A model generated the notes under the pieces. The model ran no database searches. It was not told where the DNA came from and worked only from the letters and a program-made list of their open reading frames with translations. The position numbers and the translations under genes are program-made. 55,029 nucleotides of DNA from an uncultured Alphaproteobacteria bacterium. Lineage in GTDB: Bacteria; Pseudomonadota; Alphaproteobacteria; HIMB59; GCA-002718135. The stretch is taken from positions 1 through 55,029 of the forward strand of contig CACIRR010000003.1 of assembly GCA_902589095.1 (NCBI GenBank), given 5' to 3'. Numbering within the stretch: the stretch's first letter is position 1; each line of letters begins with the position of its first letter. Shown here piece by piece: positions 1 to 55,029 of the stretch.

Positions 1-57
1 ATAATCAATAGCAAATAATAAATCTCGCGAAGAAAGACTGATTATTTTATTTTTCAC
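1..57 (-). CDS. Possible 5' end of a gene running off the window (MKNKIISLSSRDLLFAIDY...)
   Basis: GTG at 57-55, 10 bp after the stop of the FGE-domain gene, open to position 1; too short to identify. Confidence 0.3.
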   Translation of the reverse strand, partial: MKNKIISLSSRDLLFAIDY

Positions 58-67
58 TTTTTTATTT

Positions 68-757
68 TTATACGTCATAAACACATCTAAAACCTAAAGT
101 TGATGCTCGGTTCATTCCCTCATTTAATAATTGAAGTTTCCAATGATAATTATTTTTTCTTGCTCCTCCACCGACATGCCAATGATCTTGTGCATAAAAA
201 AAACTCCCACCTCTTAAAAGTGCAAATTTATGTTCCCCGTCATCATAAACTCCAGACGTCCATTCCCAGATATTACCACTTAAATCTTCACACCCACACC
301 AGCTAGCTCCTTTTTTATACGCATTTACAGGTGTTAATGCACCATGATCATGATTACAAACCAAGGGATCAAATATATCGCCCCAAGGCCATTCTAAATA
401 GTTTGGGCCAGCAGCGATGTATTGCCATTCTTCATCAGTTGGAAGTCTTCCACCAACCCATTTAGCATATTGCATTGCATCATGTTGGGATACACAAACT
501 ACAGGATAATTATTTTTAATTTTATTTGGATTATGTGCTAAAAATCTTTGAGGGTCTGCTGGTTTATAACCTGTGCTTTTTATAAAATTTAAGAATTGTT
601 GATTTGTCACTGGATATTTATCTACGTATAAATTTTTAATAAAAACATTCTTTGGTCCATGATCTAACGAACAAGTCCCTTCTAAGGTAAGGTGTGCAAC
701 TCTATAAATATACTCAGATGAATCTATGAATATTTTATTATTTTGAATAGATTTCAT
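68..757 (-). CDS. Formylglycine-generating enzyme (FGE-sulfatase/SUMF1) domain protein
   Basis: Motifs DKYPVTNQQF, GGRLPTDEEWQY, WPWG, DLSGNIWEW, RGGSF, GFRC; directly follows a sulfatase. ATG at 757 preferred to 793, which overlaps the upstream gene. Confidence 0.85.
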   Translation of the reverse strand: MKSIQNNKIFIDSSEYIYRVAHLTLEGTCSLDHGPKNVFIKNLYVDKYPVTNQQFLNFIKSTGYKPADPQRFLAHNPNKIKNNYPVVCVSQHDAMQYAKWVGGRLPTDEEWQYIAAGPNYLEWPWGDIFDPLVCNHDHGALTPVNAYKKGASWCGCEDLSGNIWEWTSGVYDDGEHKFALLRGGSFFYAQDHWHVGGGARKNNYHWKLQLLNEGMNRASTLGFRCVYDV

Positions 758-767
758 ATATAAATAA

Positions 768-2042
768 TTATGTAAGATCTTTAACAGTATCAATAAAAAA
801 AGGTGATTTAATATGATTATTTAGCAAAGGATCTTTTGTTGATTTCATCCACTTAGTAATCTTTCTCAAAAGGTCTTGTCTTATTTTTTTATATTTCTTA
901 TTTTGAGCTAAATTTTTTTTTTCAAATTTATCTTTTTTGATATGATAGAGCTCATAACGGTCTCTTACATTAATCATTTGTTTTAACATTGCTTTGTATG
1001 TAGGGCCCATCATTACGTCTCCTGGAACCCTTATTATTTTATCTGAGTCAAAATTTATTATTAATTTATAATTTTTGTCTCTTATACATCGTATTGGATC
1101 AAATAAATCATGGTACGTTTTTTCTGCAAATATGTTTTTATTTTCGTTATATTTTTTATTCATGATCAATGGGTAAAAGCTTTTTCCCTGAATAATTTTT
1201 GGTATTTTTATTTTTGCAAAATCCAACAAGGTTGGCAGAATATCAATATTTGAAATTAATTCTTTGAATTTTTTATTTTTAATTTTAAGCTTAGGATAAG
1301 AAATAATTAAACTAGTTTCAATTCCAGCATCATACAGCGTACCTTTTGCTCTTGGAAAGGGTATTCCGTGATCTGTCGTGAATAATATTATTGTATTTTC
1401 ATAAAGGTTTGTTCTTTTTAAAATATTAATAATTTTACCAACTGAGTCATCCATTTTTTTTATTGCTCCTTGCATTGATGCAAACTCTTTTCTAATATCA
1501 TGATTATTTGGAATATATTTTGGAACAGATATGCCCTTAGATTTAAAGGGTTTAACTCCCCCAAAATCAAAAGGTCGATGAGGTTCAAAGAAATTTATCT
1601 CTGCATAAAAAGGTTTTTTAAATAAATTGCTATCAATATTTTCTCTTATATTTTTGACTACTGCATCTGCAGGTCTTTCTGGAAAAATTTTTTTGAAACC
1701 TAAGGTTTTCTCATTGTAAGTAACATGCTGTAATCCAAAAAGAATTGAGTTATAAGCATTCTTCAAAAAATATTTTGCAATATGATCAACCTTTTCATCA
1801 AGACTCCAACCAAAATGGGCATGGGCCAAACCCAAAACACCATTATTATGAGGATACAAACCGGTTGCTATTGCAGCTCTGCTAGGACTGCAACCTGGAC
1901 TTGTTGCATATGAATTTTCAAATAAAATTCCGTTTTTTGCAAGAGCATCAATTGCTTTTGTGCTAACAGACTTAACTCCATAACACCCAAGATGCTTGCC
2001 AATATCATGACATATAATTTTAATAATATTTGGATGAGTCAA
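768..2042 (-). CDS. Cys-type sulfatase, N-sulfoglucosamine sulfohydrolase (sulfamidase)-like
   Basis: CSPSRAAIATG sulfatase signature, EPHRPF, TTDHG, PFPRAKGTLYDAG, YELY. Confidence 0.88.
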   Translation of the reverse strand: MTHPNIIKIICHDIGKHLGCYGVKSVSTKAIDALAKNGILFENSYATSPGCSPSRAAIATGLYPHNNGVLGLAHAHFGWSLDEKVDHIAKYFLKNAYNSILFGLQHVTYNEKTLGFKKIFPERPADAVVKNIRENIDSNLFKKPFYAEINFFEPHRPFDFGGVKPFKSKGISVPKYIPNNHDIRKEFASMQGAIKKMDDSVGKIINILKRTNLYENTIILFTTDHGIPFPRAKGTLYDAGIETSLIISYPKLKIKNKKFKELISNIDILPTLLDFAKIKIPKIIQGKSFYPLIMNKKYNENKNIFAEKTYHDLFDPIRCIRDKNYKLIINFDSDKIIRVPGDVMMGPTYKAMLKQMINVRDRYELYHIKKDKFEKKNLAQNKKYKKIRQDLLRKITKWMKSTKDPLLNNHIKSPFFIDTVKDLT

Positions 2043-2048
2043 AAAAAA

Positions 2049-2903
2049 TTAACCTTTTACTGATCCAGCAGTTAAGCCATTAATAACTCTTTCCTGGAAT
2101 AATACAAATACAGTTATACTTGGCAAAATACTAATTACCACTGCAGCAAACATTCCTACATAATCTGAAAAGAATTGATTAGTAAAATAACTTATTCCAA
2201 ATTGAATAGTTCTTATGTCTGTTGAAGATGTCAAAAGCATTGCATAGATAAATTCATTCCAACACAAAATAAATTGAAACGTTCCCGCAGTTGCCAAGCC
2301 TGGCAAAGCTAAAGGTAACATAATCCTAAAATATCTAGCAGCAAAATTACAACCATCTAAAAATGACGCCTCTTCAATTTCCTTGGGTATGGATTTAAAA
2401 AACTCTGTAAGAATAAATGTTGAGACAGGAAGTCCAACAGCACAATAAACTAAAATTAGTCCAAACCTTGTATCATAAAGATTTAAAAAATTAATAATTG
2501 CAAAATAAGGAATTATCAGTGCATTTAATGGAACTAATATACCAGCCGTTATCATTAAAAATAGAACATTCTTTCCCCAAAAAGTATGTCGAGCTATTGC
2601 AAATGCACACATTGATGAAAATAAAATATTTAAGAAGGTTGCACTGGTACTAATTACTAAAGAATTAATTATTAGCTTTCCTAGTCCTGCCTCACGAATA
2701 GCATTAGAATAATTTTGAAATTGAAATACCGCTGGTAGTTTAAATGGGTCATCAAGTAATTCTGCATTAGTTTTCAATGAGGCGAGCACCAACCATAGAA
2801 AAGGAAATACTGCATAAAAGACAAAGGATATTATGATTACCCATTTAAAAATAAAATAAAAGTTTGAAGATAGATCTCTTTGCATTTTAGTTATAGGTTT
2901 CAC
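2049..2903 (-). CDS. Carbohydrate ABC transporter permease (MalG-like)
   Basis: Hydrophobic helices, EAA loop IPKEIEEASFLDG, C-terminal GLTAGSVKG. Confidence 0.92.
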   Translation of the reverse strand: MKPITKMQRDLSSNFYFIFKWVIIISFVFYAVFPFLWLVLASLKTNAELLDDPFKLPAVFQFQNYSNAIREAGLGKLIINSLVISTSATFLNILFSSMCAFAIARHTFWGKNVLFLMITAGILVPLNALIIPYFAIINFLNLYDTRFGLILVYCAVGLPVSTFILTEFFKSIPKEIEEASFLDGCNFAARYFRIMLPLALPGLATAGTFQFILCWNEFIYAMLLTSSTDIRTIQFGISYFTNQFFSDYVGMFAAVVISILPSITVFVLFQERVINGLTAGSVKG

Positions 2904-3759
2904 TTTTTAATAATTTACGAAGTGATAATAAAAGAATAGCACCAATTGCTATCATTATCACTCCTGCGGCATTTCCTCGACCAAGTCTTTGTACTGATAA
3001 TTCATTCCAGATATAAACAACAAGCACTTGTGTTTTATTTGCGGGTCCTCCCGCAGTCATCAAATATACATATTCAAACTGTCTTAAGTTAAATATGACA
3101 GCTAAAATTATACATAGAAAAAAAGTACTTTTAATTAACGGTGCAGTAATATGTAGATCTTTTTGAAATTGGCTAGCTCCATCTATATTAGCTGCATCAT
3201 AATAATCCTCTGAAATGCCCGCAGTTTTTGCAAGCATAATAACCATAAAATATCCAACATAACACAAAGAGAAACCAATTAAGGCTGCATTTGCTGTTCT
3301 TATATTACCAAGCCAGTTGTGATTTTTATAATCAGAAAAACCAATGTAGTCTAACAAGAAATTAACTAAACCATATTCTGCATTGAACATAGCAGCCCAT
3401 AACATAGCTATCGCAGCTGATGACACAACCTGAGGAATAAATAGAACTGTTCTAAATACTTTCCATCCTCTAGACCTATGAGCCAAAAGTAATGCAATTA
3501 TTAGTGCTAAAGGAACAGTAATTAAAGCAGCAGTAAGGCACCAATATAGATTATTGGTTATTGCTCTTACAAAAGATTTTTTATTAAATAATTTAGTGTA
3601 ATTTTCTAGACCAACAAATTCTGCACTAATTCCATCCCAGTTAGTAAAACTTGTAACAAAAAGAAAAAGAATAGGTATGATAAAAAAAAGAAAAAAAAGA
3701 ATAATTGCAGGGGCAATAAATAACAGAAGCCATACAACTTCATCTTTTTTTATTTGCAT
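2887..3759 (-). CDS. Carbohydrate ABC transporter permease (MalF-like)
   Basis: FVGLENY, EAA loop YYDAANIDGA, VYLMTAGGPA. Confidence 0.92.
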   Translation of the reverse strand: MQIKKDEVVWLLLFIAPAIILFFLFFIIPILFLFVTSFTNWDGISAEFVGLENYTKLFNKKSFVRAITNNLYWCLTAALITVPLALIIALLLAHRSRGWKVFRTVLFIPQVVSSAAIAMLWAAMFNAEYGLVNFLLDYIGFSDYKNHNWLGNIRTANAALIGFSLCYVGYFMVIMLAKTAGISEDYYDAANIDGASQFQKDLHITAPLIKSTFFLCIILAVIFNLRQFEYVYLMTAGGPANKTQVLVVYIWNELSVQRLGRGNAAGVIMIAIGAILLLSLRKLLKSETYN

Positions 3760-3769
3760 AAATAGATAA

Positions 3770-3798
3770 AACTATGAGGTAATGAATACCTCATAGTT
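3770..3798 (-). terminator. Stem-loop after the solute-binding protein gene (partial terminator or mRNA stabiliser)
   Basis: AACTATGAGGTA-atgaa-TACCTCATAGTT, perfect 12-bp inverted repeat. Confidence 0.7.
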
Positions 3799-3808
3799 AT
3801 TTAGATTA

Positions 3809-5065
3809 TTATTCGGCGTCTTTTAGCATTTCAACAGCGCCCTCTGGTGTCACTTCACCTAAAGCTAAAGCTGACAATGCTTGTGGAAATTCACTTACAA
3901 TTGGTAAAGAACCCATTCCGTTCATGAATGTTTTAGCTACATAAGGAGCATTTCCTTTTTGCTCATTCATTTCAATGAATAGTCTGTCCATATCGCTAGG
4001 TAAATCAGCCTTTACAATAAACATCGCGCCAGAACTATAAGATAGTCTTGCAACATTTTCTGGAGTTGTTAACCATTTTAAGAATTTTACAACCGCTTCT
4101 TCTTTTGCTGGATCAGATTGTTTACCAGCAGCTAAAGAAGATTGCTTTCCACCAACATAGCCACCTGGAGCACCTTCTCCACCAGTTAGCATTGGAGCTG
4201 GAGCTACACCTATATTTTCATGCAAGCCAGGTATACCATCAGAAGTATAACGAGCGATGAACCAAGGTCCATTCATGAAAACTGCAGTTCTTTCATTTAA
4301 GAAATGTCCACCAGAGACACCCGCATCTGCACCAACTGCATCACTTGTAGTGTATTGATACATTTTTTCCATAACTTCAAAAGCTTTTACAAAAGCAGGA
4401 TCATCAAGTCCTCTCTCATAAACATTTGGTCCACCAGCTGAAGCTAGTGCTTGAGAAAACCACAACATTGAGGTCCAAGCATTTTTAGCTGTCATTTGTG
4501 ACGTACAAACTTTTCCTGTTGCAGTAACAGCTTCGCACATTTTGAAGAATTCATCATACGTAGCAGGAAACTCATCATAACCAGCAGCTTTTAATAATTT
4601 TTTATTATAAGTAACTGGTGTCACAAAAAGTTCATATGGCAGATTAGTTAATTGACCGCCCATCATATTACTTTCAAGAGCTCCTTCTGGGTAAACATTA
4701 TTCCAATGTGAGTCAGAAGCTACATGAGGAGCAAGATCCATTGCCTTGCCACTTCTGTGCAAAATACTCAGTAAGTCTGCGCCAACTGTAAATATATCTG
4801 GCAAATCACCAGTAGATATCTGAGCAGTTAATTTTTGTGCATAAATATCGTAATCAGTTTGTTCCTCTATTACAACTTTTATAGAACCTGAATTTGCAGA
4901 ATTGAATTCATCTACAAGTTCACTAATAACTGTTGACTTTGAGTCTTTTCCAACCCAAATTGATGGCCAGTTAATTGTAATTTCTGCAGAAGCTACTGTC
5001 GAAATTACAGTTAGTGAAGTTGAAATGAAAACTACTGAAAATAATTTTAATATTGATTTAATCAT
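3809..5065 (-). CDS. Sugar ABC transporter solute-binding protein (family 1)
   Basis: Signal peptide ending ASA, GDLPDIF, YNKKLLKAAG, AVFMNGPW; GGAGG RBS upstream; precedes two permeases. Confidence 0.9.
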   Translation of the reverse strand: MIKSILKLFSVVFISTSLTVISTVASAEITINWPSIWVGKDSKSTVISELVDEFNSANSGSIKVVIEEQTDYDIYAQKLTAQISTGDLPDIFTVGADLLSILHRSGKAMDLAPHVASDSHWNNVYPEGALESNMMGGQLTNLPYELFVTPVTYNKKLLKAAGYDEFPATYDEFFKMCEAVTATGKVCTSQMTAKNAWTSMLWFSQALASAGGPNVYERGLDDPAFVKAFEVMEKMYQYTTSDAVGADAGVSGGHFLNERTAVFMNGPWFIARYTSDGIPGLHENIGVAPAPMLTGGEGAPGGYVGGKQSSLAAGKQSDPAKEEAVVKFLKWLTTPENVARLSYSSGAMFIVKADLPSDMDRLFIEMNEQKGNAPYVAKTFMNGMGSLPIVSEFPQALSALALGEVTPEGAVEMLKDAE

Positions 5066-5305
5066 TAGTCCTCCAATTTTCTTAAAGGTTTAAAACATAC
5101 TTATACTTTATACAAGAGTAAAAAGTGTTAGAAATTTTATAAAATTAAACAAAATTGGGTAAATATTTTGTTTAAAAAAAAATAAAAAATCACTAAATTA
5201 AAAAAAAAATAAATTCTTGAGTTATCAATACAATAAAGTATTTAAATTATGGAAATCAGCCAAATAAATTATTAATTTTAAGAAAATTTGAGGTAAAAAC
5301 AAAGT

Positions 5306-6328
5306 ATGAAATCTAGCAATATTGGAAAATTTATACACATTAAAAAATTATGTAACGATCAAGGTCATTTACAAATGCTCGCAATCGATCAAAGACCACC
5401 AATATTTAATTTAATAAAAAATAAAAAAAAGAGATATATCTACAAGGATGTCGTCGATTTTAAAAAACATATATCACTAAGCCTATCTAAGCACTCCACT
5501 GCTATACTAATGGATCCGGTTTATTCAGTGCCTAATTTAATTACTTCAAGTAAAAGTAAAGGCTTGATAGTTACTCTTGAAGATCATGATTTTATTGAAA
5601 AAGATAAAGGTAGATATTCAAAAAATATTAAAAATTGGTCAGTTGAAAAAATAAAAAGAATGGGTGGTGATGCTGTCAAAGTACTAGCTTGGTATCGACC
5701 TGATGCTGATGAAAAATCTATTGAACATCAAAAAAAATATATAGCAACAATAGGCAGGGAATGTCAAAAATATGATATTCCTTTTTTATTAGAACTATTG
5801 GTTTATCCATTTAAAAATGAAATTGGATATTCAAAAGACTATAAAGAGCAACTATATAAAAATCACAATCATGTAATTGATAGTGTGAAAGAATTTTCTA
5901 AAGCAAAATACAAAGTTGATATTTTTAAATTAGAAAGTCCTGTAGATAGTAACCAATTACAAAATAGTAAATTCACTAAAGCTACAGAAGATGCTTTCAA
6001 AGAATTGTCTAAGGCAACAAGAAATATTCCATGGGTAATGCTTTCCTCCGGGATGAGTAAGAATTCTTTTTTTAATTGCTTAAAATTAGCTTATAAAAAT
6101 GGTGCCTCGGGATATCTTGCGGGCAGAACTATTTGGCTAGATGCTTTTAAAGATTATCCAAATTATAAAAAAATAATAACAAAGCTTAATAAGGAAAGTC
6201 TAAGTTATGTTAAAAAATTAAATGAACTTACGAATAAAAACGCTCTATCTTTAGAAAAATTTTTAACACAAAAACTAATCCAAAAAAACGCTGCAAATTT
6301 TAAAGCTATTTATAAAGGCTTTCGATGA
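5306..6328 (+). CDS. Class I aldolase of the LacD/YihT family (tagatose-1,6-bisphosphate or sulfofructose-1-phosphate aldolase)
   Basis: MLAIDQR, AVKVL, PFLLE, DIFKLE (Schiff-base Lys), WVMLSSG, GASGYLAGR. Confidence 0.85.
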   Translation: MKSSNIGKFIHIKKLCNDQGHLQMLAIDQRPPIFNLIKNKKKRYIYKDVVDFKKHISLSLSKHSTAILMDPVYSVPNLITSSKSKGLIVTLEDHDFIEKDKGRYSKNIKNWSVEKIKRMGGDAVKVLAWYRPDADEKSIEHQKKYIATIGRECQKYDIPFLLELLVYPFKNEIGYSKDYKEQLYKNHNHVIDSVKEFSKAKYKVDIFKLESPVDSNQLQNSKFTKATEDAFKELSKATRNIPWVMLSSGMSKNSFFNCLKLAYKNGASGYLAGRTIWLDAFKDYPNYKKIITKLNKESLSYVKKLNELTNKNALSLEKFLTQKLIQKNAANFKAIYKGFR

Positions 6329-7701
6329 TTGGGTGCTTTAGTTTAGCAAGAGAAACTTTTGATATTAAATTTGCCAAGAAAAAATTAGCAACAACCAAAA
6401 GAATAATAAAAAAATTAAATAAAAATATAAATTTTTTTGATGAGTTAATAACTAATGATGAAATTGGAAAAAGCGCTTTAAAACACTTTGAAAATATTAA
6501 ATGCACAAAGTTTATAGTTATTCAATCAACTTTTACTGATGCAAAATTTATTTCTTCTTTTGTTAAGAAATTTAAAAAACCTGTATTATTTATTTCATTT
6601 AAAGAAAAAAGATCGGGCGGACGCTTAAGATTGAATTCACTTTGTGGAGTAAATTTAGGATTACATGCATTAATTAAAAGTAAATTTTATTCTAATTTTA
6701 TAATTTTCAAGACTGAGGAGCGATCTTTTTCAAATGAAATATTAAAATTTATTAAAAATAAGAATAATTTTACTAAAAAAAATTATTTGAGAAAAATAAA
6801 TTCAAAAAATATTAATAATAGAATTATCAATTTTAAAAAACCACAGTTAGGGCTGATCGGTGAAAGGCCAGAAGGCTTTGATACTTGTGATTTTAATAAT
6901 GAAGATTTAAAATCCAAGTTTAATGCCAAAATAAAAAAGATAAAATTGCAAAATTTATTTAATATTTCAAGCAAGGTTGATAAAAAAATAATCAATGCAA
7001 CAAAGAAAAATATAAGCAAAAAACTTAAACATATAAATCAAGTAAACCAAAAAGAACTGAATAAAAGTATATCTCTATTCCATGGTCTTAAACAAGTTCA
7101 ACAAAAACAAAATATTGATGCATTTGCAGTTCGTTGTTGGCCTGAAATGTTCACAGAGTATGGTTGTGCTTCATGTGGACCAATGGCTATGATGAATGAA
7201 AATAAAATAAGCTCTGCTTGTGAAGCTGATGTACTTGGAAGCTTAACATGCAACATTTTAAATCAATTAAATAACAAGCCAGCTTTATTAGTCGATATTG
7301 TCGATGTGGATGACAGAGATAATACCACTGTTTTTTGGCATTGTGGACTAGCCCCTATAAGTATGGCAGAGAAAAATACACCCAGTGCCACAGTTCACTC
7401 TAATAGAAGAAAGCCTCTTCTGCATAACTTTGCGCTTAAGTCAGGTGATATAACAATTTTTCGTGTTTCAAAATCAGAAAATAAATTAAAATTTATAGTA
7501 ATGAATGGAACAGTGCTTAAAAGAAAAAATTCTTTTTCTGGAACTTCAGGAGTAATAAGTTTAGGTAAAAATACACACAACAAAATAAAAAATTTATTTT
7601 TAAGCGGTTTAGAACATCATGTAGGGTTTACTTATGGAAATGTGCTTGAAGATATTAAAAGCTTAGGAAAGCAGTTAAGAATACCTACATATACAATATG
7701 A
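6325..7701 (+). CDS. L-fucose/L-arabinose isomerase-family protein; candidate sulfoquinovose isomerase (SqvD/SftI type)
   Basis: RLNSLCG, AVRCWPE, ACEADVLG, FWHCG, GLEHH; ATGA overlap with the aldolase gene. Confidence 0.8.
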   Translation: MIGCFSLARETFDIKFAKKKLATTKRIIKKLNKNINFFDELITNDEIGKSALKHFENIKCTKFIVIQSTFTDAKFISSFVKKFKKPVLFISFKEKRSGGRLRLNSLCGVNLGLHALIKSKFYSNFIIFKTEERSFSNEILKFIKNKNNFTKKNYLRKINSKNINNRIINFKKPQLGLIGERPEGFDTCDFNNEDLKSKFNAKIKKIKLQNLFNISSKVDKKIINATKKNISKKLKHINQVNQKELNKSISLFHGLKQVQQKQNIDAFAVRCWPEMFTEYGCASCGPMAMMNENKISSACEADVLGSLTCNILNQLNNKPALLVDIVDVDDRDNTTVFWHCGLAPISMAEKNTPSATVHSNRRKPLLHNFALKSGDITIFRVSKSENKLKFIVMNGTVLKRKNSFSGTSGVISLGKNTHNKIKNLFLSGLEHHVGFTYGNVLEDIKSLGKQLRIPTYTI

Positions 7702-8786
7702 ACGCAACTACAAAATATGGAATTATTGGAACTGGTGTAATGGGCCAAGAACATATTCAAAATATAAATATAATTGAAAATGCAGAAGTAGTAGCAATTT
7801 GTGATACTAATGAAGGCTCTAAAAACAAGGCCAAGTCATTAGTCAAAGAGTCAACAATATTTTATAATAATTTAAATGAATTAATAAGTGCAAATACTGC
7901 AGATGCTTATATTATTGCTACACCCAATTATACACATATAGATGTATTAGAACAAATATTAGTAACAAACAAACATTTGTTAGTTGAAAAACCATTGTGC
8001 ACAACGACTGAAGATTGTAAAAAATTTGAGCTACTTTCAAAAGATTATTCAAAGATAATTTGGACTGGAATGGAATATAGATATATGCCACCTGTAAAAC
8101 GTTTGATTGATGAAGTTCATAATAATGTCATTGGTAATATTAAAATGTTATCAATACGTGAACATCGATTTCCTTTTTTACACAAAGTTGATGATTGGAA
8201 TAGATTTGCTATTAACACAGGAGGTACATTAGTTGAAAAATGTTGTCACTTCTTTGACTTGATGCGACTCGTTATTCAAAGTGAGCCAATCAAAGTTTAT
8301 GCAAGCGGAAATCAAGATGTTAATCATTTGGATGAAAAATATGATGGTAAAACTCCAGATATTATAGACAATGCATATGTAATTGTTGATTTTGAAAACG
8401 GTGCACGAGCAATGCTTGATTTATGTATGTTTGCAGAAAATTCAGAATACCAAGAAGAAATAGTGGCTGTTGGTGACCTAGGAAAAGTTGAAACATTTGT
8501 TCCGTCCAGTGCTTCAGGTAAAGACTCTTCAGAAGTTATAATTGGTATACGAAAAGATAATGTTGTTAAATCAACAGAAATAAAAGTTGATAAGGAAATT
8601 TTATTAGCAGGTCATCATCACGGTTCAACTTATTATGAACATTTAGCATTTATAAATGCTATTCAAAAAAATGAAAAACCTGAAGTATCTTTAAGAGATG
8701 GATTAATGTCAGTAGCTATTGGTGAGGCAGCTGAAAACTCTATCAAAGAAAACAGAGTTGTATTTATGAAAGAATTTAATTTATAA
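7698..8786 (+). CDS. sqgA: Gfo/Idh/MocA protein resembling NAD+-dependent sulfoquinovosidase (GH188)
   Basis: GIIGTGVMG, EKPL, GMEYRY, EHRFPFLHKVDDWNRF, GGTLVEKCCHFFDL, GHHHGSTYYEH; sulfoglycolytic context. Confidence 0.7.
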   Translation: MNATTKYGIIGTGVMGQEHIQNINIIENAEVVAICDTNEGSKNKAKSLVKESTIFYNNLNELISANTADAYIIATPNYTHIDVLEQILVTNKHLLVEKPLCTTTEDCKKFELLSKDYSKIIWTGMEYRYMPPVKRLIDEVHNNVIGNIKMLSIREHRFPFLHKVDDWNRFAINTGGTLVEKCCHFFDLMRLVIQSEPIKVYASGNQDVNHLDEKYDGKTPDIIDNAYVIVDFENGARAMLDLCMFAENSEYQEEIVAVGDLGKVETFVPSSASGKDSSEVIIGIRKDNVVKSTEIKVDKEILLAGHHHGSTYYEHLAFINAIQKNEKPEVSLRDGLMSVAIGEAAENSIKENRVVFMKEFNL

Positions 8787-9704
8787 ATTGAAAAATTCTT
8801 TTGCAGTTTTAGCTATAAATTCACTTACTCTTTTGTTAGACTCTTCAGTCACTCCTGCAACATGGGGACTGAGTATGCAATTTGTATTTTTTTTAACTTT
8901 TTCTAAAAAAGCTTTAGGTACAGGTTCTGTATTGTAAACATCAAGTGCAAATCCTGAAATCAGCTTTTCTTCATAGGCTCTTAATAAATCTTGTTCGTTA
9001 ACGATAGAACCTCGTGACGAATTAATGATAATAGGCTGTTTTACCATTTTCTTGAAAGTATTATAATTTAATAAATTTTTAGTATTTTCAGTGAGAGGTA
9101 AGTGAATTGAAATTACATCTGACATTCTAAAAACATCATTTATATCAATTAATTTTGTATCAAATTGATTACCAACACTTGGATCAAGATATGGATCGTA
9201 GGCAATTATTTTTGCTTCAAAAACTTTAGCTAGGGTAGATACTTTTTTTGCAATTAAACCAAAACCAAGCAAACCAATTGTCTTGCCCCTAAGTTCTCTT
9301 GAACTAATTGAGGTTCGAGGCCAATTTCCAATCAAAGTTTCTTGGTGCATTAAAGGAATATTTTTTAACAAGGTAAGAGCTGCATTAATAACATATTCAG
9401 CAACGGAGTCAGCATTCATACCTGTAGCTGGTTGCACATGAATATTATGATTTTTACAATATACGGTATCTATATTATCAAGACCAACACCCAAACGCCC
9501 AACAAATTTTAGATTATTCGCCTTATCAAGAACTTCTTTAGTAACTTGTGTTTTATTTCTTACAATTAAAGCATCAAAACTATTAATTATTTTTTTTAAT
9601 TCAGTATTATTAGTTGAAAGATCATGATCTACCGTAACCTCAAAATTAGTTTTTAGTAGCTCAACATATTCGACATCCATAAATTCAGTTATCAAAATTT
9701 TCAT
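8781..9704 (-). CDS. slcC: D-2-hydroxyacid dehydrogenase, (S)-sulfolactate dehydrogenase-like
   Basis: ILITEFMD N-terminus, LIVRNKTQV, GRLGVGLDNID, PATGMNADSVAEY, PHVAGVTEESNKRVS; same operon as comDE. Confidence 0.75.
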   Translation of the reverse strand: MKILITEFMDVEYVELLKTNFEVTVDHDLSTNNTELKKIINSFDALIVRNKTQVTKEVLDKANNLKFVGRLGVGLDNIDTVYCKNHNIHVQPATGMNADSVAEYVINAALTLLKNIPLMHQETLIGNWPRTSISSRELRGKTIGLLGFGLIAKKVSTLAKVFEAKIIAYDPYLDPSVGNQFDTKLIDINDVFRMSDVISIHLPLTENTKNLLNYNTFKKMVKQPIIINSSRGSIVNEQDLLRAYEEKLISGFALDVYNTEPVPKAFLEKVKKNTNCILSPHVAGVTEESNKRVSEFIAKTAKEFFNL

Positions 9705-9708
9705 AAAA

Positions 9709-10614
9709 CTATATTTCCTTTAATTGTATTTTTTTTACAAATTTTTTAACAGATGAAAGATTAGGTAATGAATAAATTCCACCATTTTTTGTGCACTTTA
9801 AGGAAGCTGTGGCTGTTGCAAGTTTCATAGCATTTTGTACAGAGTGCTTTTGATGAATAAAGGCTGCAAAACCTCCATGAAATACATCACCTGCACAATT
9901 TGTTTCAACAACTTTAATTTTAGGAGGTTTGCAATTAAAAATTAAACCATTTTCAATCCAATACACACCTTTTTCACCAGCCGTTATTGCATAAAATTTA
10001 TTTTTTATTGAATACATTTTCTTTAATGACCCAACAATTGATTTAATTTTTGTATATTCAAATGCACCTGTCTCAGAAAAGATAAGATGGGAAGATAAAT
10101 GAATTATTTGTTTGATTTTTTTGTTTAATTTATAATTATCAAGATCGACAATATGATTTAGATTATTTTTATTACAATTTTTGGCAATATAGAGGGTTGC
10201 TTCAACCCATCTTAGATCAGACATGATTGTCGTATTTTTTTTAAATACAATTTTAGGTAATTTTTTATTATTTAATAATTTTTTTTCACTAAAAGCAGCA
10301 AGAAGTCTTTCGCCTTGCTTATCTTCGTAAACAAAACTTTGTGATGATTTAACCCCTTTAATCTCAAGAATGTTATTATGTTTAATTTTAAATTTTTTTA
10401 ATTCATTTTTTAAAAATTTTGAGGCATCATCATTTCCAAGTCTTCCAATAAATGAAGTATTTATTCCAAGTTTTTTAATAGTAAAACTAGCAACAGCTGC
10501 AGATCCTCCAAGTCTTTTTTCTATCCCTTGGGCAAGTACTTTAATAGGTTTTTTGGGGAAACTATCAATTTTAACAATATGATCTAAAAAAACTGACCCT
10601 ACACAAATAATCAT
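9709..10614 (-). CDS. PfkB/ribokinase-family sugar kinase; candidate sulfofructose kinase (YihV-like)
   Basis: GGSAAVAS, GRLGNDD, DLRW, VETNCAGDVFHGGF. Confidence 0.8.
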   Translation of the reverse strand: MIICVGSVFLDHIVKIDSFPKKPIKVLAQGIEKRLGGSAAVASFTIKKLGINTSFIGRLGNDDASKFLKNELKKFKIKHNNILEIKGVKSSQSFVYEDKQGERLLAAFSEKKLLNNKKLPKIVFKKNTTIMSDLRWVEATLYIAKNCNKNNLNHIVDLDNYKLNKKIKQIIHLSSHLIFSETGAFEYTKIKSIVGSLKKMYSIKNKFYAITAGEKGVYWIENGLIFNCKPPKIKVVETNCAGDVFHGGFAAFIHQKHSVQNAMKLATATASLKCTKNGGIYSLPNLSSVKKFVKKIQLKEI

Positions 10615-10635
10615 ATTAAAATTATATATTAAAAA

Positions 10636-11205
10636 TTAGAGGTAAGAAACTAAACCTATAGATTTTCTAAATCGATCCCTAATAGTAACAGCATTCAGTG
10701 GTATTGGCTTTATTGGCACATTACCTGATTGTATTTTAGAAATAATGACATACGAGTTATCTTTATCAGCTAATGCCTTTTTTAAATTTCCATCTGTTTC
10801 TTCCCCAGAACACTCTATAACATTTTTACATCCAGCTCCAATAGCAACCTCTTTTAATGAGGTACGTTCATTCGTAAAAGTTTTTTGATCGCCAGTAGAA
10901 CCATAAGAGCCGTTATCAACTATGAGAAGAGTATAATTTGAAGGTGCTCTATTACCTATAGTTGCAAGGGTATTCATATTCATTAAAACCGACCCATCAC
11001 CATCAATACTAATCACATTTTTATCAACTGTTAAAGATAATCCTAAACCAATTGATGATGCTAAACCCATACTTCCTAGCATGTAAAAATAATTTGGGCG
11101 GTCATTAAGTTTATATAATTCTTGTGAAGGAAGTCCAATGTTGCAAATAACTAATTCGTCTTGAATTGTTTTTTTCAACAGGTTTAATAATTCAAATCTA
11201 TTCAT
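10636..11205 (-). CDS. comE: Sulfopyruvate decarboxylase beta subunit
   Basis: CNIGLPSQEL, FYMLGSMGLASSIGLG, TPP-binding DGDGSVLMN...DNGSYGSTGDQ. Confidence 0.9.
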   Translation of the reverse strand: MNRFELLNLLKKTIQDELVICNIGLPSQELYKLNDRPNYFYMLGSMGLASSIGLGLSLTVDKNVISIDGDGSVLMNMNTLATIGNRAPSNYTLLIVDNGSYGSTGDQKTFTNERTSLKEVAIGAGCKNVIECSGEETDGNLKKALADKDNSYVIISKIQSGNVPIKPIPLNAVTIRDRFRKSIGLVSYL

Positions 11206-11207
11206 CT

Positions 11208-11705
11208 CTAGTCATCCTTCATTAAATTAAAATTACAAAGTACAGCGACAGGACTTTCAATTACTTTTGCATGATTAGTAAAGGTAGATATTTTATCAAG
11301 ATCATCTTCAGTGTTACAATGAAGCATAGGTATGCGAAGGGTATTCAATATATCTTCAGTAACACTTGCCATTCCACCCTGAGCTCCAACTGGCTCTCCA
11401 GGAGTGCCTCGATAACTTATCAAGAAAACAACTGGCATTTGGTATAGTTGCAAAAGAGAAACAATAGAATTGACAGAATTACCAATTCCAGTGTTTTGCA
11501 TCATTATACATGGAAGTTTATTCCCTAAATACGCACCGGCACAAATACCCATTCCTTCTTCTTCTCTTGGAATAGCTGAGTAATAAATATCTTTATCATT
11601 CTCTAAAATGGTGATCATATTTGCTAGAAGTTTACATGGAACACTTAAGAAAAAATCTGCTCCACCTTCTTTTAAATTTGTAATAATTTTTTGGCTTATT
11701 TTCAT
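11208..11705 (-). CDS. comD: Sulfopyruvate decarboxylase alpha subunit
   Basis: SVPCKLL, REEEGMGICAGAYL, MQNTGIGNSVN, ISYRG; ATG at 11705 preferred to 11735. Confidence 0.9.
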   Translation of the reverse strand: MKISQKIITNLKEGGADFFLSVPCKLLANMITILENDKDIYYSAIPREEEGMGICAGAYLGNKLPCIMMQNTGIGNSVNSIVSLLQLYQMPVVFLISYRGTPGEPVGAQGGMASVTEDILNTLRIPMLHCNTEDDLDKISTFTNHAKVIESPVAVLCNFNLMKDD

Positions 11706-11754
11706 TTTGTAAGAGTAATACTTCAATAAAACCATAAGACAAGATTTTATTTTT

Positions 11755-12804
11755 TTAAAAATCGTTACGTAATTTAATTTTTATCTTTGATAAATAATTT
11801 TTATTTTTTCTTAGGACAGGAGATGGAAAATTAGATTGATTTATTGCATCTGGGTAGTTTTGTGGCTCTAAACACACTCCATACTGAATTCCATATGATT
11901 TATTATGCTTACCTAAATACTTCTCCAACATCATATTTCCTGTATAAAATTGAATTCCTTGCTGATTAGTAAAATACTCAACTCCCATTTTAGTTTTTTT
12001 ACTATAAATTTTTGCAACTGGAGCCTCCATCGATTGATTATCTAAAGCATAATTGTGATCAATTCCTCCAGAATTAAGAAACTCTCTATCTATTGTATTA
12101 GATTTTCTTAAATCAAATTTTGTACCAGATACATTTAATAGCTTCCCAGTTGGTATAGACTCTTCATCGGTCTCGCATATTGCGTCGGAGTATATTTGCA
12201 CAACATGATCTTCATTATTTTGATAATGATCACGGTGTCCATGAAAATTCCAGTAATTATGATTGGTAATGTTAACTATTGTATCTTGATCTGTTGTTGC
12301 ATGAAATTCAATAGAAAGTTCATTATGATTATTTAATTCATAAATTACTTTGCAATCAAGATTTCCAGGATAATTTTCTTCCATATCAGGTGAAAGATAC
12401 CTCAAGACACATTTTGTAGAGTCATCTTTTTTTTCAATATTATCAATTTTCCAAATTTTTTTATTAAAACCAGTTTTTCCTCCATGCAGATGATTTGGGG
12501 GAGTATTTGAAAATAGTTTATAGTTTTTATCACCTAATGAAAACTGAGCACCTCCTATTCTATTAGCTACTCTTCCAACTATAGAATTAAAATACCCATT
12601 TGAATTTAGAACACCATCAACATCTCCATAACCTAGAAGAACATCCTCTGTTTTATTTTCACTGTTAAGATATGGAATATTTACTTCATGAATGTATCCC
12701 CCATAATTATAAAATTTAAAGCTAAAATTATTATCATTAACTACTTCAACTGACTCGATAGGAAGCGCAGCAGGATTTTCTATTTTGTCTTGGTTAATTT
12801 TCAT
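11755..12804 (-). CDS. galM: Aldose 1-epimerase (mutarotase, GalM family); candidate SQ mutarotase
   Basis: VGRVANRI, HLHGG, YPGNL, TNHNYWN, IDHNY, IQFYTGN, CLEPQNYPDA. Confidence 0.88.
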   Translation of the reverse strand: MKINQDKIENPAALPIESVEVVNDNNFSFKFYNYGGYIHEVNIPYLNSENKTEDVLLGYGDVDGVLNSNGYFNSIVGRVANRIGGAQFSLGDKNYKLFSNTPPNHLHGGKTGFNKKIWKIDNIEKKDDSTKCVLRYLSPDMEENYPGNLDCKVIYELNNHNELSIEFHATTDQDTIVNITNHNYWNFHGHRDHYQNNEDHVVQIYSDAICETDEESIPTGKLLNVSGTKFDLRKSNTIDREFLNSGGIDHNYALDNQSMEAPVAKIYSKKTKMGVEYFTNQQGIQFYTGNMMLEKYLGKHNKSYGIQYGVCLEPQNYPDAINQSNFPSPVLRKNKNYLSKIKIKLRNDF

Positions 12805-13703
12805 GACGCTTTTCTATCTCTTGTTTTTATAGAATTTTTTTGACGAAGATAGATGATTATTCCTCCTGCTACAATAAATAAAGCCCCAGGAAACAATTGA
12901 TCGACAGGCCATTCACTAAAGAATATCCATCCCAAAATTAATGCAAAAAATATTTCGATATAATCAAATGGCATGATTTTACTTAGCTCTGCTTTTCTTG
13001 CACCATATATTAGTAATAGAGTTCCAGTACCTCCTGCCAAACCCATAAGAAAGAAAATAAACAAATCATTGATACTTCTAAAATTTTCCCACATGCCAAA
13101 AGTTAACACTAATATTAATGATACACTTATGGTGCCCACTTGTCCGTAAATGTTAATTAATGGTGTTGGAACATCCATGGTAAAACTTAAAGAAGTCACT
13201 CTTGCTAAGGAGTAACCTAAAGCTGCTATAACTGGTAATAAAATCATATAATTAAAATCCGATGACCAAGGTTCCATTATAAGAACAATGCCTATAAAAC
13301 CAGAGATAACTGCAGATGTTTTAAACCATCCAAATTTTTCTCCAAGAATAGGCACACTTAATAGTGTTACCATCATAGGGCCTGTGTATTCCATCGTAGC
13401 TACAAGGGCAAAAGGTAAATATAAATATGAAGTATATAAACAAAGCTGAGCTAACGCTACAAAAGCTCCTCGTAGAAAACCTAATCGCCATTGTTTAATT
13501 TTAATTTTTCTTCCATTTTGATGCCATTCGGTTGAAAAATAAAGTGCAATAAAACATGGGATCATTCCAAAAAGATTTCTGAAAACAGACAATTGTGCTG
13601 CTGGGTAATCATTTCTTAAAAACTTGATGGCAATACCCATACAGTCCATCAAAAATAATCCTGAAAGGGATAAAGCAACTGCTAGTAATAAATTATGTTT
13701 CAA
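12801..13703 (-). CDS. DMT/EamA-family transporter
   Basis: About 10 hydrophobic helices, ILGEK, PFDY, GWIFFSEWP; TTG start. Confidence 0.85.
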   Translation of the reverse strand: MKHNLLLAVALSLSGLFLMDCMGIAIKFLRNDYPAAQLSVFRNLFGMIPCFIALYFSTEWHQNGRKIKIKQWRLGFLRGAFVALAQLCLYTSYLYLPFALVATMEYTGPMMVTLLSVPILGEKFGWFKTSAVISGFIGIVLIMEPWSSDFNYMILLPVIAALGYSLARVTSLSFTMDVPTPLINIYGQVGTISVSLILVLTFGMWENFRSINDLFIFFLMGLAGGTGTLLLIYGARKAELSKIMPFDYIEIFFALILGWIFFSEWPVDQLFPGALFIVAGGIIIYLRQKNSIKTRDRKAS

Positions 13704-13707
13704 TTAG

Positions 13708-14700
13708 TTAGGCGCAATTAACACCACATCGATCAACCCAATGTCCTGGTGTTACTTCAACTAATCCCATTTCAATATTTGCTTCTTTACCATCTTTGGA
13801 AGCATGGGGGCATCTTGTCCTAAATACACAACCCGATGGTGGATTCATTGCACTAGGTATTTCTCCCTGAAGTTCAATAGCTCGTGATTTATTTTCAGGA
13901 TCAATAGATGGAATAGAAGATAATAATGCTTTTGTATAAGGATGTCTTGGATTACTAAATAGTTCTCTTGAAGGAGCCATCTCAACTATGTGACCAAGAT
14001 ACATTACAGCAACAATATCACAAACGTGAGCTACAACACTTAAATCATGGCTTATAAATAAATATGTTAAATTTAACTCATTTTGCAGTTGCTTTAAAAG
14101 ATTTAATATATCCGCTTGAATTGAGACATCTAATGCAGCAACACTTTCATCAGCTACAATAAATTTTGGATTACTTACTAGTGCTCTTGCAATAGAGATA
14201 CGTTGACGCTGCCCCCCAGAAAAAGCATGTGGAAATCTTCTTAAGTGCTCAAGATTTAATCTACATTTAGCGGCAATATCTCGAACTCTCGCATCAGTTT
14301 CTTCTCTAGAATTTGTTATCTTCATAACTTCTAAAGGTTCTGCAATTATATCTCTAACAGTCATTCGAGGACTAAGTGCAGCGTATGGGTCTTGAAAGAT
14401 AAGCTGTGCTTTTTTTCTATATTCTTTCATTTCCTTTGAATTAATGGTTGTTAAATCAAAATCTCTGCCATCATCATGAAAAATTACATTTCCAGTACTT
14501 ATTTTATTTGCACCCAATATTGCTCTTCCAAGTGTAGTTTTTCCAGATCCAGATTCTCCAACAAGACCAAAGAAAGATCCTTTTTTAATCTTAATGTTAA
14601 TATTATTAACAGCTTTTATTTTTTGCTTCTTTGAAAGAAAATTCTCTTGGTAATCAAAAGATACCGAAAGATTGTTTACTGATACAATATTTTCACTCAT
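13708..14700 (-). CDS. Peptide/nickel-type ABC ATPase (DppF/OppF-like)
   Basis: GESGSGKTT, FSGGQRQR, ADESVAALD, Cys-rich oligo-HPY tail; ATG at 14700 overlaps the upstream stop (ATGA). Confidence 0.92.
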   Translation of the reverse strand: MSENIVSVNNLSVSFDYQENFLSKKQKIKAVNNINIKIKKGSFFGLVGESGSGKTTLGRAILGANKISTGNVIFHDDGRDFDLTTINSKEMKEYRKKAQLIFQDPYAALSPRMTVRDIIAEPLEVMKITNSREETDARVRDIAAKCRLNLEHLRRFPHAFSGGQRQRISIARALVSNPKFIVADESVAALDVSIQADILNLLKQLQNELNLTYLFISHDLSVVAHVCDIVAVMYLGHIVEMAPSRELFSNPRHPYTKALLSSIPSIDPENKSRAIELQGEIPSAMNPPSGCVFRTRCPHASKDGKEANIEMGLVEVTPGHWVDRCGVNCA

Positions 14701-15683
14701 GTTTTCCCACAATCAACACCACATTTGTCTAACCAGTGACCTGGTTTTATCTCTACTAAACCCATTTTTATATTTCCTTCCTTACCTTCTTTAGAGGCAT
14801 GAGGGCACCTAGTTCTAAAAACACATCCACTAGGTCTATCTAAAGGACTTGGAATATTACCTGGGATTGGTGTAAGTGGTGCATCTAAATTATTTATATC
14901 AGGAAGAGCATTTATTAACCCTTTTGTATAAGGATGCATTGGATTTTTTAAAATTTCATTTACCGGCCCTTGCTCTACAACACTGCCAAGATACATAACT
15001 GCAACATCATCTGCTACTTGAGCAATAACACCAAGATCATGAGTGATAAATATTACACCCATATTGTATTCTTTAATAATATCTTTCATTAAATTTATTA
15101 CCTGCGCTTGAATGGTTACATCTAACGCTGTTGTAGGTTCATCAGCTAACAATAGTTTAGGCATTGTTGATAAAGCCATAGCAATCATTGCCCGCTGCCT
15201 CATTCCTCCTGACAACTCAAACGCATATTGATTAAATCGTTTTTCAGCATCTGCTATCCCTACCCGATTTAACATATCTATTGATATATTTTTTGCTTCC
15301 TTTTTATCCATAGGTTTATGAATCATAAGTTGCTCAACCATTTGGTAACCAATTTTAATTGCTGGAGCAAAACTAGCCATTGGTTCTTGAAAAATCATTG
15401 AAACTTTTCCACCTCTAATTTTTTTCAAATCATTTTTTGAGGTAAATTTTAAAACATTTTCTTCATCAATTAATATTTCTGCATTTTCATTATATATTGT
15501 ATTTCCTGGATTGAGTTGCATGATAGATTTTGCTGTAACAGATTTGCCAGATCCTGACTCACCAACAATACCTAAAACCTTTCCTTGATCCAATGTTAAA
15601 GAAACATTATCAATTGCTGTTATACGACCTTCATCAGTATCAAACTTTACATCAAGATTATTTATTTCTAAAAGATGAGTCAT
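14697..15683 (-). CDS. Peptide/nickel-type ABC ATPase (DppD/OppD-like)
   Basis: GESGSGKS, LSGGMRQR, ADEPTTALDVTIQAQ, HPYT. Confidence 0.92.
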   Translation of the reverse strand: MTHLLEINNLDVKFDTDEGRITAIDNVSLTLDQGKVLGIVGESGSGKSVTAKSIMQLNPGNTIYNENAEILIDEENVLKFTSKNDLKKIRGGKVSMIFQEPMASFAPAIKIGYQMVEQLMIHKPMDKKEAKNISIDMLNRVGIADAEKRFNQYAFELSGGMRQRAMIAMALSTMPKLLLADEPTTALDVTIQAQVINLMKDIIKEYNMGVIFITHDLGVIAQVADDVAVMYLGSVVEQGPVNEILKNPMHPYTKGLINALPDINNLDAPLTPIPGNIPSPLDRPSGCVFRTRCPHASKEGKEGNIKMGLVEIKPGHWLDKCGVDCGKT

Positions 15684-15689
15684 AGAATA

Positions 15690-16853
15690 TTAATTTTTTG
15701 TTTTGTGTGGATCTGCAGCGTCTCGAAGACCATCTCCAACATAGACAAAAGTTAAAATTAAAACAACTAAGAAAAAGACAGGTATAAAATACCATTGATA
15801 GTTTAGTAAAACATCTGCCTTTGTTGCATTTTGTAAAAGTACACCCAATGAATTTACAGGTTCTCTTAACCCTAAGCCTATAAAACTTAGAGCAGTTTCA
15901 GATAACAACATGTAAGGAAAGCTGATAACCAGATCAACAATTATGTAGCTTGTAAAACTCGGTAAAAGATGTCTAATAATTATATGGGTTGATGAAGCGC
16001 CACACATTTTAGCTGCCAAAATATATTCTTGACTTCTTTCACTTAGTAAATGGGTTCGAACACGTCTTGCCAAAGTTGGCCAGGATATCAAACCTAATAA
16101 ACAGGATATAAAGAAAAACCTAAGTTCTGAACTCCATTCAAGAGGTGCAAAAGCGGCAAGACACATAAATAAAGGTATGGGTGGAACTGTTCGAATAGCA
16201 TCCGTAAACATTTGTAACAAACTATCAATCCAACCACCATAATATCCAGATATACCTCCAATAATTAAGGACAAAACAAAAGAGATAAACACTCCCAGTG
16301 TTCCAACAGCTAATGATATATATATTGCACTTAAGGTTCTACTAAATAAATCTTTTCCTGCTTTATCAGTTCCAAATAGATGAATTCCACCTTCCTCCAC
16401 ACCAAATAAATGCGTATCAAATGTTAGTCCAGGAATTGTAAAATCTAATGCCTTACCTGGAAGATTAATACTATAATTAAAATATTTATATTCCCAACCT
16501 TTAACAAAAAAATAAACATACCGTCTTTTTTCAGTATCTGTTTTATAAACCCATCTGAAATTTGTATCAGCTCCTCTATACTTTGTTAGAGTATGTAAAA
16601 AAGGTCTAGGAGAAAAACCGTTTTCATCCCAAAACATTGGAATTTGTGGGGCACCGTTTTCATAATTTTTATCACGACCTGCTATTGTAGGATCATATGG
16701 AGATAAAAATCCAGAAAAAAGACTGCAAATTATCATAATTAACAAAATAGATCCTGCTATCATCGCTGAACGGTTTCCAAAGAAACGCGTTCTTACTAAT
16801 TGCATTTGAGTAGCAGTATAGTATGCCTCTTTCTTTTTTATACTAACTTCCAC
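15690..16853 (-). CDS. Peptide-type ABC permease (DppC/OppC-like)
   Basis: HLFGTDKAGKDLFSR, EYILAAKMCGAS, ETALSFIGLG, GDGLRDAADP. Confidence 0.92.
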   Translation of the reverse strand: MEVSIKKKEAYYTATQMQLVRTRFFGNRSAMIAGSILLIMIICSLFSGFLSPYDPTIAGRDKNYENGAPQIPMFWDENGFSPRPFLHTLTKYRGADTNFRWVYKTDTEKRRYVYFFVKGWEYKYFNYSINLPGKALDFTIPGLTFDTHLFGVEEGGIHLFGTDKAGKDLFSRTLSAIYISLAVGTLGVFISFVLSLIIGGISGYYGGWIDSLLQMFTDAIRTVPPIPLFMCLAAFAPLEWSSELRFFFISCLLGLISWPTLARRVRTHLLSERSQEYILAAKMCGASSTHIIIRHLLPSFTSYIIVDLVISFPYMLLSETALSFIGLGLREPVNSLGVLLQNATKADVLLNYQWYFIPVFFLVVLILTFVYVGDGLRDAADPHKTKN

Positions 16854-17856
16854 CCATTACTCCTTTTCTAATTCTTGGATCCATTATTGCTAGTAATATA
16901 TCAGTAACAAAATTTACAAAAACAATTGTTGCAGTTAACAAAAATATAATGGCACCTGCTAATTGTTGATCATTAGATCTAGCCAGAGCCTCAATCAACA
17001 ATGCACCAGCTTCAGTTAAAATTAAAATCAATGCAACAACTGGAAGTGCACTAAAAATTCTATTTAAATCAAAACCAATTGAATTAATAACTGGTCCAAG
17101 TGAGTGCTTTGCTGGATAGCGCCATAAAAGACTCATACCTGATATTCCTCTTGCTCTTGCTGCCATAACATAAAGTTTATCATTTTCATCTAACATTAAT
17201 GCTCTAACGGTTTGAAGTGCAAAAGCAGTAGCGTTCCATCCCAGAACAAAAATTGGCAACCAAGCTCTAGCAAGAAAATCTTTTAATTTATCAGCGGACC
17301 AAGGCGCATTTTCATATTCTTGAGAAAATAAACCTGTCATCGTATCTCCATAATACACTGTCATAAAAAGCATAATACAAAGTGCTACTAAAAAATTCGG
17401 TAAAGCTATTCCAAGATAGCTAATAAATTTCAGAGACTGATCTAAAGACACGTATTTTGTCGTGGCGGAAATAATACCAACTGGTATCGCTATTAAATAC
17501 GAAAAAATTAAAGCTACTAAACATATGGTAAGTGAAAGCACAAACCTCCCACTAAGAAGATCATTAATATTCATACGAAGAATACAACTATCTCCAAAAT
17601 CTTGTTTAACAGCAATATCGGATACCCATTTTCCAAATCGATATAAAAAGGGTTTGTCTAAACCAAGTCGCACTTTCTCTGCCTCAATATCCTCAAAGGT
17701 AATTTGTGAACCTTGAGTATTTTTAAAGGCAAGATATCGTTCCGCACAAGTTCCTGGAACTAACTCCATTAAAGAAAAAACAATAAAACAAACTATGAGT
17801 AATGTTACTATCGATAAAAATGCTCTTGTAATTGTAAACTGTACAAAATTAATCAT
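16843..17856 (-). CDS. Peptide-type ABC permease (DppB/OppB-like)
   Basis: LGLDKP, YVMAARARG, DILLAIMDPRIR; ATG at 17856 chosen because the ORF-track TTG at 17913 lies inside a hairpin. Confidence 0.9.
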   Translation of the reverse strand: MINFVQFTITRAFLSIVTLLIVCFIVFSLMELVPGTCAERYLAFKNTQGSQITFEDIEAEKVRLGLDKPFLYRFGKWVSDIAVKQDFGDSCILRMNINDLLSGRFVLSLTICLVALIFSYLIAIPVGIISATTKYVSLDQSLKFISYLGIALPNFLVALCIMLFMTVYYGDTMTGLFSQEYENAPWSADKLKDFLARAWLPIFVLGWNATAFALQTVRALMLDENDKLYVMAARARGISGMSLLWRYPAKHSLGPVINSIGFDLNRIFSALPVVALILILTEAGALLIEALARSNDQQLAGAIIFLLTATIVFVNFVTDILLAIMDPRIRKGVMGGS

Positions 17857-17902
17857 AATTTGATTTTTTATTAATTGATATCCAAGACTAATTAGAAAAA
17901 AT

Positions 17903-17931
17903 AAAAGCGGCAATAAAAAATTGCCGCTTTT
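17903..17931 (-). terminator. Stem-loop after the family-5 solute-binding protein gene
   Basis: AAAAGCGGCAAT-aaaaa-ATTGCCGCTTTT, followed by T-rich sequence on the minus strand. Confidence 0.75.
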
Positions 17932-17952
17932 TAAAGAATTTATTAATTTACC

Positions 17953-20013
17953 TTATTCGTCTAACCACCACTGAGTAGCTAGATATGGATAAGTTCTGTA
18001 ATACTCATAAGAAGTTGTTTTGAATTGCGTAAAGTTTTTCAAAGCATTTCTATGGTATGTTGGGAATGGTGCTTTTACAGTACCAATTAACAAAGTTTGT
18101 TCTGTTAACATAGTAGTGATTTTTTTACCCCACTCATTAGATTCAGCTGTACCTAAAGCATATGATTGGAATTTATCAATCCCATCGCTTAAGTCGTAAA
18201 CCCATTGTGGAGGTTCTACACCGTCTGAGCCATTGCTATCAATATAAGCAGCCCATAACATACCTTGAGTATGATTGAAGTAGTTACCAAATGGTGCTTT
18301 AAATGTTTCAGGATTACCTGCAATAATAGCCAATGGTTGACCTTTATCCCAAGCGTGAACATCTAGAGCATTTGAAGATTGTGAACCACGATATTCATCT
18401 GGTGTAACTTCTTTAAAGTTTGTTTTAACACCAACATCATTCCACATACGTGCAACTAGTTCAACTTCAACACCACCAATACCTTGAGTTGCATAGTCAA
18501 TATTCATAGCAAAAGGAGCTCCATTTGGAAGTTCTCTAAAGCCATCACCATCAACATCTTTCAATCCAACTTCATCAAGTAAAGCGTTAGCTCCATCTGG
18601 ATCATATTGGGTCATATGCATTTTGATTTCATCAGAAACGAAATCCGGCGCAGGTGAAATACCTACAAACTGCTCTACAACACCCATTCCGTAGTAAGCA
18701 ACATCATTGATTTCATTTCTATCAAGTGCAATTGACATTGCTTGACGGAAACGAATATCACCATAGACTTTACGTTTTTCTAAATCTGGATGAGTAACGT
18801 TAAAGCTAAATAGTGCTGCACCACAACCTGGGTTAATTTGAAGATTATACTCACCTGATTCAGCACCGTCTAATAATTGAGGCGCAGATTCAAGTTGAAC
18901 AGATTGCGATTTATAATCAACCTCACCGTTAACTAGTTTTAACAATCTAATCTCATTTTCATTGATGTATCTTTCATTTTGATAATCAATGTATGGTAAT
19001 TGATTTCCAGCGGTATCCACTTGGTGGAAATATGGATTAGCTGCATACACTCTTCCCTCAGTAGTATCTTCTATAGTCATATAAGCTTCTAATGAAGGAT
19101 AAGCTGCGTATTCTAAACCACCCACTAGATCAGGGTTTCTCAACATAGGAGTTGGAGTATCAGTCCAACCTGAGTTACCATAATAGGCAGCAAGAGCATC
19201 CCAACCATCTGCAAAACCTAAAGCTTGTGCATTTGCATCAGCATTAGAGTCTATTTCAGGATGGAATTGTTCTAAGAAATGTGCTGGCATAAAAAATTGA
19301 TTATATGACCAAGCAATAGTTGCTGTTAAACCTGGGAAAGGTGATGGTAAGTTGAATCTAGCTGTTACATCATCAATAACATCAACAGTCATTGGTTCAC
19401 CACCAACAAGAAGATATGGATATGGTTTTTCTCTAATTTTTGGATTCATCATTAGATCTTCATACCAAAATTCAATATCTCTAGCAGTAAATGGTTCGCC
19501 ATTTGACCACTTATGGCCTTTTCTAAGTGTAAAAGTTAATGTTGTGAAATCGTCATTCCACTCAAAACTTTTAGCAACATTTGGAACAATAGTTGATAAG
19601 TCATCAGCAAATCTTAAAAGGTTTACGTGACGAGTTGATAACATATCTGAAGTACCTGCTTCAGTAGCATTTGATAAGAAATTAATTGTACCACCGTATT
19701 TTCCAATTGAATCATAAGGTCTTACAACCAATGGTTCTTCTGGAAGTCTATCCTCTACAGGGGGTAAAGCTTTATTTCCTTGAATAGTTGCATTAATACT
19801 TGCAATGTTAGGATTTTCCTTAAATTGCATTTCACAACCTGCTAATTGTTCAAACTCAGCTAATTCATACTGTTGTGTATATTGTCCAGCATCAACACCA
19901 TTTGGATTGCTTTGCGTTGAACCATTACCAGCACAAGGACCGGCAAAAGAAAAACTACTCCATGATATTGTAGCTAAAGAAAATACAACAGCTAAAATTA
20001 ATTTTTTAAACAT
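17953..20013 (-). CDS. Family-5 ABC solute-binding protein, carbohydrate-binding-type subgroup
   Basis: Signal peptide, LPPVEDRLPEEPLVV...GKYGG, LRKGHKWSNGEPFTARD, NPYFHQVDTAGNQLPYID, FRQAMSIALDR; AGGAG RBS. Confidence 0.9.
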   Translation of the reverse strand: MFKKLILAVVFSLATISWSSFSFAGPCAGNGSTQSNPNGVDAGQYTQQYELAEFEQLAGCEMQFKENPNIASINATIQGNKALPPVEDRLPEEPLVVRPYDSIGKYGGTINFLSNATEAGTSDMLSTRHVNLLRFADDLSTIVPNVAKSFEWNDDFTTLTFTLRKGHKWSNGEPFTARDIEFWYEDLMMNPKIREKPYPYLLVGGEPMTVDVIDDVTARFNLPSPFPGLTATIAWSYNQFFMPAHFLEQFHPEIDSNADANAQALGFADGWDALAAYYGNSGWTDTPTPMLRNPDLVGGLEYAAYPSLEAYMTIEDTTEGRVYAANPYFHQVDTAGNQLPYIDYQNERYINENEIRLLKLVNGEVDYKSQSVQLESAPQLLDGAESGEYNLQINPGCGAALFSFNVTHPDLEKRKVYGDIRFRQAMSIALDRNEINDVAYYGMGVVEQFVGISPAPDFVSDEIKMHMTQYDPDGANALLDEVGLKDVDGDGFRELPNGAPFAMNIDYATQGIGGVEVELVARMWNDVGVKTNFKEVTPDEYRGSQSSNALDVHAWDKGQPLAIIAGNPETFKAPFGNYFNHTQGMLWAAYIDSNGSDGVEPPQWVYDLSDGIDKFQSYALGTAESNEWGKKITTMLTEQTLLIGTVKAPFPTYHRNALKNFTQFKTTSYEYYRTYPYLATQWWLDE

Positions 20014-20182
20014 ATTATTTTCTCCTCTTTAAATTTAAAGTACTGTTAAAGTAATTACATGAATAGATTTAAAATACAAAAAATTTTTAACAATTTTATT
20101 ACAAATAAATGAAGATATTGTGTATTAGTTACAGTAAACAACAAGATATAGTTATATTTGTGTTTAAATATTATTAAATTTT

Positions 20183-21712
20183 ATGAAGAGATCAGTTTTA
20201 TTTTTATGTGCAGATCAATGGAGGTGGGACTGTTTTGGCTTTATGAAACATAAGAATGTTTTAACTCCAAACATTGATAAGTTAGTAAAAAAAAGTACTG
20301 CTTTTACATCACACTATGCAGGCATCGTGCCTTGCGGTCCATCAAGAACAACTATGTTAACAGGATTATACCCTTTCATTCATCGTTCAGTAACCAATGG
20401 TGCACCTTTAGATAAGCGTTTTACAAATATTGCAAAAGAAGTTCGAAAAATTGGTTATGAACCAAACTTATATGGTTATACCGATACATCGTGGGATCCA
20501 AGATATTTAGATCCTAAAGATGAAAAAAATTTTACATATGAATCACCTATGGAAGGATTTAATACAAAATGTCTTTTACCAGGAAGTGAACCAGAAGCTT
20601 GGGCTAAACATTTAAATAATAATGGTTTCAAAATAAATCACGCATCAGAATTGTATAAAAGTCGTCAGGCAATAAAGGGTAAAGCTTTTATTCATGAAGC
20701 TTATGATATTCCAACTGAATTTTCTGATACCGCTTTTTTAGCTGATAGAGCAATCAAAGATTTATTATCAGAAAAAAATTATTTTTTTAAACATGTATCT
20801 TTTTTAAAACCTCACCCACCTTTTCATGTTGCTGAACCTTGGTTTAGTCAAGTAAATCCTGATGATATCGATTTGCCAGCCTCAAATAATTCACTGGAAG
20901 AGCTTTCAGATAGGCATCCATTACTTAAGGAGATTTCCAAAAAATTTCAAAATAAAAAAAATTTTACTGAGATGCGATTTTCAGAACTAACTGAAAAAGA
21001 TATTAAAAATATTAAAAGTGTTTATTTCGGAATGTGTGCTGAAGTAGATCATAACATTGGTAAAATTTTAAATGCTTTAGAATCCTCTGATCAAATCAAT
21101 AACACAATGATTATCTTTACAAGTGATCATGGGGAAATGCTAGGTGAAAATAATTTGTGGGGGAAATTGGGTTGGTGGGATTCATCCTATCGTATTCCAC
21201 TAATTATTCATGTGCCAGGTCAGCAACATACATTTGTAAATGATATGACAGAATCTGTTGATTTAGCTCCAACTATATTAGATTGGTTAGGTGCAGAAAT
21301 ACCACTTGATTGGAATGGAAGATCACTACTAAAATATGTAAAAAATCAAAAAAGTGAAGTACCATCAAAAGATTATGTAGTTTTTGATTATGATTTTAGA
21401 GAGTCAACATCATTTGTAAAAAATAAAAAACTTGCTCCAGAAGAATGTAATTTATCTGTAATTAGAACTGCTAAATGGAAGTATGTACATTTTCCTTCTA
21501 TGCCTTCATTACTTTTTAATATGGATGAAGACCCGTGTGAAGTTAATAATCTATCTGAGTTACCAAAATATCAATCTATTATAAATGAACTTTTATCCAA
21601 ATTATTAAGTCACCGAATGCTTCATCAAGAGAGACAATTATCAAACACTATGCTATCTTCAAATGGTGTTAAAACAAATTCTGGTCCATTTAATAGAAAA
21701 CAAAATCATTGA
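20183..21712 (+). CDS. Alkaline-phosphatase-superfamily sulfatase-like hydrolase, phosphonate monoester hydrolase/phosphodiesterase (PMH)-like
   Basis: DQWRWD, CGPSRTTMLTG, HRSVTNGAPLD, GYTDTSWDPR, KPHPP, TSDHGEMLG, WKYVHF. Confidence 0.82.
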   Translation: MKRSVLFLCADQWRWDCFGFMKHKNVLTPNIDKLVKKSTAFTSHYAGIVPCGPSRTTMLTGLYPFIHRSVTNGAPLDKRFTNIAKEVRKIGYEPNLYGYTDTSWDPRYLDPKDEKNFTYESPMEGFNTKCLLPGSEPEAWAKHLNNNGFKINHASELYKSRQAIKGKAFIHEAYDIPTEFSDTAFLADRAIKDLLSEKNYFFKHVSFLKPHPPFHVAEPWFSQVNPDDIDLPASNNSLEELSDRHPLLKEISKKFQNKKNFTEMRFSELTEKDIKNIKSVYFGMCAEVDHNIGKILNALESSDQINNTMIIFTSDHGEMLGENNLWGKLGWWDSSYRIPLIIHVPGQQHTFVNDMTESVDLAPTILDWLGAEIPLDWNGRSLLKYVKNQKSEVPSKDYVVFDYDFRESTSFVKNKKLAPEECNLSVIRTAKWKYVHFPSMPSLLFNMDEDPCEVNNLSELPKYQSIINELLSKLLSHRMLHQERQLSNTMLSSNGVKTNSGPFNRKQNH

Positions 21713-21718
21713 ATAAAC

Positions 21719-22771
21719 ATGTTAACTACTGTTATTGGCGCTTACCCAAAACCTAATTACCTAAAAATTACAGATTGGTTTAATGCAAAAGGGGGAACGG
21801 ATACAGCAAACCCAACAAAATTCTATAATGATGAAATAAGAAAAATGGGTAATGATGCGGATAAGATTTTTAAAAAAGCAGCAGAAGATGTAATTAAAGA
21901 TCAATTAGATTGTGGTATCGATATAGTAACTGACGGCGAAATAAAAAGAGAAAACTACATTCATTATCATTGTAGACATTTAAATGGCGTTGATTTTAAT
22001 ACCCTTACAGAAAAAGTAGCGATAACTGGAAATTATAAATGTTGGCTGCCAACAATAACAGATAAAATATCAGCAACAGAACCTTTCTTGATTGATGAAT
22101 GGAAAAATAATCAAAGTATATCTAGCAAACCTGTAAAGGTTACCATTCCTGGACCAATGACAATTACAGACACAATAGCAAATTCCTATTACAAATCAGA
22201 TGATGAAATGGGTCATGATTTAGCTATAGCCATCAACGTTGAAATTAAAAGATTAGTTGAAGCTGGATGTAAATATATACAAGTTGATGAACCTCTTTTT
22301 GCACGCAAGCCAGAAAATGCTCTTTATTTTGGGATTAGTAATCTTGAAAAATGTTTTGAAGGAATTAATGATAGTAGTATTGAAAAAATCACACATATTT
22401 GTTGTGGATATCCTGATAAAATAGATGCTGTCAACTATCCAAAAGCACCGTTAGATTCTTATAAAAAAATTGCGAAGGCATTGGATAACTCCATCATTGA
22501 TAGTGTTTCGATTGAGGATGCTCACCGTTATAATGATTTGCGCTTACTATCTTATTATGAACACACAAAAATAATTTTTGGTGTGATCAAAATTGCTAGT
22601 TCTTCAATTGAAACTAAAGAAGAGATTGAAAATAGAATTAACGAGTCACTTAAATATATTTCAAAAGAGCAACTAATTTTAGCTCCAGATTGTGGGCTAG
22701 GACATTTATCAAGAGAACTGGCGGTTAAAAAGCTGAAGATAATGTCCTCAGTTGCAAAAAAATTTAGTTAA
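21719..22771 (+). CDS. Cobalamin-independent methionine synthase catalytic-domain-only protein (MetE C-terminal-like)
   Basis: TTVIGAYPKP, TDGEIKRE, PGPMT, IQVDEP, Zn ligands HICC and PDCG. Confidence 0.85.
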   Translation: MLTTVIGAYPKPNYLKITDWFNAKGGTDTANPTKFYNDEIRKMGNDADKIFKKAAEDVIKDQLDCGIDIVTDGEIKRENYIHYHCRHLNGVDFNTLTEKVAITGNYKCWLPTITDKISATEPFLIDEWKNNQSISSKPVKVTIPGPMTITDTIANSYYKSDDEMGHDLAIAINVEIKRLVEAGCKYIQVDEPLFARKPENALYFGISNLEKCFEGINDSSIEKITHICCGYPDKIDAVNYPKAPLDSYKKIAKALDNSIIDSVSIEDAHRYNDLRLLSYYEHTKIIFGVIKIASSSIETKEEIENRINESLKYISKEQLILAPDCGLGHLSRELAVKKLKIMSSVAKKFS

Positions 22772-22840
22772 ACACTAAAGAGCAAGGTTTATGTTTCTTT
22801 GTAATAGATATTCTTATCTATTATGTGATATTGTTGATAG

Positions 22841-23905
22841 ATGACTGATCATAATTCTATTTTAGAAGTAAATTTAAAAAACCTTCAATATAATTATAAA
22901 AAGCTATCCGGATTAGCAAATAGATCAATTTGTGCTGCAACAATTAAATCAGATGCATATGGTCTAGGAGTATTGGATGTTTTTGATGCACTTTATAAAG
23001 TTAGTTGTAGACATTTTTTTGTAGCAACAACACAAGAGGCCCTAGAAATAAGAAAAAAAAGATCGACTGCGAATATTTATGTGTTGAATGGTTTAGAAAG
23101 TAATAACATCTCTATTTTTAACAAGCACAAAATTATACCAATTTTAAATGACATAAAGGAATATAATTTCGTTTTGAAAAACATCGCAAAATTTAAAAAA
23201 TTAAAATTTGGATTACATGTCGATACAGGAATAAACAGACTTGGTATAAATTTCAAAGATTTTTTAGAACTAAAATTTAAAAAAAATTTTCATATTTTGA
23301 TAAGTCACTTGGCAAGCTCCGATGAATCCAAGAACTATTATAACACTGTTCAAAATACAAAATTTAGAAAAGCAATTGATCAACAACTTAACGTTAAAAT
23401 TAAAAGTCTCTCCAATTCATTCGCATTAATTTTAGGAAAAGATTACCACTATGATCTCGTAAGGCCTGGTATTTCTTTATATGGAGGTCACCAAAACACA
23501 AAAATGAAAAAAATAATAAAACCAGTTGCTTCATTAAAAGGAAAAATACTGCAGATTAAAGAAATTGGTAAAAATGAATATATTGGGTACAATCAAACCT
23601 ATAAAACAACTAAGAAATTAAAAGTAGCAGTAGTTGGGATTGGATATGGAGATGGAATTTCTAGATTATTAAGTAATGTAGGAGAAGTGCATGCAAAAAA
23701 ATATAAGTATAAAATTTTAGGGCGTGTTTCCATGGACACAATTACGATTGATATCACGAGAAACAGTAATCATTTAAAAGTAGGTCATTACATAGAAATA
23801 TTTAATCATACATTTGGAATTGATAGTTTAGCAAAACAATGCAACACCATTCCTCATGAAATTCTTACATCTATTACAAAAAGAGTTAAGCGCGTTTATA
23901 AATAA
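22841..23905 (+). CDS. alr: Alanine racemase
   Basis: ATIKSDAYGLG (PLP Lys), HVDTGINRLG, SHLA, VRPGISLYG, IGY, GYGDG, GRVSMD. Confidence 0.9.
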   Translation: MTDHNSILEVNLKNLQYNYKKLSGLANRSICAATIKSDAYGLGVLDVFDALYKVSCRHFFVATTQEALEIRKKRSTANIYVLNGLESNNISIFNKHKIIPILNDIKEYNFVLKNIAKFKKLKFGLHVDTGINRLGINFKDFLELKFKKNFHILISHLASSDESKNYYNTVQNTKFRKAIDQQLNVKIKSLSNSFALILGKDYHYDLVRPGISLYGGHQNTKMKKIIKPVASLKGKILQIKEIGKNEYIGYNQTYKTTKKLKVAVVGIGYGDGISRLLSNVGEVHAKKYKYKILGRVSMDTITIDITRNSNHLKVGHYIEIFNHTFGIDSLAKQCNTIPHEILTSITKRVKRVYK

Positions 23906-23908
23906 TTA

Positions 23909-24769
23909 TCACAACCCGTGTGATTGATTATATTTTGATACAACCGGAGATGTCCACTTTTTTAAAACATTAGATTTTGTTTTAAATATAGATACTTTTA
24001 AAGGATGGCACTGAGCAGTATCTGAAGAGTGTTCAGCGCTACAATCACCACCAGGACAAGCAGATAATACTCCCAACAAATCTATTTCAGCATAAAACTC
24101 CAAAAAATCACCCGGTCTCACGGGGCTTGCCTTCATAAAATATTGGTGTGTATCATGAGTAAAACCCGTACACATGAATACATTCAGAACATCATGAACT
24201 AAATTTTCAGCTTCATCTTTTTGTAAATTCCTCTCTTTAATTAAAGCTCTTGTAAGATTTGAGTGGCAACAATAATGATATTGATTATTTGAAATTAAAT
24301 TATTCGTGTAAGGATCACACCTTGTTCCTATAACATCATGAACTGATCCTCCATCTTTATCAAATCCGTACCAATCTAAAGTATCATATGTAATAGTCGC
24401 TAGTGGTCTCAAATAAGGAAGTGTACTCCACATTTGATCTTTAAGCGAAAGATGTGTTCCATGTAAAGCACGCGTTTTACCTGAATAAAACTTTTCTTTG
24501 TAATTATTTGCATTGAACAAATTTAGATCCCCAACTTGAGGACCATCAATACTTTCTATTCTAAAAAAATACCCTGCTTTAACATCAAAACATTTTGCAT
24601 CTCTTGGAGGAATTATGACTTCATCGATTTTCTCAAGCTCTTTTCTTGCTTGTTGATAATTATCCCAATAAGGAATTTTTATTGTATCATTTGGATAACA
24701 GATAACAGGTGAATTTAGTTTTCGACTTTCCCCATCTGCAGGTTTTTTATGTTGGGAATATTTTTTCAT
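23909..24769 (-). CDS. DUF1989 / urea-carboxylase-associated family protein
   Basis: GPQVGDLNLFN, HDVIGTRCDPY, CCHSNL, HDVLNVFMCTGF, LSACPGGD. Confidence 0.82.
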   Translation of the reverse strand: MKKYSQHKKPADGESRKLNSPVICYPNDTIKIPYWDNYQQARKELEKIDEVIIPPRDAKCFDVKAGYFFRIESIDGPQVGDLNLFNANNYKEKFYSGKTRALHGTHLSLKDQMWSTLPYLRPLATITYDTLDWYGFDKDGGSVHDVIGTRCDPYTNNLISNNQYHYCCHSNLTRALIKERNLQKDEAENLVHDVLNVFMCTGFTHDTHQYFMKASPVRPGDFLEFYAEIDLLGVLSACPGGDCSAEHSSDTAQCHPLKVSIFKTKSNVLKKWTSPVVSKYNQSHGL

Positions 24770-24795
24770 ACTTAATGTATTAGAAAAAAATACAT

Positions 24796-25773
24796 TTATT
24801 TATATGCAATTACGCTAATAATCTCAAACATGATGGATGCAGCTACCATTGACGTGATATTATTCTTTTGATCTTTAGTGGGCATTAGACATACAACATC
24901 ACCACCAATGACATTTTTGTTTTTAACTGATTGAATCAGTGCTTTTGCTTCATCAACACTAAAGCCAGTAAATCCAGGCTCAATGTTTGAAACGGCAGGA
25001 GCTACAGAGGCATCGAGTGAGTCTAAATCAAACGTAATATAAACAGGATTATCACCTATTTTATCTAAAGTTTCTCTAATGACATCATCAATTCCTCTTT
25101 TTTTAAATTCATCCATCGTAACTACATTGTAACCAAGGTCATAACTTGGCTGCAACCAATCTAACGTTCTAGGATTGCCACGCATACCAATTTGCATACT
25201 AGTTTTTGGATCTATAATGCCTTGTTCAACTAAGTAAGCACCCCAATGAGCAGCACTTTTTTTTGCACCCATGAAATGATCCAATTGACTAAAGGTATCA
25301 GTATGAGCGTCAATATGGAGAAATGATATTTTTTTTCCATTTGTAAGTTCTAGGTTATTACTTCCTAAACCTTGAAGAATACCACCTGTAATAGAATGAT
25401 CTCCACCGATAGATACAACTGGTTTTTTTTCTTTTGCAATTCTCTCATAGAAATTTGTAATATCTTCAATGCATCGTTCATTGTTATTTGCATGAGGAAG
25501 CGCAACATCACCTAAATCAAATATTTTTTTTTGTTTCCACGGATTAATATTGAAATCTAAATGCACTCTTCTTAATCCAGCTGATACATGTCTGACAGCT
25601 CTTGGACCTAAATGTTGATCTCTTTCAGTTGTACCGTTACCAGTACTATGAGGGACTCCAACAAGAGCAATATCACATTTTGATATATCTTTTTGATGTT
25701 CACATCGAAACAATGTTGGTATCCCCCACCAATACATGGTCTCCATCATCAACTCATCATTTGAGTTTGTCAT
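24796..25773 (-). CDS. Ureohydrolase (agmatinase/arginase family), atypical active site
   Basis: Metal ligands GGDHSIT, HIDAHTD, FDLDSLD; GPRAVR; QIGMRG. Confidence 0.87.
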   Translation of the reverse strand: MTNSNDELMMETMYWWGIPTLFRCEHQKDISKCDIALVGVPHSTGNGTTERDQHLGPRAVRHVSAGLRRVHLDFNINPWKQKKIFDLGDVALPHANNNERCIEDITNFYERIAKEKKPVVSIGGDHSITGGILQGLGSNNLELTNGKKISFLHIDAHTDTFSQLDHFMGAKKSAAHWGAYLVEQGIIDPKTSMQIGMRGNPRTLDWLQPSYDLGYNVVTMDEFKKRGIDDVIRETLDKIGDNPVYITFDLDSLDASVAPAVSNIEPGFTGFSVDEAKALIQSVKNKNVIGGDVVCLMPTKDQKNNITSMVAASIMFEIISVIAYK

Positions 25774-25783
25774 TGTTATTAGA

Positions 25784-26899
25784 TTAATTTATTGCTGTGC
25801 TTGGATCAACAAAATTATAACCCAAATCTTCTGCTACAGCCTTATAAGTAACATTTCCTTGGCAAACATTTAAACCGGCAAGAAAATTGGCATCACTATT
25901 TAAAGCATCTCGATAGCCATTTTGAGCTAAATGCAATACAAAAGGAAGTGTTGCTGCATTCAAAGCGAGAGTGGAAGTTCTTGGAACTCCTCCTGGCATA
26001 TTAGCAACACAGTAATGAACGACATCATCGATAACATAAGTAGGGTCAGCATGGGTTGTTGGTTTACTTGTTTCTACACATCCACCTTGATCGATAGCAA
26101 CATCAACAATGACAGAACCTCTCTTCATGACCTTAAGCATATCTTTTGTAATTAATTTAGGAGCATTGGCACCTGGAATTAAAACACCACCAATAAGTAA
26201 ATCAGTTTCAGCAACATAATCTTCTAAATTTATATCGTCTGAAACAAGTGGGATGATACGATCACCAAACTTTGCTTGCAGTTCTTTTAAGCGAGCTTCA
26301 GATTTATCAACAATATGGACTTTCGCTTCCATTCCCGTTGCAATGGTAGCTGCATTTTCACCAACAACGCCGCCGCCTAATATAAGAACATTACCAGGGT
26401 TTACGCCAGGAGCTCCGCCAATAAGTAAACCTCTTCCACCTTGAGGTTTTTCTAAGCTATGTGCTCCAGCTTGAATTGACATTCTGCCTGCAACTGCACT
26501 CATAGGGGCCAATAAAGGAAGTCTATTATTTTCATCAGTAACAGTCTCATAAGCAATACAAATTGATTTTGAGTCAACTAAACCTTTTGTCAATTCAGGG
26601 GCAGCGGATAAATGTAGATAGGTAAATAAGATTTGATTTTCTCTTAACATATTTACCTCTGCAGATTGAGGCTCTTTAACTTTTACAATCATATCTGAGT
26701 CGTTAAAAACATCAGCAGCGCTAGAAGCTATTTTGGCACCAGCTTTTTCATAGTCAGCATTTTCAAAACCAGCTCCAAAGCCAGCATTGTTCTCAACTAG
26801 GACTTCATGCCCATGATTGGTTAGCTGCTGAACACTCTGAGGTGTAAGCCCAACTCGAGACTCTTGAGCCTTAATCTCAGATGGAATACCAATTTTCAT
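25784..26899 (-). CDS. ald: Alanine dehydrogenase
   Basis: MKIGIPSEIK..ESRVGLTP, KVKEP, FTYLHL, LPLLAPMSAVAGR, DVAIDQGGC, HYCVANMPG. Confidence 0.95.
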   Translation of the reverse strand: MKIGIPSEIKAQESRVGLTPQSVQQLTNHGHEVLVENNAGFGAGFENADYEKAGAKIASSAADVFNDSDMIVKVKEPQSAEVNMLRENQILFTYLHLSAAPELTKGLVDSKSICIAYETVTDENNRLPLLAPMSAVAGRMSIQAGAHSLEKPQGGRGLLIGGAPGVNPGNVLILGGGVVGENAATIATGMEAKVHIVDKSEARLKELQAKFGDRIIPLVSDDINLEDYVAETDLLIGGVLIPGANAPKLITKDMLKVMKRGSVIVDVAIDQGGCVETSKPTTHADPTYVIDDVVHYCVANMPGGVPRTSTLALNAATLPFVLHLAQNGYRDALNSDANFLAGLNVCQGNVTYKAVAEDLGYNFVDPSTAIN

Positions 26900-28239
26900 T
26901 ATTGTTCCTTGAAGTAATTAGTAATTCCTGTTCGGAGTTTCTCAATCATTTCATCAATATGTTTTTTTTCTGAAATAAAAGGTGGAGCAACAATTAAACA
27001 ATCGCCAGTAGCCTTTAAACTTAATCCTGAAGCAAACAGATGTTTAAAGCAAGCATACCCAGCTTTACCCAAACGTTCATCCATTCTTAGATCAATACCA
27101 CCCATCATTCCGTACCCTCTAATATCAACAATGCCCTCAATATCTTTTAAGCTGAATAAGCCGTCTAAGAAATATGGTGACATTTCTTTTGCACGGTTGA
27201 ATAAATCTTCTTTTTCAAAAATATCTTGCATTGCTAGCCCAGCAGCAACTGAACATGGTATTGCTGAGTACGTATATCCATGGAAAAATTCAATAGCTCC
27301 TTTTGGTGCAGCATCAACCATTGAGTCATAAATATGTTCTCGTGATGCCACGGCTCCAAGAGGGACAACACCATTGGTAATTGCTTTTGCCATTGTCATA
27401 ATATCAGGAGTTACATCAAATGCTTGAGCCCCAAATGGTTCACCCATTCTGCCCCAACCAGTTATTACCTCATCAAAAATAAGAAGGATGCCATGTTTAT
27501 CACAAATATCTCTTAATTTTTTTAAATATCCTTTTGGTGGCACTAAAGTTCCAGTAGATCCAGCAACAGGCTCCACAATACATGCAGCAATGTTCTCTCC
27601 ACCAATGTGTCCAGCAATTCTCTCTAAATCTTCAGCTAGGTAATCACCTGTTTCAGGTTCACCGCGAACAAATTTATTTTCCGGTAAGTGCGTGTGACGC
27701 AAGTGATGAGTGTTCGGCATTAATATGCTGGAAAAAGTTTTTCTATTAGCAACCATGCCACCCACTGAAATTCCACCTATGTTCATTCCATGATAACCTC
27801 TTTCACGACCAACAATGTGGTGTCGGTGTCCTTCACCTTTTGCTTTAAAGTAGGCGATGGCAGTTTTGATTGCTGTATCGACTGCGGATGAACCACACAT
27901 AGTAAAAAATATTCTATTTAAATCTTCAGGGGTATGTTTAGAAATTTTTCTTGCTAATTCAAAAGAACCATTAAAGCCTTGTTGAAAAGGTTGCACGTAA
28001 TCAAGTTGTTCGAGCTGTTTATAAACAGCTTCTCTAATTTCCTGACGACCGTGTCCAGCTGGACTACAAAACAATCCTGAACTTGCATCGATCAATTGAT
28101 TGCCGTGATGGTCAGTGTAATACATTCCTTCAGCTTTAACCATCAGCCTTGGATTATCTTTAAAATCGTGATTGGATGTAAATGGCATCCAATGTTCCTC
28201 AAGTGAGTTTGGTAATTCGTTTCTATTTTCTAAATCCAT
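26899..28239 (-). CDS. Class III omega-amino acid:pyruvate aminotransferase (beta-alanine-pyruvate type)
   Basis: HWMPFT, GRERGYHG, IVEPVAGSTG, FDEVITGWGR, PDIMTMAKAIT, FHGYTYS; ATG at 28239. Confidence 0.9.
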   Translation of the reverse strand: MDLENRNELPNSLEEHWMPFTSNHDFKDNPRLMVKAEGMYYTDHHGNQLIDASSGLFCSPAGHGRQEIREAVYKQLEQLDYVQPFQQGFNGSFELARKISKHTPEDLNRIFFTMCGSSAVDTAIKTAIAYFKAKGEGHRHHIVGRERGYHGMNIGGISVGGMVANRKTFSSILMPNTHHLRHTHLPENKFVRGEPETGDYLAEDLERIAGHIGGENIAACIVEPVAGSTGTLVPPKGYLKKLRDICDKHGILLIFDEVITGWGRMGEPFGAQAFDVTPDIMTMAKAITNGVVPLGAVASREHIYDSMVDAAPKGAIEFFHGYTYSAIPCSVAAGLAMQDIFEKEDLFNRAKEMSPYFLDGLFSLKDIEGIVDIRGYGMMGGIDLRMDERLGKAGYACFKHLFASGLSLKATGDCLIVAPPFISEKKHIDEMIEKLRTGITNYFKEQ

Positions 28240-28371
28240 AAATGTCCCCAAATAAGCAAAATTTACCTAGCCTTACATCATACAAATACCTAATCCAAGA
28301 GGAATTCTTGATGTTTTTCTTAATTTCGTAGGAAAAATTGACGCCCTAGTATAGAAGAAAAAAATTCAATT

Positions 28372-29283
28372 ATGCTAAGCAATAAAGAAGCCCAAATCCC
28401 TAATAATTTACTGTCGTTCGCTCAAAAATCACCTAATCTATCGGCAGGTATTATATGTGCACACCACGACTCCTCGATGGAATCAGCAAAAAAATCAGTA
28501 GAACTAAATCTTATAGAGCCAATTTTTATAGGAGATAAAAATGCTATCAATGAAAAGGCATACAAAATTAATTGGGATATAAGTTCTTATAATACCATTC
28601 ATTCATCAACTGATATTGAGGCAGCTACTATTGGGGCTGAATTAGCGAAAGATAATAAAATAAAAATAATGATTAAAGGCAATCTTCATACAGATGTTTT
28701 GATGCGAACGTATTTAAAAAAAGATTTTGGCCTTATTGAAGGAAAGAGATTAAGTCACATTTGGCATATGACAATCGCAAAAAATGATAAACCACTTTTT
28801 ATAACAGATGGTGCATTAAATGTTGCTCCACGCATTGATGTAAAAATGCATATACTAAAAAATGTAATTAACTTTGCTAATCAAATAAATATTGCAAAAC
28901 CAAGAGTTGCTATTCTATCAGGAACAGAGGATCCAATTGACAGTATGCCGAGTTCAATTGAAGCAAAAGAACTGATGGAAAGGGCACAAGAAGAAAATAT
29001 TAATGCATATGTTCACGGCCCCCTAGCCTTTGATAATGCTGTGTCTCCTGATGCTGCGTCAATTAAAAACATTTCAAGTGAAGTTGCAGGAAAAGCAGAT
29101 ATTTTACTCGTACCTAATTTAGAAACAGGTAATTCATTATCTAAAATAATGGTTTATTTTATGAGCGCTTGTGCTGCTGGCTTTATTGTTGGAGGAAAAG
29201 TTCCCGTTGTGGTGACAAGCAGAGCAGATAGTTCTGCTTCACGTATTGCCTCTATAGCTGCTGCTGTTATAGCAACACAGTAG
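28372..29283 (+). CDS. Phosphate acetyl/butyryltransferase (Pta/Ptb family)
   Basis: MIKGNLHTD, RLSHIW, ITDGALNVAP, GPLAFDNAVS, LVPNLETGN, PVVVTSRAD. Confidence 0.88.
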   Translation: MLSNKEAQIPNNLLSFAQKSPNLSAGIICAHHDSSMESAKKSVELNLIEPIFIGDKNAINEKAYKINWDISSYNTIHSSTDIEAATIGAELAKDNKIKIMIKGNLHTDVLMRTYLKKDFGLIEGKRLSHIWHMTIAKNDKPLFITDGALNVAPRIDVKMHILKNVINFANQINIAKPRVAILSGTEDPIDSMPSSIEAKELMERAQEENINAYVHGPLAFDNAVSPDAASIKNISSEVAGKADILLVPNLETGNSLSKIMVYFMSACAAGFIVGGKVPVVVTSRADSSASRIASIAAAVIATQ

Positions 29284-30185
29284 TGAAACAAAATAAGTTA
29301 ATTGCAGTTGCGTTATTAGCATTAGGTGCCACTTTTTTTGGTTCCTTTATGGGTGCAGGAGTAAAATTACTCTCGGATGATCTTCATCCAATTGTAATTT
29401 GTTTTTATCGATCTTTAATGGGTCTCATTTTAATTACCCCCTTTGTAATAAGAAATAATTTTAAAGCTCTTCACACCCAAAATATGCGTTTGCAAATTTT
29501 TAGAGCCTCCATAAATGTTATATCAATGATCTGCTGGTTTAGTGCAATAGGTATGATGCATTTCGAGAAAGCAACAGCTCTTGGTTTTACAACACCTCTT
29601 TTTACGACAGTACTTGCCGTAATCGTTTTAGGGGAGGTTATTCGTTTCCACCGAACTGCCGCTCTTCTACTGGGTTTTATAGGAATAATAATCATTATAA
29701 GACCAGGTTATGTTCCATTTGAATTTGGAACAGTGTTAATGCTTATCGCATCATTTAGCTTTTCTTTTGTCTTAATTTTTGTAAAAAAATTATCCGCAAC
29801 TGATTCTAGTCTTACTATAATTTTTTATCATTTATTATACATGACACCTGTCTTTTTTATTTTATCCTTGTTCTATTGGGAAAATATAAATTTATATCAA
29901 TTAATTGTTTTCACGTTAATGGGTGCTTCAGGCCTATTATCACACTGGTGTTTAGCTCAAGCATTCAAAATGTCAGATACAACCTTTGTAATGCCATTAC
30001 AATTTACGAAATTAATTTGGGCTTCTTTAATTGGGTTATTTATTTTTGCTGAACAACCAGATATTTGGACATGGGTTGGTGGAGTAATTATTTTTATTTC
30101 AGTCGTCTATATAACGTATCGTGAGGCATTTAAGAAAAAGGGCACACAAAAACCTATACAAGTTGATAGAGCAATTATTAATTAA
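29283..30185 (+). CDS. DMT/EamA-family transporter
   Basis: About 10 hydrophobic helices, FTTPLF...LGE, IIIRPG, FAEQPD; GTG start overlapping the upstream stop. Confidence 0.85.
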   Translation: MKQNKLIAVALLALGATFFGSFMGAGVKLLSDDLHPIVICFYRSLMGLILITPFVIRNNFKALHTQNMRLQIFRASINVISMICWFSAIGMMHFEKATALGFTTPLFTTVLAVIVLGEVIRFHRTAALLLGFIGIIIIIRPGYVPFEFGTVLMLIASFSFSFVLIFVKKLSATDSSLTIIFYHLLYMTPVFFILSLFYWENINLYQLIVFTLMGASGLLSHWCLAQAFKMSDTTFVMPLQFTKLIWASLIGLFIFAEQPDIWTWVGGVIIFISVVYITYREAFKKKGTQKPIQVDRAIIN

Positions 30186-30209
30186 TTTTTTTTATTTAAA
30201 ATTTTAAAA

Positions 30210-30977
30210 CTATTTAGCAGTCCATCCCCCATCAATCACAAGCGAGGAGCCCGTAATCATTGAGGAAGCGTTTGATGCTAAATAAACAACTGCTGTAGCG
30301 ATATCACTATCAGTAGCTAATCTTCCTAGAGGAATATTATCTATCATAGCTTTTTTAAATTTCTTATCTTTAAAGAAATTTTTTACCAATGGCGTTTCTA
30401 CAAAAGTTGGGCAAATGGTATTTACGCGGATATTATTCTTGGCTAGATCTAATGACATCCCCCTTGTTAAACCTTCAATACCAAATTTTGTCATATTATA
30501 TACACTTCTAAGGGGGGCGCCAACTTTACCCAATTGAGAGGATATATTAATGATTGATCCACCCTTAGCTTTTCTATTTTTTGATTTTAACATCACTTTT
30601 GTCGCCATTTGAGCAACATGGAAAGCGGCCTTGATATTTAAATCGACTACATAATCCATATCTTCTTTTTTAATTTTAGTAAAATGGTCTGGTCGATTGG
30701 TTCCGGCATTATTTACAAGAATATCAAGCGAGTTTATTTGTTTAAAAACTGACTTTACTTCTGCGGCATTAGAAACATCACATTCGAAGACAGTACATTT
30801 TCTTTTTAACTTATTGATTTGTTTTTTAACCTTATTTAAATCGTTAAGTGTTCGACTTACAATAATTAAATCTGCTCCTGCTTCAGCAAGAGCCATGGCT
30901 GAAGCCTTTCCAATTCCCTTCCCTGCCCCCGTTACTAAGGCAGTTTTGTTTTTGACTTCAAATTTTTGTAAATACAT
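30210..30977 (-). CDS. hpsO: Short-chain dehydrogenase/reductase, HpsO-like (DHPS 2-dehydrogenase)
   Basis: TGAGKGIG, NNAG, NISSQLGKVG, YNMTK, RVNTICPTFVETPL, DGGWTA; hpsN in the same cluster. The symbol is less certain than the SDR call. Confidence 0.65.
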   Translation of the reverse strand: MYLQKFEVKNKTALVTGAGKGIGKASAMALAEAGADLIIVSRTLNDLNKVKKQINKLKRKCTVFECDVSNAAEVKSVFKQINSLDILVNNAGTNRPDHFTKIKKEDMDYVVDLNIKAAFHVAQMATKVMLKSKNRKAKGGSIINISSQLGKVGAPLRSVYNMTKFGIEGLTRGMSLDLAKNNIRVNTICPTFVETPLVKNFFKDKKFKKAMIDNIPLGRLATDSDIATAVVYLASNASSMITGSSLVIDGGWTAK

Positions 30978-31012
30978 TCTTTCTATATCAAGATTAATTG
31001 ATAGCTTTGCAA

Positions 31013-31669
31013 CTAATTAAAAATTGAGGTGTCTAATTTTAGCGTCATTTTAGAGCAAAAATCATAATTATCCTCTTCATGGAATGATCCAGGAAAAGCG
31101 ATACATGGAATTTTTGCATTATGTGCAGACAAGGCGCTTTCTCTAGAATCTTCAATCGCAATACATTCATTAGATTCAAGGTTGAGTCTTTTAATTGCTT
31201 CGATATAAATATCAGAATGAGGTTTAGGATTTTGTACCATCGTATTGTTACCAACAAAGTCAAAATCCTCTTCGGTAAAATAATTTTTTAATGCCAAAAA
31301 AACCGAGTTAACATTGTCTTTTGTTGTAGACGTTACAAATCCTAATTTTATTTGATTGTTTTTTGCATATTCAATAACATCAATAACGCCTTCCCTTGGC
31401 ATGAGTTTTTCAGTCAATAGTTTTTGATTAAAAATTTCTGTTTTTCTCTCTCTAATTTGTTGAGCTTGAACTGTTGTATTATTTTTTTCTGCAAAATCCT
31501 CTATTCTTTTTGTACCACCAGATTGTTTAAGCAATAATCTATAATCCTCTTGATCCCAATACCAATCTAGTCCAGCTTCTTTAAAAGCTTCATTGAACGA
31601 TTCTCTTTGCAAATCTGATGTTTCAATTAAAGTTCCTATTGAGCCAAATAATATTGCTTTATAATCCAT
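31013..31669 (-). CDS. HAD-IA family hydrolase (CbbY-like)
   Basis: LQRESFNEAF..AGLDWYW, VTST, KPHSDIY, AIEDS; motif I reads FGSIGTL instead of FDxDGTL. Confidence 0.8.
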   Translation of the reverse strand: MDYKAILFGSIGTLIETSDLQRESFNEAFKEAGLDWYWDQEDYRLLLKQSGGTKRIEDFAEKNNTTVQAQQIRERKTEIFNQKLLTEKLMPREGVIDVIEYAKNNQIKLGFVTSTTKDNVNSVFLALKNYFTEEDFDFVGNNTMVQNPKPHSDIYIEAIKRLNLESNECIAIEDSRESALSAHNAKIPCIAFPGSFHEEDNYDFCSKMTLKLDTSIFN

Positions 31670-31711
31670 TTTATCCTTTCAATTTTATGGAACAAGAAAT
31701 CATATAACTTA

Positions 31712-32785
31712 TTATTTTATTGACCCAAGTCCTTTAGAAATATTAATATCTCCAATGTTTCTCGCTTTGTTAAATTCTTTTATTCTATCAAAAACATTAA
31801 CACCTATTTGCTGGTAAACATCGAGAAGGTCTACTAAAACCCAATTCTCTCTGATAAGACCATTTTCTAATCTCCAAAAATCTAAACTCCGCATTTCTAT
31901 AATTTGATTTGATGGAGCAATACCCATCCATCCATCTTGAGAAATTGTAGATCGCATATTTGGCCAACCAGTTTCACAAACATAATCGCCTTCATATATC
32001 CAATGTGTTTGCATATCCTGCAACCCCTCATTTTTTAAACTATCATTTGATGAGCCTCCCTTTCTATCAGGCATTGCACGCAAAAAAGGTATTTGATGCC
32101 AATGGCGAAATCCTTCGATACCCCTTGCTGTGCCAATTCCAACTGGTCCGTACCAATTAAATCTGGGGTGCCAATATTTATCTAAATTCATAACTTGTGG
32201 ATTTGGATTACTAGGGTGTAAAACCATATCTCGAAGCATATTTATTACAATGTCAAAATTTTTTGATCCATCACCTTCTATCTTTAAACCGTCTCCTGTC
32301 ATAGGAGATGGTGTGCATAAAAAAGATCCTAGCTGAGGACTCATTGGCCATGCATTTGCCTGCATCATCAATTCAGGTAGATCCCAAATTGATTGCATTT
32401 CTATAATTTGATTATTTTCTATTTGGAAAAACTCATGATAACGCATATGAACTAAATTTCCTGTTGGCGGAATATCTAAAAATGATTTTAAAAAAGTTCC
32501 CATATAATTGCCCATAGTGCCTAACCAATCTTTACCTTCAGGTGTTGTGCCTGCCATAACAATCATATCTCTTCTTTCAAGATCAGGAATGCTATCTAAA
32601 AGGGGGTTTATACAATTAGTTAACAATTTATCTAAACCATTAAATGTTCCAAAAGGATAGCAGAAATGAAACACCGAATTTTCAGAAAAATATTTAACTA
32701 GAGAATTTTTTATTGAATTTTTGTTAAAATTTTGAGTAGCTAATTGATAATTTTCAAAATTTTTTTTTAACTCTTCAGGTTTCAT
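31712..32785 (-). CDS. Tandem SnoaL/NTF2-like (ester cyclase) protein
   Basis: PDLERRD, FLDIPPTG, WYGPVGIGTARG, WMGIAPS, DFWRLENGLIRENWVLVD; two repeats of the SnoaL pattern. Confidence 0.8.
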   Translation of the reverse strand: MKPEELKKNFENYQLATQNFNKNSIKNSLVKYFSENSVFHFCYPFGTFNGLDKLLTNCINPLLDSIPDLERRDMIVMAGTTPEGKDWLGTMGNYMGTFLKSFLDIPPTGNLVHMRYHEFFQIENNQIIEMQSIWDLPELMMQANAWPMSPQLGSFLCTPSPMTGDGLKIEGDGSKNFDIVINMLRDMVLHPSNPNPQVMNLDKYWHPRFNWYGPVGIGTARGIEGFRHWHQIPFLRAMPDRKGGSSNDSLKNEGLQDMQTHWIYEGDYVCETGWPNMRSTISQDGWMGIAPSNQIIEMRSLDFWRLENGLIRENWVLVDLLDVYQQIGVNVFDRIKEFNKARNIGDINISKGLGSIK

Positions 32786-32790
32786 AATTT

Positions 32791-33672
32791 TTAACCTTTA
32801 ACTGCTCCAGCTGTTAATCCGCTAACAATCTGTCTTTGAAAAAACATTACAAGAAAGAATAATGGAGCAGTTGCTGAAACAACGGCAGCTACAGCATACA
32901 TTACTTTACCTTCTTCCTGTACGGTACCTAAAAAGCTAGCAATTGCTGGGATCATTGTTTCATTTTCATCTGAAAGCAACATAGATGTAACTGTAAAATC
33001 ATTGTAAGCAAGAAGGAAACTAAATAATCCAGTAGTTATTACACCCGGCCACATTATAGGAATGATCACATATCTAAATGCTTGAAATCTATTACAGCCA
33101 TCGCACATAGCGCTTTCATCTAAATCTTTTGGTATATTTAAAAAAAATGAATGTAACATCCACAGAGTAAAAGGCTGATTAATTGCAACAAGTACAATTA
33201 TTGTTGTAGGTAAAATTCCCCAAACATTCCATGCAAAAAAAGGTTGAAGATATCCTGAAACTAAAGTCATATGAGGCATCGCACGAAAAATAAGACCTGC
33301 CATTAAAATCCAGAAGGCATATCGATAAGTAGACCTTGCAAGAGCATAGCCTCCTAAAGTTCCAAATGTAAGAGAAATTAAAACTGTAAAAAATACTACT
33401 ATGCTTGTGTTAATAACAGCGCGCCAAAATTCCTCTTCTATCCAAGAGCCATAATATCCATCAATAGTAAAAAAATTACCTGTTTGTTTTTCAGTATGAA
33501 AGCCAAATATTGCATTTGCCCAGTCAGCTTTTGAAAAAAAATCAGCTTGTACTTTAAAAGACCCCCACAATGTCCAGATAAAAGGAAACATAGCAACAAT
33601 CAACCAGAGAGCCACGAATACAAAAGCAATAATTCGAACTGGGGTTAATTTATTTTCAATTTTTGTATTCAT
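32791..33672 (-). CDS. Carbohydrate ABC transporter permease
   Basis: IPKDLDESAMCDG EAA loop, GLTAGAVKG. Confidence 0.92.
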   Translation of the reverse strand: MNTKIENKLTPVRIIAFVFVALWLIVAMFPFIWTLWGSFKVQADFFSKADWANAIFGFHTEKQTGNFFTIDGYYGSWIEEEFWRAVINTSIVVFFTVLISLTFGTLGGYALARSTYRYAFWILMAGLIFRAMPHMTLVSGYLQPFFAWNVWGILPTTIIVLVAINQPFTLWMLHSFFLNIPKDLDESAMCDGCNRFQAFRYVIIPIMWPGVITTGLFSFLLAYNDFTVTSMLLSDENETMIPAIASFLGTVQEEGKVMYAVAAVVSATAPLFFLVMFFQRQIVSGLTAGAVKG

Positions 33673-33678
33673 AAATTT

Positions 33679-34713
33679 CTAACCCTTATTTTTTTCATTA
33701 AAATCTCTCCATGTTCGAATTAGCACTGGCAAAAGTAAAATTCCTACGCAAAAAATAGTAATCATAGATGTTGCTCCTGCTGCATTATATAGAGGGTAAG
33801 CACTTTCTCGCAAATGATTCCATATTAACCAAGATATTGAGGTAGCGTGGGCTTCTGCTCTAAAACTTATTATTGGTTCAAACACTCTAAAATTATCCAT
33901 TAAAAGTATTAAAGTTATAAAAATAGCAAGTGGCATTAAATGAGGAATAACGACATGGCGTGTTCTTTGAAATTTAGATGCACCATCTATAGTTGCTGCC
34001 TCAATTGTTTCATGAGGAACTGTTTGAAGACCTGCATAAAAAACAATAAAACTAAACGGCATCAAATGCCATATACCATAGACCATCAACATGACCCAGG
34101 TAAGCACAGGTGACGCTTTCAAGCTCAGAGAATTATCATTAAATATTTTTTGGAGTGTGGCTCCAATAACACCATCGCCATCAACCATCCAAAACAATAT
34201 CAATGAACCAACAAGAGGTGTAACTATCATTGGAAGAAGAGATGCAAAAATTGTTGGACCTTTTAACAACTTAGGAAGATTATTGACTCCAAGAGCAACT
34301 AAAAAACCAAGAAATAAAACAAACGGGGTAACTACAAAGGTGTAAGTAAGAGTAAAGCTAAGCGCTCTATATAAGGGGTAATTATATATTTTTTTTACAA
34401 AAGCTATAAAACTATCCGAGCTATTCCAAGCCTCTCCTATTTCATCAAATGCAAAATGCATTCTGTTTGAATACGTTTTAAATCCATTAAATTTACCAAG
34501 AGGTGCTTTTTCTTTTAACTTCGCAGAAGCTTCAGTATCCACAGATGTTGTTGTCTCACATCCAAAAGGATCACAATTTTCTGAAACAATTATTACTTGT
34601 TTATGTTCTATATGAAGGGATTGAATAAAAACAGAAACTATAGGTATTGCAATAAATAAAAACATTACACTTAATGAAGGAAGGGTAAATAATAAGAATG
34701 TGCTGTGCTTCAT
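33679..34713 (-). CDS. Carbohydrate ABC transporter permease
   Basis: AGLQTVPHETIEAATIDGAS EAA loop, hydrophobic helices. Confidence 0.92.
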   Translation of the reverse strand: MKHSTFLLFTLPSLSVMFLFIAIPIVSVFIQSLHIEHKQVIIVSENCDPFGCETTTSVDTEASAKLKEKAPLGKFNGFKTYSNRMHFAFDEIGEAWNSSDSFIAFVKKIYNYPLYRALSFTLTYTFVVTPFVLFLGFLVALGVNNLPKLLKGPTIFASLLPMIVTPLVGSLILFWMVDGDGVIGATLQKIFNDNSLSLKASPVLTWVMLMVYGIWHLMPFSFIVFYAGLQTVPHETIEAATIDGASKFQRTRHVVIPHLMPLAIFITLILLMDNFRVFEPIISFRAEAHATSISWLIWNHLRESAYPLYNAAGATSMITIFCVGILLLPVLIRTWRDFNEKNKG

Positions 34714-34743
34714 TATGCTATTTTAAATTACATAGAAAGATAT

Positions 34744-34771
34744 AAGGGGTTTTCAAATTTGAAAACCCCTT
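34744..34771. terminator. Perfect 28-bp palindrome / stem-loop after the solute-binding protein gene
   Basis: AAGGGGTTTTCAAATTTGAAAACCCCTT. Confidence 0.7.
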
Positions 34772-34793
34772 TTTACTGATTTATATTTATTGA

Positions 34794-36035
34794 CTACAGA
34801 TAACCTGCGTCTTTAGCAGCTGTTTCATAAACAGCCTCTACATCACTAAGTGCTTGTTCAGCACTTTCTGATCCTTTTAAAAAATCAACTAGCTCTGCAC
34901 CTAATGCATTGTGCAATAATCCCATTTGAGCAAACATTGGATAAGATTTAGCGCCGCCTTGAGCAGTTGCAGACACTCCTGCTGCAGCTGGACCAGGTTT
35001 AAAACCATCAATTAACCAAATTGCATCATCATTATTAGCAGCAACCATTTCTGAAGTCATACCACTTACAAGTGCTGCAAACGTTGCTTCTGCTTCACTG
35101 TCAGACACGTTGGTTGCTATAGTTATTCCATCCCACCATAAAGTTGCTCCTGGTATTGAACCACCAGTAACAGTTGGAGCTGCAGATAGAACAGTATTTG
35201 AAGTCACCTCAGCTGAAGAACCTTCATTATCTAGTATAACTCCTCCACGAGAACCCCACATAAAGCCAATTGCAGCTTGACCAGCTTCCCATAATCCTTG
35301 CGTATCATCAGATGCCTGTGTTAAATGATCAGGATGAGCATACTCAACTAGAGCTTTCATTGTTTCTAGAGCCGCAATACCTTTAGCGTTATTAATAGAT
35401 GCTTCTGCACTACCTTGCTTAAAGAATTCTCCACCATGTGCTAAGTATATAGTATTAAATACTTCTCCAACATTCCATCCTACTTTAAGATTCATTACAA
35501 GTGGATGCTCCATGATACCAGCTGAACGTATTTTTTCAGCAGCAGAAATTATTTCATCATAAGTTGCTGGCATTCCATCAACTCCAGCTTTATCTAAAAT
35601 ATCTGTTCTATAATACATGTGCTGAGAATTAGCCATGAATGCTATAGCCATTATTTTACCATCAATAGTTATAAGTTGATTAGATTTTAAGTTGCCACCA
35701 TATTTTTCAACTAGGTCATTTAATGGTCTAACTAGCCCATCATTCATTAACTGAACAAGGGTAGAGTTAGCTACAATCACTGATGTATACTCTGCTGGAT
35801 CTGGTGTTTGAGCAGCGTTCATTATTTGGCGCGCTTCAGTAGTATGATTTCGAGTGAATTCAGAAGCAGATCCTGCACAATTGCTTTCAGCAGAATTTGC
35901 TATTGCGTGAATTGCTGGAAAATCACTTGCTAAAATTCGGATGGATTGTCCATTAGGACCACAATCAGCCGCAAACAAAGATGAGCTGAAGAATAGTGCT
36001 GTTAATCCACCTAAAATTAATTTTTTTAAAAACAT
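34794..36035 (-). CDS. Sugar ABC transporter solute-binding protein (family 1)
   Basis: Signal peptide, GLVRPLNDLV, YYRTDILDKAG, TLWWDG; GGAGG RBS. Confidence 0.9.
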   Translation of the reverse strand: MFLKKLILGGLTALFFSSSLFAADCGPNGQSIRILASDFPAIHAIANSAESNCAGSASEFTRNHTTEARQIMNAAQTPDPAEYTSVIVANSTLVQLMNDGLVRPLNDLVEKYGGNLKSNQLITIDGKIMAIAFMANSQHMYYRTDILDKAGVDGMPATYDEIISAAEKIRSAGIMEHPLVMNLKVGWNVGEVFNTIYLAHGGEFFKQGSAEASINNAKGIAALETMKALVEYAHPDHLTQASDDTQGLWEAGQAAIGFMWGSRGGVILDNEGSSAEVTSNTVLSAAPTVTGGSIPGATLWWDGITIATNVSDSEAEATFAALVSGMTSEMVAANNDDAIWLIDGFKPGPAAAGVSATAQGGAKSYPMFAQMGLLHNALGAELVDFLKGSESAEQALSDVEAVYETAAKDAGYL

Positions 36036-36106
36036 GTTTCCTCCATATATTACGTATAAAAAACAATTTTTTTAAGCGTATGTATATTACTATAATTATT
36101 AAAATG

Positions 36107-36145
36107 ATATTGCATTACTTTGAATTAATATGCAATATAATGAAT
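36107..36145. promoter_or_regulatory. Candidate operator region for the LacI-family regulator
   Basis: Inverted repeat ATATTGCAT-N14-ATGCAATAT (36107-36138); TG(C/A)A(T/A) at 36111, 36121, 36131 and 36141; lies between divergent genes. Confidence 0.45.
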
Positions 36146-36162
36146 AAATTAATAGTGGATAA

Positions 36163-37167
36163 ATGAACATTCAGAAAGCAAAATTACCAACATCAAGTAG
36201 TGTGGCAAAGCTAGCAGGTGTGTCACAATCGGCTGTTTCACGATGCTTTACAAAAGGAGCAAGCATTTCTAATAGAACAAAATTGAGAGTTATCGAAGCA
36301 GCAAAAAAACTAGGATATAAACCACAGTCCTTTTCAACTAATTCTCTGAGTTTAGATGAGGGAGGTTTAGTTGGTGTTATATTACCATATATTACGAATA
36401 GATATTATCCTGAAGTGCTTATCGAATTACATGAAGCTCTAAGAGTATCAGGGTATAGAATTTTATTAATTACTACTGATGATGGTGAGGAATTAGATGA
36501 TAATTTAATTCAACCCTACTTAAAAGAAAAGTTAGTTGCGATTGTTTCAGCAACAAAGCCTACTGATGCGTTTGTAGAAAACTGTTTAGCCAAACAAATT
36601 CAACTTATTGCATTTAATAGAAATTGGAAAATACCTACACTGAGTTCTGTAGCTTGTGATCATAAGTATGGTGGAGAAGCGGCGGCAGAACATTTCGTTA
36701 ATAATGGGCATACTAAAATAGGAATGGTTGAAGGACCAATTGGATCATTTGTAAGTGAAGAAAGATGTAAAGGTTTCAAAAACTATTTAAATAATTTAGA
36801 CAAAATTAAACTGTTTCATGAAAGAGGAAATTTTACATATGAAGGAGGTTTAGATTCAGCAAAAAAACTTTTAAAAAATAATATTACAGCATTGTTTTGT
36901 GCTGATGATATTATGGCTTTTGGTTGTGTTGATTATATTAAAAAAAATACAAAACTTAATATACCAGAAGAGATAGAGGTAATTGGATATGATGACATAT
37001 CTTCAGCAAATTGGCATTCATATAATTTAACAACAATTAGACAACCAGTAAGACAAATGTCTAAACTTGTAACCCAAATAATAGATGATAACATTAAGGA
37101 TCCAGAGTTAGAGCCTATCAATCATTTAATTCAGGGTAAATTTATTTATCGAAATACAACTAGATAG
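36163..37167 (+). CDS. LacI-family transcriptional regulator (HpsR-like context)
   Basis: HTH TSSSVAKLAGVSQSAVSRCF, LGYKP, FCADDIMAFG, VIGYDD, LTTIRQP. Confidence 0.93.
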   Translation: MNIQKAKLPTSSSVAKLAGVSQSAVSRCFTKGASISNRTKLRVIEAAKKLGYKPQSFSTNSLSLDEGGLVGVILPYITNRYYPEVLIELHEALRVSGYRILLITTDDGEELDDNLIQPYLKEKLVAIVSATKPTDAFVENCLAKQIQLIAFNRNWKIPTLSSVACDHKYGGEAAAEHFVNNGHTKIGMVEGPIGSFVSEERCKGFKNYLNNLDKIKLFHERGNFTYEGGLDSAKKLLKNNITALFCADDIMAFGCVDYIKKNTKLNIPEEIEVIGYDDISSANWHSYNLTTIRQPVRQMSKLVTQIIDDNIKDPELEPINHLIQGKFIYRNTTR

Positions 37168-37170
37168 AAA

Positions 37171-37863
37171 TTGGGTAAAGTAATTTTAATCCCTGGATAC
37201 ATGTGTAACAAAAACATTTGGGATGCACAAATATCTTTTCTAAAAAAAAAATATAGTGTTTCCATTCCTTCTCTAAAGAATATTGCTACAGTTGATGAAG
37301 CTGTACAAAAAATCATAAACAAAAATAAAAAAAAAATTTCTGTTATTGGTTTTTCAATGGGAGGATTTATTGCAATAAAATTAGCAATCGAGTATCCGGA
37401 AATATTAGATAAATTAGTTTTAATAGGAACTAATGCAAGAGATATTTCACAAAAAAGAAAGTTGCTTTTAGAAAAGTCATTAACAACCTTAAATAAAAAT
37501 AACTTTGCAAAATTATTTTATCAAAAAAACTATAGTTCCTATTTTTCTGATAAAGATTTGAAAAATACATCATACCAAAATACTGTTTACTCAATGGCTA
37601 AACAATTAGGGTATAAGACTTTTTTAGACCAAACGAATTTGATTCTAAAAAGACCTAATCAATTAAATAAGCTAAATAAGATTGTATCAAAAACTCTTAT
37701 TGTTCGTGGCAAAAACGATAAACTATCCTCTAATATTATGAACAAGGAATTAAATAAGAAAATAAAATATTCAGTTTATACAGAAATTAAAAATTCTTCT
37801 CATTTTGTAATGCTAGAGAAGCCAAAAACTTTTAATAAAATTATTACTAATTTTTTATTTTAA
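37171..37863 (+). CDS. Alpha/beta-fold hydrolase
   Basis: IPGYMC, nucleophile elbow GFSMG, GKND, SHFVMLEKP; TTG start. Confidence 0.85.
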   Translation: MGKVILIPGYMCNKNIWDAQISFLKKKYSVSIPSLKNIATVDEAVQKIINKNKKKISVIGFSMGGFIAIKLAIEYPEILDKLVLIGTNARDISQKRKLLLEKSLTTLNKNNFAKLFYQKNYSSYFSDKDLKNTSYQNTVYSMAKQLGYKTFLDQTNLILKRPNQLNKLNKIVSKTLIVRGKNDKLSSNIMNKELNKKIKYSVYTEIKNSSHFVMLEKPKTFNKIITNFLF

Positions 37864-37864
37864 A

Positions 37865-38995
37865 TCAAATTGTTTTAGATGCTATTTGAGTTCCATTAAC
37901 TAACGAAATTAGTTTCTCATAACAAATTTTTTCATCAACTTTTCCAAATCCAGCAAAAGTACTAAAACCACAATCTGTACCAGCCATAATTTGCTCCTTT
38001 GGTACAAAAGTAGAAAATTGTTTTAACCGATCAGCAACAACTTCAGGGTGTTCAACAAAATTTGAAGTAGAGTCAATAACACCAGGCACAATAACTTTAT
38101 CTTGTGGCAATTTAATCTTTTCAAAAACTTTCCATTCATGTGCATGTCTTGGATTAGAAGACTCAATTAATAAATATTTACTTTTTGCCTTAAGTACTAT
38201 TGGTAAAATTTTTTCCAAACCAATATCAAAAGTATGAGGTCCTTCATAATTTCCCCAGCAGATATGCATTCTAATTTTGTCTTCTGAAACTGATGCCAGT
38301 GAAAGATTAAGAGCTTCAATTTGTTTTTCTGCTCGCAGCAAAAAACTTTTTTCATCTAATTCTTTAAAATTCATATGCCTTGCTAGGGCTAAATCTGGAC
38401 AATCAACTTGCAAGAATAAATTATTAGAAGTAATTTGTTGATATTCTTCTGCCATAATCACACTAAGCTTACTTAGGTACTCGTCATCATTTTTGTAAAA
38501 TTTATTAGGTAAAAAAACATTTATGACTCCTGGTGAGGCAGCATTCATAAAGCCCTTAGTATGATTATTAGCACTTAATGCAGAAGATAGATTATTTATA
38601 TCTTTTAAAAGATCATCGTTTTTTTTAATTGAGAGTTCTCCAGTACAACAGGGTCGGGTATAAGTAGGTGTTCCACCACTTTTAGCAATTTTATCTTTAT
38701 ATTCAGGAAATGCATCTAAGTCAGCTGGCGCTCTTCTTTCACTTTCACCAGAAAAACCATTAATTCTATCTTTCACATATGTAGCATAACTGATTTTACT
38801 CATTTCACCATCACTGACAAAATCAATACCTATATCAAGTTGTTTTTTGACAATGTCACTTACATTTTGTTTTACAACATCATCAAATTCATTTTCACTA
38901 AAACTATCTCCCTTATCTTTTGCAAAAAGTAATTCTGATAAAGCTTTAGAACGAGGTAAACTTCCTACATGTGTTGTTAAAATTTTCGTGTTCAA
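37865..38995 (-). CDS. MetE catalytic-domain-only Zn enzyme (methionine synthase II / epoxyalkane:CoM transferase-like)
   Basis: TTHVGSLPR, SDGEMSK, LQVDCPDLA, HICWGNYEGPH, NPRHAHEW, HPEVVA, TDCGF. Confidence 0.85.
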   Translation of the reverse strand: MNTKILTTHVGSLPRSKALSELLFAKDKGDSFSENEFDDVVKQNVSDIVKKQLDIGIDFVSDGEMSKISYATYVKDRINGFSGESERRAPADLDAFPEYKDKIAKSGGTPTYTRPCCTGELSIKKNDDLLKDINNLSSALSANNHTKGFMNAASPGVINVFLPNKFYKNDDEYLSKLSVIMAEEYQQITSNNLFLQVDCPDLALARHMNFKELDEKSFLLRAEKQIEALNLSLASVSEDKIRMHICWGNYEGPHTFDIGLEKILPIVLKAKSKYLLIESSNPRHAHEWKVFEKIKLPQDKVIVPGVIDSTSNFVEHPEVVADRLKQFSTFVPKEQIMAGTDCGFSTFAGFGKVDEKICYEKLISLVNGTQIASKTI

Positions 38996-39002
38996 TCTTT
39001 AG

Positions 39003-39974
39003 CTATCCTGTTTTCATCAAAATTTGTTTCCAAATTTCAGTTTCATCAAATAAAATCCATTCATTTTTAATTCCTCGTGGTCCAAATTCAACATGTGATA
39101 TAGCCATAACATGAACTGCTGCTTGACTAGGTACTCCAAAATATCCCGAACCCGAATGAACACCATTAAGTGACCATCTAATAGCTGCCTTTCTGTACTG
39201 ATTTGGTTCTTCTAAATAGCTAACATGATCAATTGAAAATGTTGCATCAGGAAATGATGAAAATAGAGAAGTCCAAAAAGTTTTTACTTCTTCAACTCCG
39301 TAAGCTTTCAATCCGCCTGGTAATTCTTGATTTATTGCTCTATCATATGTTTTATCAACTATATTAATATCTTTATTAAATATAGATTTTAGGACTTCTG
39401 CATATTCATAACCTGAATTTTTTTCCGGTAAATTTAATTGTGAATATTTCAAATCCAAAGGCGTATTTTTGTTAAAAGGAACTGCACAATTTTCAACACC
39501 CCCTTGATTATCAATTATTTGTTTTGCATATTTTTTTGGATCTAAATTAAGTTGTCTTACGATTGCGCCCTGATCTCTAACAAGCCATTCATCATACACT
39601 TGATTATCCTTGCATGCACAATCTGCAATTACTCTATAAATAAGTTTTTTTCCTGTTGCTTTTCCATAAACCCCATCATTCAAGTGGGTTGCTCTAGTTA
39701 AAATTCGGTGCGAAGATAAATACCCATCATGTTCATTACCTATCCATATGACATCTTCACCTAAAAGTTGACGGTCAGGAAATTCTTCTAAAGTTGCATA
39801 AGTTGCTTTCACAACTGCATCAGGTCCATACACAACTCCAGCAGGGGACCTAACTGGAATTCCTTTTGCATAATATTCTCTTATTGACTCAACATCCTTG
39901 TCTTCCCAAATTTGATATGTAATTTTTAGTATATAATCGGGTAGATCTCTAAATTTTTGATCAAAACCCTGCAT
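39003..39974 (-). CDS. Tandem SnoaL/NTF2-like (ester cyclase) protein
   Basis: EFPDRQLLGEDVIW, ATH..GVYGKATG, DEWLVRDQG; second repeat SFPDA, RWSLNGVH.G.GYFG, EWILFDE. Confidence 0.8.
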   Translation of the reverse strand: MQGFDQKFRDLPDYILKITYQIWEDKDVESIREYYAKGIPVRSPAGVVYGPDAVVKATYATLEEFPDRQLLGEDVIWIGNEHDGYLSSHRILTRATHLNDGVYGKATGKKLIYRVIADCACKDNQVYDEWLVRDQGAIVRQLNLDPKKYAKQIIDNQGGVENCAVPFNKNTPLDLKYSQLNLPEKNSGYEYAEVLKSIFNKDINIVDKTYDRAINQELPGGLKAYGVEEVKTFWTSLFSSFPDATFSIDHVSYLEEPNQYRKAAIRWSLNGVHSGSGYFGVPSQAAVHVMAISHVEFGPRGIKNEWILFDETEIWKQILMKTG

Positions 39975-39977
39975 CTT

Positions 39978-40949
39978 TTAATTTTTTTGGCGCACTATAT
40001 AAATGCTACCCTTATCGCTACTTATATTTTTAAGGCTTCTTGTAGAGTTTTTTGGAGGGGAGAAGGCATCTCTAGAGCCAATTAACACCTTTTTATCATT
40101 ACATGTAATTTCCCATTCTCCCTCCAAACATAAATAAACTTCAGATTTTGATGAGGTGTAAGAATGGATATGAGCATTATTACCTTCAAGAAGAGTAAGT
40201 CCAAATCCAGTTTTATGACTAATGTATGGTTTAAATTCTTTATTATGAATAGTGAAATCATCTAAATAATTTAAAATAGAATTTGAATTATAATGTTCGT
40301 CATCTAGAAAATAATTTTTTTGATCTGCGTAGCGAATTACAAATTTTTCAATTTCTTCAGAAGTGTAATGATCAAATTGTGTTAATTCATTATCTGTGAT
40401 TGGCTCTATTGCTTTTTTACCATCGGGTATTTGATTTTTTTCTAAATCAATAAGAGAGTTATCATTTAGAAGAACCATTCCAGTTTCTTTTGCTTTTTTT
40501 AACAATGAAGGAGTCCATGTAATTACTCCCGGATCATTTTCTCCTAACACTACAAACATTAATGCTTGTTGATCACTAACATTTTGAAATCCTCTAAACA
40601 TATTAGTAGGAAATGAAGCGACATCTCCTTTATGTAAAATAACCTCACCCTCTTTTCCATCTGGTCCCCAATAAAAACGCCACGAACCAGAAAAGATAAT
40701 AAATACCTCAGCTGTTGTATGACTATGAAGCCCAGAACCATTCATCGGTGCAGCACTTACTGCCCCAATATTAAACCCATGCTCCTCAGCAATTTTTACA
40801 TTTTGTTTAGAATCTTCACTTACGCCAGGACCCACTACTGAGTAATTCAATCTATCTTGATGTCCTTTTAATTTACCCTCAACAAAAGGAACCTTACTTG
40901 GTATTAGATCATTAAATCTCGCCAGACGAGTTTCTATATTTATTGACAT
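39978..40949 (-). CDS. Bicupin-domain protein
   Basis: GSGLHSHTTAEVFIIFSGSW and GDVASFPTNMFRGFQN; degenerate second cupin EVYLCLEGEW...DAFSPP. Confidence 0.8.
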   Translation of the reverse strand: MSINIETRLARFNDLIPSKVPFVEGKLKGHQDRLNYSVVGPGVSEDSKQNVKIAEEHGFNIGAVSAAPMNGSGLHSHTTAEVFIIFSGSWRFYWGPDGKEGEVILHKGDVASFPTNMFRGFQNVSDQQALMFVVLGENDPGVITWTPSLLKKAKETGMVLLNDNSLIDLEKNQIPDGKKAIEPITDNELTQFDHYTSEEIEKFVIRYADQKNYFLDDEHYNSNSILNYLDDFTIHNKEFKPYISHKTGFGLTLLEGNNAHIHSYTSSKSEVYLCLEGEWEITCNDKKVLIGSRDAFSPPKNSTRSLKNISSDKGSIYIVRQKN

Positions 40950-41057
40950 TTTAAGAAAAATTATATTTTATGCATTTTTAATGAATATTATTCAAAATAT
41001 TGAATAAATCAATTAAATATTGAGCCTAAACTGTGAGTAACTAAAACTAAGTAAATT

Positions 41058-42149
41058 ATGACAGAAATTGAAAATTTTAATACTGGAATAAAAAAAGAAG
41101 GAAGCACTGAAGTAATTAATTTAAATCCAAAGATAAATATAGCAAATAAAAAAAAAATCAGAATTCTTCTAAAAAATATAGCTGAATCCAATTCAGAAAA
41201 TATTAATAATAATATTAGTGATGCGTATCATGATGATGCAGAAATAAGAACCTTCCATCCACTTAATGACTTAAAAGGCATTTCTGAAATAACAGAAAAA
41301 TTATGGAAACCGCTTTTAAATGCATTTCCTGATCTTGAGAGAAGGGATAACCTAATTCTTGGCGGTTCTTTTCAAGACTCAATTTTTGTTTCAACAATAG
41401 CTCATTTAACTGGGACTTTTGTTAATCCATGGCTTAATGTTCCTGCTCATGGCAAAACAATACATTTAAGAATATGTGAAGCGCATCAAATTAAAGATAA
41501 TAAAATCATTCAATCACATATTTTGATTGATACTCTAGATTTTATTCGTCAGGCAGGATTTTGGCCAATAAATAAATCATTAGGAGTAGAAGGAATGTGG
41601 CCTGGTCCTATAACCGGTGATGGTACAACATTTGAAAATATGGATGATGAGTTGTCCATCAATTCGATGAATCAAGCTTTAACAATGCAGAGAAGTTTAA
41701 ATATAAAACCAGAAACAGATCCTGGATCAACGCATGAATACGTTAGAGATAAATTGCTAAATCATCCTCAAAAAGAATTCTGGCATCCTAAAATGATGTG
41801 GTACGGACCTTGCGGTATTGGTACAGCAAGAGGTTTAAAAGGATTTGTTGATCATCATCAATTACCTTTTAGGTTTACATTTAAAGAGAGAGATTACTGG
41901 AAAATTGGTCATTATATAGAAATAGCTGATGGTAATTATTCAATGACATCAGGCTGGCACAGTATTGAGTGTATACATGGTTCTAATGAGTGGCTAGGCT
42001 ACAAAGGTACTGGTAAAGCTGTCACAATGAGGGTTATGGATTTCTATTTACATCATGAAGGTTTGATACGAGAAAACTGGGTCCCAATAGATATAGCACA
42101 TATCTTAAATCAAATAGGCATAGATGTATTTGATCTAATAAAAAAATAA
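41058..42149 (+). CDS. Tandem SnoaL/NTF2-like (ester cyclase) protein, paralogue of 31712-32785
   Basis: AFPDLERRD, WHPKMMWYGPCGIGTARG, HQLPF, MRVMDFY..EGLIRENWVPID. Confidence 0.8.
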   Translation: MTEIENFNTGIKKEGSTEVINLNPKINIANKKKIRILLKNIAESNSENINNNISDAYHDDAEIRTFHPLNDLKGISEITEKLWKPLLNAFPDLERRDNLILGGSFQDSIFVSTIAHLTGTFVNPWLNVPAHGKTIHLRICEAHQIKDNKIIQSHILIDTLDFIRQAGFWPINKSLGVEGMWPGPITGDGTTFENMDDELSINSMNQALTMQRSLNIKPETDPGSTHEYVRDKLLNHPQKEFWHPKMMWYGPCGIGTARGLKGFVDHHQLPFRFTFKERDYWKIGHYIEIADGNYSMTSGWHSIECIHGSNEWLGYKGTGKAVTMRVMDFYLHHEGLIRENWVPIDIAHILNQIGIDVFDLIKK

Positions 42150-42210
42150 CAGATTAAATAGATATTATCAGTTTATTATATATACGTAGAAAATTAATTG
42201 AGGGGATAAA

Positions 42211-43497
42211 ATGACTGTTTCATATATCAAAAAAGCTGACAAAACTGCTTCTTCCGATGAAGTAGAAACAAGACAACGAGTTCAAGAAGTTCTTAAAGAA
42301 ATTGAAACAAAAAGAGATGAGGGCATTAGAGAAATCTCTCGAAAATTTGATAATTATGAAGGTGATGTTATTGTTTCTCAAGAAAAAATTGAAGAAGTTA
42401 TAAAATCATTAGATCAAAAAGTAAAAGATGATGTGCAGTTCTCCTATGATAGAGTTCGCAGTTTTGCAGAGCATCAACTAAAACATCTTAATAATGATTT
42501 TGAAGTTGAATTATCTCCAGGTCTTTTTGCTGGTCAAAAATTAATTCCTGTGAACAGTGTTGGTTGTTATGTTCCAGGGGGCCGGTATAATAATATTGCC
42601 TCCGCTGTCATGAGTATCACGACAGCAAAAGTTGCGGGTGTTAAAAATGTAATTGCCGCGAGTCCTCCAAAAGATGAAAATGGGGCTAATCCTATAATTA
42701 TTTACACTGCAAATTTATGTGGTGCTGATGTTATTATGAACTGTGGTGGAATTGGAGCAATTGGAGCTTTTGCTTATGGATGTTTTGGCAATCCAGAAGT
42801 TGATATGATCGTTGGTCCAGGAAACCAGTATGTAGCAGAAGCAAAAAGAATTTTATACGGAAAAGTTGGAATAGATTTATTTGCTGGGCCTACAGAAATT
42901 GGTATTATCGCAGATCATACTGCTGATAAAGAAATGATCGCTGTTGATCTTGTTGGTCAAGCAGAACACGGTCCAAATTCTCCAGCGTGGCTGTATACAA
43001 CTGATAAAGAATTGTGTGATTATGTTATGAAGCGAGTACCAGAATTAATTGCTGAACTCCCCGAAACATCGAGAAATAATGCTGATGCTGCTTGGCGTGA
43101 TTATGGTGAGGTTGTGTTGTGTGATACTAATGAAGAATTATGCCAGGTAAGTGATGAATATGCACCTGAGCATTTAGAAGTACAAGCTGAAAAATTGGAT
43201 TGGTGGTTAGATAAATTAAAAAACTATGGATCATTATTTTTAGGAGAAGAAACTACAGTTGCTTACGGCGATAAATGTTCTGGAACTAACCACATTCTTC
43301 CAACCAAAGGAGCTGCAAAATATACTGGTGGTTTGTTTGTAGGTAAATTTATCAAAACAGTTACCTTTCAGCGCATGACAAAAGAATCGAATAAAGAAGT
43401 TGGTGCTGCAGCAGCTAGAATTTCACGATTAGAAGGAATGGAAGCACATGCACGAACAGGTGATGCCCGTTTAAGAAAATATGGTTTTCAAAATTAA
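42211..43497 (+). CDS. hpsN: Sulfopropanediol (DHPS) 3-dehydrogenase, histidinol-dehydrogenase family
   Basis: GCYVPGGRY..IAS, VGPGNQYVAEAKR, QAEHG.NSP, AWRDYGEV, APEHL, YGSLFLGEETTVAYGDK, ARISRLEGMEAHAR (HpsN pattern rather than HisD); GAGGGG RBS. Confidence 0.85.
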   Translation: MTVSYIKKADKTASSDEVETRQRVQEVLKEIETKRDEGIREISRKFDNYEGDVIVSQEKIEEVIKSLDQKVKDDVQFSYDRVRSFAEHQLKHLNNDFEVELSPGLFAGQKLIPVNSVGCYVPGGRYNNIASAVMSITTAKVAGVKNVIAASPPKDENGANPIIIYTANLCGADVIMNCGGIGAIGAFAYGCFGNPEVDMIVGPGNQYVAEAKRILYGKVGIDLFAGPTEIGIIADHTADKEMIAVDLVGQAEHGPNSPAWLYTTDKELCDYVMKRVPELIAELPETSRNNADAAWRDYGEVVLCDTNEELCQVSDEYAPEHLEVQAEKLDWWLDKLKNYGSLFLGEETTVAYGDKCSGTNHILPTKGAAKYTGGLFVGKFIKTVTFQRMTKESNKEVGAAAARISRLEGMEAHARTGDARLRKYGFQN

Positions 43498-45368
43498 ATA
43501 ATTTTTTTACTTTCTAAAAAATTAATAATTTGATCAGCCAACTCTTCAGCATTATTTGTTTTCGTATCAAGGACGAGATCTGCATTTTCTGGTATTTCAT
43601 AAGTAGAATCAATTCCTGTAAAATTCTTTAATTCGCCTGATCTTGCTTTTTTATATAATCCTTTTGGATCTCTCTTTTCACATTCTTCTAGTGGGGTACT
43701 AACAAATACCTCAAAAAACTCACCTTCCTCGAGCAAGTCTCTTGCCATTTTTCTTTCTGAGCGAAACGGAGAAATAAAGGATACTAGAGTAATTAATCCA
43801 GCATCTAGCATTAATTTTGATACTTCAGCAACACGTCGAATATTTTCAACACGGTCTGTATCGGTAAATCCTAAATCTTTATTTAATCCATGACGCACAT
43901 TATCACCATCTAATAGATAAGTTCTTTTATTCATCGTATGAAGTTTTTGCTCGAGAATATTGGCAATGGTTGACTTCCCTGATCCTGATAATCCCGTAAA
44001 CCAAATCACACATGGTTGTTGGACATTTAGTTTGGAGCGCGTCTTTTTATTGATACTCATTTCATGCCAAGAAATATTAGTGGATCGACGCAAGACATGA
44101 TCAATCATGCCAGCACCAATTGTTTTATTATTATATGGATCAATGACAACAAAACTCCCTAATTGATGATTGTTTTTATAAGGAGCAATACTGTGCGTTT
44201 TATTTAGAGCTATTTTACAATATGCAATATCGTTTAAATTTAATTTTTTGGTTGCTATTTCCTCATAAGAATTCACATTAATACTGTGCACTAGATCAGT
44301 AATTTGTCCATTGATATAAGTATTATTAAAACGAAAGATGTAATTACGCTCAGGTAACATTGAGTCTTGATCCATCCAAACAAGATGAGCTGCAAACTGA
44401 TCAGCTTTTATAATATCCGTATTATCATGTGTAAGAATGATATCGCCTCGAGAAATATCTAATTCATCTTGTAACGTTAATGTTACTGCCTGATTTGTAA
44501 AAGCTTCGCCTAATTCACCATTGGTTCCATAAATATTCTTAATTGAAGTTTGAGAATTCGATGAAGCTGTTGTGATTACATCTCCTTTAGATATTTTGCC
44601 AGAAGTGATTGTTCCTGCATATCCTCTAAAATCTGAGGTTGATCTATTTACCCACTGCACTGGCATGCTAAATGCATTTGGTATGTCCTTCTTTTCAATT
44701 TGAATATTTTCTAAAGTTTCAATAAGAGAAGGACCTGAATACCATTTAGTATTTTCAAAAGTTGAAAAAACATTATCTCCTTTTAGGGCTGATAGTGGAA
44801 TATACTTGGTAGAGATAAAATTAAAATTCTTTATCAATTCTTTATATTCTGCGATGATTTTATTAAAAATATGTTCATCATAATTTACTAAATCCATTTT
44901 GTTAATTGCCACAACAACATGCTTGATACCAAGGAGATTAACAATAAAACTATGCCTTTTTGTTTGCTCCAAAACACCTTTTTGTGCATCAATTAAAATG
45001 ATAGCAACATCAGAATTAGAAGCACCTGTTGCCATATTACGTGTATATTGTTCATGTCCAGGCGTATCGGCAACAATAAATTTACATTTTGATGTTTCAA
45101 AAAAACGATAGGCTACATCAATTGTAATTCCTTGTTCGCGCTCTGCTTGTAAGCCATCAATTAATAAAGCTAGGTCTATATCTTTTCCTTGGGTTCCATA
45201 TTTTTCACTTTCAATCTTAACTTGATCCATTTGATCAAGAAATACATTTTGGGAATCGTATAACAGTCTACCTAATAAAGTCGACTTTCCATCATCCACA
45301 GATCCACATGTTAAAATTTTAACTTGCTTCTTTTTATTTTGATTTTGAAAAAATTTTTCTAAATCCAT
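43494..45368 (-). CDS. cysNC: Bifunctional sulfate adenylyltransferase subunit 1 / APS kinase
   Basis: CGSVDDGKSTL, AEREQGITID, DTPGHEQY, NKMD; C-terminal WFTGLSGSGKST, LDGDNVR, RDPKGLY. Confidence 0.95.
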   Translation of the reverse strand: MDLEKFFQNQNKKKQVKILTCGSVDDGKSTLLGRLLYDSQNVFLDQMDQVKIESEKYGTQGKDIDLALLIDGLQAEREQGITIDVAYRFFETSKCKFIVADTPGHEQYTRNMATGASNSDVAIILIDAQKGVLEQTKRHSFIVNLLGIKHVVVAINKMDLVNYDEHIFNKIIAEYKELIKNFNFISTKYIPLSALKGDNVFSTFENTKWYSGPSLIETLENIQIEKKDIPNAFSMPVQWVNRSTSDFRGYAGTITSGKISKGDVITTASSNSQTSIKNIYGTNGELGEAFTNQAVTLTLQDELDISRGDIILTHDNTDIIKADQFAAHLVWMDQDSMLPERNYIFRFNNTYINGQITDLVHSINVNSYEEIATKKLNLNDIAYCKIALNKTHSIAPYKNNHQLGSFVVIDPYNNKTIGAGMIDHVLRRSTNISWHEMSINKKTRSKLNVQQPCVIWFTGLSGSGKSTIANILEQKLHTMNKRTYLLDGDNVRHGLNKDLGFTDTDRVENIRRVAEVSKLMLDAGLITLVSFISPFRSERKMARDLLEEGEFFEVFVSTPLEECEKRDPKGLYKKARSGELKNFTGIDSTYEIPENADLVLDTKTNNAEELADQIINFLESKKII

Positions 45369-46267
45369 TAAAAATATCCTTCTTGCTTCTTTTTTTCCAT
45401 TGATCCAATTTGATCTTTATCGATTGCTCTTCCTTCTCTTTCAGAATTTTTACTCTCTAATAATTCAATAATAATCTCTTCAACCGATATTGCCTTAGAT
45501 TCAATGGCACCGGTCAATGGATAACAACCCAATGTTCTAAAACGCACTATTCGATTTTCTATTTTTTCATGTTCTTTTACATCGAGCCTTTTGTCATCAA
45601 CCATTAAAAGTAAATTATCACGTTTAATTACGGGGCGTTCTTTTGCAAAATATAGAGGAACAATATTTATTTTTTCTTGGTAAATGTATTGCCACACATC
45701 AATCTCAGTCCAATTTGATAGAGGAAAAACTCTTACGTTTTCTCCCTTTGCTATTTTTGTATTATATAAATTCCACAATTCAGGCCGTTGATTTTTTGGA
45801 TCCCAATGATGTTGCTGATCTCTAAAAGAAAATACTCTTTCCTTTGCTCTTGATTTTTCCTCATCTCTTCGTGCTCCTCCAAAAGCAGCATCAAACTTAT
45901 ATTTATCTAATGCTTGTTTCAGTGACTGTGTCTTCATCACATCTGTATGAAGTTTAGAGCCATGAGTAATAGGACCAATGTTATTTTTTACACCTTCTTC
46001 ATTAATATGAACTAATAAATCTAAGTTGTATTCTTTTGCTATTTGATCACGAAAAGTTATCATTTCTTTAAATTTCCAAGTTGTATCAACATGCAATAAT
46101 TTAAATGGCAGTTTACTTGGTGCAAAAGCTTTTAATGCTAAGTGTAGCATGACAGCAGAGTCTTTTCCTATTGAATATAGCATCACGGGATTTTCAAACT
46201 CTGATGCTACTTCTCTAATAATGTGAATGCTCTCAGACTCTAATTTTTCTAAATGGGTTAAGTTCAT
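45368..46267 (-). CDS. cysD: Sulfate adenylyltransferase subunit 2
   Basis: [47 protein letters not shown]. Confidence 0.96.
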
Positions 46268-46270
46268 AAT

Positions 46271-47065
46271 TTAATTGAGATCAATGTTGCCTATAGCATA
46301 AAATTCAGGATTAAGAATATTCTCTTTAGTATTATATTTGATACTATCATTTTGAAAGGTTCTAATTTTTCCACCAGCTTCATTTACTATCATATGACCA
46401 GCTGCTATATCCCATTCAGATGTTGGGCCAAAACGTGGATATATATCTGCCACACCCTCTGCAATCAAACAAAATTTTAATGAACTCCCAGCTTGAACTA
46501 TGTCAGCATTAGGAAATTTTTCTTTTACCCAATTATCAAAAATAGCGTTAGAGTGAGAACGACTTCCAATTACGCGTGCTCTGTTCGTTTGATTTGAAAC
46601 TAGAATTTTTTGAATTCCTTCAAAGTTTTTCAATTTATCTTTTGCATTTGTTTTAAATGATCCTTTGTTTTTTTCAGCCAAGTACAAGAGGGATTTTGCT
46701 GGAACATAGACTACTCCTAAAATTGGATTATTGTCTTCAATCAAAGCAATATTTACAGTGAACTCACCATTTTTTTTTATAAATTCTTTTGTTCCATCTA
46801 AGGGATCAACAAGCCAATACTTTTTCCAATTTTTTCTTACACTCCATTCCACTAGTGACTCTTCGCTCAAAATAGGAATATTGCCATTGAATTTATTTAG
46901 AGACTCTAGAATAATTTTATTAGAAGCTAAATCTGCTTTTGTTAAAGGAGATAAGTCCTCTTTGTGTGTAACTTGAATATCATTATTATAGAAATTTAAA
47001 ATTTCTTTACCTGCTTCTATTGAAACATTACAAACATCTAATAACAATTTATTATTTGGTATCAT
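46271..47065 (-). CDS. cysQ: 3'(2'),5'-bisphosphate nucleotidase
   Basis: SPLTKAD, ILSEE, WLVDPLDGTKEF, GSRSH, GSSLKFC, YPRFGPTSEWDIAAG. Confidence 0.94.
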   Translation of the reverse strand: MIPNNKLLLDVCNVSIEAGKEILNFYNNDIQVTHKEDLSPLTKADLASNKIILESLNKFNGNIPILSEESLVEWSVRKNWKKYWLVDPLDGTKEFIKKNGEFTVNIALIEDNNPILGVVYVPAKSLLYLAEKNKGSFKTNAKDKLKNFEGIQKILVSNQTNRARVIGSRSHSNAIFDNWVKEKFPNADIVQAGSSLKFCLIAEGVADIYPRFGPTSEWDIAAGHMIVNEAGGKIRTFQNDSIKYNTKENILNPEFYAIGNIDLN

Positions 47066-47198
47066 TTTAATTTGACTTTTATAGAACCTAAATTAGTGTT
47101 TTGACAGATTTTTATGGAAAAAGAAATTTACAAAATCATAAACAAAGAAAAATTAAGCGTAGTAAGTGAAAACTTAGAAAAAGCCCCTAGTCATCCTT

Positions 47199-49241
47199 AT
47201 GAATGATCCCCTATTGCAGTCTTTTCAACTTAAACATTTACATTTAAAAAATCGCATTATCATAACAAGTCATGAACCATCTTATAACGAAGATGGCTTT
47301 CCAAAAGATCGGTACATAGCCTATCATCTAGAGAGAGCAAAAGGTGGAATAGCAATGACGATGACTGCAGGTTCATCTGTGGTATCTAAAGATAGTCCTC
47401 CTTCATTTGATAATATTCATGCATACAAAGATGAAGTTGTTCCATGGATAAAAAAACTAACAAATGCCATTCATGATCAGAATTGCAAAATTATGATACA
47501 ATTAACTCATTTAGGCAGAAGAACATCATGGAGTAAAGGTGATTGGCTTCCATCTATTTCATCTGGAAGGCACCGTGAACCTGCTCATAAAGCATTTCCA
47601 AAAATTGCTGAAAGTTGGGATATTGAGCGAATTATAAAACAATATGGTGATGCTGCAGAAAGGATGAAAGAAGGGGGGATGGATGGAGTTGAGCTTGAGG
47701 GTCAAGGTCATTTAATAGGTCAATTTTTATCACCATTAAGTAATGATTTAGAAACAGAGTATGGAGGTAGTTTAGAGAATAGACTACGTTTTACCATTGA
47801 GGTTTTAACAGAAATAAGAAAAAAAGTTGGACAAAAATTTATAGTGGGTATCCGTTGTGTATTTGATGAGGCTGCCGAAGGTGGGCTAAGCAAATTCGAA
47901 GGGTTAGAAATTGCAAAGATTTTATCTAATTCAGGTCTTGTAGATTACCTAAATATTAATAGAGGAAGAATTCACACGGATCCAAGTTTAACTAAACTAA
48001 TTCCAATACAAGGGATGAAGAGTGCTCCTCATTTAGATTTTGCTGGAGAAATAAAAAAAGTGGTTAATTTGCCAATTTTTCATGCATCCAAAATTTCTGA
48101 TGTAGCCACTGCAAGATATGCTATTTCCAATGGTATTGTTGACATGATTGGAATGACTAGAGGGCACTTAGCTGATCCCCATATTGTAAAAAAAATAAAA
48201 GAAAAAAGAGAAGAGGATATAAGGCCATGCGTTGGTGCAACGTATTGTTTGGATAGAATATACCAAGGTGAAGAAGCGCTATGTATTCACAATGCAGCAA
48301 CAGGAAGAGAATTAAAATTTCCAAATATAATTTCTCCTTCAAAAACTAAAAAAAGAATTGTGATAGTAGGTGCTGGACCCGGTGGTCTTGAGTCGGCAAG
48401 AATAGCATCTGAAAGAGGTCATGAAGTTGTAATTTTTGAGGCTGCTTCCGATCCGGGTGGGCAAGTAAGACTATGTGCAAAATCAAAAAGAAGAAAAGAT
48501 ATGATGGGAATAATTGATTGGAGGATGGAACAATGCACAAAAAAAAATGTAAATTTTAAATTTAATGTTTTAGCAGAAAAAGATGAAATACTTAGTGAAG
48601 ACCCAGACACGGTAATTATTGCAACTGGAGGTATACCTAATCTAGAACTGTTTGAAACAAAGAAAGATTTAGAAAATGTGTTTTCAAGTTGGGATATAAT
48701 CTCCGGTGATATTAAAACTGCAGAAAATATATTAATATATGATGAAGCAGGAGATCATGTTGCGATGCAATCAGCTGAACTCGCGATTCAACAAGGATCA
48801 AAAGTAAATTTTATGACACCTGATAGATTAATATCATCAGAAATAATGGGTATGAATTTAACTCCTTATTTAAAAAATCTTCAAAATGAAAATATTTCAT
48901 TTTTAATTGGTAAACGATTATTAGATGTTTCTATAGAGGGGAATAAACTAAATGCAGTAATTGGATCAGATTATAACGAGTTATTCAAACAAAATTCAAC
49001 CTATGATCAAGTATTTGTAAACTATGGAACAAAACCTCTAGATGAATTATATTTTGAGCTATCACCTCTTTCAAAGAATATGGGAGAAATAAATTATGAA
49101 AAATTTATTAAGGGATACGAGCAGGATATAATTAAAGATAAAGACAATAAATTTAATATTTTTAGAATTGGAGATGCTGTTTCATCACGAAACATCCATG
49201 CAGCAATTTATGATGCCTTAAGGTTAGTAATCAATATTTAA
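47199..49241 (+). CDS. NADH:flavin oxidoreductase (OYE/TMADH-like), resembling N-methylproline demethylase StcD/HpbA
   Basis: HEPSY.EDG.PK, ERAKGG, MIQLTHLGRR, YGGSLENR, RPCVGATYC...CIHN Fe-S motif, VGAGPGGLE, IGDAVSSRNIHAA. Confidence 0.85.
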   Translation: MNDPLLQSFQLKHLHLKNRIIITSHEPSYNEDGFPKDRYIAYHLERAKGGIAMTMTAGSSVVSKDSPPSFDNIHAYKDEVVPWIKKLTNAIHDQNCKIMIQLTHLGRRTSWSKGDWLPSISSGRHREPAHKAFPKIAESWDIERIIKQYGDAAERMKEGGMDGVELEGQGHLIGQFLSPLSNDLETEYGGSLENRLRFTIEVLTEIRKKVGQKFIVGIRCVFDEAAEGGLSKFEGLEIAKILSNSGLVDYLNINRGRIHTDPSLTKLIPIQGMKSAPHLDFAGEIKKVVNLPIFHASKISDVATARYAISNGIVDMIGMTRGHLADPHIVKKIKEKREEDIRPCVGATYCLDRIYQGEEALCIHNAATGRELKFPNIISPSKTKKRIVIVGAGPGGLESARIASERGHEVVIFEAASDPGGQVRLCAKSKRRKDMMGIIDWRMEQCTKKNVNFKFNVLAEKDEILSEDPDTVIIATGGIPNLELFETKKDLENVFSSWDIISGDIKTAENILIYDEAGDHVAMQSAELAIQQGSKVNFMTPDRLISSEIMGMNLTPYLKNLQNENISFLIGKRLLDVSIEGNKLNAVIGSDYNELFKQNSTYDQVFVNYGTKPLDELYFELSPLSKNMGEINYEKFIKGYEQDIIKDKDNKFNIFRIGDAVSSRNIHAAIYDALRLVINI

Positions 49242-49316
49242 AAGTTAAATAAGTCAATGCACAGTGACAATGAAGTCATTAATCTTTATAGTTTAGATAA
49301 ATAATTGAGAGGTACT

Positions 49317-49694
49317 ATGGACGAAGAATTATTTAAAAAAGGACTAGAAAAAAGAAAAGCAACATTAGGTAAAGAATATGTTGAAAAAAATTTAGAACAA
49401 GCGGATGAATTTACACTGCCTTTTCAAAAAGCAATGACGGAATGGTGTTGGGGATTTGGTTGGGGTGATGAAGTCATAGACATGAAAACTCGTTCAATGA
49501 TGAACCTATCAATGATTGGTGCACTAGGAAAAATGCATGAATGGGAAATACATTGCAGAGGAGCAATAACTAATGGAGTATCCAAAGAAGAGATTAGAGC
49601 AATTATTCATGTTATTGGAATTTATTGTGGTGTTCCTCAAGCGTTAGAGTGTTTTAGAGTTGCTAAAAAAATATTGGAAGAAAAAAATCTTTAG
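49317..49694 (+). CDS. Carboxymuconolactone decarboxylase/AhpD-family protein
   Basis: GLEKRKATLG, TEWCWG, KTRSM, HCRGAITNG, IYCGVP; ATG at 49317 after GAGG. Confidence 0.85.
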   Translation: MDEELFKKGLEKRKATLGKEYVEKNLEQADEFTLPFQKAMTEWCWGFGWGDEVIDMKTRSMMNLSMIGALGKMHEWEIHCRGAITNGVSKEEIRAIIHVIGIYCGVPQALECFRVAKKILEEKNL

Positions 49695-49701
49695 ATTTAT
49701 T

Positions 49702-50622
49702 TTAATTATAAATATAAAAAATATATCCAACGTATAAGACTAGGCCAATGGAGCCATAAGTTCTTCCAATTCTTTTAAGAAAAAACATAAATCCTAAAAT
49801 CATTACAGTAACTAATAACATAAAGAGTAGATCAGCAGAGCCTATTACAGTTGGGACGTTAAAGTTTCCAAAAAAAGAAGAAACACCCAGTACTCCTAAA
49901 ACATTATAAATGTTAGATCCTAAAACATTACCAAGAGCGAAATCAACTTTACGTCTTATAGCAGATAAAATTCCAACAACTAATTCGGGAAGTGAAGTAC
50001 CAAAGGCAACTAAAGATATACCTATTATAGCTTCTGGAATATTTAACTGAGTTGCAATATTAATTGCTGAGTCTACAAAAAGATCAGATCCATAAATTAA
50101 TAATATTATTCCTAATACAATGAAAATTATTGAAAGTATGAGAGAATAATCTCCTTTTTCCTCAACATCAGATACATCAAGAGACCCTTGTTTAACTTGT
50201 ATGTACATAATTAAAAATAATAATCCGATTGCCAATATTCCATAAATAAAATTAAAAGATATAATGAGAAAACTCATAGTTATCAAAATTACTGCCAAGC
50301 CAATATTTATCCAAGCCTGATTAATTTGATTTTGGTTAATTTTACTAATAGGAATTAGAAATGATGTAGCCGCCATGACCAGTATTAAATTTGCAATGTT
50401 ACTTCCAATAACAGCACCAACTGCTAGATCTGGGTGATTTGAAACTACGGCATTAATACTACTTGCTAGTTCGGGTAAAGATGTACCTCCAGCCACAATA
50501 ACAACACCTATAGCAAATAGAGACACTCTAAGCTTTCTTCCAAAACTAACAGAGCCTCTAATTATTAGTTCTGCACCGAGTATAAGAAGAGCTAAACCAA
50601 AAATTAATAAAAATAAATTCAC
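49702..50622 (-). CDS. Calcium/sodium antiporter (CaCA, YrbG-like)
   Basis: Two alpha repeats: GTSLPEL...GSNIAN and GTSLPEL...GSNIYN. Confidence 0.92.
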   Translation of the reverse strand: MNLFLLIFGLALLILGAELIIRGSVSFGRKLRVSLFAIGVVIVAGGTSLPELASSINAVVSNHPDLAVGAVIGSNIANLILVMAATSFLIPISKINQNQINQAWINIGLAVILITMSFLIISFNFIYGILAIGLLFLIMYIQVKQGSLDVSDVEEKGDYSLILSIIFIVLGIILLIYGSDLFVDSAINIATQLNIPEAIIGISLVAFGTSLPELVVGILSAIRRKVDFALGNVLGSNIYNVLGVLGVSSFFGNFNVPTVIGSADLLFMLLVTVMILGFMFFLKRIGRTYGSIGLVLYVGYIFYIYN

Positions 50623-50628
50623 TTAAAT

Positions 50629-51963
50629 CTAACTTCCGTAAATATAGTGCGGAAGCCATAAAGCAATTTGAGGAAAAATAATAATTAAAAGTAACCCTAT
50701 GACTTGCAGAACCATAAATTGCATCATTCCTATGTAGATATCTTTCAAATCCCATTCAGGTACTACACCTTTTAAAAAGTATGCAGATAAGGCAACTGGT
50801 GGAGACAACCAAGCTGTCTGCAAGTTTACTGCAACAAGAATGGCAAACCATATAAGATTAAAACCTAAACCTTCAATAAGAGGTAAAATTATAGGCACAA
50901 CAATTAAAACAATTGGTACCCATTCTAAAGGCCAGCCTAAAAGAAAAATCATAGCCATTACAATAAGTAAAATTAAATATCTATTTACCTCTAAACTTAA
51001 TAAGAAATCAGTAATCATTGAAGGAGTTCCTAATCTCGCAAAAACAGCTCCAAAGAAATTAGAAGCTGCAACTAACAACATTATTAAGGCAGTAATCTCA
51101 AGAGTTTTAATTAATCCATCTTTTAATTTGTCTAAAGTTAACTTACGATATGCAAGTGCTAATAAAATAGATCCGAGGGCACCACATCCAGCAGCCTCAG
51201 TTGGTGTTGCAAGACCAAACAAAATACTTCCTAGCGCAGAGAAAACTAAAAGTGCTGGCGGAACTAGTCCCATAAAAAATTCATAAAGAACAACTTTAAT
51301 ATCCTTTTCCCTATCCTCTTCCGGAACAACAGGTCCAAGTGAAGGATCTAAGTAACACCTAATAGTTGCGTAACCAGCATATAAAACTGCTAACATAATT
51401 CCAGGTATGATAGCTGCTGCAAAAAGATCTGTAACAGGAATTTCCATGATGGGACCCATTACAACGAGCATAATACTTGGAGGAATTAAAATTCCTAAAG
51501 TTCCTCCTGCAGTTATTGTTCCAGCTGCTAACCTAACATCATATCCTGATCTATTCATGGATTTTGCAGCCATAATTCCCAATATTGTAACTGACGCACC
51601 AACAATACCTGTGGCTGCAGCAAAAATGATAGATACAAAAAGAACAGCATAAAAAAGAGATCCACGAACTCTTGAAAGCATCATCTGCACTGAAGAAAAT
51701 AATCTTTCCATTAAACCTGCTTGCTCCATCATAATACCCATAAAGACAAACAGTGGGACGGCAGCCAATGTTTGCTCGGTCATGACCATTGAAAACTGTA
51801 GTGTCATTAAATAGAAAACCAGTTTTCCAAATCCAAGATAACCAAAAACAAAACCTAAAAAAATTAATGTAAAGGAAATTGGGAAACCAACAAAAATAGA
51901 AAATAGCATTACCGCTATTAAAAATATTCCTAAAATCTCCGGACTAATAAATTCTGCAATCAT
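50629..51963 (-). CDS. dctM: TRAP transporter large permease
   Basis: AVPLFVFMG, AAATGIVGASV, GTLGILIPPS, ATPTEAA, SPPVA. Confidence 0.93.
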   Translation of the reverse strand: MIAEFISPEILGIFLIAVMLFSIFVGFPISFTLIFLGFVFGYLGFGKLVFYLMTLQFSMVMTEQTLAAVPLFVFMGIMMEQAGLMERLFSSVQMMLSRVRGSLFYAVLFVSIIFAAATGIVGASVTILGIMAAKSMNRSGYDVRLAAGTITAGGTLGILIPPSIMLVVMGPIMEIPVTDLFAAAIIPGIMLAVLYAGYATIRCYLDPSLGPVVPEEDREKDIKVVLYEFFMGLVPPALLVFSALGSILFGLATPTEAAGCGALGSILLALAYRKLTLDKLKDGLIKTLEITALIMLLVAASNFFGAVFARLGTPSMITDFLLSLEVNRYLILLIVMAMIFLLGWPLEWVPIVLIVVPIILPLIEGLGFNLIWFAILVAVNLQTAWLSPPVALSAYFLKGVVPEWDLKDIYIGMMQFMVLQVIGLLLIIIFPQIALWLPHYIYGS

Positions 51964-52571
51964 TCATCACCTGGCCATTTACCATTTTTCATTGCATAGT
52001 GACTTTTCAATAATTCAGATACACCTTGTATAAGTAAAAAAACTATACCAATCCATAAGCATGATTTTATTGGCCAAAGATACGGCATCCAAGCGGTATC
52101 CATTCCTTTTTCGCCACGTTGCATTGACTCGATAACAAATATTGTAGTCATATACAAACAAAAGAAAAGTCCAGGAAAATAGAAAAATAAATATAACCAA
52201 AAATCGATAAAGCCTTGCGTTTTGGTTTTAAAATTACGATATAAAAAATCCGCTCTTATATGTACGCCCCTTGACAAGGCATAACCCGAACCAATCATAA
52301 ACATCGCACCATAAAAAAATCTGCTCATGTCGTAGGCCCAGTAAGTAGGTGCGAGAAAAAATTTTCTTGCTACAACCTCATATGCCATACATAAAAATAA
52401 GGGAACTGTTATCCAACAAATAGTTTTTCCAACCAACAAACTAAATTTATCAATGTTGATAATTGTTTTATAAATCCAATTTGCCATGTCAGATGGCTGT
52501 TCAAAATAGCCTACTTTTCTCTCAGCTATTAACTCATCCTTTAAATCGTAATCTTGAATATTATCTGACAT
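51960..52571 (-). CDS. dctQ: TRAP transporter small permease
   Basis: YEVVARKFF.APT.WA, HIRADFLY, four hydrophobic helices. Confidence 0.9.
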   Translation of the reverse strand: MSDNIQDYDLKDELIAERKVGYFEQPSDMANWIYKTIINIDKFSLLVGKTICWITVPLFLCMAYEVVARKFFLAPTYWAYDMSRFFYGAMFMIGSGYALSRGVHIRADFLYRNFKTKTQGFIDFWLYLFFYFPGLFFCLYMTTIFVIESMQRGEKGMDTAWMPYLWPIKSCLWIGIVFLLIQGVSELLKSHYAMKNGKWPGDE

Positions 52572-52590
52572 TCTTGTGTTCTACAGGAAT

Positions 52591-52618
52591 TAAAGAGCGG
52601 AAACTAGTCCGCTCTTTA
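52591..52618 (-). terminator. Stem-loop after dctP
   Basis: TAAAGAGCGGA-aactag-TCCGCTCTTTA. Confidence 0.7.
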
Positions 52619-52629
52619 TATATTTTAAA

Positions 52630-53727
52630 TTATTTTAATGTTGCAGCGTGAGCCATACCTAATTTAGCATTAGACATTTGAGCGCCACTCCAAAATGGTA
52701 CTGCAATATCAGCGAATTCTTTCATAGAAGTATACACTTCATTGAAAAATTCATTTTCTTCTGCATTTTTATTTAGAGTTGCTAAAGCAGCTGCCATGTA
52801 TTCAGAGAAATAATCAGTTGGTGTATCATGTAATATAACACCAGCTTCTTCTGTTAACATTCTCAGCGCTTTACCGTTCTCATAAATTCTATCAGATAAA
52901 GTCAGCATCAATGATGCATCAGCAGCTACCTGTAGAGAAGCTTTTTCATGATCAGTTAAACTATCATATAGACTCCCGTTCATATAAAAGTCTGCATTTA
53001 CGACAACTTGGTGCAAACCCTGAAGGTAGTAGTGCTTTAATACTTTTTGAAAACCAAACACACTGTCAGGTTTTGGGCAGCACCATTCTGCAGCATCAAT
53101 TGTACCAGCTTCAAGAGCAGGGAGGATATCTCCACCACCCATTGCTACTGAAGCAATACCAATATCTTTATATGTTTGACCAGGTATTCCTGGAGGTGTT
53201 CTAAAGCGATATTTTCTAAAATCCTCCATACTTGTGATTGGTTCTTTAAACCATCCCAATGCTTCTGGACCAACAGGCTGGAGCATAAATCCCTTTATGT
53301 CTCTTCCCATCTCATCCCAAAGTTGTTCATATAATTCTTTTCCACCTGCAGCGTTAAACCAAGATAGGAATGCTAAGTTATCGATCCCTACACCACCACC
53401 TGCAACAGGTGATCCAAATAACATTGCAGCTGGATGTTCTCCTGACCAATAGTGAGTCCAAGCAAATCCACAATCAATAAGACCTTTATCGATTGCATCC
53501 AGTGTTTCTTTACCACCAACAACAGTACCTGCTGGCATAATTTCAAATTTTAAAGACCCTCCAGTTAACTCTGTAACTCTATCAGTAAACTCTTCTTTTA
53601 GTAAACGAGCCTCATCACTCTTAGCATTTAAAACCGTCTGACACTTTAGTGTTTTTGCTTTTGCGGAGACAGTTGCAAATCCTAGAATCAAAATTGTTCC
53701 TAGAACTAATGTTAATAATTTTTTCAT
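52630..53727 (-). CDS. dctP: TRAP transporter solute-binding protein
   Basis: Signal peptide, ELTGGSLKFE, HYWSG, GWFKEPI, FRTPPG, LEAGTIDAAEW; GGGAGG RBS. Confidence 0.93.
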   Translation of the reverse strand: MKKLLTLVLGTILILGFATVSAKAKTLKCQTVLNAKSDEARLLKEEFTDRVTELTGGSLKFEIMPAGTVVGGKETLDAIDKGLIDCGFAWTHYWSGEHPAAMLFGSPVAGGGVGIDNLAFLSWFNAAGGKELYEQLWDEMGRDIKGFMLQPVGPEALGWFKEPITSMEDFRKYRFRTPPGIPGQTYKDIGIASVAMGGGDILPALEAGTIDAAEWCCPKPDSVFGFQKVLKHYYLQGLHQVVVNADFYMNGSLYDSLTDHEKASLQVAADASLMLTLSDRIYENGKALRMLTEEAGVILHDTPTDYFSEYMAAALATLNKNAEENEFFNEVYTSMKEFADIAVPFWSGAQMSNAKLGMAHAATLK

Positions 53728-53971
53728 GTTACCTCCCGAAAAATTGTATAAAAAAACTTAACACTAATAAAACGTTTTACAAAGATATTATTAGGATTAA
53801 TTAATAAAAAATATTGATATTAATATAATAATGAAAAAAATAAAAATTAAGCAAATAGCAAAAAAAATAAATAATTTAAAATATGTTGCCATTAAATTTT
53901 ATACATTTTAAACCAATCTTGTTTATAAAATTATCTATTAATTACCTAATTTTTAAACTCAAATATTTATA

Positions 53972-55029
53972 ATGAGTGATAGTTTTGATTATATAATTGT
54001 TGGAGCTGGTTCTGCTGGATGCGTACTAGCAAACAGATTGTCAGCCAATCCAAAAATCTCAGTTTTGTTAATTGAAGCAGGAGGAAAAGATACGTATCCA
54101 TGGATACATATACCTGTTGGTTATTACAAAACCATGCATAATCCAAAAACGGATTGGTGTTTCAAAACAGAACCAGATGAGTCCATCAATGGAAGATCAA
54201 TTAATTATCCAAGAGGAAAAACATTAGGGGGCAGTTCGTCAATAAACGGTCTATTGTATATAAGAGGGCAATCAAGAGATTATGATATTTGGCGACAACT
54301 CGGAAACACTGGGTGGGGATGGGAAGATGTACTCCCCTACTTTATTAAATCAGAAAATCAGGAAAGAGGGGCAAATAAGTTTCATGGTGTTGGAGGTCCT
54401 TTATCAGTTTCTGATATTAGAATTAAACTTGATATTTTAGACGAATTCCAAAATGCTGCTGAAGAGATCGGTATACCTAAAATAAAAGATTTTAACACCG
54501 GTGATAATTTTGGATGTGATTATTTTCAAGTGACCGAAAAAAATGGATTACGATGCAGCACTGCCGTTGGTTATTTAAACCCAGCTAAAAAAAGAAAAAA
54601 TTTAAAAATTGTGGTTAAGGCACATGTAAAACAAATTAATTTTGATGGAAAAAAAGCTGTTGGCATTTCCTATTGGCATGACAATCAATTGATATCGGTA
54701 AAAACTAATAAAGAAGTAATATTGTCAGCAGGCGCAATTGGCTCGCCTCATATTTTACAAGCATCAGGAATTGGCAATGAGAACAAATTACATAAATTAG
54801 GCATAAACATGGTTCATCATAATCCAAATGTTGGACAAAATCTTCAAGACCATCTGATGTTAAGACCTGTCTACAAAGTAAAAAATATAAAAACACTAAA
54901 CAAGACTATCAATAGTTTTTTTGGCAAAATGTTAATTGGAATGGAGTTTGTTTTTTTTAGAAAAGGCGTAATGACAATGGGTGCAAGTCAGTTATGTGGT
55001 TTTGCTAAAAGTGACGAGAATAAAGAAAC
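53972..55029 (+). CDS. GMC oxidoreductase (choline dehydrogenase-like), truncated by the window end
   Basis: Translated by hand, absent from the ORF track: MSDSFDYIIVGAGSAGCVLANRLS...LLIEAGG...WIHIPVGY...PRGKTLGGSSSING...ILSAGAIGSPHIL...VGQNLQDH. Confidence 0.92.
   Translation, partial: MSDSFDYIIVGAGSAGCVLANRLSANPKISVLLIEAGGKDTYPWIHIPVGYYKTMHNPKTDWCFKTEPDESINGRSINYPRGKTLGGSSSINGLLYIRGQSRDYDIWRQLGNTGWGWEDVLPYFIKSENQERGANKFHGVGGPLSVSDIRIKLDILDEFQNAAEEIGIPKIKDFNTGDNFGCDYFQVTEKNGLRCSTAVGYLNPAKKRKNLKIVVKAHVKQINFDGKKAVGISYWHDNQLISVKTNKEVILSAGAIGSPHILQASGIGNENKLHKLGINMVHHNPNVGQNLQDHLMLRPVYKVKNIKTLNKTINSFFGKMLIGMEFVFFRKGVMTMGASQLCGFAKSDENKE

Follow-up and report, generated by a model that had tools for sequence, protein, structure and literature searches.

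The window, by which we mean the whole stretch of 55,029 nucleotides that was analysed (contig CACIRR010000003.1 of assembly GCA_902589095.1, from an uncultured alphaproteobacterium), carries a compact group of sugar and sulfonate genes together with several transporters. The features on which our argument depends are the following.

68–2042: sulfatase and formylglycine-generating enzyme (FGE)-like gene, adjacent to the sugar ABC transporter block
2049–5065, minus strand: sugar ABC transporter (binding protein 3809–5065; permeases 2887–3759 and 2049–2903)
5306–6328, plus strand: class I aldolase (Pfam DeoC/LacD PF01791, 95 bits; NCBIfam PRK12858, NF009498, 322 bits, cut-off 184)
6325–7701, plus strand: aldose-ketose isomerase, SftI/SqvD-like (Pfam Fucose_iso_C PF02952, 31.5 bits, cut-off 29.3; NF048012, 300 bits, cut-off 700)
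7698–8786, plus strand: GH188 SqgA, GFO/IDH/MocA oxidoreductase (PF01408 and PF02894; PDB matches 8qc3, 8qc2, 8zn9)
8781–9704, minus strand: D-2-hydroxyacid dehydrogenase, SerA/PGDH-like (PF02826, 159 bits; PF00389, 92 bits)
9709–10614, minus strand: PfkB kinase, YihV-like (PF00294, 131 bits; PDB 7ag6, 1e-39)
10636–11205, minus strand: ComE, probable sulfopyruvate decarboxylase beta subunit (TIGR03846, 218.2 bits, cut-off 221.5)
11208–11735, minus strand: ComD, probable sulfopyruvate decarboxylase alpha subunit (TIGR03845, 155.3 bits, cut-off 147.95)
11755–12804, minus strand: aldose 1-epimerase, GalM type (PF01263, 249 bits; TIGR02636, 259 bits, cut-off 398)
12801–13703, minus strand: EamA/DMT transporter (PF00892, two repeats)
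13708–20013, minus strand: Opp/Dpp-type ABC transporter with two ATPases, two permeases and a 686-aa binding protein (NCBIfam OppF/OppD/OppC/OppB/OppA-like)
25784–26899, opposite strand to pta and preceding it: alanine dehydrogenase
26899–28251, opposite strand to pta and preceding it: class-III aminotransferase
28372–29283, plus strand: phosphate acetyl/butyryl-transferase Pta (NF008852, 272 bits; NF006045, 292 bits)
29283–30185, after pta: EamA paralogue, 25% identical to the EamA of the cluster
50629–53727, minus strand: TRAP transporter (DctM 50629–51963, DctQ 51960–52571, DctP 52630–53727; Pfam DctP, DctQ)
53972–55027, plus strand: GMC oxidoreductase, truncated by the contig end (Pfam GMC_oxred_N)

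The open reading frames lie exactly where a sequence-only reading of this DNA had put them, and Pfam and NCBIfam searches bear out its gene set. Neighbouring genes of the core locus either overlap or are separated by no more than 21 bp. Aldolase, isomerase and SqgA form a plus-strand operon, in which the last 4 nt of the aldolase gene overlap the beginning of the isomerase gene; dehydrogenase, PfkB, ComE, ComD, mutarotase and EamA form a minus-strand array. The two are convergent, as had been described, and overlap by 6 bp. The minus-strand array extends beyond 12804: with gaps of a few bases it continues through EamA and, 4 bp upstream of it, the Opp-type transporter, which is encoded on the same strand, to 20013.

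That the product of 7698–8786 belongs to SqgA, the GH188 family of NAD+-dependent sulfoquinovosidases, is strongly confirmed by sequence comparison. It matches the solved sulfoquinovosidases 8qc3 (ArSqgA, 3e-111), 8qc2 (FlSqgA, 5e-111) and 8zn9 (1e-106) in a PDB sequence search, which upholds the earlier description as "GH188-like". Residues 4–357 span the alignment to 8qc3 and 8qc2, and the two-domain GFO/IDH/MocA architecture is present. In a HMMER alignment all eight published catalytic and sulfonate-binding positions are identical to ArSqgA (numbered as chain position minus a 13-residue offset): the catalytic Lys107, Tyr136, Glu189, His193 and His321, and the sulfonate contacts Arg166, Lys172 and the Leu170 backbone (residue list from PMC10755693). 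The GalM-type epimerase, 21% identical to E. coli YihR (E 3e-7), is proposed as a candidate mutarotase for sulfoquinovose (SQ).

The isomerase had been assigned to the fucose isomerase family, and this assignment agrees both with its Pfam match and with its structure model. Its only NCBIfam match is to the sulfoquinovose isomerase SftI (NF048012), which is full length and below the cut-off. Since orthologues from Pseudothioglobus, Exilibacterium and a sister alphaproteobacterium also score 279–300 bits, these proteins appear to form a related subfamily outside the curated SftI equivalog. A sequence search of the PDB returned no match for the isomerase. Its AlphaFold model (pLDDT 77, pTM 0.83) resembles L-arabinose isomerase (1e-17) and L-fucose isomerase (5e-11) in the top Foldseek matches, with probability 1.00, so that by its model the protein has the L-arabinose/L-fucose isomerase fold. 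We propose that it converts SQ to sulfofructose.

The kinase has the sulfofructose kinase YihV (7ag6) as its best PDB match and is 29% identical to E. coli YihV (E 8e-48), which makes it a candidate YihV-like sulfofructose kinase. An alignment to 7ag6 shows that YihV Lys27, Arg138, Asp13, Ser95, Asp162 and the catalytic GAGD Asp244 are retained. The sulfonate-recognition triad of YihV is described as Lys27, Asn109 and Arg138 in the accessible part of PMC8006165. Of these, Lys27 and Arg138 are kept in the window kinase as Lys25 and Arg135, and Asn109 is replaced by Ala107.

For the aldolase the sequence-only reading had offered "LacD/YihT class I", of which the class and the likeness to LacD are supported by the PRK12858 match and the YihT part is not. 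Its best PDB match is 8tnf (7e-77, 262 bits), a chain without characterised function, which scores above LacD (about 1e-36, 129 bits) and YihT (2.5e-16, 63 bits). In a tree, the phylogenetic check that had been suggested, the branch leading to YihT is 8.2 substitutions per site long. YihT aldolases form a single cluster at a similarity of at least 52.5% according to the accessible part of Sharma 2023 (PMC10665668); the window aldolase, 25% identical to E. coli YihT, falls outside it. We have therefore rejected the label "YihT-type" and, by sequence, place the enzyme in the PRK12858 clade, nearer LacD than YihT. Its Lys208, Ser247, Ser248 and Arg274 align with YihT Lys193, Ser226, Ser227 and Arg253. 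Because the lysine, the first serine and the arginine are also found in LacD, these matches do not demonstrate sulfonate specificity. We propose the protein as a candidate Schiff-base aldolase for sulfofructose-1-phosphate (SFP).

The minus-strand genes point to the processing of C3 sulfonates, and the reading of them as slcC and comDE is consistent with our results. ComD passes its NCBIfam cut-off and ComE misses its own by about 3 bits; the phosphonopyruvate decarboxylase model gives only 125 and 96 bits for the ComE/ComD pair (cut-off 312.5). The dehydrogenase matches PGDH TIGR01327 best among NCBIfam models (255 bits, below the cut-off of 454). It resembles SerA, and so, according to the portion of PMC6303947 available to us, does SlcC, which that paper positions within the SerA clade or next to it. 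We infer an SlcC-like sulfolactate dehydrogenase that would make sulfopyruvate. Profile searches with Pfam and NCBIfam found no sulfolactaldehyde dehydrogenase or reductase (YihU, SlaB/GabD) in the cluster; the genome's best GabD-like candidate lies on another contig (C5), among ectoine-utilisation genes. Xsc was not found in this assembled genome, which is 66.6% complete. Synteny with the nearest relative (G020:C5) would place it some 0.55 kb beyond the end of the contig: positions 47196–55029 are 89% identical to that relative over 7856 nt, and there the GMC oxidoreductase gene has Xsc (944 bits, cut-off 676) as its immediate neighbour. All four same-genus genomes that were checked have Xsc above the cut-off. 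Acetyl phosphate from Xsc would be the substrate of Pta.

The genes of the sugar ABC transporter and the aldolase operon run in divergent directions. By NCBIfam the transporter has GlcT/GlcU/UgpA/UgpE-like permeases and a MalE/GanS-like binding protein, and a subset of the relatives keeps it next to the isomerase. It is a candidate importer of SQ glycosides on sequence grounds; a PDB sequence search with the binding proteins found no resemblance to any solved sulfoquinovose-binding protein. EamA is kept in 46 of 47 assessable alphaproteobacterial loci and possibly exports sulfonate or sulfite. The Opp-type transporter is kept beside it at 82–99% identity in many relatives.

SqgA, PfkB, the dehydrogenase, ComE and ComD are all retained in the related alphaproteobacterial loci whose downstream sequence is long enough to judge (47/47), with ComDE fixed between kinase and epimerase. 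Retention of this kind argues that the arrangement is more than chance. Gammaproteobacterial loci link the dehydrogenase to the cassette in 9 of 10 cases and ComDE in none of 10. Aldolase, isomerase, SqgA, kinase and dehydrogenase also occur together in Thioglobus/Pseudothioglobus and in one Dehalococcoidia genome. A glycerol kinase adjoins the end of the operon in Pseudothioglobus sp. nBUS_23, which fits a glycerol glycoside as substrate. In Exilibacterium, aldolase, isomerase, PfkB and dehydrogenase are accompanied by a GH31 enzyme and an aldehyde dehydrogenase of the GabD type. The designation of the host as "SAR11-like" is only loosely right: one related record is named Pelagibacteraceae bacterium AG-337-I02, and others are named uncultured Alphaproteobacteria bacterium, MarineAlpha5_Bin5 or Rickettsiales bacterium.

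Our preferred reading, to which we give a probability of roughly 0.7, is that the locus serves to take up SQ glycosides and to break them down by sulfo-EMP-type glycolysis, a part of the reading that has good support, and that this is joined to a C3-sulfonate processing module. All steps are based on homology and gene linkage. The ABC transporter would import sulfoquinovosyl glycerol or a similar glycoside, from which SqgA, with NAD+ as cofactor, would free SQ. The epimerase would interconvert the SQ anomers, the SftI/SqvD-like isomerase would turn SQ into sulfofructose, and the YihV-like kinase would phosphorylate this to SFP. The PRK12858 aldolase, via Lys208, would cleave SFP into DHAP and sulfolactaldehyde. 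The steps from SQ glycoside to DHAP and sulfolactaldehyde are those put forward from the letters, and they fit the evidence for SqgA, isomerase and kinase. An aldehyde dehydrogenase, to which no gene of the cluster was matched, would then oxidise sulfolactaldehyde to sulfolactate. The SerA-like dehydrogenase would yield sulfopyruvate, ComDE sulfoacetaldehyde, Xsc acetyl phosphate and sulfite, and Pta finally acetyl-CoA.

One could also argue that the same chemistry acts on another 6-sulfo sugar, either sulfofucose (6-sulfo-galactose) via sulfotagatose-1-phosphate or a 6-O-sulfated hexose. The aldolase is, after all, nearer to the LacD tagatose-1,6-bisphosphate aldolases than to YihT, and a sulfotagatose route with PF00294 and PF01791 was considered by Stewart et al. 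2025 (PMC12421959), without support in the accessible part of that paper. SqgA speaks for SQ, since it keeps all the residues seen to touch SQ in the crystal complexes, including Glu189 on the C4 hydroxyl, and FlSqgA is reported to be specific for SQ glycosides (PMC10755693). A sulfated hexose would suit the sulfatase and FGE-like gene at 68–2042, and similar genes lie near a PRK12858 aldolase cluster on a Rhizobium plasmid. However, the sulfatase block occurs in only some relatives, and the substrates of ComDE and Xsc are sulfonates, not sulfate esters. We regard this alternative as unlikely. Very improbable, in our view, is an ordinary pathway that has comDE and the dehydrogenase as mere neighbours and acts on a non-sulfonated sugar of the tagatose, fucose or galactoside type. 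The generic automatic names suggest it (tagatose 1,6-diphosphate aldolase, L-fucose isomerase-like, ribokinase-like, galactose-1-epimerase, inositol 2-dehydrogenase-like), but the sulfonate-binding arginine and lysine of SqgA and the lysine and arginine of the kinase are kept, ComE and ComD hold their place in every one of the 47 loci, and Xsc, Pta and other sulfonate genes are nearby.

It is quite unlikely that the aldolase is a later addition for another ketose-1-phosphate, outside the conserved cassette, and that a different aldolase cleaves SFP, although the latter must hold in most relatives. The gene is absent from 41 of 48 assessable alphaproteobacterial loci (it adjoins the isomerase in the other 7), and only 1 of 24 same-genus genomes has an ortholog; the conserved cassette can thus do without it or have another enzyme in its stead. 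A paralogue with 30% identity belongs to a different sugar cluster, one that includes a DhaK/DhaL kinase. The genome also encodes, at another place, a class II aldolase of 277 aa; its best PDB matches are the class II SFP aldolases 8q57 and 8q58 (1.5e-38), but it is nearly as close to ordinary class II FBP aldolases (7e-37). The 4-nt overlap with the isomerase gene also speaks against a later addition, as does the order aldolase–isomerase–SqgA, which recurs in one Dehalococcoidia locus, in three of four distant loci and in 12 of the 13 gammaproteobacterial loci that could be assessed.

The proposed SQ pathway shares its intermediates (SQ, sulfofructose, SFP, DHAP and sulfolactaldehyde) with the sulfo-EMP route of E. 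coli (YihQ, YihR, YihS, YihV, YihT, YihU), as well as a YihV-homologous kinase, a mutarotase of YihR's Pfam family and a PF01791 aldolase with a Schiff-base lysine. It differs in having GH188 SqgA instead of the GH31 YihQ, an isomerase of the fucose/arabinose isomerase fold without a match to YihS, an aldolase distant from YihT, no YihU-type reductase, and additional genes for sulfolactate processing. Roseovarius nubinhibens ISM, which Denger et al. are said to have described in 2009, reportedly converts sulfolactate to sulfopyruvate, to sulfoacetaldehyde (ComDE) and to acetyl phosphate and sulfite (Xsc), followed by Pta. The window would follow the same route, but the Roseovarius pathway is said to serve imported sulfolactate and, unlike ours, not to be fused to sulfoglycolysis genes.

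The hybrid had not been recognised as a described one. It is not new as such, since there are published accounts of mosaic sulfo-EMP1/2 clusters (Sharma 2023, PMC10665668; Vibrio hybrid 2026, PMC13372026). Sharma et al. report, in the text available, mosaics of both families in Proteobacteria, of which PF02952, PF00294 and PF01791 make up the window's version; their class I aldolases were gathered by BLAST from E. coli YihT and may or may not include PRK12858-type enzymes such as ours. The Vibrio hybrid, studied by proteomics and an isomerase-gene mutant, has, as far as its accessible text goes, sulfo-EMP enzymes of the E. coli type in which YihT gives way to a class II SqiA aldolase, and is a different mixture. 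Neither account, in the parts accessible, reports ComDE or an SlcC-like gene in its clusters. Arthrobacter sp. AK01 (Kaur et al. 2022, 2023) likewise has GH188 SqgA as gateway instead of GH31; the window protein aligns to this ArSqgA with E 3e-111. It combines YihS-, YihV- and YihT-type enzymes with a GabD dehydrogenase and excretes sulfolactate, according to the available portion of PMC8873060; the window has an isomerase and an aldolase of other types, and its sulfolactate is predicted to be processed further. Paracoccus wurundjeri (PMC12421959, accessible part) also joins sulfosugar cleavage to C3-sulfonate mineralisation in one organism with SlcC involved, but by an Entner-Doudoroff-type sulfofucose route and desulfonation by SuyAB, whereas our route would be EMP-type with desulfonation via ComDE and Xsc. 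We came across no published account of this cassette in Thioglobus/Pseudothioglobus or in the one Dehalococcoidia genome, nor of its alphaproteobacterial fusion with sulfolactate-to-sulfoacetaldehyde genes, Pta and the expected Xsc.

If our reading is correct, an uncultured marine alphaproteobacterium with a small genome would split the abundant algal sulfosugar SQ and send its sulfonated half towards sulfite. This would add a new group to the known consumers of SQ in the ocean.

By its gene content, the window looks like a sulfonate island. It is contig C3 of a genome of 1.13 Mb in 68 contigs that is 66.6% complete, and its G+C content is about 30%. The open reading frames lie exactly where the sequence-only reading had placed them.

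Sulfosugar cluster and adjoining transporters in the window
2049-5065, divergent from the aldolase gene: sugar ABC transporter
5306-6328, plus strand: DeoC/LacD-family class I aldolase (PF01791; NCBIfam PRK12858, 322 bits against a cut-off of 184)
6325-7701, plus strand: isomerase (sole NCBIfam match SftI, sulfoquinovose isomerase, 300 bits over the full length; cut-off 700)
7698-8786, plus strand: GFO/IDH/MocA protein (SqgA)
8781-9704, minus strand: D-2-hydroxyacid dehydrogenase
9709-10614, minus strand: PfkB kinase
10636-11205, minus strand: ComE
11208-11735, minus strand: ComD
11755-12804, minus strand: aldose 1-epimerase
12801-13703, minus strand: EamA transporter
13708-20013, minus strand: Opp/Dpp-type ABC transporter (binding protein of 686 aa), starting 4 bp upstream of the EamA gene

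The three plus-strand genes (aldolase, isomerase and SqgA) each overlap their neighbor by 4 nt, and the plus-strand operon and the minus-strand array are convergent with an overlap of 6 bp. The position of the Opp/Dpp-type transporter beside EamA is kept in relatives, and its substrate may be a non-peptide compound related to the pathway. A PDB sequence search found no resemblance to a solved sulfoquinovose-binding protein in either of the two binding proteins. Flanking the cluster at 68-2042 and 20183-21712 are a formylglycine-generating-enzyme-like (FGE-like) protein and two sulfatases, one of them PehA-like at 438 bits; the sulfatase and FGE-like gene at 68-2042 lie beyond the sugar ABC transporter as seen from the aldolase. 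A link of these flanking genes to sulfated sugars is possible.

Homology and linkage make the import of sulfoquinovose (SQ) glycosides, followed by a sulfo-EMP-type breakdown joined to C3-sulfonate processing, the best-supported reading of the locus. After import, SqgA would release SQ from its glycoside, the epimerase would interconvert the SQ anomers, and the isomerase would turn SQ into sulfofructose. The kinase would then form sulfofructose-1-phosphate (SFP), which the aldolase would cleave into DHAP and sulfolactaldehyde. Sulfolactaldehyde would be oxidized to sulfolactate, the dehydrogenase would convert sulfolactate to sulfopyruvate, and ComDE would decarboxylate sulfopyruvate to sulfoacetaldehyde. 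Finally, Xsc would desulfonate sulfoacetaldehyde and Pta would capture the acetyl group. The weak steps of this proposed route are the oxidation of sulfolactaldehyde, to which no gene is assigned, and the cleavage of SFP by the aldolase. We rejected the genome's best GabD-like gene as a dedicated sulfolactaldehyde dehydrogenase, because it sits among ectoine-utilization genes.

By every test that we ran, the GFO/IDH/MocA protein is a predicted GH188 sulfoquinovosidase. Its PDB matches are the characterized enzymes ArSqgA (8qc3) and FlSqgA (8qc2) at E values of about 1e-111, and 8zn9 at 1e-106. All eight positions aligned to ArSqgA Lys107, Tyr136, Arg166, Leu170, Lys172, Glu189, His193 and His321, which are SQ or sulfonate contacts (Kaur et al. 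2023; PMC10755693), are identical. Identity to 8zn9 is about 50% by hand count; this chain was deposited with an ocean survey whose cut-off was 54% identity to RdSqgA, a threshold to which the 50% would compare directly if 8zn9 is that protein.

For the kinase, the closest solved relative is the sulfofructose kinase YihV (7ag6, 1e-39), and identity to E. coli YihV is 29%. The sulfonate triad of YihV is given as Lys27-Asn109-Arg138 in PMC8006165. Of these residues the kinase retains the Lys and the Arg and has Ala in place of Asn. The isomerase has no PDB match by sequence. Modeled with AlphaFold from 14 sequences (pLDDT 77, pTM 0.83), it gives structural matches to L-arabinose isomerases (E value 1e-17) and L-fucose isomerases (5e-11). 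ComD and ComE score at the cut-offs for sulfopyruvate decarboxylase and well over phosphonopyruvate decarboxylase. The dehydrogenase is SerA/PGDH-like by NCBIfam; PMC6303947 places SlcC of Chromohalobacter salexigens in or beside the SerA clade.

The aldolase has the Schiff-base Lys208 as well as the Ser-Ser and the Arg that bind phosphate in YihT, the SFP aldolase of E. coli. Of this set, the Lys, the Arg and the first Ser occur in LacD as well. Since the alignable YihT residues are common to LacD, the sulfonate-pocket comparison does not discriminate between the two. Identity to YihT is 25%, and the PDB scores are 63 bits for YihT against 129 for LacD. The closest solved relative, at 262 bits, is the uncharacterized 8tnf, deposited as a "DUF2090 domain-containing protein." In a tree of 20 sequences the aldolase clusters with those of three alphaproteobacterial single-cell genomes (support 96/97), and this group adjoins a Thioglobus/Dehalococcoidia group (88/94). 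On the far side of the tree are LacD and one paralogue; the branch of YihT is very long and insecure.

How widely the gene set is shared can be judged from its relatives. Of 8000 database candidates that were scored, 1748 are related to the isomerase at E values of at most 0.001; those with names include "Alphaproteobacteria bacterium MarineAlpha5_Bin5" and "Rickettsiales bacterium," and several of the 90%-identity clusters contain hundreds of sequences. In our genome set, 16 of the 24 same-genus genomes carry the isomerase; 16 genomes from a second family of the same order gave only paralogue-level matches (25-27% identity), in eight of them. A scan of species-representative genomes yielded 79 loci, which we compared by tblastn.

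Gene neighborhoods of isomerase loci (aldolase counts cover loci with about 1.2 kb upstream, downstream-gene counts those with at least 6.5 kb downstream)
Alphaproteobacteria, isomerase at least 40% identical: 55 loci; aldolase beside isomerase 7/48; SqgA, PfkB, dehydrogenase, ComE and ComD 47/47; epimerase and EamA 46/47
Gammaproteobacteria (Thioglobus, Pseudothioglobus, Thiotrichales): 16 loci; aldolase beside isomerase 12/13; SqgA 10/10; kinase and dehydrogenase 9/10; ComDE 0/10
Dehalococcoidia: 1 locus; aldolase present; core cassette present
Distant loci, isomerase 32-35% identical: 4 loci; aldolase 3/4; SqgA 1/4
Other: 3 loci; two lack a class label and one lacks a full isomerase match

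The seven aldolase-bearing alphaproteobacterial loci all have an isomerase at least 79% identical to that of the window. Pseudothioglobus sp. nBUS_23, a complete-genome record, bears the core cassette as an operon of a DeoR regulator, aldolase, isomerase, SqgA, kinase and dehydrogenase that ends against a glycerol kinase. Exilibacterium tricleocarpae has a contiguous set of GabD-type dehydrogenase, PfkB, PRK12858 aldolase, isomerase and GH31 enzyme, and the homologue of the window's 2-hydroxyacid dehydrogenase lies nearby. Hence, the association of aldolase, isomerase, kinase and dehydrogenase with an SQ glycosidase is seen again in different classes and in two phyla.

Where the upstream region could be judged, 41 of 48 related clusters are without the aldolase, and only one of the 24 same-genus genomes has an ortholog. 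Another aldolase must therefore serve in most of these clusters. One candidate substitute is a predicted 277-aa class II enzyme of the window's own genome (G000:C30:2588-3400, locus L120). Its best PDB matches are the SqiA structures 8q57 and 8q58, class II SFP aldolases (1.5e-38), although ordinary class II FBP aldolases score only slightly lower. The other candidate is a 30%-identical PRK12858 paralogue from a separate sugar cluster. That cluster (G000:C2:46000-56737 with C50, and locus L030 on G022:C7) also holds a GH51-like arabinofuranosidase, an ABC transporter, a fucose-isomerase paralogue (139-151 bits with the SftI model), E1alpha/E1beta thiamine enzymes, a psicose-3-epimerase-like protein and a DhaL/DhaK kinase.

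Locus L019 (G021:C2) and most of the alphaproteobacterial loci L041-L108 lack the aldolase and have a different ABC transporter block; L019 has a 793-aa GH31 enzyme upstream, besides SqgA. PRK12858 aldolases also occur in operons on plasmids of Rhizobium sp. CC-CFT758 (L114) and Shinella sp. HZN7 (L115), together with a LacI regulator, sugar ABC transporter, zinc alcohol dehydrogenase, PfkB kinase, SDR, enolase-family protein and TSUP-family transporter. The Shinella operon additionally has a succinate-semialdehyde-type dehydrogenase, and FGE and sulfatase genes lie near the Rhizobium cluster. These operons may encode another sulfosugar or sulfo-alditol route.

The lower part of the proposed route would draw on genes elsewhere in the window and beyond its end. 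The region 25784-30185 holds genes for alanine dehydrogenase, for a class-III aminotransferase that scores 587 bits with the AptA model, for a phosphate acetyl/butyryl-transferase (Pta) and for another EamA transporter. Together they look similar to a module from taurine to sulfoacetaldehyde (Tpa, Ald, Pta), with the aminotransferase as a putative Tpa. At 50629-55027 a TRAP transporter (DctP, DctQ, DctM) is followed by a choline-dehydrogenase-like GMC oxidoreductase, whose gene is cut by the contig end. Over its final 7.8 kb the window shares 89% identity with a contig from its nearest relative, G020, in which Xsc (944 bits against a cut-off of 676) abuts the GMC oxidoreductase. The TRAP and GMC genes (window 49702-55029), next to Xsc in the relative (locus L118, G020:C5), resemble the isethionate utilization genes IseKLM and IseJ. 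Xsc scores over the cut-off in all four same-genus genomes checked, and is missing only from the window's incomplete assembly. Two of the four have Xsc on one contig with the cluster, at a distance of about 40-55 kb, which matches a site just past the end of the window's contig.

The sequence-only reading had proposed a hybrid sulfo-EMP-type pathway and taken it as undescribed. What it saw is confirmed and its interpretation is supported in part, but the central claim to novelty fails as stated, because mosaic sulfo-EMP and SqgA-bearing clusters are known. Sharma et al. 2023 (PMC10665668) use Pfam families to define sulfo-EMP1 and sulfo-EMP2 and report hybrids in Proteobacteria and Actinobacteria. 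For a Vibrio hybrid, proteomics and a mutant in the isomerase gene gave confirmation (PMC13372026), and SqgA inside sulfo-EMP clusters has been described (PMC10755693). Our literature search did not find the cassette in Thioglobus/Pseudothioglobus, Dehalococcoidia or the window's lineage, its fusion to ComDE plus an SlcC-like gene, or a proposal of a PRK12858-type aldolase as an SFP aldolase; such clusters or taxa may already appear in the cluster figures and lists published by Sharma 2023, Kaur 2023 and Ma 2025. SQ and Thioglobus were named together only in unrelated passages. Papers found for 8tnf were unrelated, and those on DUF2090 showed no sulfosugar context by title or abstract.

As a lead only, and going by the "same order" label of our genome set, the organism may belong to the HIMB59/AEGEAN-169 group. 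None of the papers listed for the HIMB59/AEGEAN-169 clade joined it to a sulfosugar, and papers naming both SAR11 and SQ, judged by listing and opening of the abstract, did not show the cassette. An AEGEAN-169 comparative-genomics paper (PMC10308909) has no word starting with "sulfo." That paper does list ghrA, galM and extra sugar transporters for subclade II, some of which we suspect belong to the cluster type of the window.

A more far-reaching reading, to which we give a probability of roughly 0.4, is that abundant small-genome bacteria of the marine plankton (the window's alphaproteobacterial lineage, Thioglobus/Pseudothioglobus and one member of the Dehalococcoidia) share an SqgA cassette with a third, uncharacterized type of SFP aldolase (PRK12858/DUF2090-like). 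The alphaproteobacteria would have fused to it the genes leading from sulfolactate to sulfoacetaldehyde, backed by Xsc and Pta. If this is true, a single cell would use five of the six SQ carbons (as DHAP and acetyl-CoA) and lose one as CO2, and the sulfur would be released as sulfite without a second organism. The PRK12858-type aldolase would be a candidate third sulfofructose-phosphate aldolase family. Since Pseudothioglobus sp. nBUS_23 bears the core cassette, it offers a practical route to testing.

The function of the locus is predicted, and its ecological interest is real. About 10 billion tonnes of SQ are produced a year (PMC10755693), and marine turnover is assigned mainly to Roseobacteraceae and Alteromonadaceae (PMC12780224). 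Fourteen DNA sequencing runs share 0.40-0.45 of the sampled words and RNA runs at most 0.19, a measure of word sharing that says nothing on expression or habitat. Surveys of SQ use may have overlooked these lineages. In PMC13436972, Pelagibacter-type cells are cast as users of small sulfonates excreted by others. To this picture the locus would be a counter-example, from a lineage that is uncultured, oligotrophic and well covered by metagenomes.

What the first reader, a model, noticed from the sequence alone, without database searches (positions are those of the whole stretch)
8781..11705. Sulfoglycolysis physically coupled to C3-sulfonate breakdown: possible one-cell SQ mineralisation
Known: sulfo-EMP organisms usually excrete DHPS or sulfolactate, and other bacteria degrade it via SlcC -> ComDE -> Xsc -> Pta. 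Seen: the candidate SF kinase sits between comE and slcC in one operon, and a Pta-family gene lies at 28372. Inference: this cell carries SQ on to sulfoacetaldehyde. Gaps in the window: no sulfolactaldehyde dehydrogenase or reductase and no xsc. HpsN or a gene elsewhere may fill the first gap.
Basis: partly seen in the sequence, partly recalled or inferred. Interest (0 to 1): 0.75.

Follow-up and report, generated by a model that had tools for sequence, protein, structure and literature searches.

The report
One-cell sulfoquinovose breakdown to sulfite
This small-genome ocean bacterium carries genes for splitting the abundant algal sulfur-sugar sulfoquinovose right beside genes for degrading the sulfur-bearing half, so it likely breaks the sugar down all the way to sulfite in one cell, a job that so far has been shown only as teamwork between different bacteria or by oxygenase enzymes.

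Summary
Confirmed: comD-comE-PfkB kinase-slcC-like form one tight minus-strand run, facing an aldolase, an SqvD/SftI-type isomerase and a GH188 sulfoquinovosidase with all 8 active-site residues. The kinase abuts comE in 62 of 62 kinase-bearing relatives. xsc is absent from this 67%-complete assembly, but in the close relative G020 it ends about 550 bp past the point where this contig stops. A tauE-soeABC-like sulfite module lies on contig C9. In a second alphaproteobacterial family, 5 of 21 clusters examined hold the route as one nine-gene operon, including a GabD aldehyde dehydrogenase; all five genomes have xsc. Best reading (about 0.62): SQ to sulfolactaldehyde, S-sulfolactate, sulfopyruvate, sulfoacetaldehyde, then acetyl-phosphate plus sulfite. 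Weak points: no dedicated sulfolactaldehyde dehydrogenase here (a housekeeping GabD is the candidate; HpsN is unlikely); the aldolase ortholog is in only 8 of 62 relatives; a YihU-like reductase could divert flux to DHPS; nothing is assayed. The enzymes are known families; a 2026 review says one-organism, non-oxygenolytic SQ catabolism is undemonstrated. The scan found this cluster before in other genomes.

The parts
2049..5065 (-). Carbohydrate ABC importer (binding protein 3809-5065, two permeases), divergent from the aldolase; candidate SQ/SQ-glycerol importer (inferred)
   Evidence: Pfam SBP_bac_1, BPD_transp_1; no sulfoquinovosyl-binding protein named among the 10 PDB hits; relatives have different importers at this spot
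5306..6328 (+). Class I (LacD/YihT-type) aldolase, candidate sulfofructose-1-phosphate aldolase
   Evidence: PF01791; best PDB 8TNF, E 7e-77; model matches 8TNF 'sulfohexulose-1-phosphate aldolase', Z 44.2, rmsd 1.9, 316 aligned, above LacD (Z 38.5-40.2) and YihT (Z 32.4-32.7); Lys208, Ser247-Ser248, Arg274 motifs
6325..7701 (+). SqvD/SftI-type (PF02952) isomerase, candidate SQ isomerase
   Evidence: only NCBIfam hit is sulfoquinovose isomerase SftI, 300 bits, cut-off 700; PF02952
7698..8786 (+). GH188 NAD+-dependent sulfoquinovosidase (SqgA)
   Evidence: PDB 8QC3/8QC2 E about 3e-111; K98 Y127 R157 L161 K163 E180 H184 H307 match the 8 ArSqgA active-site residues
8781..9704 (-). SlcC-like (S)-sulfolactate dehydrogenase
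   Evidence: PF00389+PF02826; best G000 match (39-41%) of the Paracoccus genes beside comC/suyAB or hpsNOP; two 88%-identical homologues labelled (S)-sulfolactate dehydrogenase by JGI
9709..10614 (-). YihV-like PfkB kinase, candidate sulfofructose kinase
   Evidence: best PDB hit E. coli YihV 7AG6, E 1e-39; 6 of 7 substrate-site residues kept, Asn109 replaced by Ala107
10636..11205 (-). comE, sulfopyruvate decarboxylase beta subunit
   Evidence: TIGR03846 218.2 vs 221.5; 52-55% to annotated comE on Roseobacter-group plasmids
11208..11705 (-). comD, sulfopyruvate decarboxylase alpha subunit (start 11705 fits the 165-aa relative; an upstream ATG at 11735 is also in frame)
   Evidence: TIGR03845 155.3 vs 147.95
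11755..12804 (-). Aldose 1-epimerase, candidate SQ mutarotase
   Evidence: PF01263; a homologue sits inside 10 of 20 clusters of family f94 and in G499
25784..29283 (.). ald and omega-aminotransferase (minus strand) divergent from pta (28372-29283, plus): likely taurine/beta-alanine arm that shares Xsc and Pta
   Evidence: the best plasmid hit of Pta (39%) lies in an Azospirillum cluster with a molybdopterin oxidoreductase trio and xsc
42211..43497 (+). HpsN-like (HisD-fold) dehydrogenase; probably not the S-sulfolactaldehyde oxidant
   Evidence: 525 bits to C. pinatubonensis HpsN vs 248 or less to HisD; His126 position is Asn
53972..55029 (+). GMC oxidoreductase cut by the contig end; in close relatives its 3' end is tail-to-tail with xsc
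   Evidence: 352 of 533 aa present, 89% to G020; same order in G020, G068, G076

Best explanation
This locus joins a hybrid sulfoglycolysis gene set to the sulfolactate-sulfopyruvate-sulfoacetaldehyde route, and the cell likely carries sulfoquinovose (SQ) all the way to sulfite. Inferred steps: an ABC importer takes up SQ or SQ-glycerol; GH188 frees SQ; the mutarotase, isomerase, kinase and aldolase give DHAP plus S-sulfolactaldehyde; a GabD encoded elsewhere (C5) probably oxidises it to S-sulfolactate; SlcC gives sulfopyruvate; ComDE gives sulfoacetaldehyde plus CO2; Xsc (in the assembly gap just past the window) gives acetyl-phosphate plus sulfite; Pta gives acetyl-CoA; TauE and a SoeABC-like enzyme export or oxidise sulfite. 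Sulfopyruvate has no stereocentre, so this route needs only the S-specific SlcC and no ComC racemase partner, which fits the gene content. Shown: gene order, family matches, residues, conservation. Inferred: every activity and the flux.
For: Gene order and spacing. GH188 with all 8 residues in the window and in 34 of 34 homologues checked. Kinase best match YihV; aldolase best match a sulfohexulose-1-phosphate aldolase. Kinase in 62 of 89 same-genus genomes, next to comE in 62 of 62; slcC follows the kinase in 13 of the 14 kinase-bearing loci (one is cut by a contig end). xsc over cut-off in 45 of 49 same-genus genomes, in 34 of 37 that have the kinase, on the same contig 18-57 kb away in 21. 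The window's last 7.6 kb are 89% identical to G020 and stop about 550 bp short of xsc; orthologues of the eight genes tested beyond xsc are also missing from G000. G068 and G076 hold aldolase to xsc on one contig in the window's order. Family f94: kinase-aldolase-isomerase-GH188-mutarotase-gabD-slcC-comD-comE as one co-oriented run in 5 of 21 clusters, all five genomes with xsc, about 8-9 kb away in G782. The two clusters with suyAB (L176, L313) also carry comC; the five comDE operons do not. tauE-soeABC-like genes on C9. An unlinked R. pomeroyi GabD oxidises sulfolactaldehyde (PMC11131964, passages).
Against: No activity, growth or expression data. xsc was not seen in G000, and among the 8 relatives with the aldolase ortholog it was found in only 4 (G020, G068, G076, G095; not in G092, G111, G118, G097, 65-84% complete). 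No aldehyde dehydrogenase in the cluster; G000's one GabD is closer to E. coli GabD (683 bits) than to the Rhizobium sulfolactaldehyde dehydrogenase (573), is 50-58% identical to cluster-encoded GabDs and occurs family-wide regardless of SQ genes. The aldolase ortholog is in only 8 of 62 kinase-bearing relatives; 10 more have only a distant paralogue. Kinase Asn109 is Ala. Isomerase and ComE score under their cut-offs. A YihU-like gene on C50 could send sulfolactaldehyde to DHPS. comE occurs without the kinase in 15 genomes, and xsc in genera without it.
Confidence: 0.62

Rival explanations
1. Ordinary two-tier behaviour: the cell does sulfoglycolysis and excretes most of the C3 half (DHPS through the YihU-like gene, or sulfolactate), while ComDE, Xsc and Pta mainly serve imported sulfolactate, DHPS or taurine. 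The genes are neighbours because sulfonate functions collect in one region of a compact genome.
For: comE without kinase in 15 genomes; xsc in 53 of 61 genomes searched, including genera without the kinase; pta beside an aminotransferase and ald; YihU-like gene on C50, best PDB match SLA reductase in the full-length relative; no dedicated SLA dehydrogenase.
Against: The kinase sits between comE and slcC with 21 and 4 bp gaps; slcC accompanies SQ genes in four separate lineages (f1, 16 of 20 f94 clusters, Pseudothioglobus, Marinicaulis); the f94 operon lists gabD-slcC-comD-comE in pathway order directly behind the sulfoglycolysis genes.
Confidence: 0.2
2. The substrate is another 6-sulfo-sugar or its glycoside (for example sulfofucose or sulforhamnose type), with the same C3 half mineralised in the same way.
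For: The aldolase is closer to 8TNF and to tagatose-bisphosphate aldolases than to YihT; 8TNF comes from Paracoccus strain Merri, which grows on sulfofucose and not on SQ (PMC12421959); kinase Asn109 is Ala; importers vary among relatives.
Against: GH188 keeps every SQ-contacting residue including the C4-OH ligand Glu189; the isomerase's only NCBIfam match is SQ isomerase; Merri's EMP-like genes were not induced on sulfofucose.
Confidence: 0.1
3. The route stops short in this organism: it lacks xsc or an enzyme for the sulfolactaldehyde step, and releases a C2 or C3 sulfonate; in aldolase-less relatives the module may be decaying.
For: xsc not in the assembly; found in 4 of 8 aldolase-bearing relatives; aldolase not found in most relatives, including genomes 90-96% complete.
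Against: The gap also removes uvrC, pgsA and other housekeeping genes; kinase, isomerase, GH188 and slcC are intact in aldolase-less genomes, and 4 of 20 f94 clusters also lack the aldolase, which points to a stand-in enzyme rather than decay; no aldehyde dehydrogenase passes the SafD cut-off.
Confidence: 0.08

Closest known systems
Hybrid sulfo-EMP1/2 clusters (Sharma et al. 2023, PMC10665668; E. coli yih, Sharma et al. 2021, PMC8006165)
   Same: Same Pfam mix: PF01263 mutarotase, PF02952 isomerase, PF00294 kinase, PF01791 aldolase; GH188 SQase as in Arthrobacter and Roseobacter-group clusters (Kaur et al. 2023, PMC10755693).
   Different: Known clusters end in YihU or SlaB/GabD and excrete DHPS or sulfolactate; here slcC and comDE share a gene run with the kinase and no SLA enzyme is in the cluster.
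Sulfolactate degradation via SlcC/ComC, ComDE and Xsc (as summarised in Burchill et al. 2024, PMC11382572)
   Same: SlcC-like, ComD, ComE, Xsc (in relatives), Pta, TauE and a Soe-like module.
   Different: Described as a secondary-degrader route fed by imported sulfolactate or DHPS, usually beside hpsNOP or slcD (as on the Alisedimentitalea plasmid); here it is wired to sulfoglycolysis.
Tandem sulfofucolytic ED - SlcC/ComC/SuyAB pathway of Paracoccus wurundjeri Merri (Stewart et al. 2025, PMC12421959)
   Same: One cell splits a sulfo-sugar and releases sulfite; SlcC in the cluster; the SLA dehydrogenase is likewise unidentified.
   Different: Sulfofucose, Entner-Doudoroff chemistry and SuyAB there; SQ, EMP chemistry and ComDE/Xsc here. 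Merri does not grow on SQ.
Ensifer sp. HO-A22, sulfo-ED plus DHPS clusters (Li et al., bioRxiv 10.1101/2023.03.13.532361)
   Same: Genome-based proposal of complete SQ biomineralisation in one organism.
   Different: [quoted passage not shown]
Sulfo-SMO and sulfo-SDO oxygenolytic pathways
   Same: One cell releases sulfite from SQ; often with GH188.
   Different: Those cut the C-S bond of intact SQ with an oxygenase; this route needs no oxygenase and cuts the bond at the C2 stage.

Membership tests
GH188 sulfoquinovosidase (SqgA) | Catalytic and sulfonate residues K107, Y136, R166, L170, K172, E189, H193, H321 | tested here: met
   8 of 8 by motif; same in 34 of 34 homologues
GH188 sulfoquinovosidase (SqgA) | NAD+-dependent hydrolysis of SQ glycosides | not testable with these tools
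   needs an assay
Hybrid sulfo-EMP pathway | SQ isomerase (PF02952 or PF07221) | tested here: inconclusive
   PF02952 hit; NCBIfam SftI 300 bits vs cut-off 700; no PDB sequence match
Hybrid sulfo-EMP pathway | SF kinase with K27-N109-R138 sulfonate pocket | tested here: inconclusive
   K and R kept, N109 is Ala; D13, S95, D162, D244 kept; f94 kinases keep the full triad in 19 of 21
Hybrid sulfo-EMP pathway | SFP aldolase (PF01791) with Schiff-base Lys and Ser-Ser/Arg pocket | tested here: met
   FKLE (K208), LSSG, AGRT motifs; best structural match 8TNF. The Lys and Arg are shared with LacD, so they do not prove the substrate
Hybrid sulfo-EMP pathway | SLA reductase or dehydrogenase in the cluster | tested here: not met
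   none in the window; candidates elsewhere: GabD on C5, YihU-like on C50
SlcC (S)-sulfolactate dehydrogenase | D-2-hydroxyacid dehydrogenase orthologous to slcC of sulfolactate clusters | tested here: inconclusive
   best G000 match of three slcC-position proteins at 39-42%; the tree did not resolve the join with the Paracoccus/Marinicaulis pair; no characterised SlcC sequence was in hand
SlcC (S)-sulfolactate dehydrogenase | Oxidation of S-sulfolactate | not testable with these tools
   needs an assay
ComDE sulfopyruvate decarboxylase | TIGR03845 and TIGR03846 over cut-off; adjacent alpha and beta genes | tested here: inconclusive
   alpha over (155.3/147.95), beta just under (218.2/221.5); relatives G048 and G050 pass; phosphonopyruvate decarboxylase far lower (124.7/312.5)
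Xsc | TIGR03457 over cut-off in this assembly | tested here: not met
   best is a paralogue on C13, 398 vs 676 bits; assembly 66.6% complete, and the true gene lies past the contig end in relatives
HpsN (R-DHPS dehydrogenase) | His126 sulfonate-binding residue | tested here: not met
   Asn at that position in 42211-43497, His in three reference-type proteins
One-cell SQ mineralisation | Sulfite or sulfate release during growth on SQ | not testable with these tools
   needs a culture

The most novel reading that the evidence does not exclude
A non-oxygenolytic, racemase-free route (GH188 + hybrid sulfo-EMP + GabD + SlcC + ComDE + Xsc) mineralises SQ completely inside one cell. It is carried by most of an abundant streamlined open-ocean genus (HIMB59/AEGEAN-169 type) and, as a single nine-gene operon, by members of a second alphaproteobacterial family, making it an overlooked marine SQ sink; most streamlined carriers cleave sulfofructose-1-phosphate with an aldolase not yet recognised.
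Probability: 0.5. Interest if true: 0.8.

Novelty: new variant of a known kind. Interest (0 to 1): 0.64.

Why it matters
SQ is made at about 10 Pg a year (PMC13436972, abstract). [quoted passage not shown] This locus and the nine-gene operon in family f94 are direct counter-candidates, and several of the latter lie in near-complete genomes of few contigs, so the question can be tested. If true, the cell keeps five of six SQ carbons plus the electrons from sulfite, less DHPS and sulfolactate reaches cross-feeders, and marine budgets built on smoC, sqoD and sqgA counts (PMC12780224) miss or misassign a consumer.

Tried and rejected
Xsc-like TPP enzyme on C13 as Xsc: 398 vs 676 bits, 29% to true Xsc, and it co-occurs with true xsc in relatives. 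HpsN as the SLA oxidant: rejected. SuyAB as back end in this lineage: only about 30% UxaA-type hits in G000 (partial) and four relatives, against 67% in Pseudothioglobus. CuyA: TIGR01275 only weak in G000 (E 3e-6), a 210-218-bit homologue under cut-off in 8 of 20 relatives, not followed up. Acetate kinase not found in G000. hpsP not found in G000 with two queries. Phosphonopyruvate decarboxylase reading: scores far lower. Class II aldolases in five aldolase-less genomes lie in housekeeping or iol-like contexts; no SqiA test was made. SlcC tree unresolved at the key node, long branches. Promoter scan: 65 sites against 81.7 expected, uninformative. Public RNA runs hold at most 0.20 of the cluster's words; expression of the cluster stayed unchecked. 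Contigs laid on the relative's xsc-GMC region mix many strains and say nothing about G000. Class-level control: of 8 comE-bearing genomes outside the family among 400, 1 (G499) had SQ genes within about 10 kb and 3 had hps or slcD genes; ORF calling on these GC-rich loci was crude and G268 gave no labels.


Full report
Source. The window is contig C3 of G000 (1.13 Mb, 68 contigs, 66.6% complete), about 32% GC. The same gene order at 69-95% protein identity occurs in the named record MarineAlpha5_Bin5 (L171) and in several named single-cell records. PMC8879329 (passages) groups MarineAlpha5 with HIMB59, and size and GC fit the AEGEAN-169 ranges in PMC10308909 (passages). The lineage is therefore likely HIMB59/AEGEAN-169; this is inferred, I built no marker tree.

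Observation. comD (11705-11208), comE (11205-10636), a PfkB kinase (10614-9709) and a D-2-hydroxyacid dehydrogenase (9704-8781) follow each other on the minus strand with gaps of 2, 21 and 4 bp, behind an aldose epimerase, a DMT permease and an Opp-type importer. No terminator-like site lies between them. Facing them are an aldolase (5306-6328), an isomerase (6325-7701) and a Gfo/Idh/MocA protein (7698-8786), and beyond those a sugar ABC importer.

Identity of the parts. The Gfo/Idh/MocA protein is a GH188 sulfoquinovosidase: E about 3e-111 to PDB 8QC3/8QC2, with all 8 active-site residues named in PMC10755693 (passages), also in 34 of 34 homologues checked. The isomerase's only NCBIfam match is SQ isomerase SftI, at 300 of 700 bits. 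The kinase's best PDB match is E. coli sulfofructose kinase YihV; of the residues named in PMC8006165 (passages) it keeps D13, K27, S95, R138, D162 and D244 but has Ala for N109. The aldolase's best match by sequence and by predicted fold is 8TNF, titled sulfohexulose-1-phosphate aldolase of Paracoccus strain Merri (Z 44.2, rmsd 1.9, 316 aligned), above tagatose-bisphosphate aldolases (Z 38.5-40.2) and YihT (Z 32.4-32.7). ComD passes its model, ComE misses by 3 bits. The dehydrogenase is the best G000 match (39-42%) of proteins in the slcC position of Paracoccus and f94 clusters; a tree did not resolve the join, so SlcC rests on context and similarity. By the Pfam scheme of PMC10665668 (passages) the upper part is a hybrid sulfo-EMP1/2 set.

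Conservation. In 100 family genomes the kinase was found in 62 of 89 of the same genus and 0 of 11 others; comE in 76 of 89 and 1 of 11. The kinase abuts comE in 62 of 62; 15 genomes have comE without it. These are kin, not independent cases. In G045 (another genus) comD-comE-slcC sit with GH188, a GH31 and an importer, with no kinase or isomerase in the 50 kb read.

The xsc gap. G000 has no xsc over cut-off; the C13 hit is a paralogue. xsc passes in 45 of 49 same-genus genomes, in 34 of the 37 with the kinase, and lies on the same contig 18-57 kb away in 21. The window ends inside a GMC oxidoreductase gene. In G020, whose DNA is 89% identical over the window's last 7.6 kb, that gene is tail-to-tail with xsc, about 550 bp past the window's end; orthologues of the eight genes tested beyond xsc (uvrC, pgsA, moaE, proC and others) are also missing from G000. 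G068 and G076 carry aldolase to xsc on one contig in the window's order. Against: among the 8 relatives with the aldolase ortholog, xsc was found in 4 (the four misses are 65-84% complete). Contig C9 has tauE followed by a three-gene molybdopterin oxidoreductase whose large subunit is 60% identical to one beside xsc and pta in Azospirillum; I read it as SoeABC (label recalled). The pta gene is divergent from an omega-aminotransferase and ald, so Xsc and Pta probably also serve taurine.

The sulfolactaldehyde gap. HpsN is specific for R-DHPS and consumed 48% of racemic SLA, while sulfoglycolysis feeds S-SLA to GabD (PMC11382572, passages); the window's HpsN-like protein also lacks His126. Of eight aldehyde dehydrogenases in G000 the GabD on C5 is the best candidate: it keeps the two Arg positions proposed in 10.1101/2023.03.13.532361 (passages), but so do ordinary SSADHs, it scores higher to E. 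coli GabD than to the Rhizobium enzyme, and 36 of 40 family genomes have one such gene whether or not they have SQ genes. Precedent for an unlinked GabD doing the job: R. pomeroyi GabD-2 (PMC11131964, passages). A second cluster (C50) ends in a YihU-like gene cut by the contig end, a possible DHPS outlet.

Independent lineages. A class-wide draw of 400 genomes found comE in 8 outside the family; one, G499, has kinase-aldolase-isomerase-GH188-mutarotase-gabD-slcC-comD-comE as one co-oriented run. In its family f94 (probably Rhodobacteraceae/Roseobacter group, inferred from 83-90% identity of hps proteins to an Alisedimentitalea plasmid) the isomerase occurs in 31 of 401 genomes. I read 20 of the 30 other hits (the best-scoring, leaving out G591 and the 9 weakest): kinase 20, GH188 19, aldolase 16, slcC 16, mutarotase 10, gabD 9, comDE 4, suyAB+comC 1. 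With G499, 5 of 21 have the full nine-gene run; all five have xsc over cut-off, about 8-9 kb away in G782. Their kinases keep K27-N109-R138 in 19 of 21. The Marinicaulis record L176 has gabD-kinase-aldolase-isomerase-GH31 divergent from suyAB-comC-slcC; Pseudothioglobus sp. nBUS_23 has aldolase-isomerase-GH188-kinase-slcC, with suyB and xsc elsewhere and no comE found. So slcC travels with the SQ genes and plugs into either back end, and comC appears in the cluster only with suyAB (2 of 2), as the stereochemistry predicts.

Mechanism (inferred). SQ-glycerol gives SQ, sulfofructose, its 1-phosphate, then DHAP plus S-sulfolactaldehyde; GabD and SlcC give sulfopyruvate; ComDE gives sulfoacetaldehyde; Xsc gives acetyl-phosphate plus sulfite; Pta gives acetyl-CoA; sulfite is exported or oxidised. 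Probability about 0.62. Rivals: excretion with separate use of the lower arm (0.2), another sulfo-sugar (0.1), a route that stops short (0.08).

Unexplained. The aldolase ortholog was found in only 8 of the 62 kinase-bearing relatives; near-complete ones show a single, different PF01791 member, which I take for DeoC. Four of 20 f94 clusters also lack it. A stand-in aldolase is likely but unidentified.

What is known. Sulfoglycolysis with excretion, the SlcC-ComDE-Xsc route and one tandem case for sulfofucose with SuyAB (PMC12421959, first part of the text and passages) are in print; Ensifer HO-A22 is a genomic proposal. PMC13436972 (passages and section 7 part 2) says one-organism SQ catabolism outside the oxygenolytic routes is undemonstrated. 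Searches showed no paper joining sulfo-EMP genes to comDE or naming HIMB59/AEGEAN-169 as an SQ user; passages of PMC13372026, PMC12780224, PMC12890257 and 10.1101/2024.12.10.627767 did not either. The library lacks most subscription papers, I did not read Liu et al. 2023 (ISME J) or any supplement, and the organism lists in the supplements of PMC10755693, PMC10665668, PMC12780224 and PMC13372026 may include these clusters. Earlier agents of this scan reached similar readings on other genomes; that is not independent support.

Verdict. Real and conserved; a new wiring of known enzymes that makes an open question testable. New variant of a known kind; interest 0.64.

Noticed in passing
G000:C50 (L140) and G000:C2 45000-56737 (L246); whole in G022:C7 (L141): Second sugar cluster: SftI-like isomerase paralogue, PDH-E1-like TPP pair, psicose-3-epimerase-like, DhaL/DhaK, LacD-type aldolase, YihU-like reductase, enolase-family dehydratase. 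Possibly a route for another sulfo-sugar.
   Followed up: partly
G000:C13 15843-18721 (L099): Xsc-like TPP enzyme (398 bits) between a luciferase-like monooxygenase and an alpha/beta hydrolase; found beside true xsc in several relatives; function unknown.
   Followed up: partly
window 30210-43497: Cluster of three SnoaL-domain proteins, a cupin, SDR, HAD hydrolase, ABC importer, LacI, MetE-like and the HpsN-like dehydrogenase with Asn for His126; relatives often carry a 47%-identical version that also lacks the His.
   Followed up: partly
window 43494-47065: cysQ-cysD-cysNC (ATP sulfurylase and APS kinase) between the HpsN-like gene and the xsc locus.
   Followed up: no
L176 (Marinicaulis sp. 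OFTM304) 1028-13455: Complete-looking tandem cluster: gabD, kinase, aldolase, isomerase, GH31, divergent from suyA-suyB-comC-yeiH-slcC.
   Followed up: partly
L173 (Pseudothioglobus sp. nBUS_23) 4036-15823: DeoR-aldolase-isomerase-GH188-kinase-slcC with an ABC importer and glycerol kinase; suyB and xsc elsewhere in the genome. A complete genome of a SUP05-type strain that may use SQ.
   Followed up: partly
G045:C2 28001-48000 (L203): comD-comE-slcC with GH188, GH31 and two importers but no kinase or isomerase in the 50 kb read.
   Followed up: partly
window 68-2042 and 20183-21712: Two sulfatase-family genes and a formylglycine-generating-enzyme-like gene flank the SQ genes and the Opp importer; relatives swap them for uronate-type or GH31 genes.
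   Followed up: no
G000:C12 (L007): Phosphonoacetaldehyde dehydrogenase over cut-off, beside a probable phosphonoacetate hydrolase (label recalled): a phosphonate route.
   Followed up: no

Follow-up and report, generated by a model that had tools for sequence, protein, structure and literature searches.

Among the closest described systems to the gene cluster studied here are the hpsNOP loci of Cupriavidus pinatubonensis and Ruegeria pomeroyi, which serve the catabolism of DHPS, a sulfur compound made by algae. For the dehydrogenase HpsN, the available portion of PMC11382572 names His126 as the key residue in sulfonate recognition, describes a hydrogen bond between Lys353 of CpHpsN and the sulfonate, and states that CpHpsN takes sulfolactaldehyde as well. 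The region described here (positions 30210-43497) belongs to a 55,029-nucleotide stretch of DNA from an uncultured Alphaproteobacteria bacterium, hereafter the window. It also encodes an enzyme of the HpsN clade, and it is best read as a single, integrated catabolic cassette under LacI control rather than as a DHPS locus to which accessory genes were added.

Organization and gene content of the cassette

The ORF calls and the Pfam and NCBIfam profiles agree with the four transcription units, starting from two divergent intergenic regions, that were proposed in the initial annotation (Table 1). Genes within a unit are separated by 3-80 bp. The surroundings in the window are a mosaic of sulfonate and sulfate genes. 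Sulfopyruvate decarboxylase (ComDE) genes, a phosphate acetyltransferase (Pta) gene and an aminotransferase/AlaDH module are present in the window. The upstream block 5306-12804 resembles classical sulfoglycolysis more than the cassette does.

Table 1. Features of the region 30210-43497, in order of position.
Feature	Coordinates	Strand	Length	Unit	Basis or remarks
SDR oxidoreductase	30210..30977	-	255 aa	1	Pfam adh_short_C2, 204 bits
HAD-family hydrolase, beta-phosphoglucomutase-like	31013..31669	-	218 aa	1	Pfam HAD_2, 97.5 bits
'SnoA', tandem SnoaL/NTF2	31712..32785	-	357 aa	1	two SnoaL-type stretches
ABC permease	32791..33672	-		1	Pfam BPD_transp_1
ABC permease	33679..34713	-		1	Pfam BPD_transp_1
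Hairpin	34744..34771	-			terminator-like, between binding protein and permease genes; 12 pairs (5 G-C), T-rich tail
CUT1-type periplasmic solute-binding protein (SBP)	34794..36035	-	413 aa	1	Pfam SBP_bac_1 and SBP_bac_8
Divergent intergenic region, SBP/LacI genes	36036..36162	.	127 bp		9+9 bp inverted repeat, 36107-36115 and 36130-36138
LacI-family regulator	36163..37167	+	334 aa	2	Pfam LacI HTH and Peripla_BP_3
Small alpha/beta-hydrolase	37171..37863	+	230 aa	2	Pfam Abhydrolase_1; nucleophile elbow G-F-S-M-G, residues 60-64
Short MetE-like Zn protein, catalytic domain only	37865..38995	-	376 aa	3	Pfam Meth_synt_2, 58.7 bits
'SnoB', tandem SnoaL/NTF2	39003..39974	-	323 aa	3	Pfam SnoaL x2
Bicupin	39978..40949	-	323 aa	3	Pfam Cupin_2 x2
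Divergent intergenic region, bicupin/SnoC genes	40950..41057	.	108 bp		between units 3 and 4
'SnoC', tandem SnoaL/NTF2	41058..42149	+	363 aa	4	Pfam SnoaL and SnoaL_2
HpsN-clade NAD-dependent four-electron dehydrogenase (HisD family)	42211..43497	+	428 aa	4	PDB 8v35, tree

The binding protein has top PDB scores of just 44-55 bits, to binders of chitin oligosaccharides, maltose and sulfoquinovosyl-glycerol (SmoF), and the 43.9 bits of SmoF are no better than those of the maltose and chitin binders. It is 77% identical in L067, an alphaproteobacterium with 57% GC, and the permeases share 52-78% identity with cassette permeases of other lineages. No ABC ATPase gene for a sugar-type importer was found in the window; MalK-type ATPases are encoded elsewhere in the genome. 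The hairpin may be an attenuator. Every specific NCBIfam model scores the LacI regulator under its cut-off, and LacI genes are likewise present in L054, L065, L067 and L068. The half-site of the inverted repeat is not enriched within the window (48 matches observed vs 46.6 expected), so an operator role of this repeat is unsupported.

The dehydrogenase of unit 4 had been labelled hpsN. Its membership of the HpsN clade stands, with 525 bits to the sulfopropanediol 3-dehydrogenase 8v35 against 248 bits to the best HisD, and a separate hisD is present on contig C4. The signature sulfonate-binding His126, however, is Asn in the residue alignment (motif G124-R-Y-N-N128), while Glu320/His321 and Asp354/Lys355 are retained. 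In the tree the enzyme is sister to the Pelagibacter HpsN group with the motif GRYAH (support 100/99), apart from a distinct subfamily, HpsN2, that is the usual partner inside the operon. HpsN2 carries the motif GKFPM without the sulfonate-binding His, scores 395 bits to the solved HpsN and 258 bits to HisD, and retains the Asp-Lys pair, whose Lys is replaced by Tyr in HisD. Window-type enzymes read GRYNN or GRNNY, and among loci with a readable motif, none of the HpsN-family genes within the operon or immediately behind it has His126.

The label hpsO for the SDR gene found no support. The protein is a generic SDR that passes one NCBIfam model only, the 'glucose 1-dehydrogenase' subfamily (218.6 bits vs a cut-off of 215), and its best PDB match is 4j2h with 152 bits. 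RpHpsO, deposited as 8WWF according to the available part of PMC11131964, is absent among the PDB matches listed (best 60 of 91). With homologues of 38-48% identity inside the cassette of distant Alphaproteobacteria, the SDR is a conserved cassette component. The HAD gene was found in SAR11-type cassettes and was undetected in the large-genome operons L063-L068; all specific NCBIfam models score it below cut-off. The top NCBIfam matches of the small hydrolase are of PcaD (enol-lactonase), MenH and BioH type, all far under their cut-offs. In L063-L065 and L082, homologues that share 19-27% identity with it come after the MetE-like or bicupin gene.

SnoB belongs to a family of 195 representatives (50%-identity clusters) at E<=1e-30. 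By Foldseek comparison of its AF2 model (pLDDT 96.4), the single domains resemble IdmH, SnoaL and LEH folds, with TM 0.7-0.8. SnoA homologues of 47-52% identity adjoin HpsN2 in L051, L055, L063 and L066-L068, and SnoC ends 61 bp upstream of the dehydrogenase gene on the same strand. In the bicupin, alignments reveal invariant His75, His77 and Glu81 in the N-terminal cupin, where Arg119 occupies the position of the fourth His, and no metal motif in the C-terminal cupin. Its family comprises 1383 clusters (90% identity) at E<=1e-5. A search against PDB sequences returned zero matches, and its AF2 model (pLDDT 89.5) matched quercetinase, oxalate decarboxylase and MncA in Foldseek at TM 0.45-0.57 and 10-15% identity. 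The MetE-like protein, 50-76% identical between lineages, reaches a top NCBIfam score of 100.8 bits against a cut-off of 406. Its invariant His244-x-Cys246 and Cys342 match the H-x-C and DCG of full-length MetE, with which the GSLP and DGE motifs also align.

The combination of SnoaL-type cyclases with a cupin and a methyltransferase-like enzyme might also point to biosynthesis of a small natural product instead of catabolism, and the structural neighbours SnoaL, AclR and IdmH are polyketide-tailoring enzymes. We consider this very improbable: the cluster encodes a LacI-type regulator and an importer that depends on a binding protein, Pfam detected no PKS, NRPS or comparable scaffold-building enzyme in it, and the host genomes are streamlined (1.1-1.6 Mb).

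Distribution and linkage to the HpsN family

A total of 58 related loci were found with SnoB. SnoC, the bicupin, SnoB and the MetE-like gene occur all together in 49 of them, and the arrangement is therefore not due to chance. The 58 loci belong to SAR11/Pelagibacteraceae (cultured carriers such as HTCC8051 and the HIMB strains among them), to the order of the window itself, to further Alphaproteobacteria and, in the case of a single MAG, to Acidimicrobiia; contigs from RNA libraries of four studies cover 27-30 of 30 cassette bins. The cluster is a real, widespread cassette of about fifteen genes, common to many of the ocean's most abundant bacteria and apparently devoted to import and breakdown of a small molecule.

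In Alphaproteobacteria the recurring set consists of the CUT1 ABC importer, two to four tandem-SnoaL proteins, the bicupin, the MetE-like protein, the SDR, the small alpha/beta-hydrolase and an HpsN-family dehydrogenase. Several lineages carry the whole set on one strand, and one-strand operons including SDR, hydrolase and HpsN2 were found in unrelated genomes of 42-59% GC (L063, L064, L066, L067, L068). An RraA-like aldolase (PF03737) is added in L064 and L066, after the hydrolase or the bicupin, and a VOC-fold protein and a methyltransferase in L067. The Acidimicrobiia locus L054 has the importer, bicupin and SnoaL genes and neither an HpsN-family nor a MetE-like gene within 10 kb.

Among 81 genomes of the window's own order, 53 have both SnoB and an HpsN-family gene, two have HpsN only, none has SnoB only and 26 have neither; in 50 of these 53 genomes with both, the genes share a contig at a distance of about 3 kb. 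An HpsN-family gene also accompanies SnoB in 23 of the 24 SnoB-positive genomes of a class sample (401 genomes) and in all 29 of a Pelagibacteraceae sample (151 genomes), the sole exception in the survey being the fragmentary G177. These counts overstate independence, since kin share genes. HpsN is much commoner than the cassette in Pelagibacteraceae (97 vs 29 of the 151 genomes) and thus does not depend on it.

This excess of HpsN would fit a reading in which an ordinary DHPS dehydrogenase gene merely lies beside an unrelated sugar-type cluster on a variable genomic island, the two sharing no pathway. The high synteny of SAR11 genomes and the mosaic character of the window region would also fit such a juxtaposition. 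In Pelagibacteraceae, moreover, hpsN stands on the opposite strand at a distance of 1.06-6.7 kb from SnoC, and the gap holds an ABC ATPase gene and, for some strains, another ABC system together with a GH63-like hydrolase. Nevertheless, the rarity of SnoB without HpsN (0 of 81 genomes in the own order, 1 of 24 class-sample SnoB-positives), the position of HpsN2 within one-strand operons of distant lineages with differing gene orders, and the same-strand placement of the HpsN-family gene 9-150 bp past a SnoaL gene in L051/L055 and the clade of the window make two unrelated neighbours improbable.

The SnoaL, bicupin and MetE-like genes are accordingly co-conserved with an HpsN-family gene, and our sequence, structure and literature searches gave zero matches of the cluster to characterised pathways, non-sulfur ones included. 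Taken together, these results support one part of the initial annotation, namely a single, as yet undescribed system that is linked in function to an HpsN-type dehydrogenase. As no recognised desulfonating enzyme occurs in any mapped cassette version, where many ORFs are unannotated, the other part, DHPS or a C3 sulfonate as product, is inferred.

Putative pathway and nature of the substrate

Our leading reading, the one put forward in the initial annotation and to which we assign a probability of about 40%, is an upstream pathway delivering a C3 sulfonate to the HpsN-family enzyme; the solute would most likely be a methyl-bearing organosulfonate, sugar-like or cyclic. All enzymatic steps are inferred from folds and motifs. 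A polar solute would enter through the importer, and the SDR would oxidise a secondary alcohol. The NTF2-fold proteins may then carry out isomerisation, dehydration, retro-aldol cleavage or hydrolytic opening by cofactor-free acid/base chemistry, and the bicupin may act as an isomerase, lyase or dioxygenase through the metal site of its N-terminal cupin. The hydrolase might break an ester, lactone or C-C bond, and the MetE-like enzyme, with its conserved Zn ligands, GSLP and DGE motifs, could transfer a methyl (or other alkyl) group from the substrate onto homocysteine or another thiol. Finally, the HpsN-family enzyme would form an acid from a primary alcohol bearing a 2-hydroxy (or 2-amino) group, or from the corresponding aldehyde, turning a C3 sulfonate fragment of DHPS or sulfolactaldehyde type into sulfolactate for the ComDE and Pta route encoded elsewhere in the window.

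The sulfonate reading is favoured by HpsN-clade partners in two settings, beside the cassette in Pelagibacteraceae (29 GRYAH loci) and in the HpsN2 slot in the window's lineage, and by HpsN2, which is nearer to HpsN than to HisD and keeps the Lys. The ComDE, Pta and aminotransferase/AlaDH genes of the window, and Xsc above cut-off in four of five complete operon-bearing genomes, point in the same direction. Against it stand the absence of His126 from operon-linked HpsN-family genes with a readable motif, the want of a desulfonating enzyme in the mapped cassettes, the locus L054 with neither an HpsN-family nor a MetE-like gene within 10 kb, the complete carrier G093 with neither Xsc nor ComE, the window's own genome (66.6% complete) without Xsc above cut-off, and the RraA-like aldolase and VOC-fold protein of larger genomes, which fit ring-cleavage pathways.

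Several of these observations would suit the same cassette acting on a sulfur-free substrate, polar, methylated and cyclic with a hydroxymethyl group, a reading that ranks close behind the C3-sulfonate one and is nearly as likely. Guesses would include a cyclohexenone of gadusol or mycosporine type and a cyclitol or sugar that carries methyl groups. The HpsN-family enzyme would convert a hydroxymethyl beside a hydroxyl to a carboxylate, the MetE-like enzyme would demethylate the substrate with homocysteine as acceptor, the bicupin would open the ring, and the hydrolase, with the RraA-like aldolase where present, would complete the breakdown; the sulfonate neighbour genes would be incidental. 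The missing His126, desulfonation gene and Xsc/ComE (G093), together with the additional genes of L064, L066 and L067, speak for such a pathway. So do the closest folds of the bicupin, which are ring- or C-C-cleaving enzymes, and the enol-lactonase and MenH types among the hydrolase matches. In favour of it as well, in the available part of PMC11131964 a published SAR11 'HpsN' has a Km of 106 mM for R-DHPS and is just 2.2-fold more efficient with DHPS than with histidinol; how far this bears on the cassette depends on orthology between PU1002_02401 and the HpsN type found here. The partnership of HpsN-clade enzymes, GRYAH included, with the cassette in Pelagibacteraceae and the window's lineage, and the Lys of HpsN2 that binds sulfonate in CpHpsN, speak against a sulfur-free substrate; our literature search found no such pathway described, so the proposed substrate is a guess.

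Comparison with known systems

The cassette shares with hpsNOP an HpsN-clade dehydrogenase with the catalytic Glu/His and the Asp-Lys pair and an SDR, and other parts of the window supply sulfopyruvate decarboxylase and Pta genes. It differs in the Asn at the signature His126, in an SDR that is not close to RpHpsO among the matches listed (60 of 91), in a CUT1 ABC importer where DHPS loci have TRAP or MFS types, and in that 30210-43497 has no HpsP-type Zn alcohol dehydrogenase. Eight more cassette enzyme genes lack a counterpart in the DHPS loci described in the available portions of PMC11131964, PMC11382572 and PMC13335735, as the initial annotation had held of the accessory enzymes. Sulfoglycolysis with ABC import (sulfo-SMO, SmoF) likewise has a CUT1 binding protein and permeases adjoining catabolic enzymes, and a C3 sulfonate as expected product, but sulfoquinovosidase, SQ isomerase, kinase, aldolase, transaldolase, transketolase and monooxygenase are missing from the cassette. 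The D-cysteinolate pathway (CuyC, HpsN, CuyB, CuyA) illustrates that HpsN-family enzymes accept substrates other than DHPS, the Bilophila HpsN favouring L-cysteinolate in the available part of PMC12814064. No CuyA-, CuyB- or CuyC-type gene was found in the cassette by Pfam.

Lsd19 and MonBI/BII, polyether epoxide hydrolases, are to our knowledge the only solved structures, of single proteins or of complexes, in which two NTF2-like units are paired, as in SnoB. Over whole chains, Foldseek ranks them as the top matches to SnoB, but with TM 0.31-0.41, an rmsd of ~16 A, 9-12% identity and a differing domain arrangement, and the polyether context is missing from the cassette. The protocatechuate 4,5-cleavage and gallate pathways employ a ring-cleaving dioxygenase, a hydrolase and an RraA-like HMG/CHA aldolase. 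Although their pathway-specific enzymes are unmatched in the cassette and its importer is of sugar type, the cassette resembles them in the dioxygenase-like bicupin, the PcaD/MenH-type hydrolase and, in some versions, the RraA-like aldolase.

Gene organization of the cassette and its surroundings

The source genome of the window (1.13 Mb, 66.6% complete, about 31% GC, the window being its contig C3) carries between 30210 and 43497 the ORFs and domains listed in the initial annotation, as recovered by Pfam and NCBIfam matches. They are arranged in four units. One on the minus strand encodes a binding protein (SBP), two permeases, a tandem SnoaL protein, a HAD protein and an SDR, and one on the plus strand LacI and an alpha/beta-hydrolase. 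The other minus-strand unit consists of bicupin, tandem SnoaL and MetE-like genes, and the other plus-strand unit pairs a tandem SnoaL gene with a HisD-family gene. Genes of one unit are separated by 3-80 bp; the two divergent spacers measure 127 and 108 bp.

Positions of cassette genes and neighbouring features in the window
Feature	Position	Strand	Content
Sulfatase region	68-5065		Sulfatase with FGE-type maturase gene; second CUT1 ABC importer
Aldolase and kinase block	5306-12804		LacD-type aldolase, GFO/IDH/MocA oxidoreductase, D-2-hydroxyacid dehydrogenase, PfkB kinase, ComDE, aldose 1-epimerase; protein with SftI (sulfoquinovose isomerase) as only NCBIfam match (300 bits, cut-off 700)
Second sulfatase	20183-22771		Sulfatase, then another short MetE-like gene (Meth_synt_2, 139.9 bits)
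Aminotransferase module	23909-30185		DUF1989, arginase-family protein, alanine dehydrogenase, omega-aminotransferase, phosphate acetyltransferase, EamA transporter
SDR	30210-30977	minus	Short-chain dehydrogenase
SnoA	31712-32785	minus	Tandem SnoaL/NTF2 protein
SBP	34794-36035	minus	Binding protein of the importer
LacI	36163-37167	plus	LacI-type regulator
SnoB	39003-39974	minus	Tandem SnoaL/NTF2 protein
SnoC	41058-42149	plus	Tandem SnoaL/NTF2 protein
HpsN-clade gene	42211-43497	plus	HisD-family dehydrogenase
Sulfate-activation genes	43494-47065		Fused CysNC, CysD, CysQ-like phosphatase; convergent with the HpsN-clade gene, 4-bp overlap
TRAP system	50629-53727		7 kb from the cassette

The importer is of CUT1 type, with an SBP_bac_1 binding protein and two BPD_transp_1 permeases (Pfam). 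No ABC ATPase was found within 30210-43497 by ORF and Pfam annotation; the cassettes of relatives retain an ATPase gene, and contigs C26 and C13 of the window's genome encode MalK-type ATPases 54-56% identical to that of the Pelagibacter cassette. The hpsNOP locus has an HpsP-type MDR dehydrogenase and a TRAP or MFS importer beside hpsN; by Pfam, the interval 30210-43497 contains no MDR or TRAP gene. The best match of the binding protein in the nearby TRAP system is a ketoacid binder (108 bits). Since SAR11 binds DHPS through the TRAP protein SAR11_0864, according to the available text of PMC13335735, the ABC importer of the cassette is not the known DHPS route. Orthology of the SBP to the SAR11 glucose binder SAR11_0769, described in the available part of PMC11485210, was considered and dropped for want of a strong PDB match, and methionine salvage by a HAD enolase-phosphatase and an ARD cupin was dropped because NCBIfam gave no such matches.

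The promoter scan was uninformative, with 50 sites, fewer than the 65.0 in shuffled sequence; terminator-like sites numbered 8 (6.2 in shuffles). The SBP-LacI spacer contains an inverted repeat whose 9-base half-site is about as frequent as chance predicts (48 matches, 46.6 expected), and no operator is therefore claimed there. Four RNA-library runs, drawn from four studies, have contigs over 27-30 of the 30 bins between 30000 and 43700; these are contigs alone, whose depth ranks no genes and which do not prove transcription or operon structure, and many are only 90-95% alike to the window and come from relatives. The MetE-like, SnoB and bicupin genes lie on one contig of 2991 nt, and SnoA with both permeases on another of 2269 nt; none among those listed bridges SnoC and the HpsN-clade gene.

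The window is rich in sulfur-compound genes, including two for sulfatases, the first of which sits beside an FGE-type maturase gene and a second CUT1 importer. The aldolase and kinase block resembles sulfoglycolysis; its ComDE sulfopyruvate decarboxylase scores 155 bits for the alpha subunit (cut-off 148) and 218 for the beta subunit (cut-off 221.5). The omega-aminotransferase of the module at 23909-30185 matches the AptA model with 587 bits (cut-off 500), and the module is reminiscent of taurine or guanidino-sulfonate catabolism. A search of the window's genome gave no Xsc that exceeds its cut-off (best 398 bits, cut-off 676), which at 66.6% completeness is not evidence of absence. Among five complete operon-bearing genomes, Xsc exceeds the cut-off in four, two have ComE, and one (G093) has neither. 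The genes at 43494-47065 represent sulfate activation in a very small SAR11-like genome, and they are only 55-79% identical in close relatives, compared with 96-100% for the cassette core.

Distribution of the cassette and its linkage to HpsN-family genes

A scan for SnoB with one genome per species yielded 58 loci. They include the window's own lineage ('uncultured Alphaproteobacteria', SnoB 81-100% identical), Pelagibacteraceae (about 50% identical), among them the cultured strains HTCC8051, HIMB2201, HIMB2250, HIMB1444, HIMB1409 and Uisw_092, as well as three Pseudomonadota MAGs and one Acidimicrobiia MAG. SnoC, bicupin, SnoB and the MetE-like gene occur together in 49 of the 58 loci (tblastn). 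Six of the remaining nine are truncated at contig ends (L016, L023, L034, L057, L058, L059), L022 and L051 have another SnoaL type in place of SnoC, and L054 has no MetE-like gene. The importer is present in most loci, and those of Pelagibacter keep an ABC ATPase adjoining SnoC. The smallest version, L054, comprises the importer with its ATPase, LacI, the bicupin and three SnoaL genes.

Close relatives share a core 96-100% identical to the window, yet they carry HpsN2, a separate HpsN subfamily with the motif GKFPM, and their HAD and SDR are only 59-62% and 74-75% identical. Divergent edges around a near-identical core point to recombination at the cassette edges. Set against L004-L015 and L013, the window shows that the cassette is a mosaic: in relatives with the 96-100% identical core, HpsN2 takes the place of the HpsN-clade gene. 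In L013, window-type enzymes (81-97% identical) are combined with a different importer (SBP 37-38%, permeases 42-55% identical). The SnoB match contains one in-frame TAA in 7 of the 29 SnoB-positive Pelagibacteraceae genomes (G595, G607, G615, G626, G589, G609, G600), which might mark a gene boundary or a pseudogene common to them.

An HpsN-family gene is present in 48 of the 58 loci. Among the ten loci that have none, three stop at SnoC (L003, L012, L053), another two are short and have no SnoC (L016, L034), and three have a flank of just 2.1-5.7 kb (L023, L022, L036); L042 and L054 appear to be true local absences. The partner has the motif GRYAH in 29 loci, almost all titled Pelagibacteraceae; in the 28 of these that also hold SnoC, hpsN lies on the opposite strand, 1.06-6.7 kb away. 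In 15 loci the partner is the GKFPM-type HpsN2, on the same strand and 9-150 bp downstream of a SnoaL gene. Three further loci have a GRYNN or GRNNY partner at the same downstream position, and the one remaining locus (L020) is fragmentary.

The distance from SnoC to hpsN is 6.3-6.7 kb in fifteen of the Pelagibacteraceae loci (L024-L026, L035, L038, L039, L043-L046, L049, L050, L052, L056, L060). The gap in L026, the only one annotated, is occupied by another ABC system of sugar type, together with a gene resembling GH63/mannosylglycerate hydrolases (PF22422, 277 bits). An epoxide-hydrolase-type gene (EHN and Abhydrolase_1; L028:3250-4440) is found in HTCC8051 beside pta and hpsN, near the cassette.

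Co-occurrence was surveyed in 81 genomes of the window's own order, HIMB59, each at least 80% complete, where SnoB was found in 53 and an HpsN-family gene, one match per genome, in 55: both in 53, HpsN alone in two (G019, G036), SnoB alone in none and neither in 26. In 50 of the 53, some 3 kb separates the two genes on a single contig; in the other three (G012, G026, G023) they are on different contigs, with the SnoB match near a contig end. A class-wide sample of 401 genomes gave 24 with SnoB and 50 with an HpsN-family match, 23 of the 24 having both, and the exception (G177) has its SnoB match on a short contig. In a sample of 151 genomes from the family of HTCC8051, HpsN was found in 97, including the unpublished G601, and in all 29 with SnoB. 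Such counts, drawn from related and not independent genomes, overstate significance. HpsN thus has no need of the cassette, but the cassette was almost never found without an HpsN-family gene. Mere adjacency of hpsN and the cassette, with which the opposite strand in Pelagibacteraceae would agree, is quite improbable. We regard one integrated cassette with an obligatory HpsN-family step as well supported, with a probability of about 0.85.

Flanks of about 9 kb per side were fetched for 20 of the 50 class-wide HpsN-family matches, mostly on long contigs and 58-76% identical. GKFPM-type HpsN2 is carried by ten of these loci, eight of which have adjoining tandem-SnoaL genes (all except L069 and L082). 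L063 (42% GC) encodes on one strand an ATPase, SBP and two permeases, then a half-size SnoaL, HpsN2 and a SnoA-type gene, together with SDR, SnoB, bicupin, MetE-like gene and hydrolase. The layout is similar in L064 and L066-L068, and the SBP of L067 is 77% identical to that of the window. Extra genes encode an RraA-like aldolase in L064 and L066, and a VOC-fold protein and a methyltransferase in L067. In the remaining ten loci the gene is a GK/RYP(M/L/I)-type relative, accompanied by an SDR in five, LacI in four and SnoaL in just one; the ORF maps of high-GC loci are crude, so that genes missing there are soft absences. A second HpsN2-like branch (GK/RYP-M/L, 58-63% identical; L072, L075, L077-L079) stands beside SDR and/or LacI genes and, except in L075, without SnoaL genes. 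It may represent a smaller pathway for a related substrate.

Features of the cassette enzymes

HpsN, the DHPS-3-dehydrogenase, converts R-DHPS to R-sulfolactate with NAD. The HisD-family protein of the window (PF00815, 449.8 bits) reaches 524.9 bits with 8v35, a solved sulfopropanediol 3-dehydrogenase, and 247.6 with the best HisD, and a second, HisD-like gene is located on contig C4 of its genome; the protein is thus assigned to the HpsN clade. Its Glu320/His321 and Asp354/Lys355 align with the HpsN catalytic Glu318/His319 and Asp352/Lys353. The HpsN-defining motif is G-R-Y-A/S-H, in which His126 binds sulfonate together with Lys353, and HisD has G-S-A-P-L, as described in the available part of PMC11382572. 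The window protein reads G124-R-Y-N-N128 in the alignment, compared with G-R-Y-A-H in CpHpsN, and because the final His is missing we call it HpsN-clade and not HpsN. The hpsN label of the initial annotation therefore holds for the clade, by score and tree, and fails at the signature His126, which is an Asn here. The tree recovers the Pelagibacter GRYAH enzymes as the sister group of the window type (100/99) and the GKFPM group as monophyletic (100/99). HpsN2 scores 395.5 bits against 8v35 and 258.3 against HisD, and is 34% identical to the HisD of its own genome. The simplest reading is that, in the lineage of the window, an HpsN-clade gene took over the operon position of HpsN2. The published SAR11 'HpsN' PU1002_02401 has a Km of 106 mM for R-DHPS and just a 2.2-fold preference over histidinol (PMC11131964, Table 1, from the available text).

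The identification of the SDR as hpsO, the gene for an R-DHPS 2-dehydrogenase, was not upheld. The protein is a generic SDR whose best PDB match is 4j2h (152 bits), followed among the matches listed by FabG-, KduD- and gluconate-type SDRs. The deposited RpHpsO structure, 8WWF according to the available text of PMC11131964, is absent from the 60 listed of the 91 matches.

In the MetE-like protein, His244-x-Cys246 and Cys342 are invariant and align with the H-x-C and DCG Zn ligands of full-length MetE. The GSLP and DGE motifs, which we take to be homocysteine contacts, are retained and align as well. With 376 aa it corresponds to the catalytic domain only of the two-domain MetE (about 750 aa), and it falls under every curated cut-off (best NCBIfam 100.8 bits, cut-off 406). 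Cupin metal ligands follow motif patterns 1 and 2, the second usually with a His. The N-terminal barrel of the bicupin has His75, His77 and Glu81, with an invariant Arg119 at the motif-2 His position, and the C-terminal barrel has no conserved ligands and no metal motif. The bicupin has no PDB sequence match; its model (pLDDT 89.5) resembles quercetinase, oxalate decarboxylase and MncA (Foldseek probability 1.00, TM 0.45-0.57).

SnoA, SnoB and SnoC all have the SnoaL/NTF2 fold (Pfam SnoaL, SnoaL_2), and the best PDB sequence match of SnoA is merely 18 bits. The whole SnoB chain (model pLDDT 96.4) resembles only Lsd19 and MonBI/BII, weakly (TM 0.31-0.41); its single domains match SnoaL-, IdmH-, AclR- and LEH-type proteins, with TM 0.7-0.8 for IdmH, SnoaL and AclR. 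This likeness to polyketide cyclases would suit a biosynthetic cluster, a reading that is scarcely credible. SnoaL-type cyclases are single domains of about 140 aa in polyketide biosynthetic clusters; the cassette proteins are tandem two-domain proteins of 323-363 aa, and Pfam found no PKS genes near them. Foldseek searches with the bicupin and SnoB gave generic bicupin and NTF2 neighbours that indicate no substrate, and the ESM Atlas returned nothing but uncharacterised look-alikes.

Candidate substrates and comparison with known pathways

A sulfonate is a credible substrate of the cassette, somewhat short of even odds. In its favour, recruitment of HpsN-clade enzymes took place on two occasions, the Lys that binds the sulfonate is kept, and sulfonate genes are neighbours. 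Against it, His126 is missing in every operon-linked enzyme with a readable motif, no desulfonation gene was seen in any mapped cassette version, and larger genomes add ring-cleavage-type genes. A non-sulfur methylated cyclic compound is nearly as likely a substrate; mycosporine or gadusol is a guess that found no support in the literature.

SAR11 and its relatives dominate the surface-ocean bacterioplankton and have very small genomes. Conservation of a cassette of about 13 kb in such abundant, very small genomes implies a substrate that matters in the sea. Its identification would bring a further flux into the marine carbon cycle, and perhaps into those of sulfur and methyl groups as well. 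Five enzyme families of the cassette have no characterised close relative (tandem SnoaL, bicupin, short MetE-like, HpsN2 and small hydrolase), and a known substrate would give a function to thousands of metagenomic proteins: the bicupins form 1383 clusters at 90% identity, and SnoB has 195 representatives at 50%. HisD-like 'hpsN' matches in SAR11-type genomes should not all be read as DHPS oxidation, because many are HpsN2 or have no sulfonate-binding His. The six cultured carriers make the question directly testable.

No published description of this gene combination was found in the literature on hpsN, SnoaL, cupin and sulfoquinovose in SAR11 and marine bacteria, and the cassette represents a previously undescribed form of substrate-inducible catabolic operon with several uncharacterised enzyme subfamilies. 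In its fullest form, the proposal is that SAR11-type and other marine Alphaproteobacteria would use a largely cofactor-free pathway, so far undescribed, to mineralise a sulfosugar or cyclic organosulfonate that bears a methyl group and is abundant and derived from phytoplankton; that all its parts hold jointly is unlikely. The short MetE-like enzyme would recover the methyl group as methionine, and the dedicated subfamily HpsN2 would form sulfolactate by oxidising a C3 sulfonate fragment. In place of the kinase, aldolase and transaldolase chemistry of known sulfoglycolysis, the pathway would rely on tandem NTF2-fold enzymes and a bicupin.
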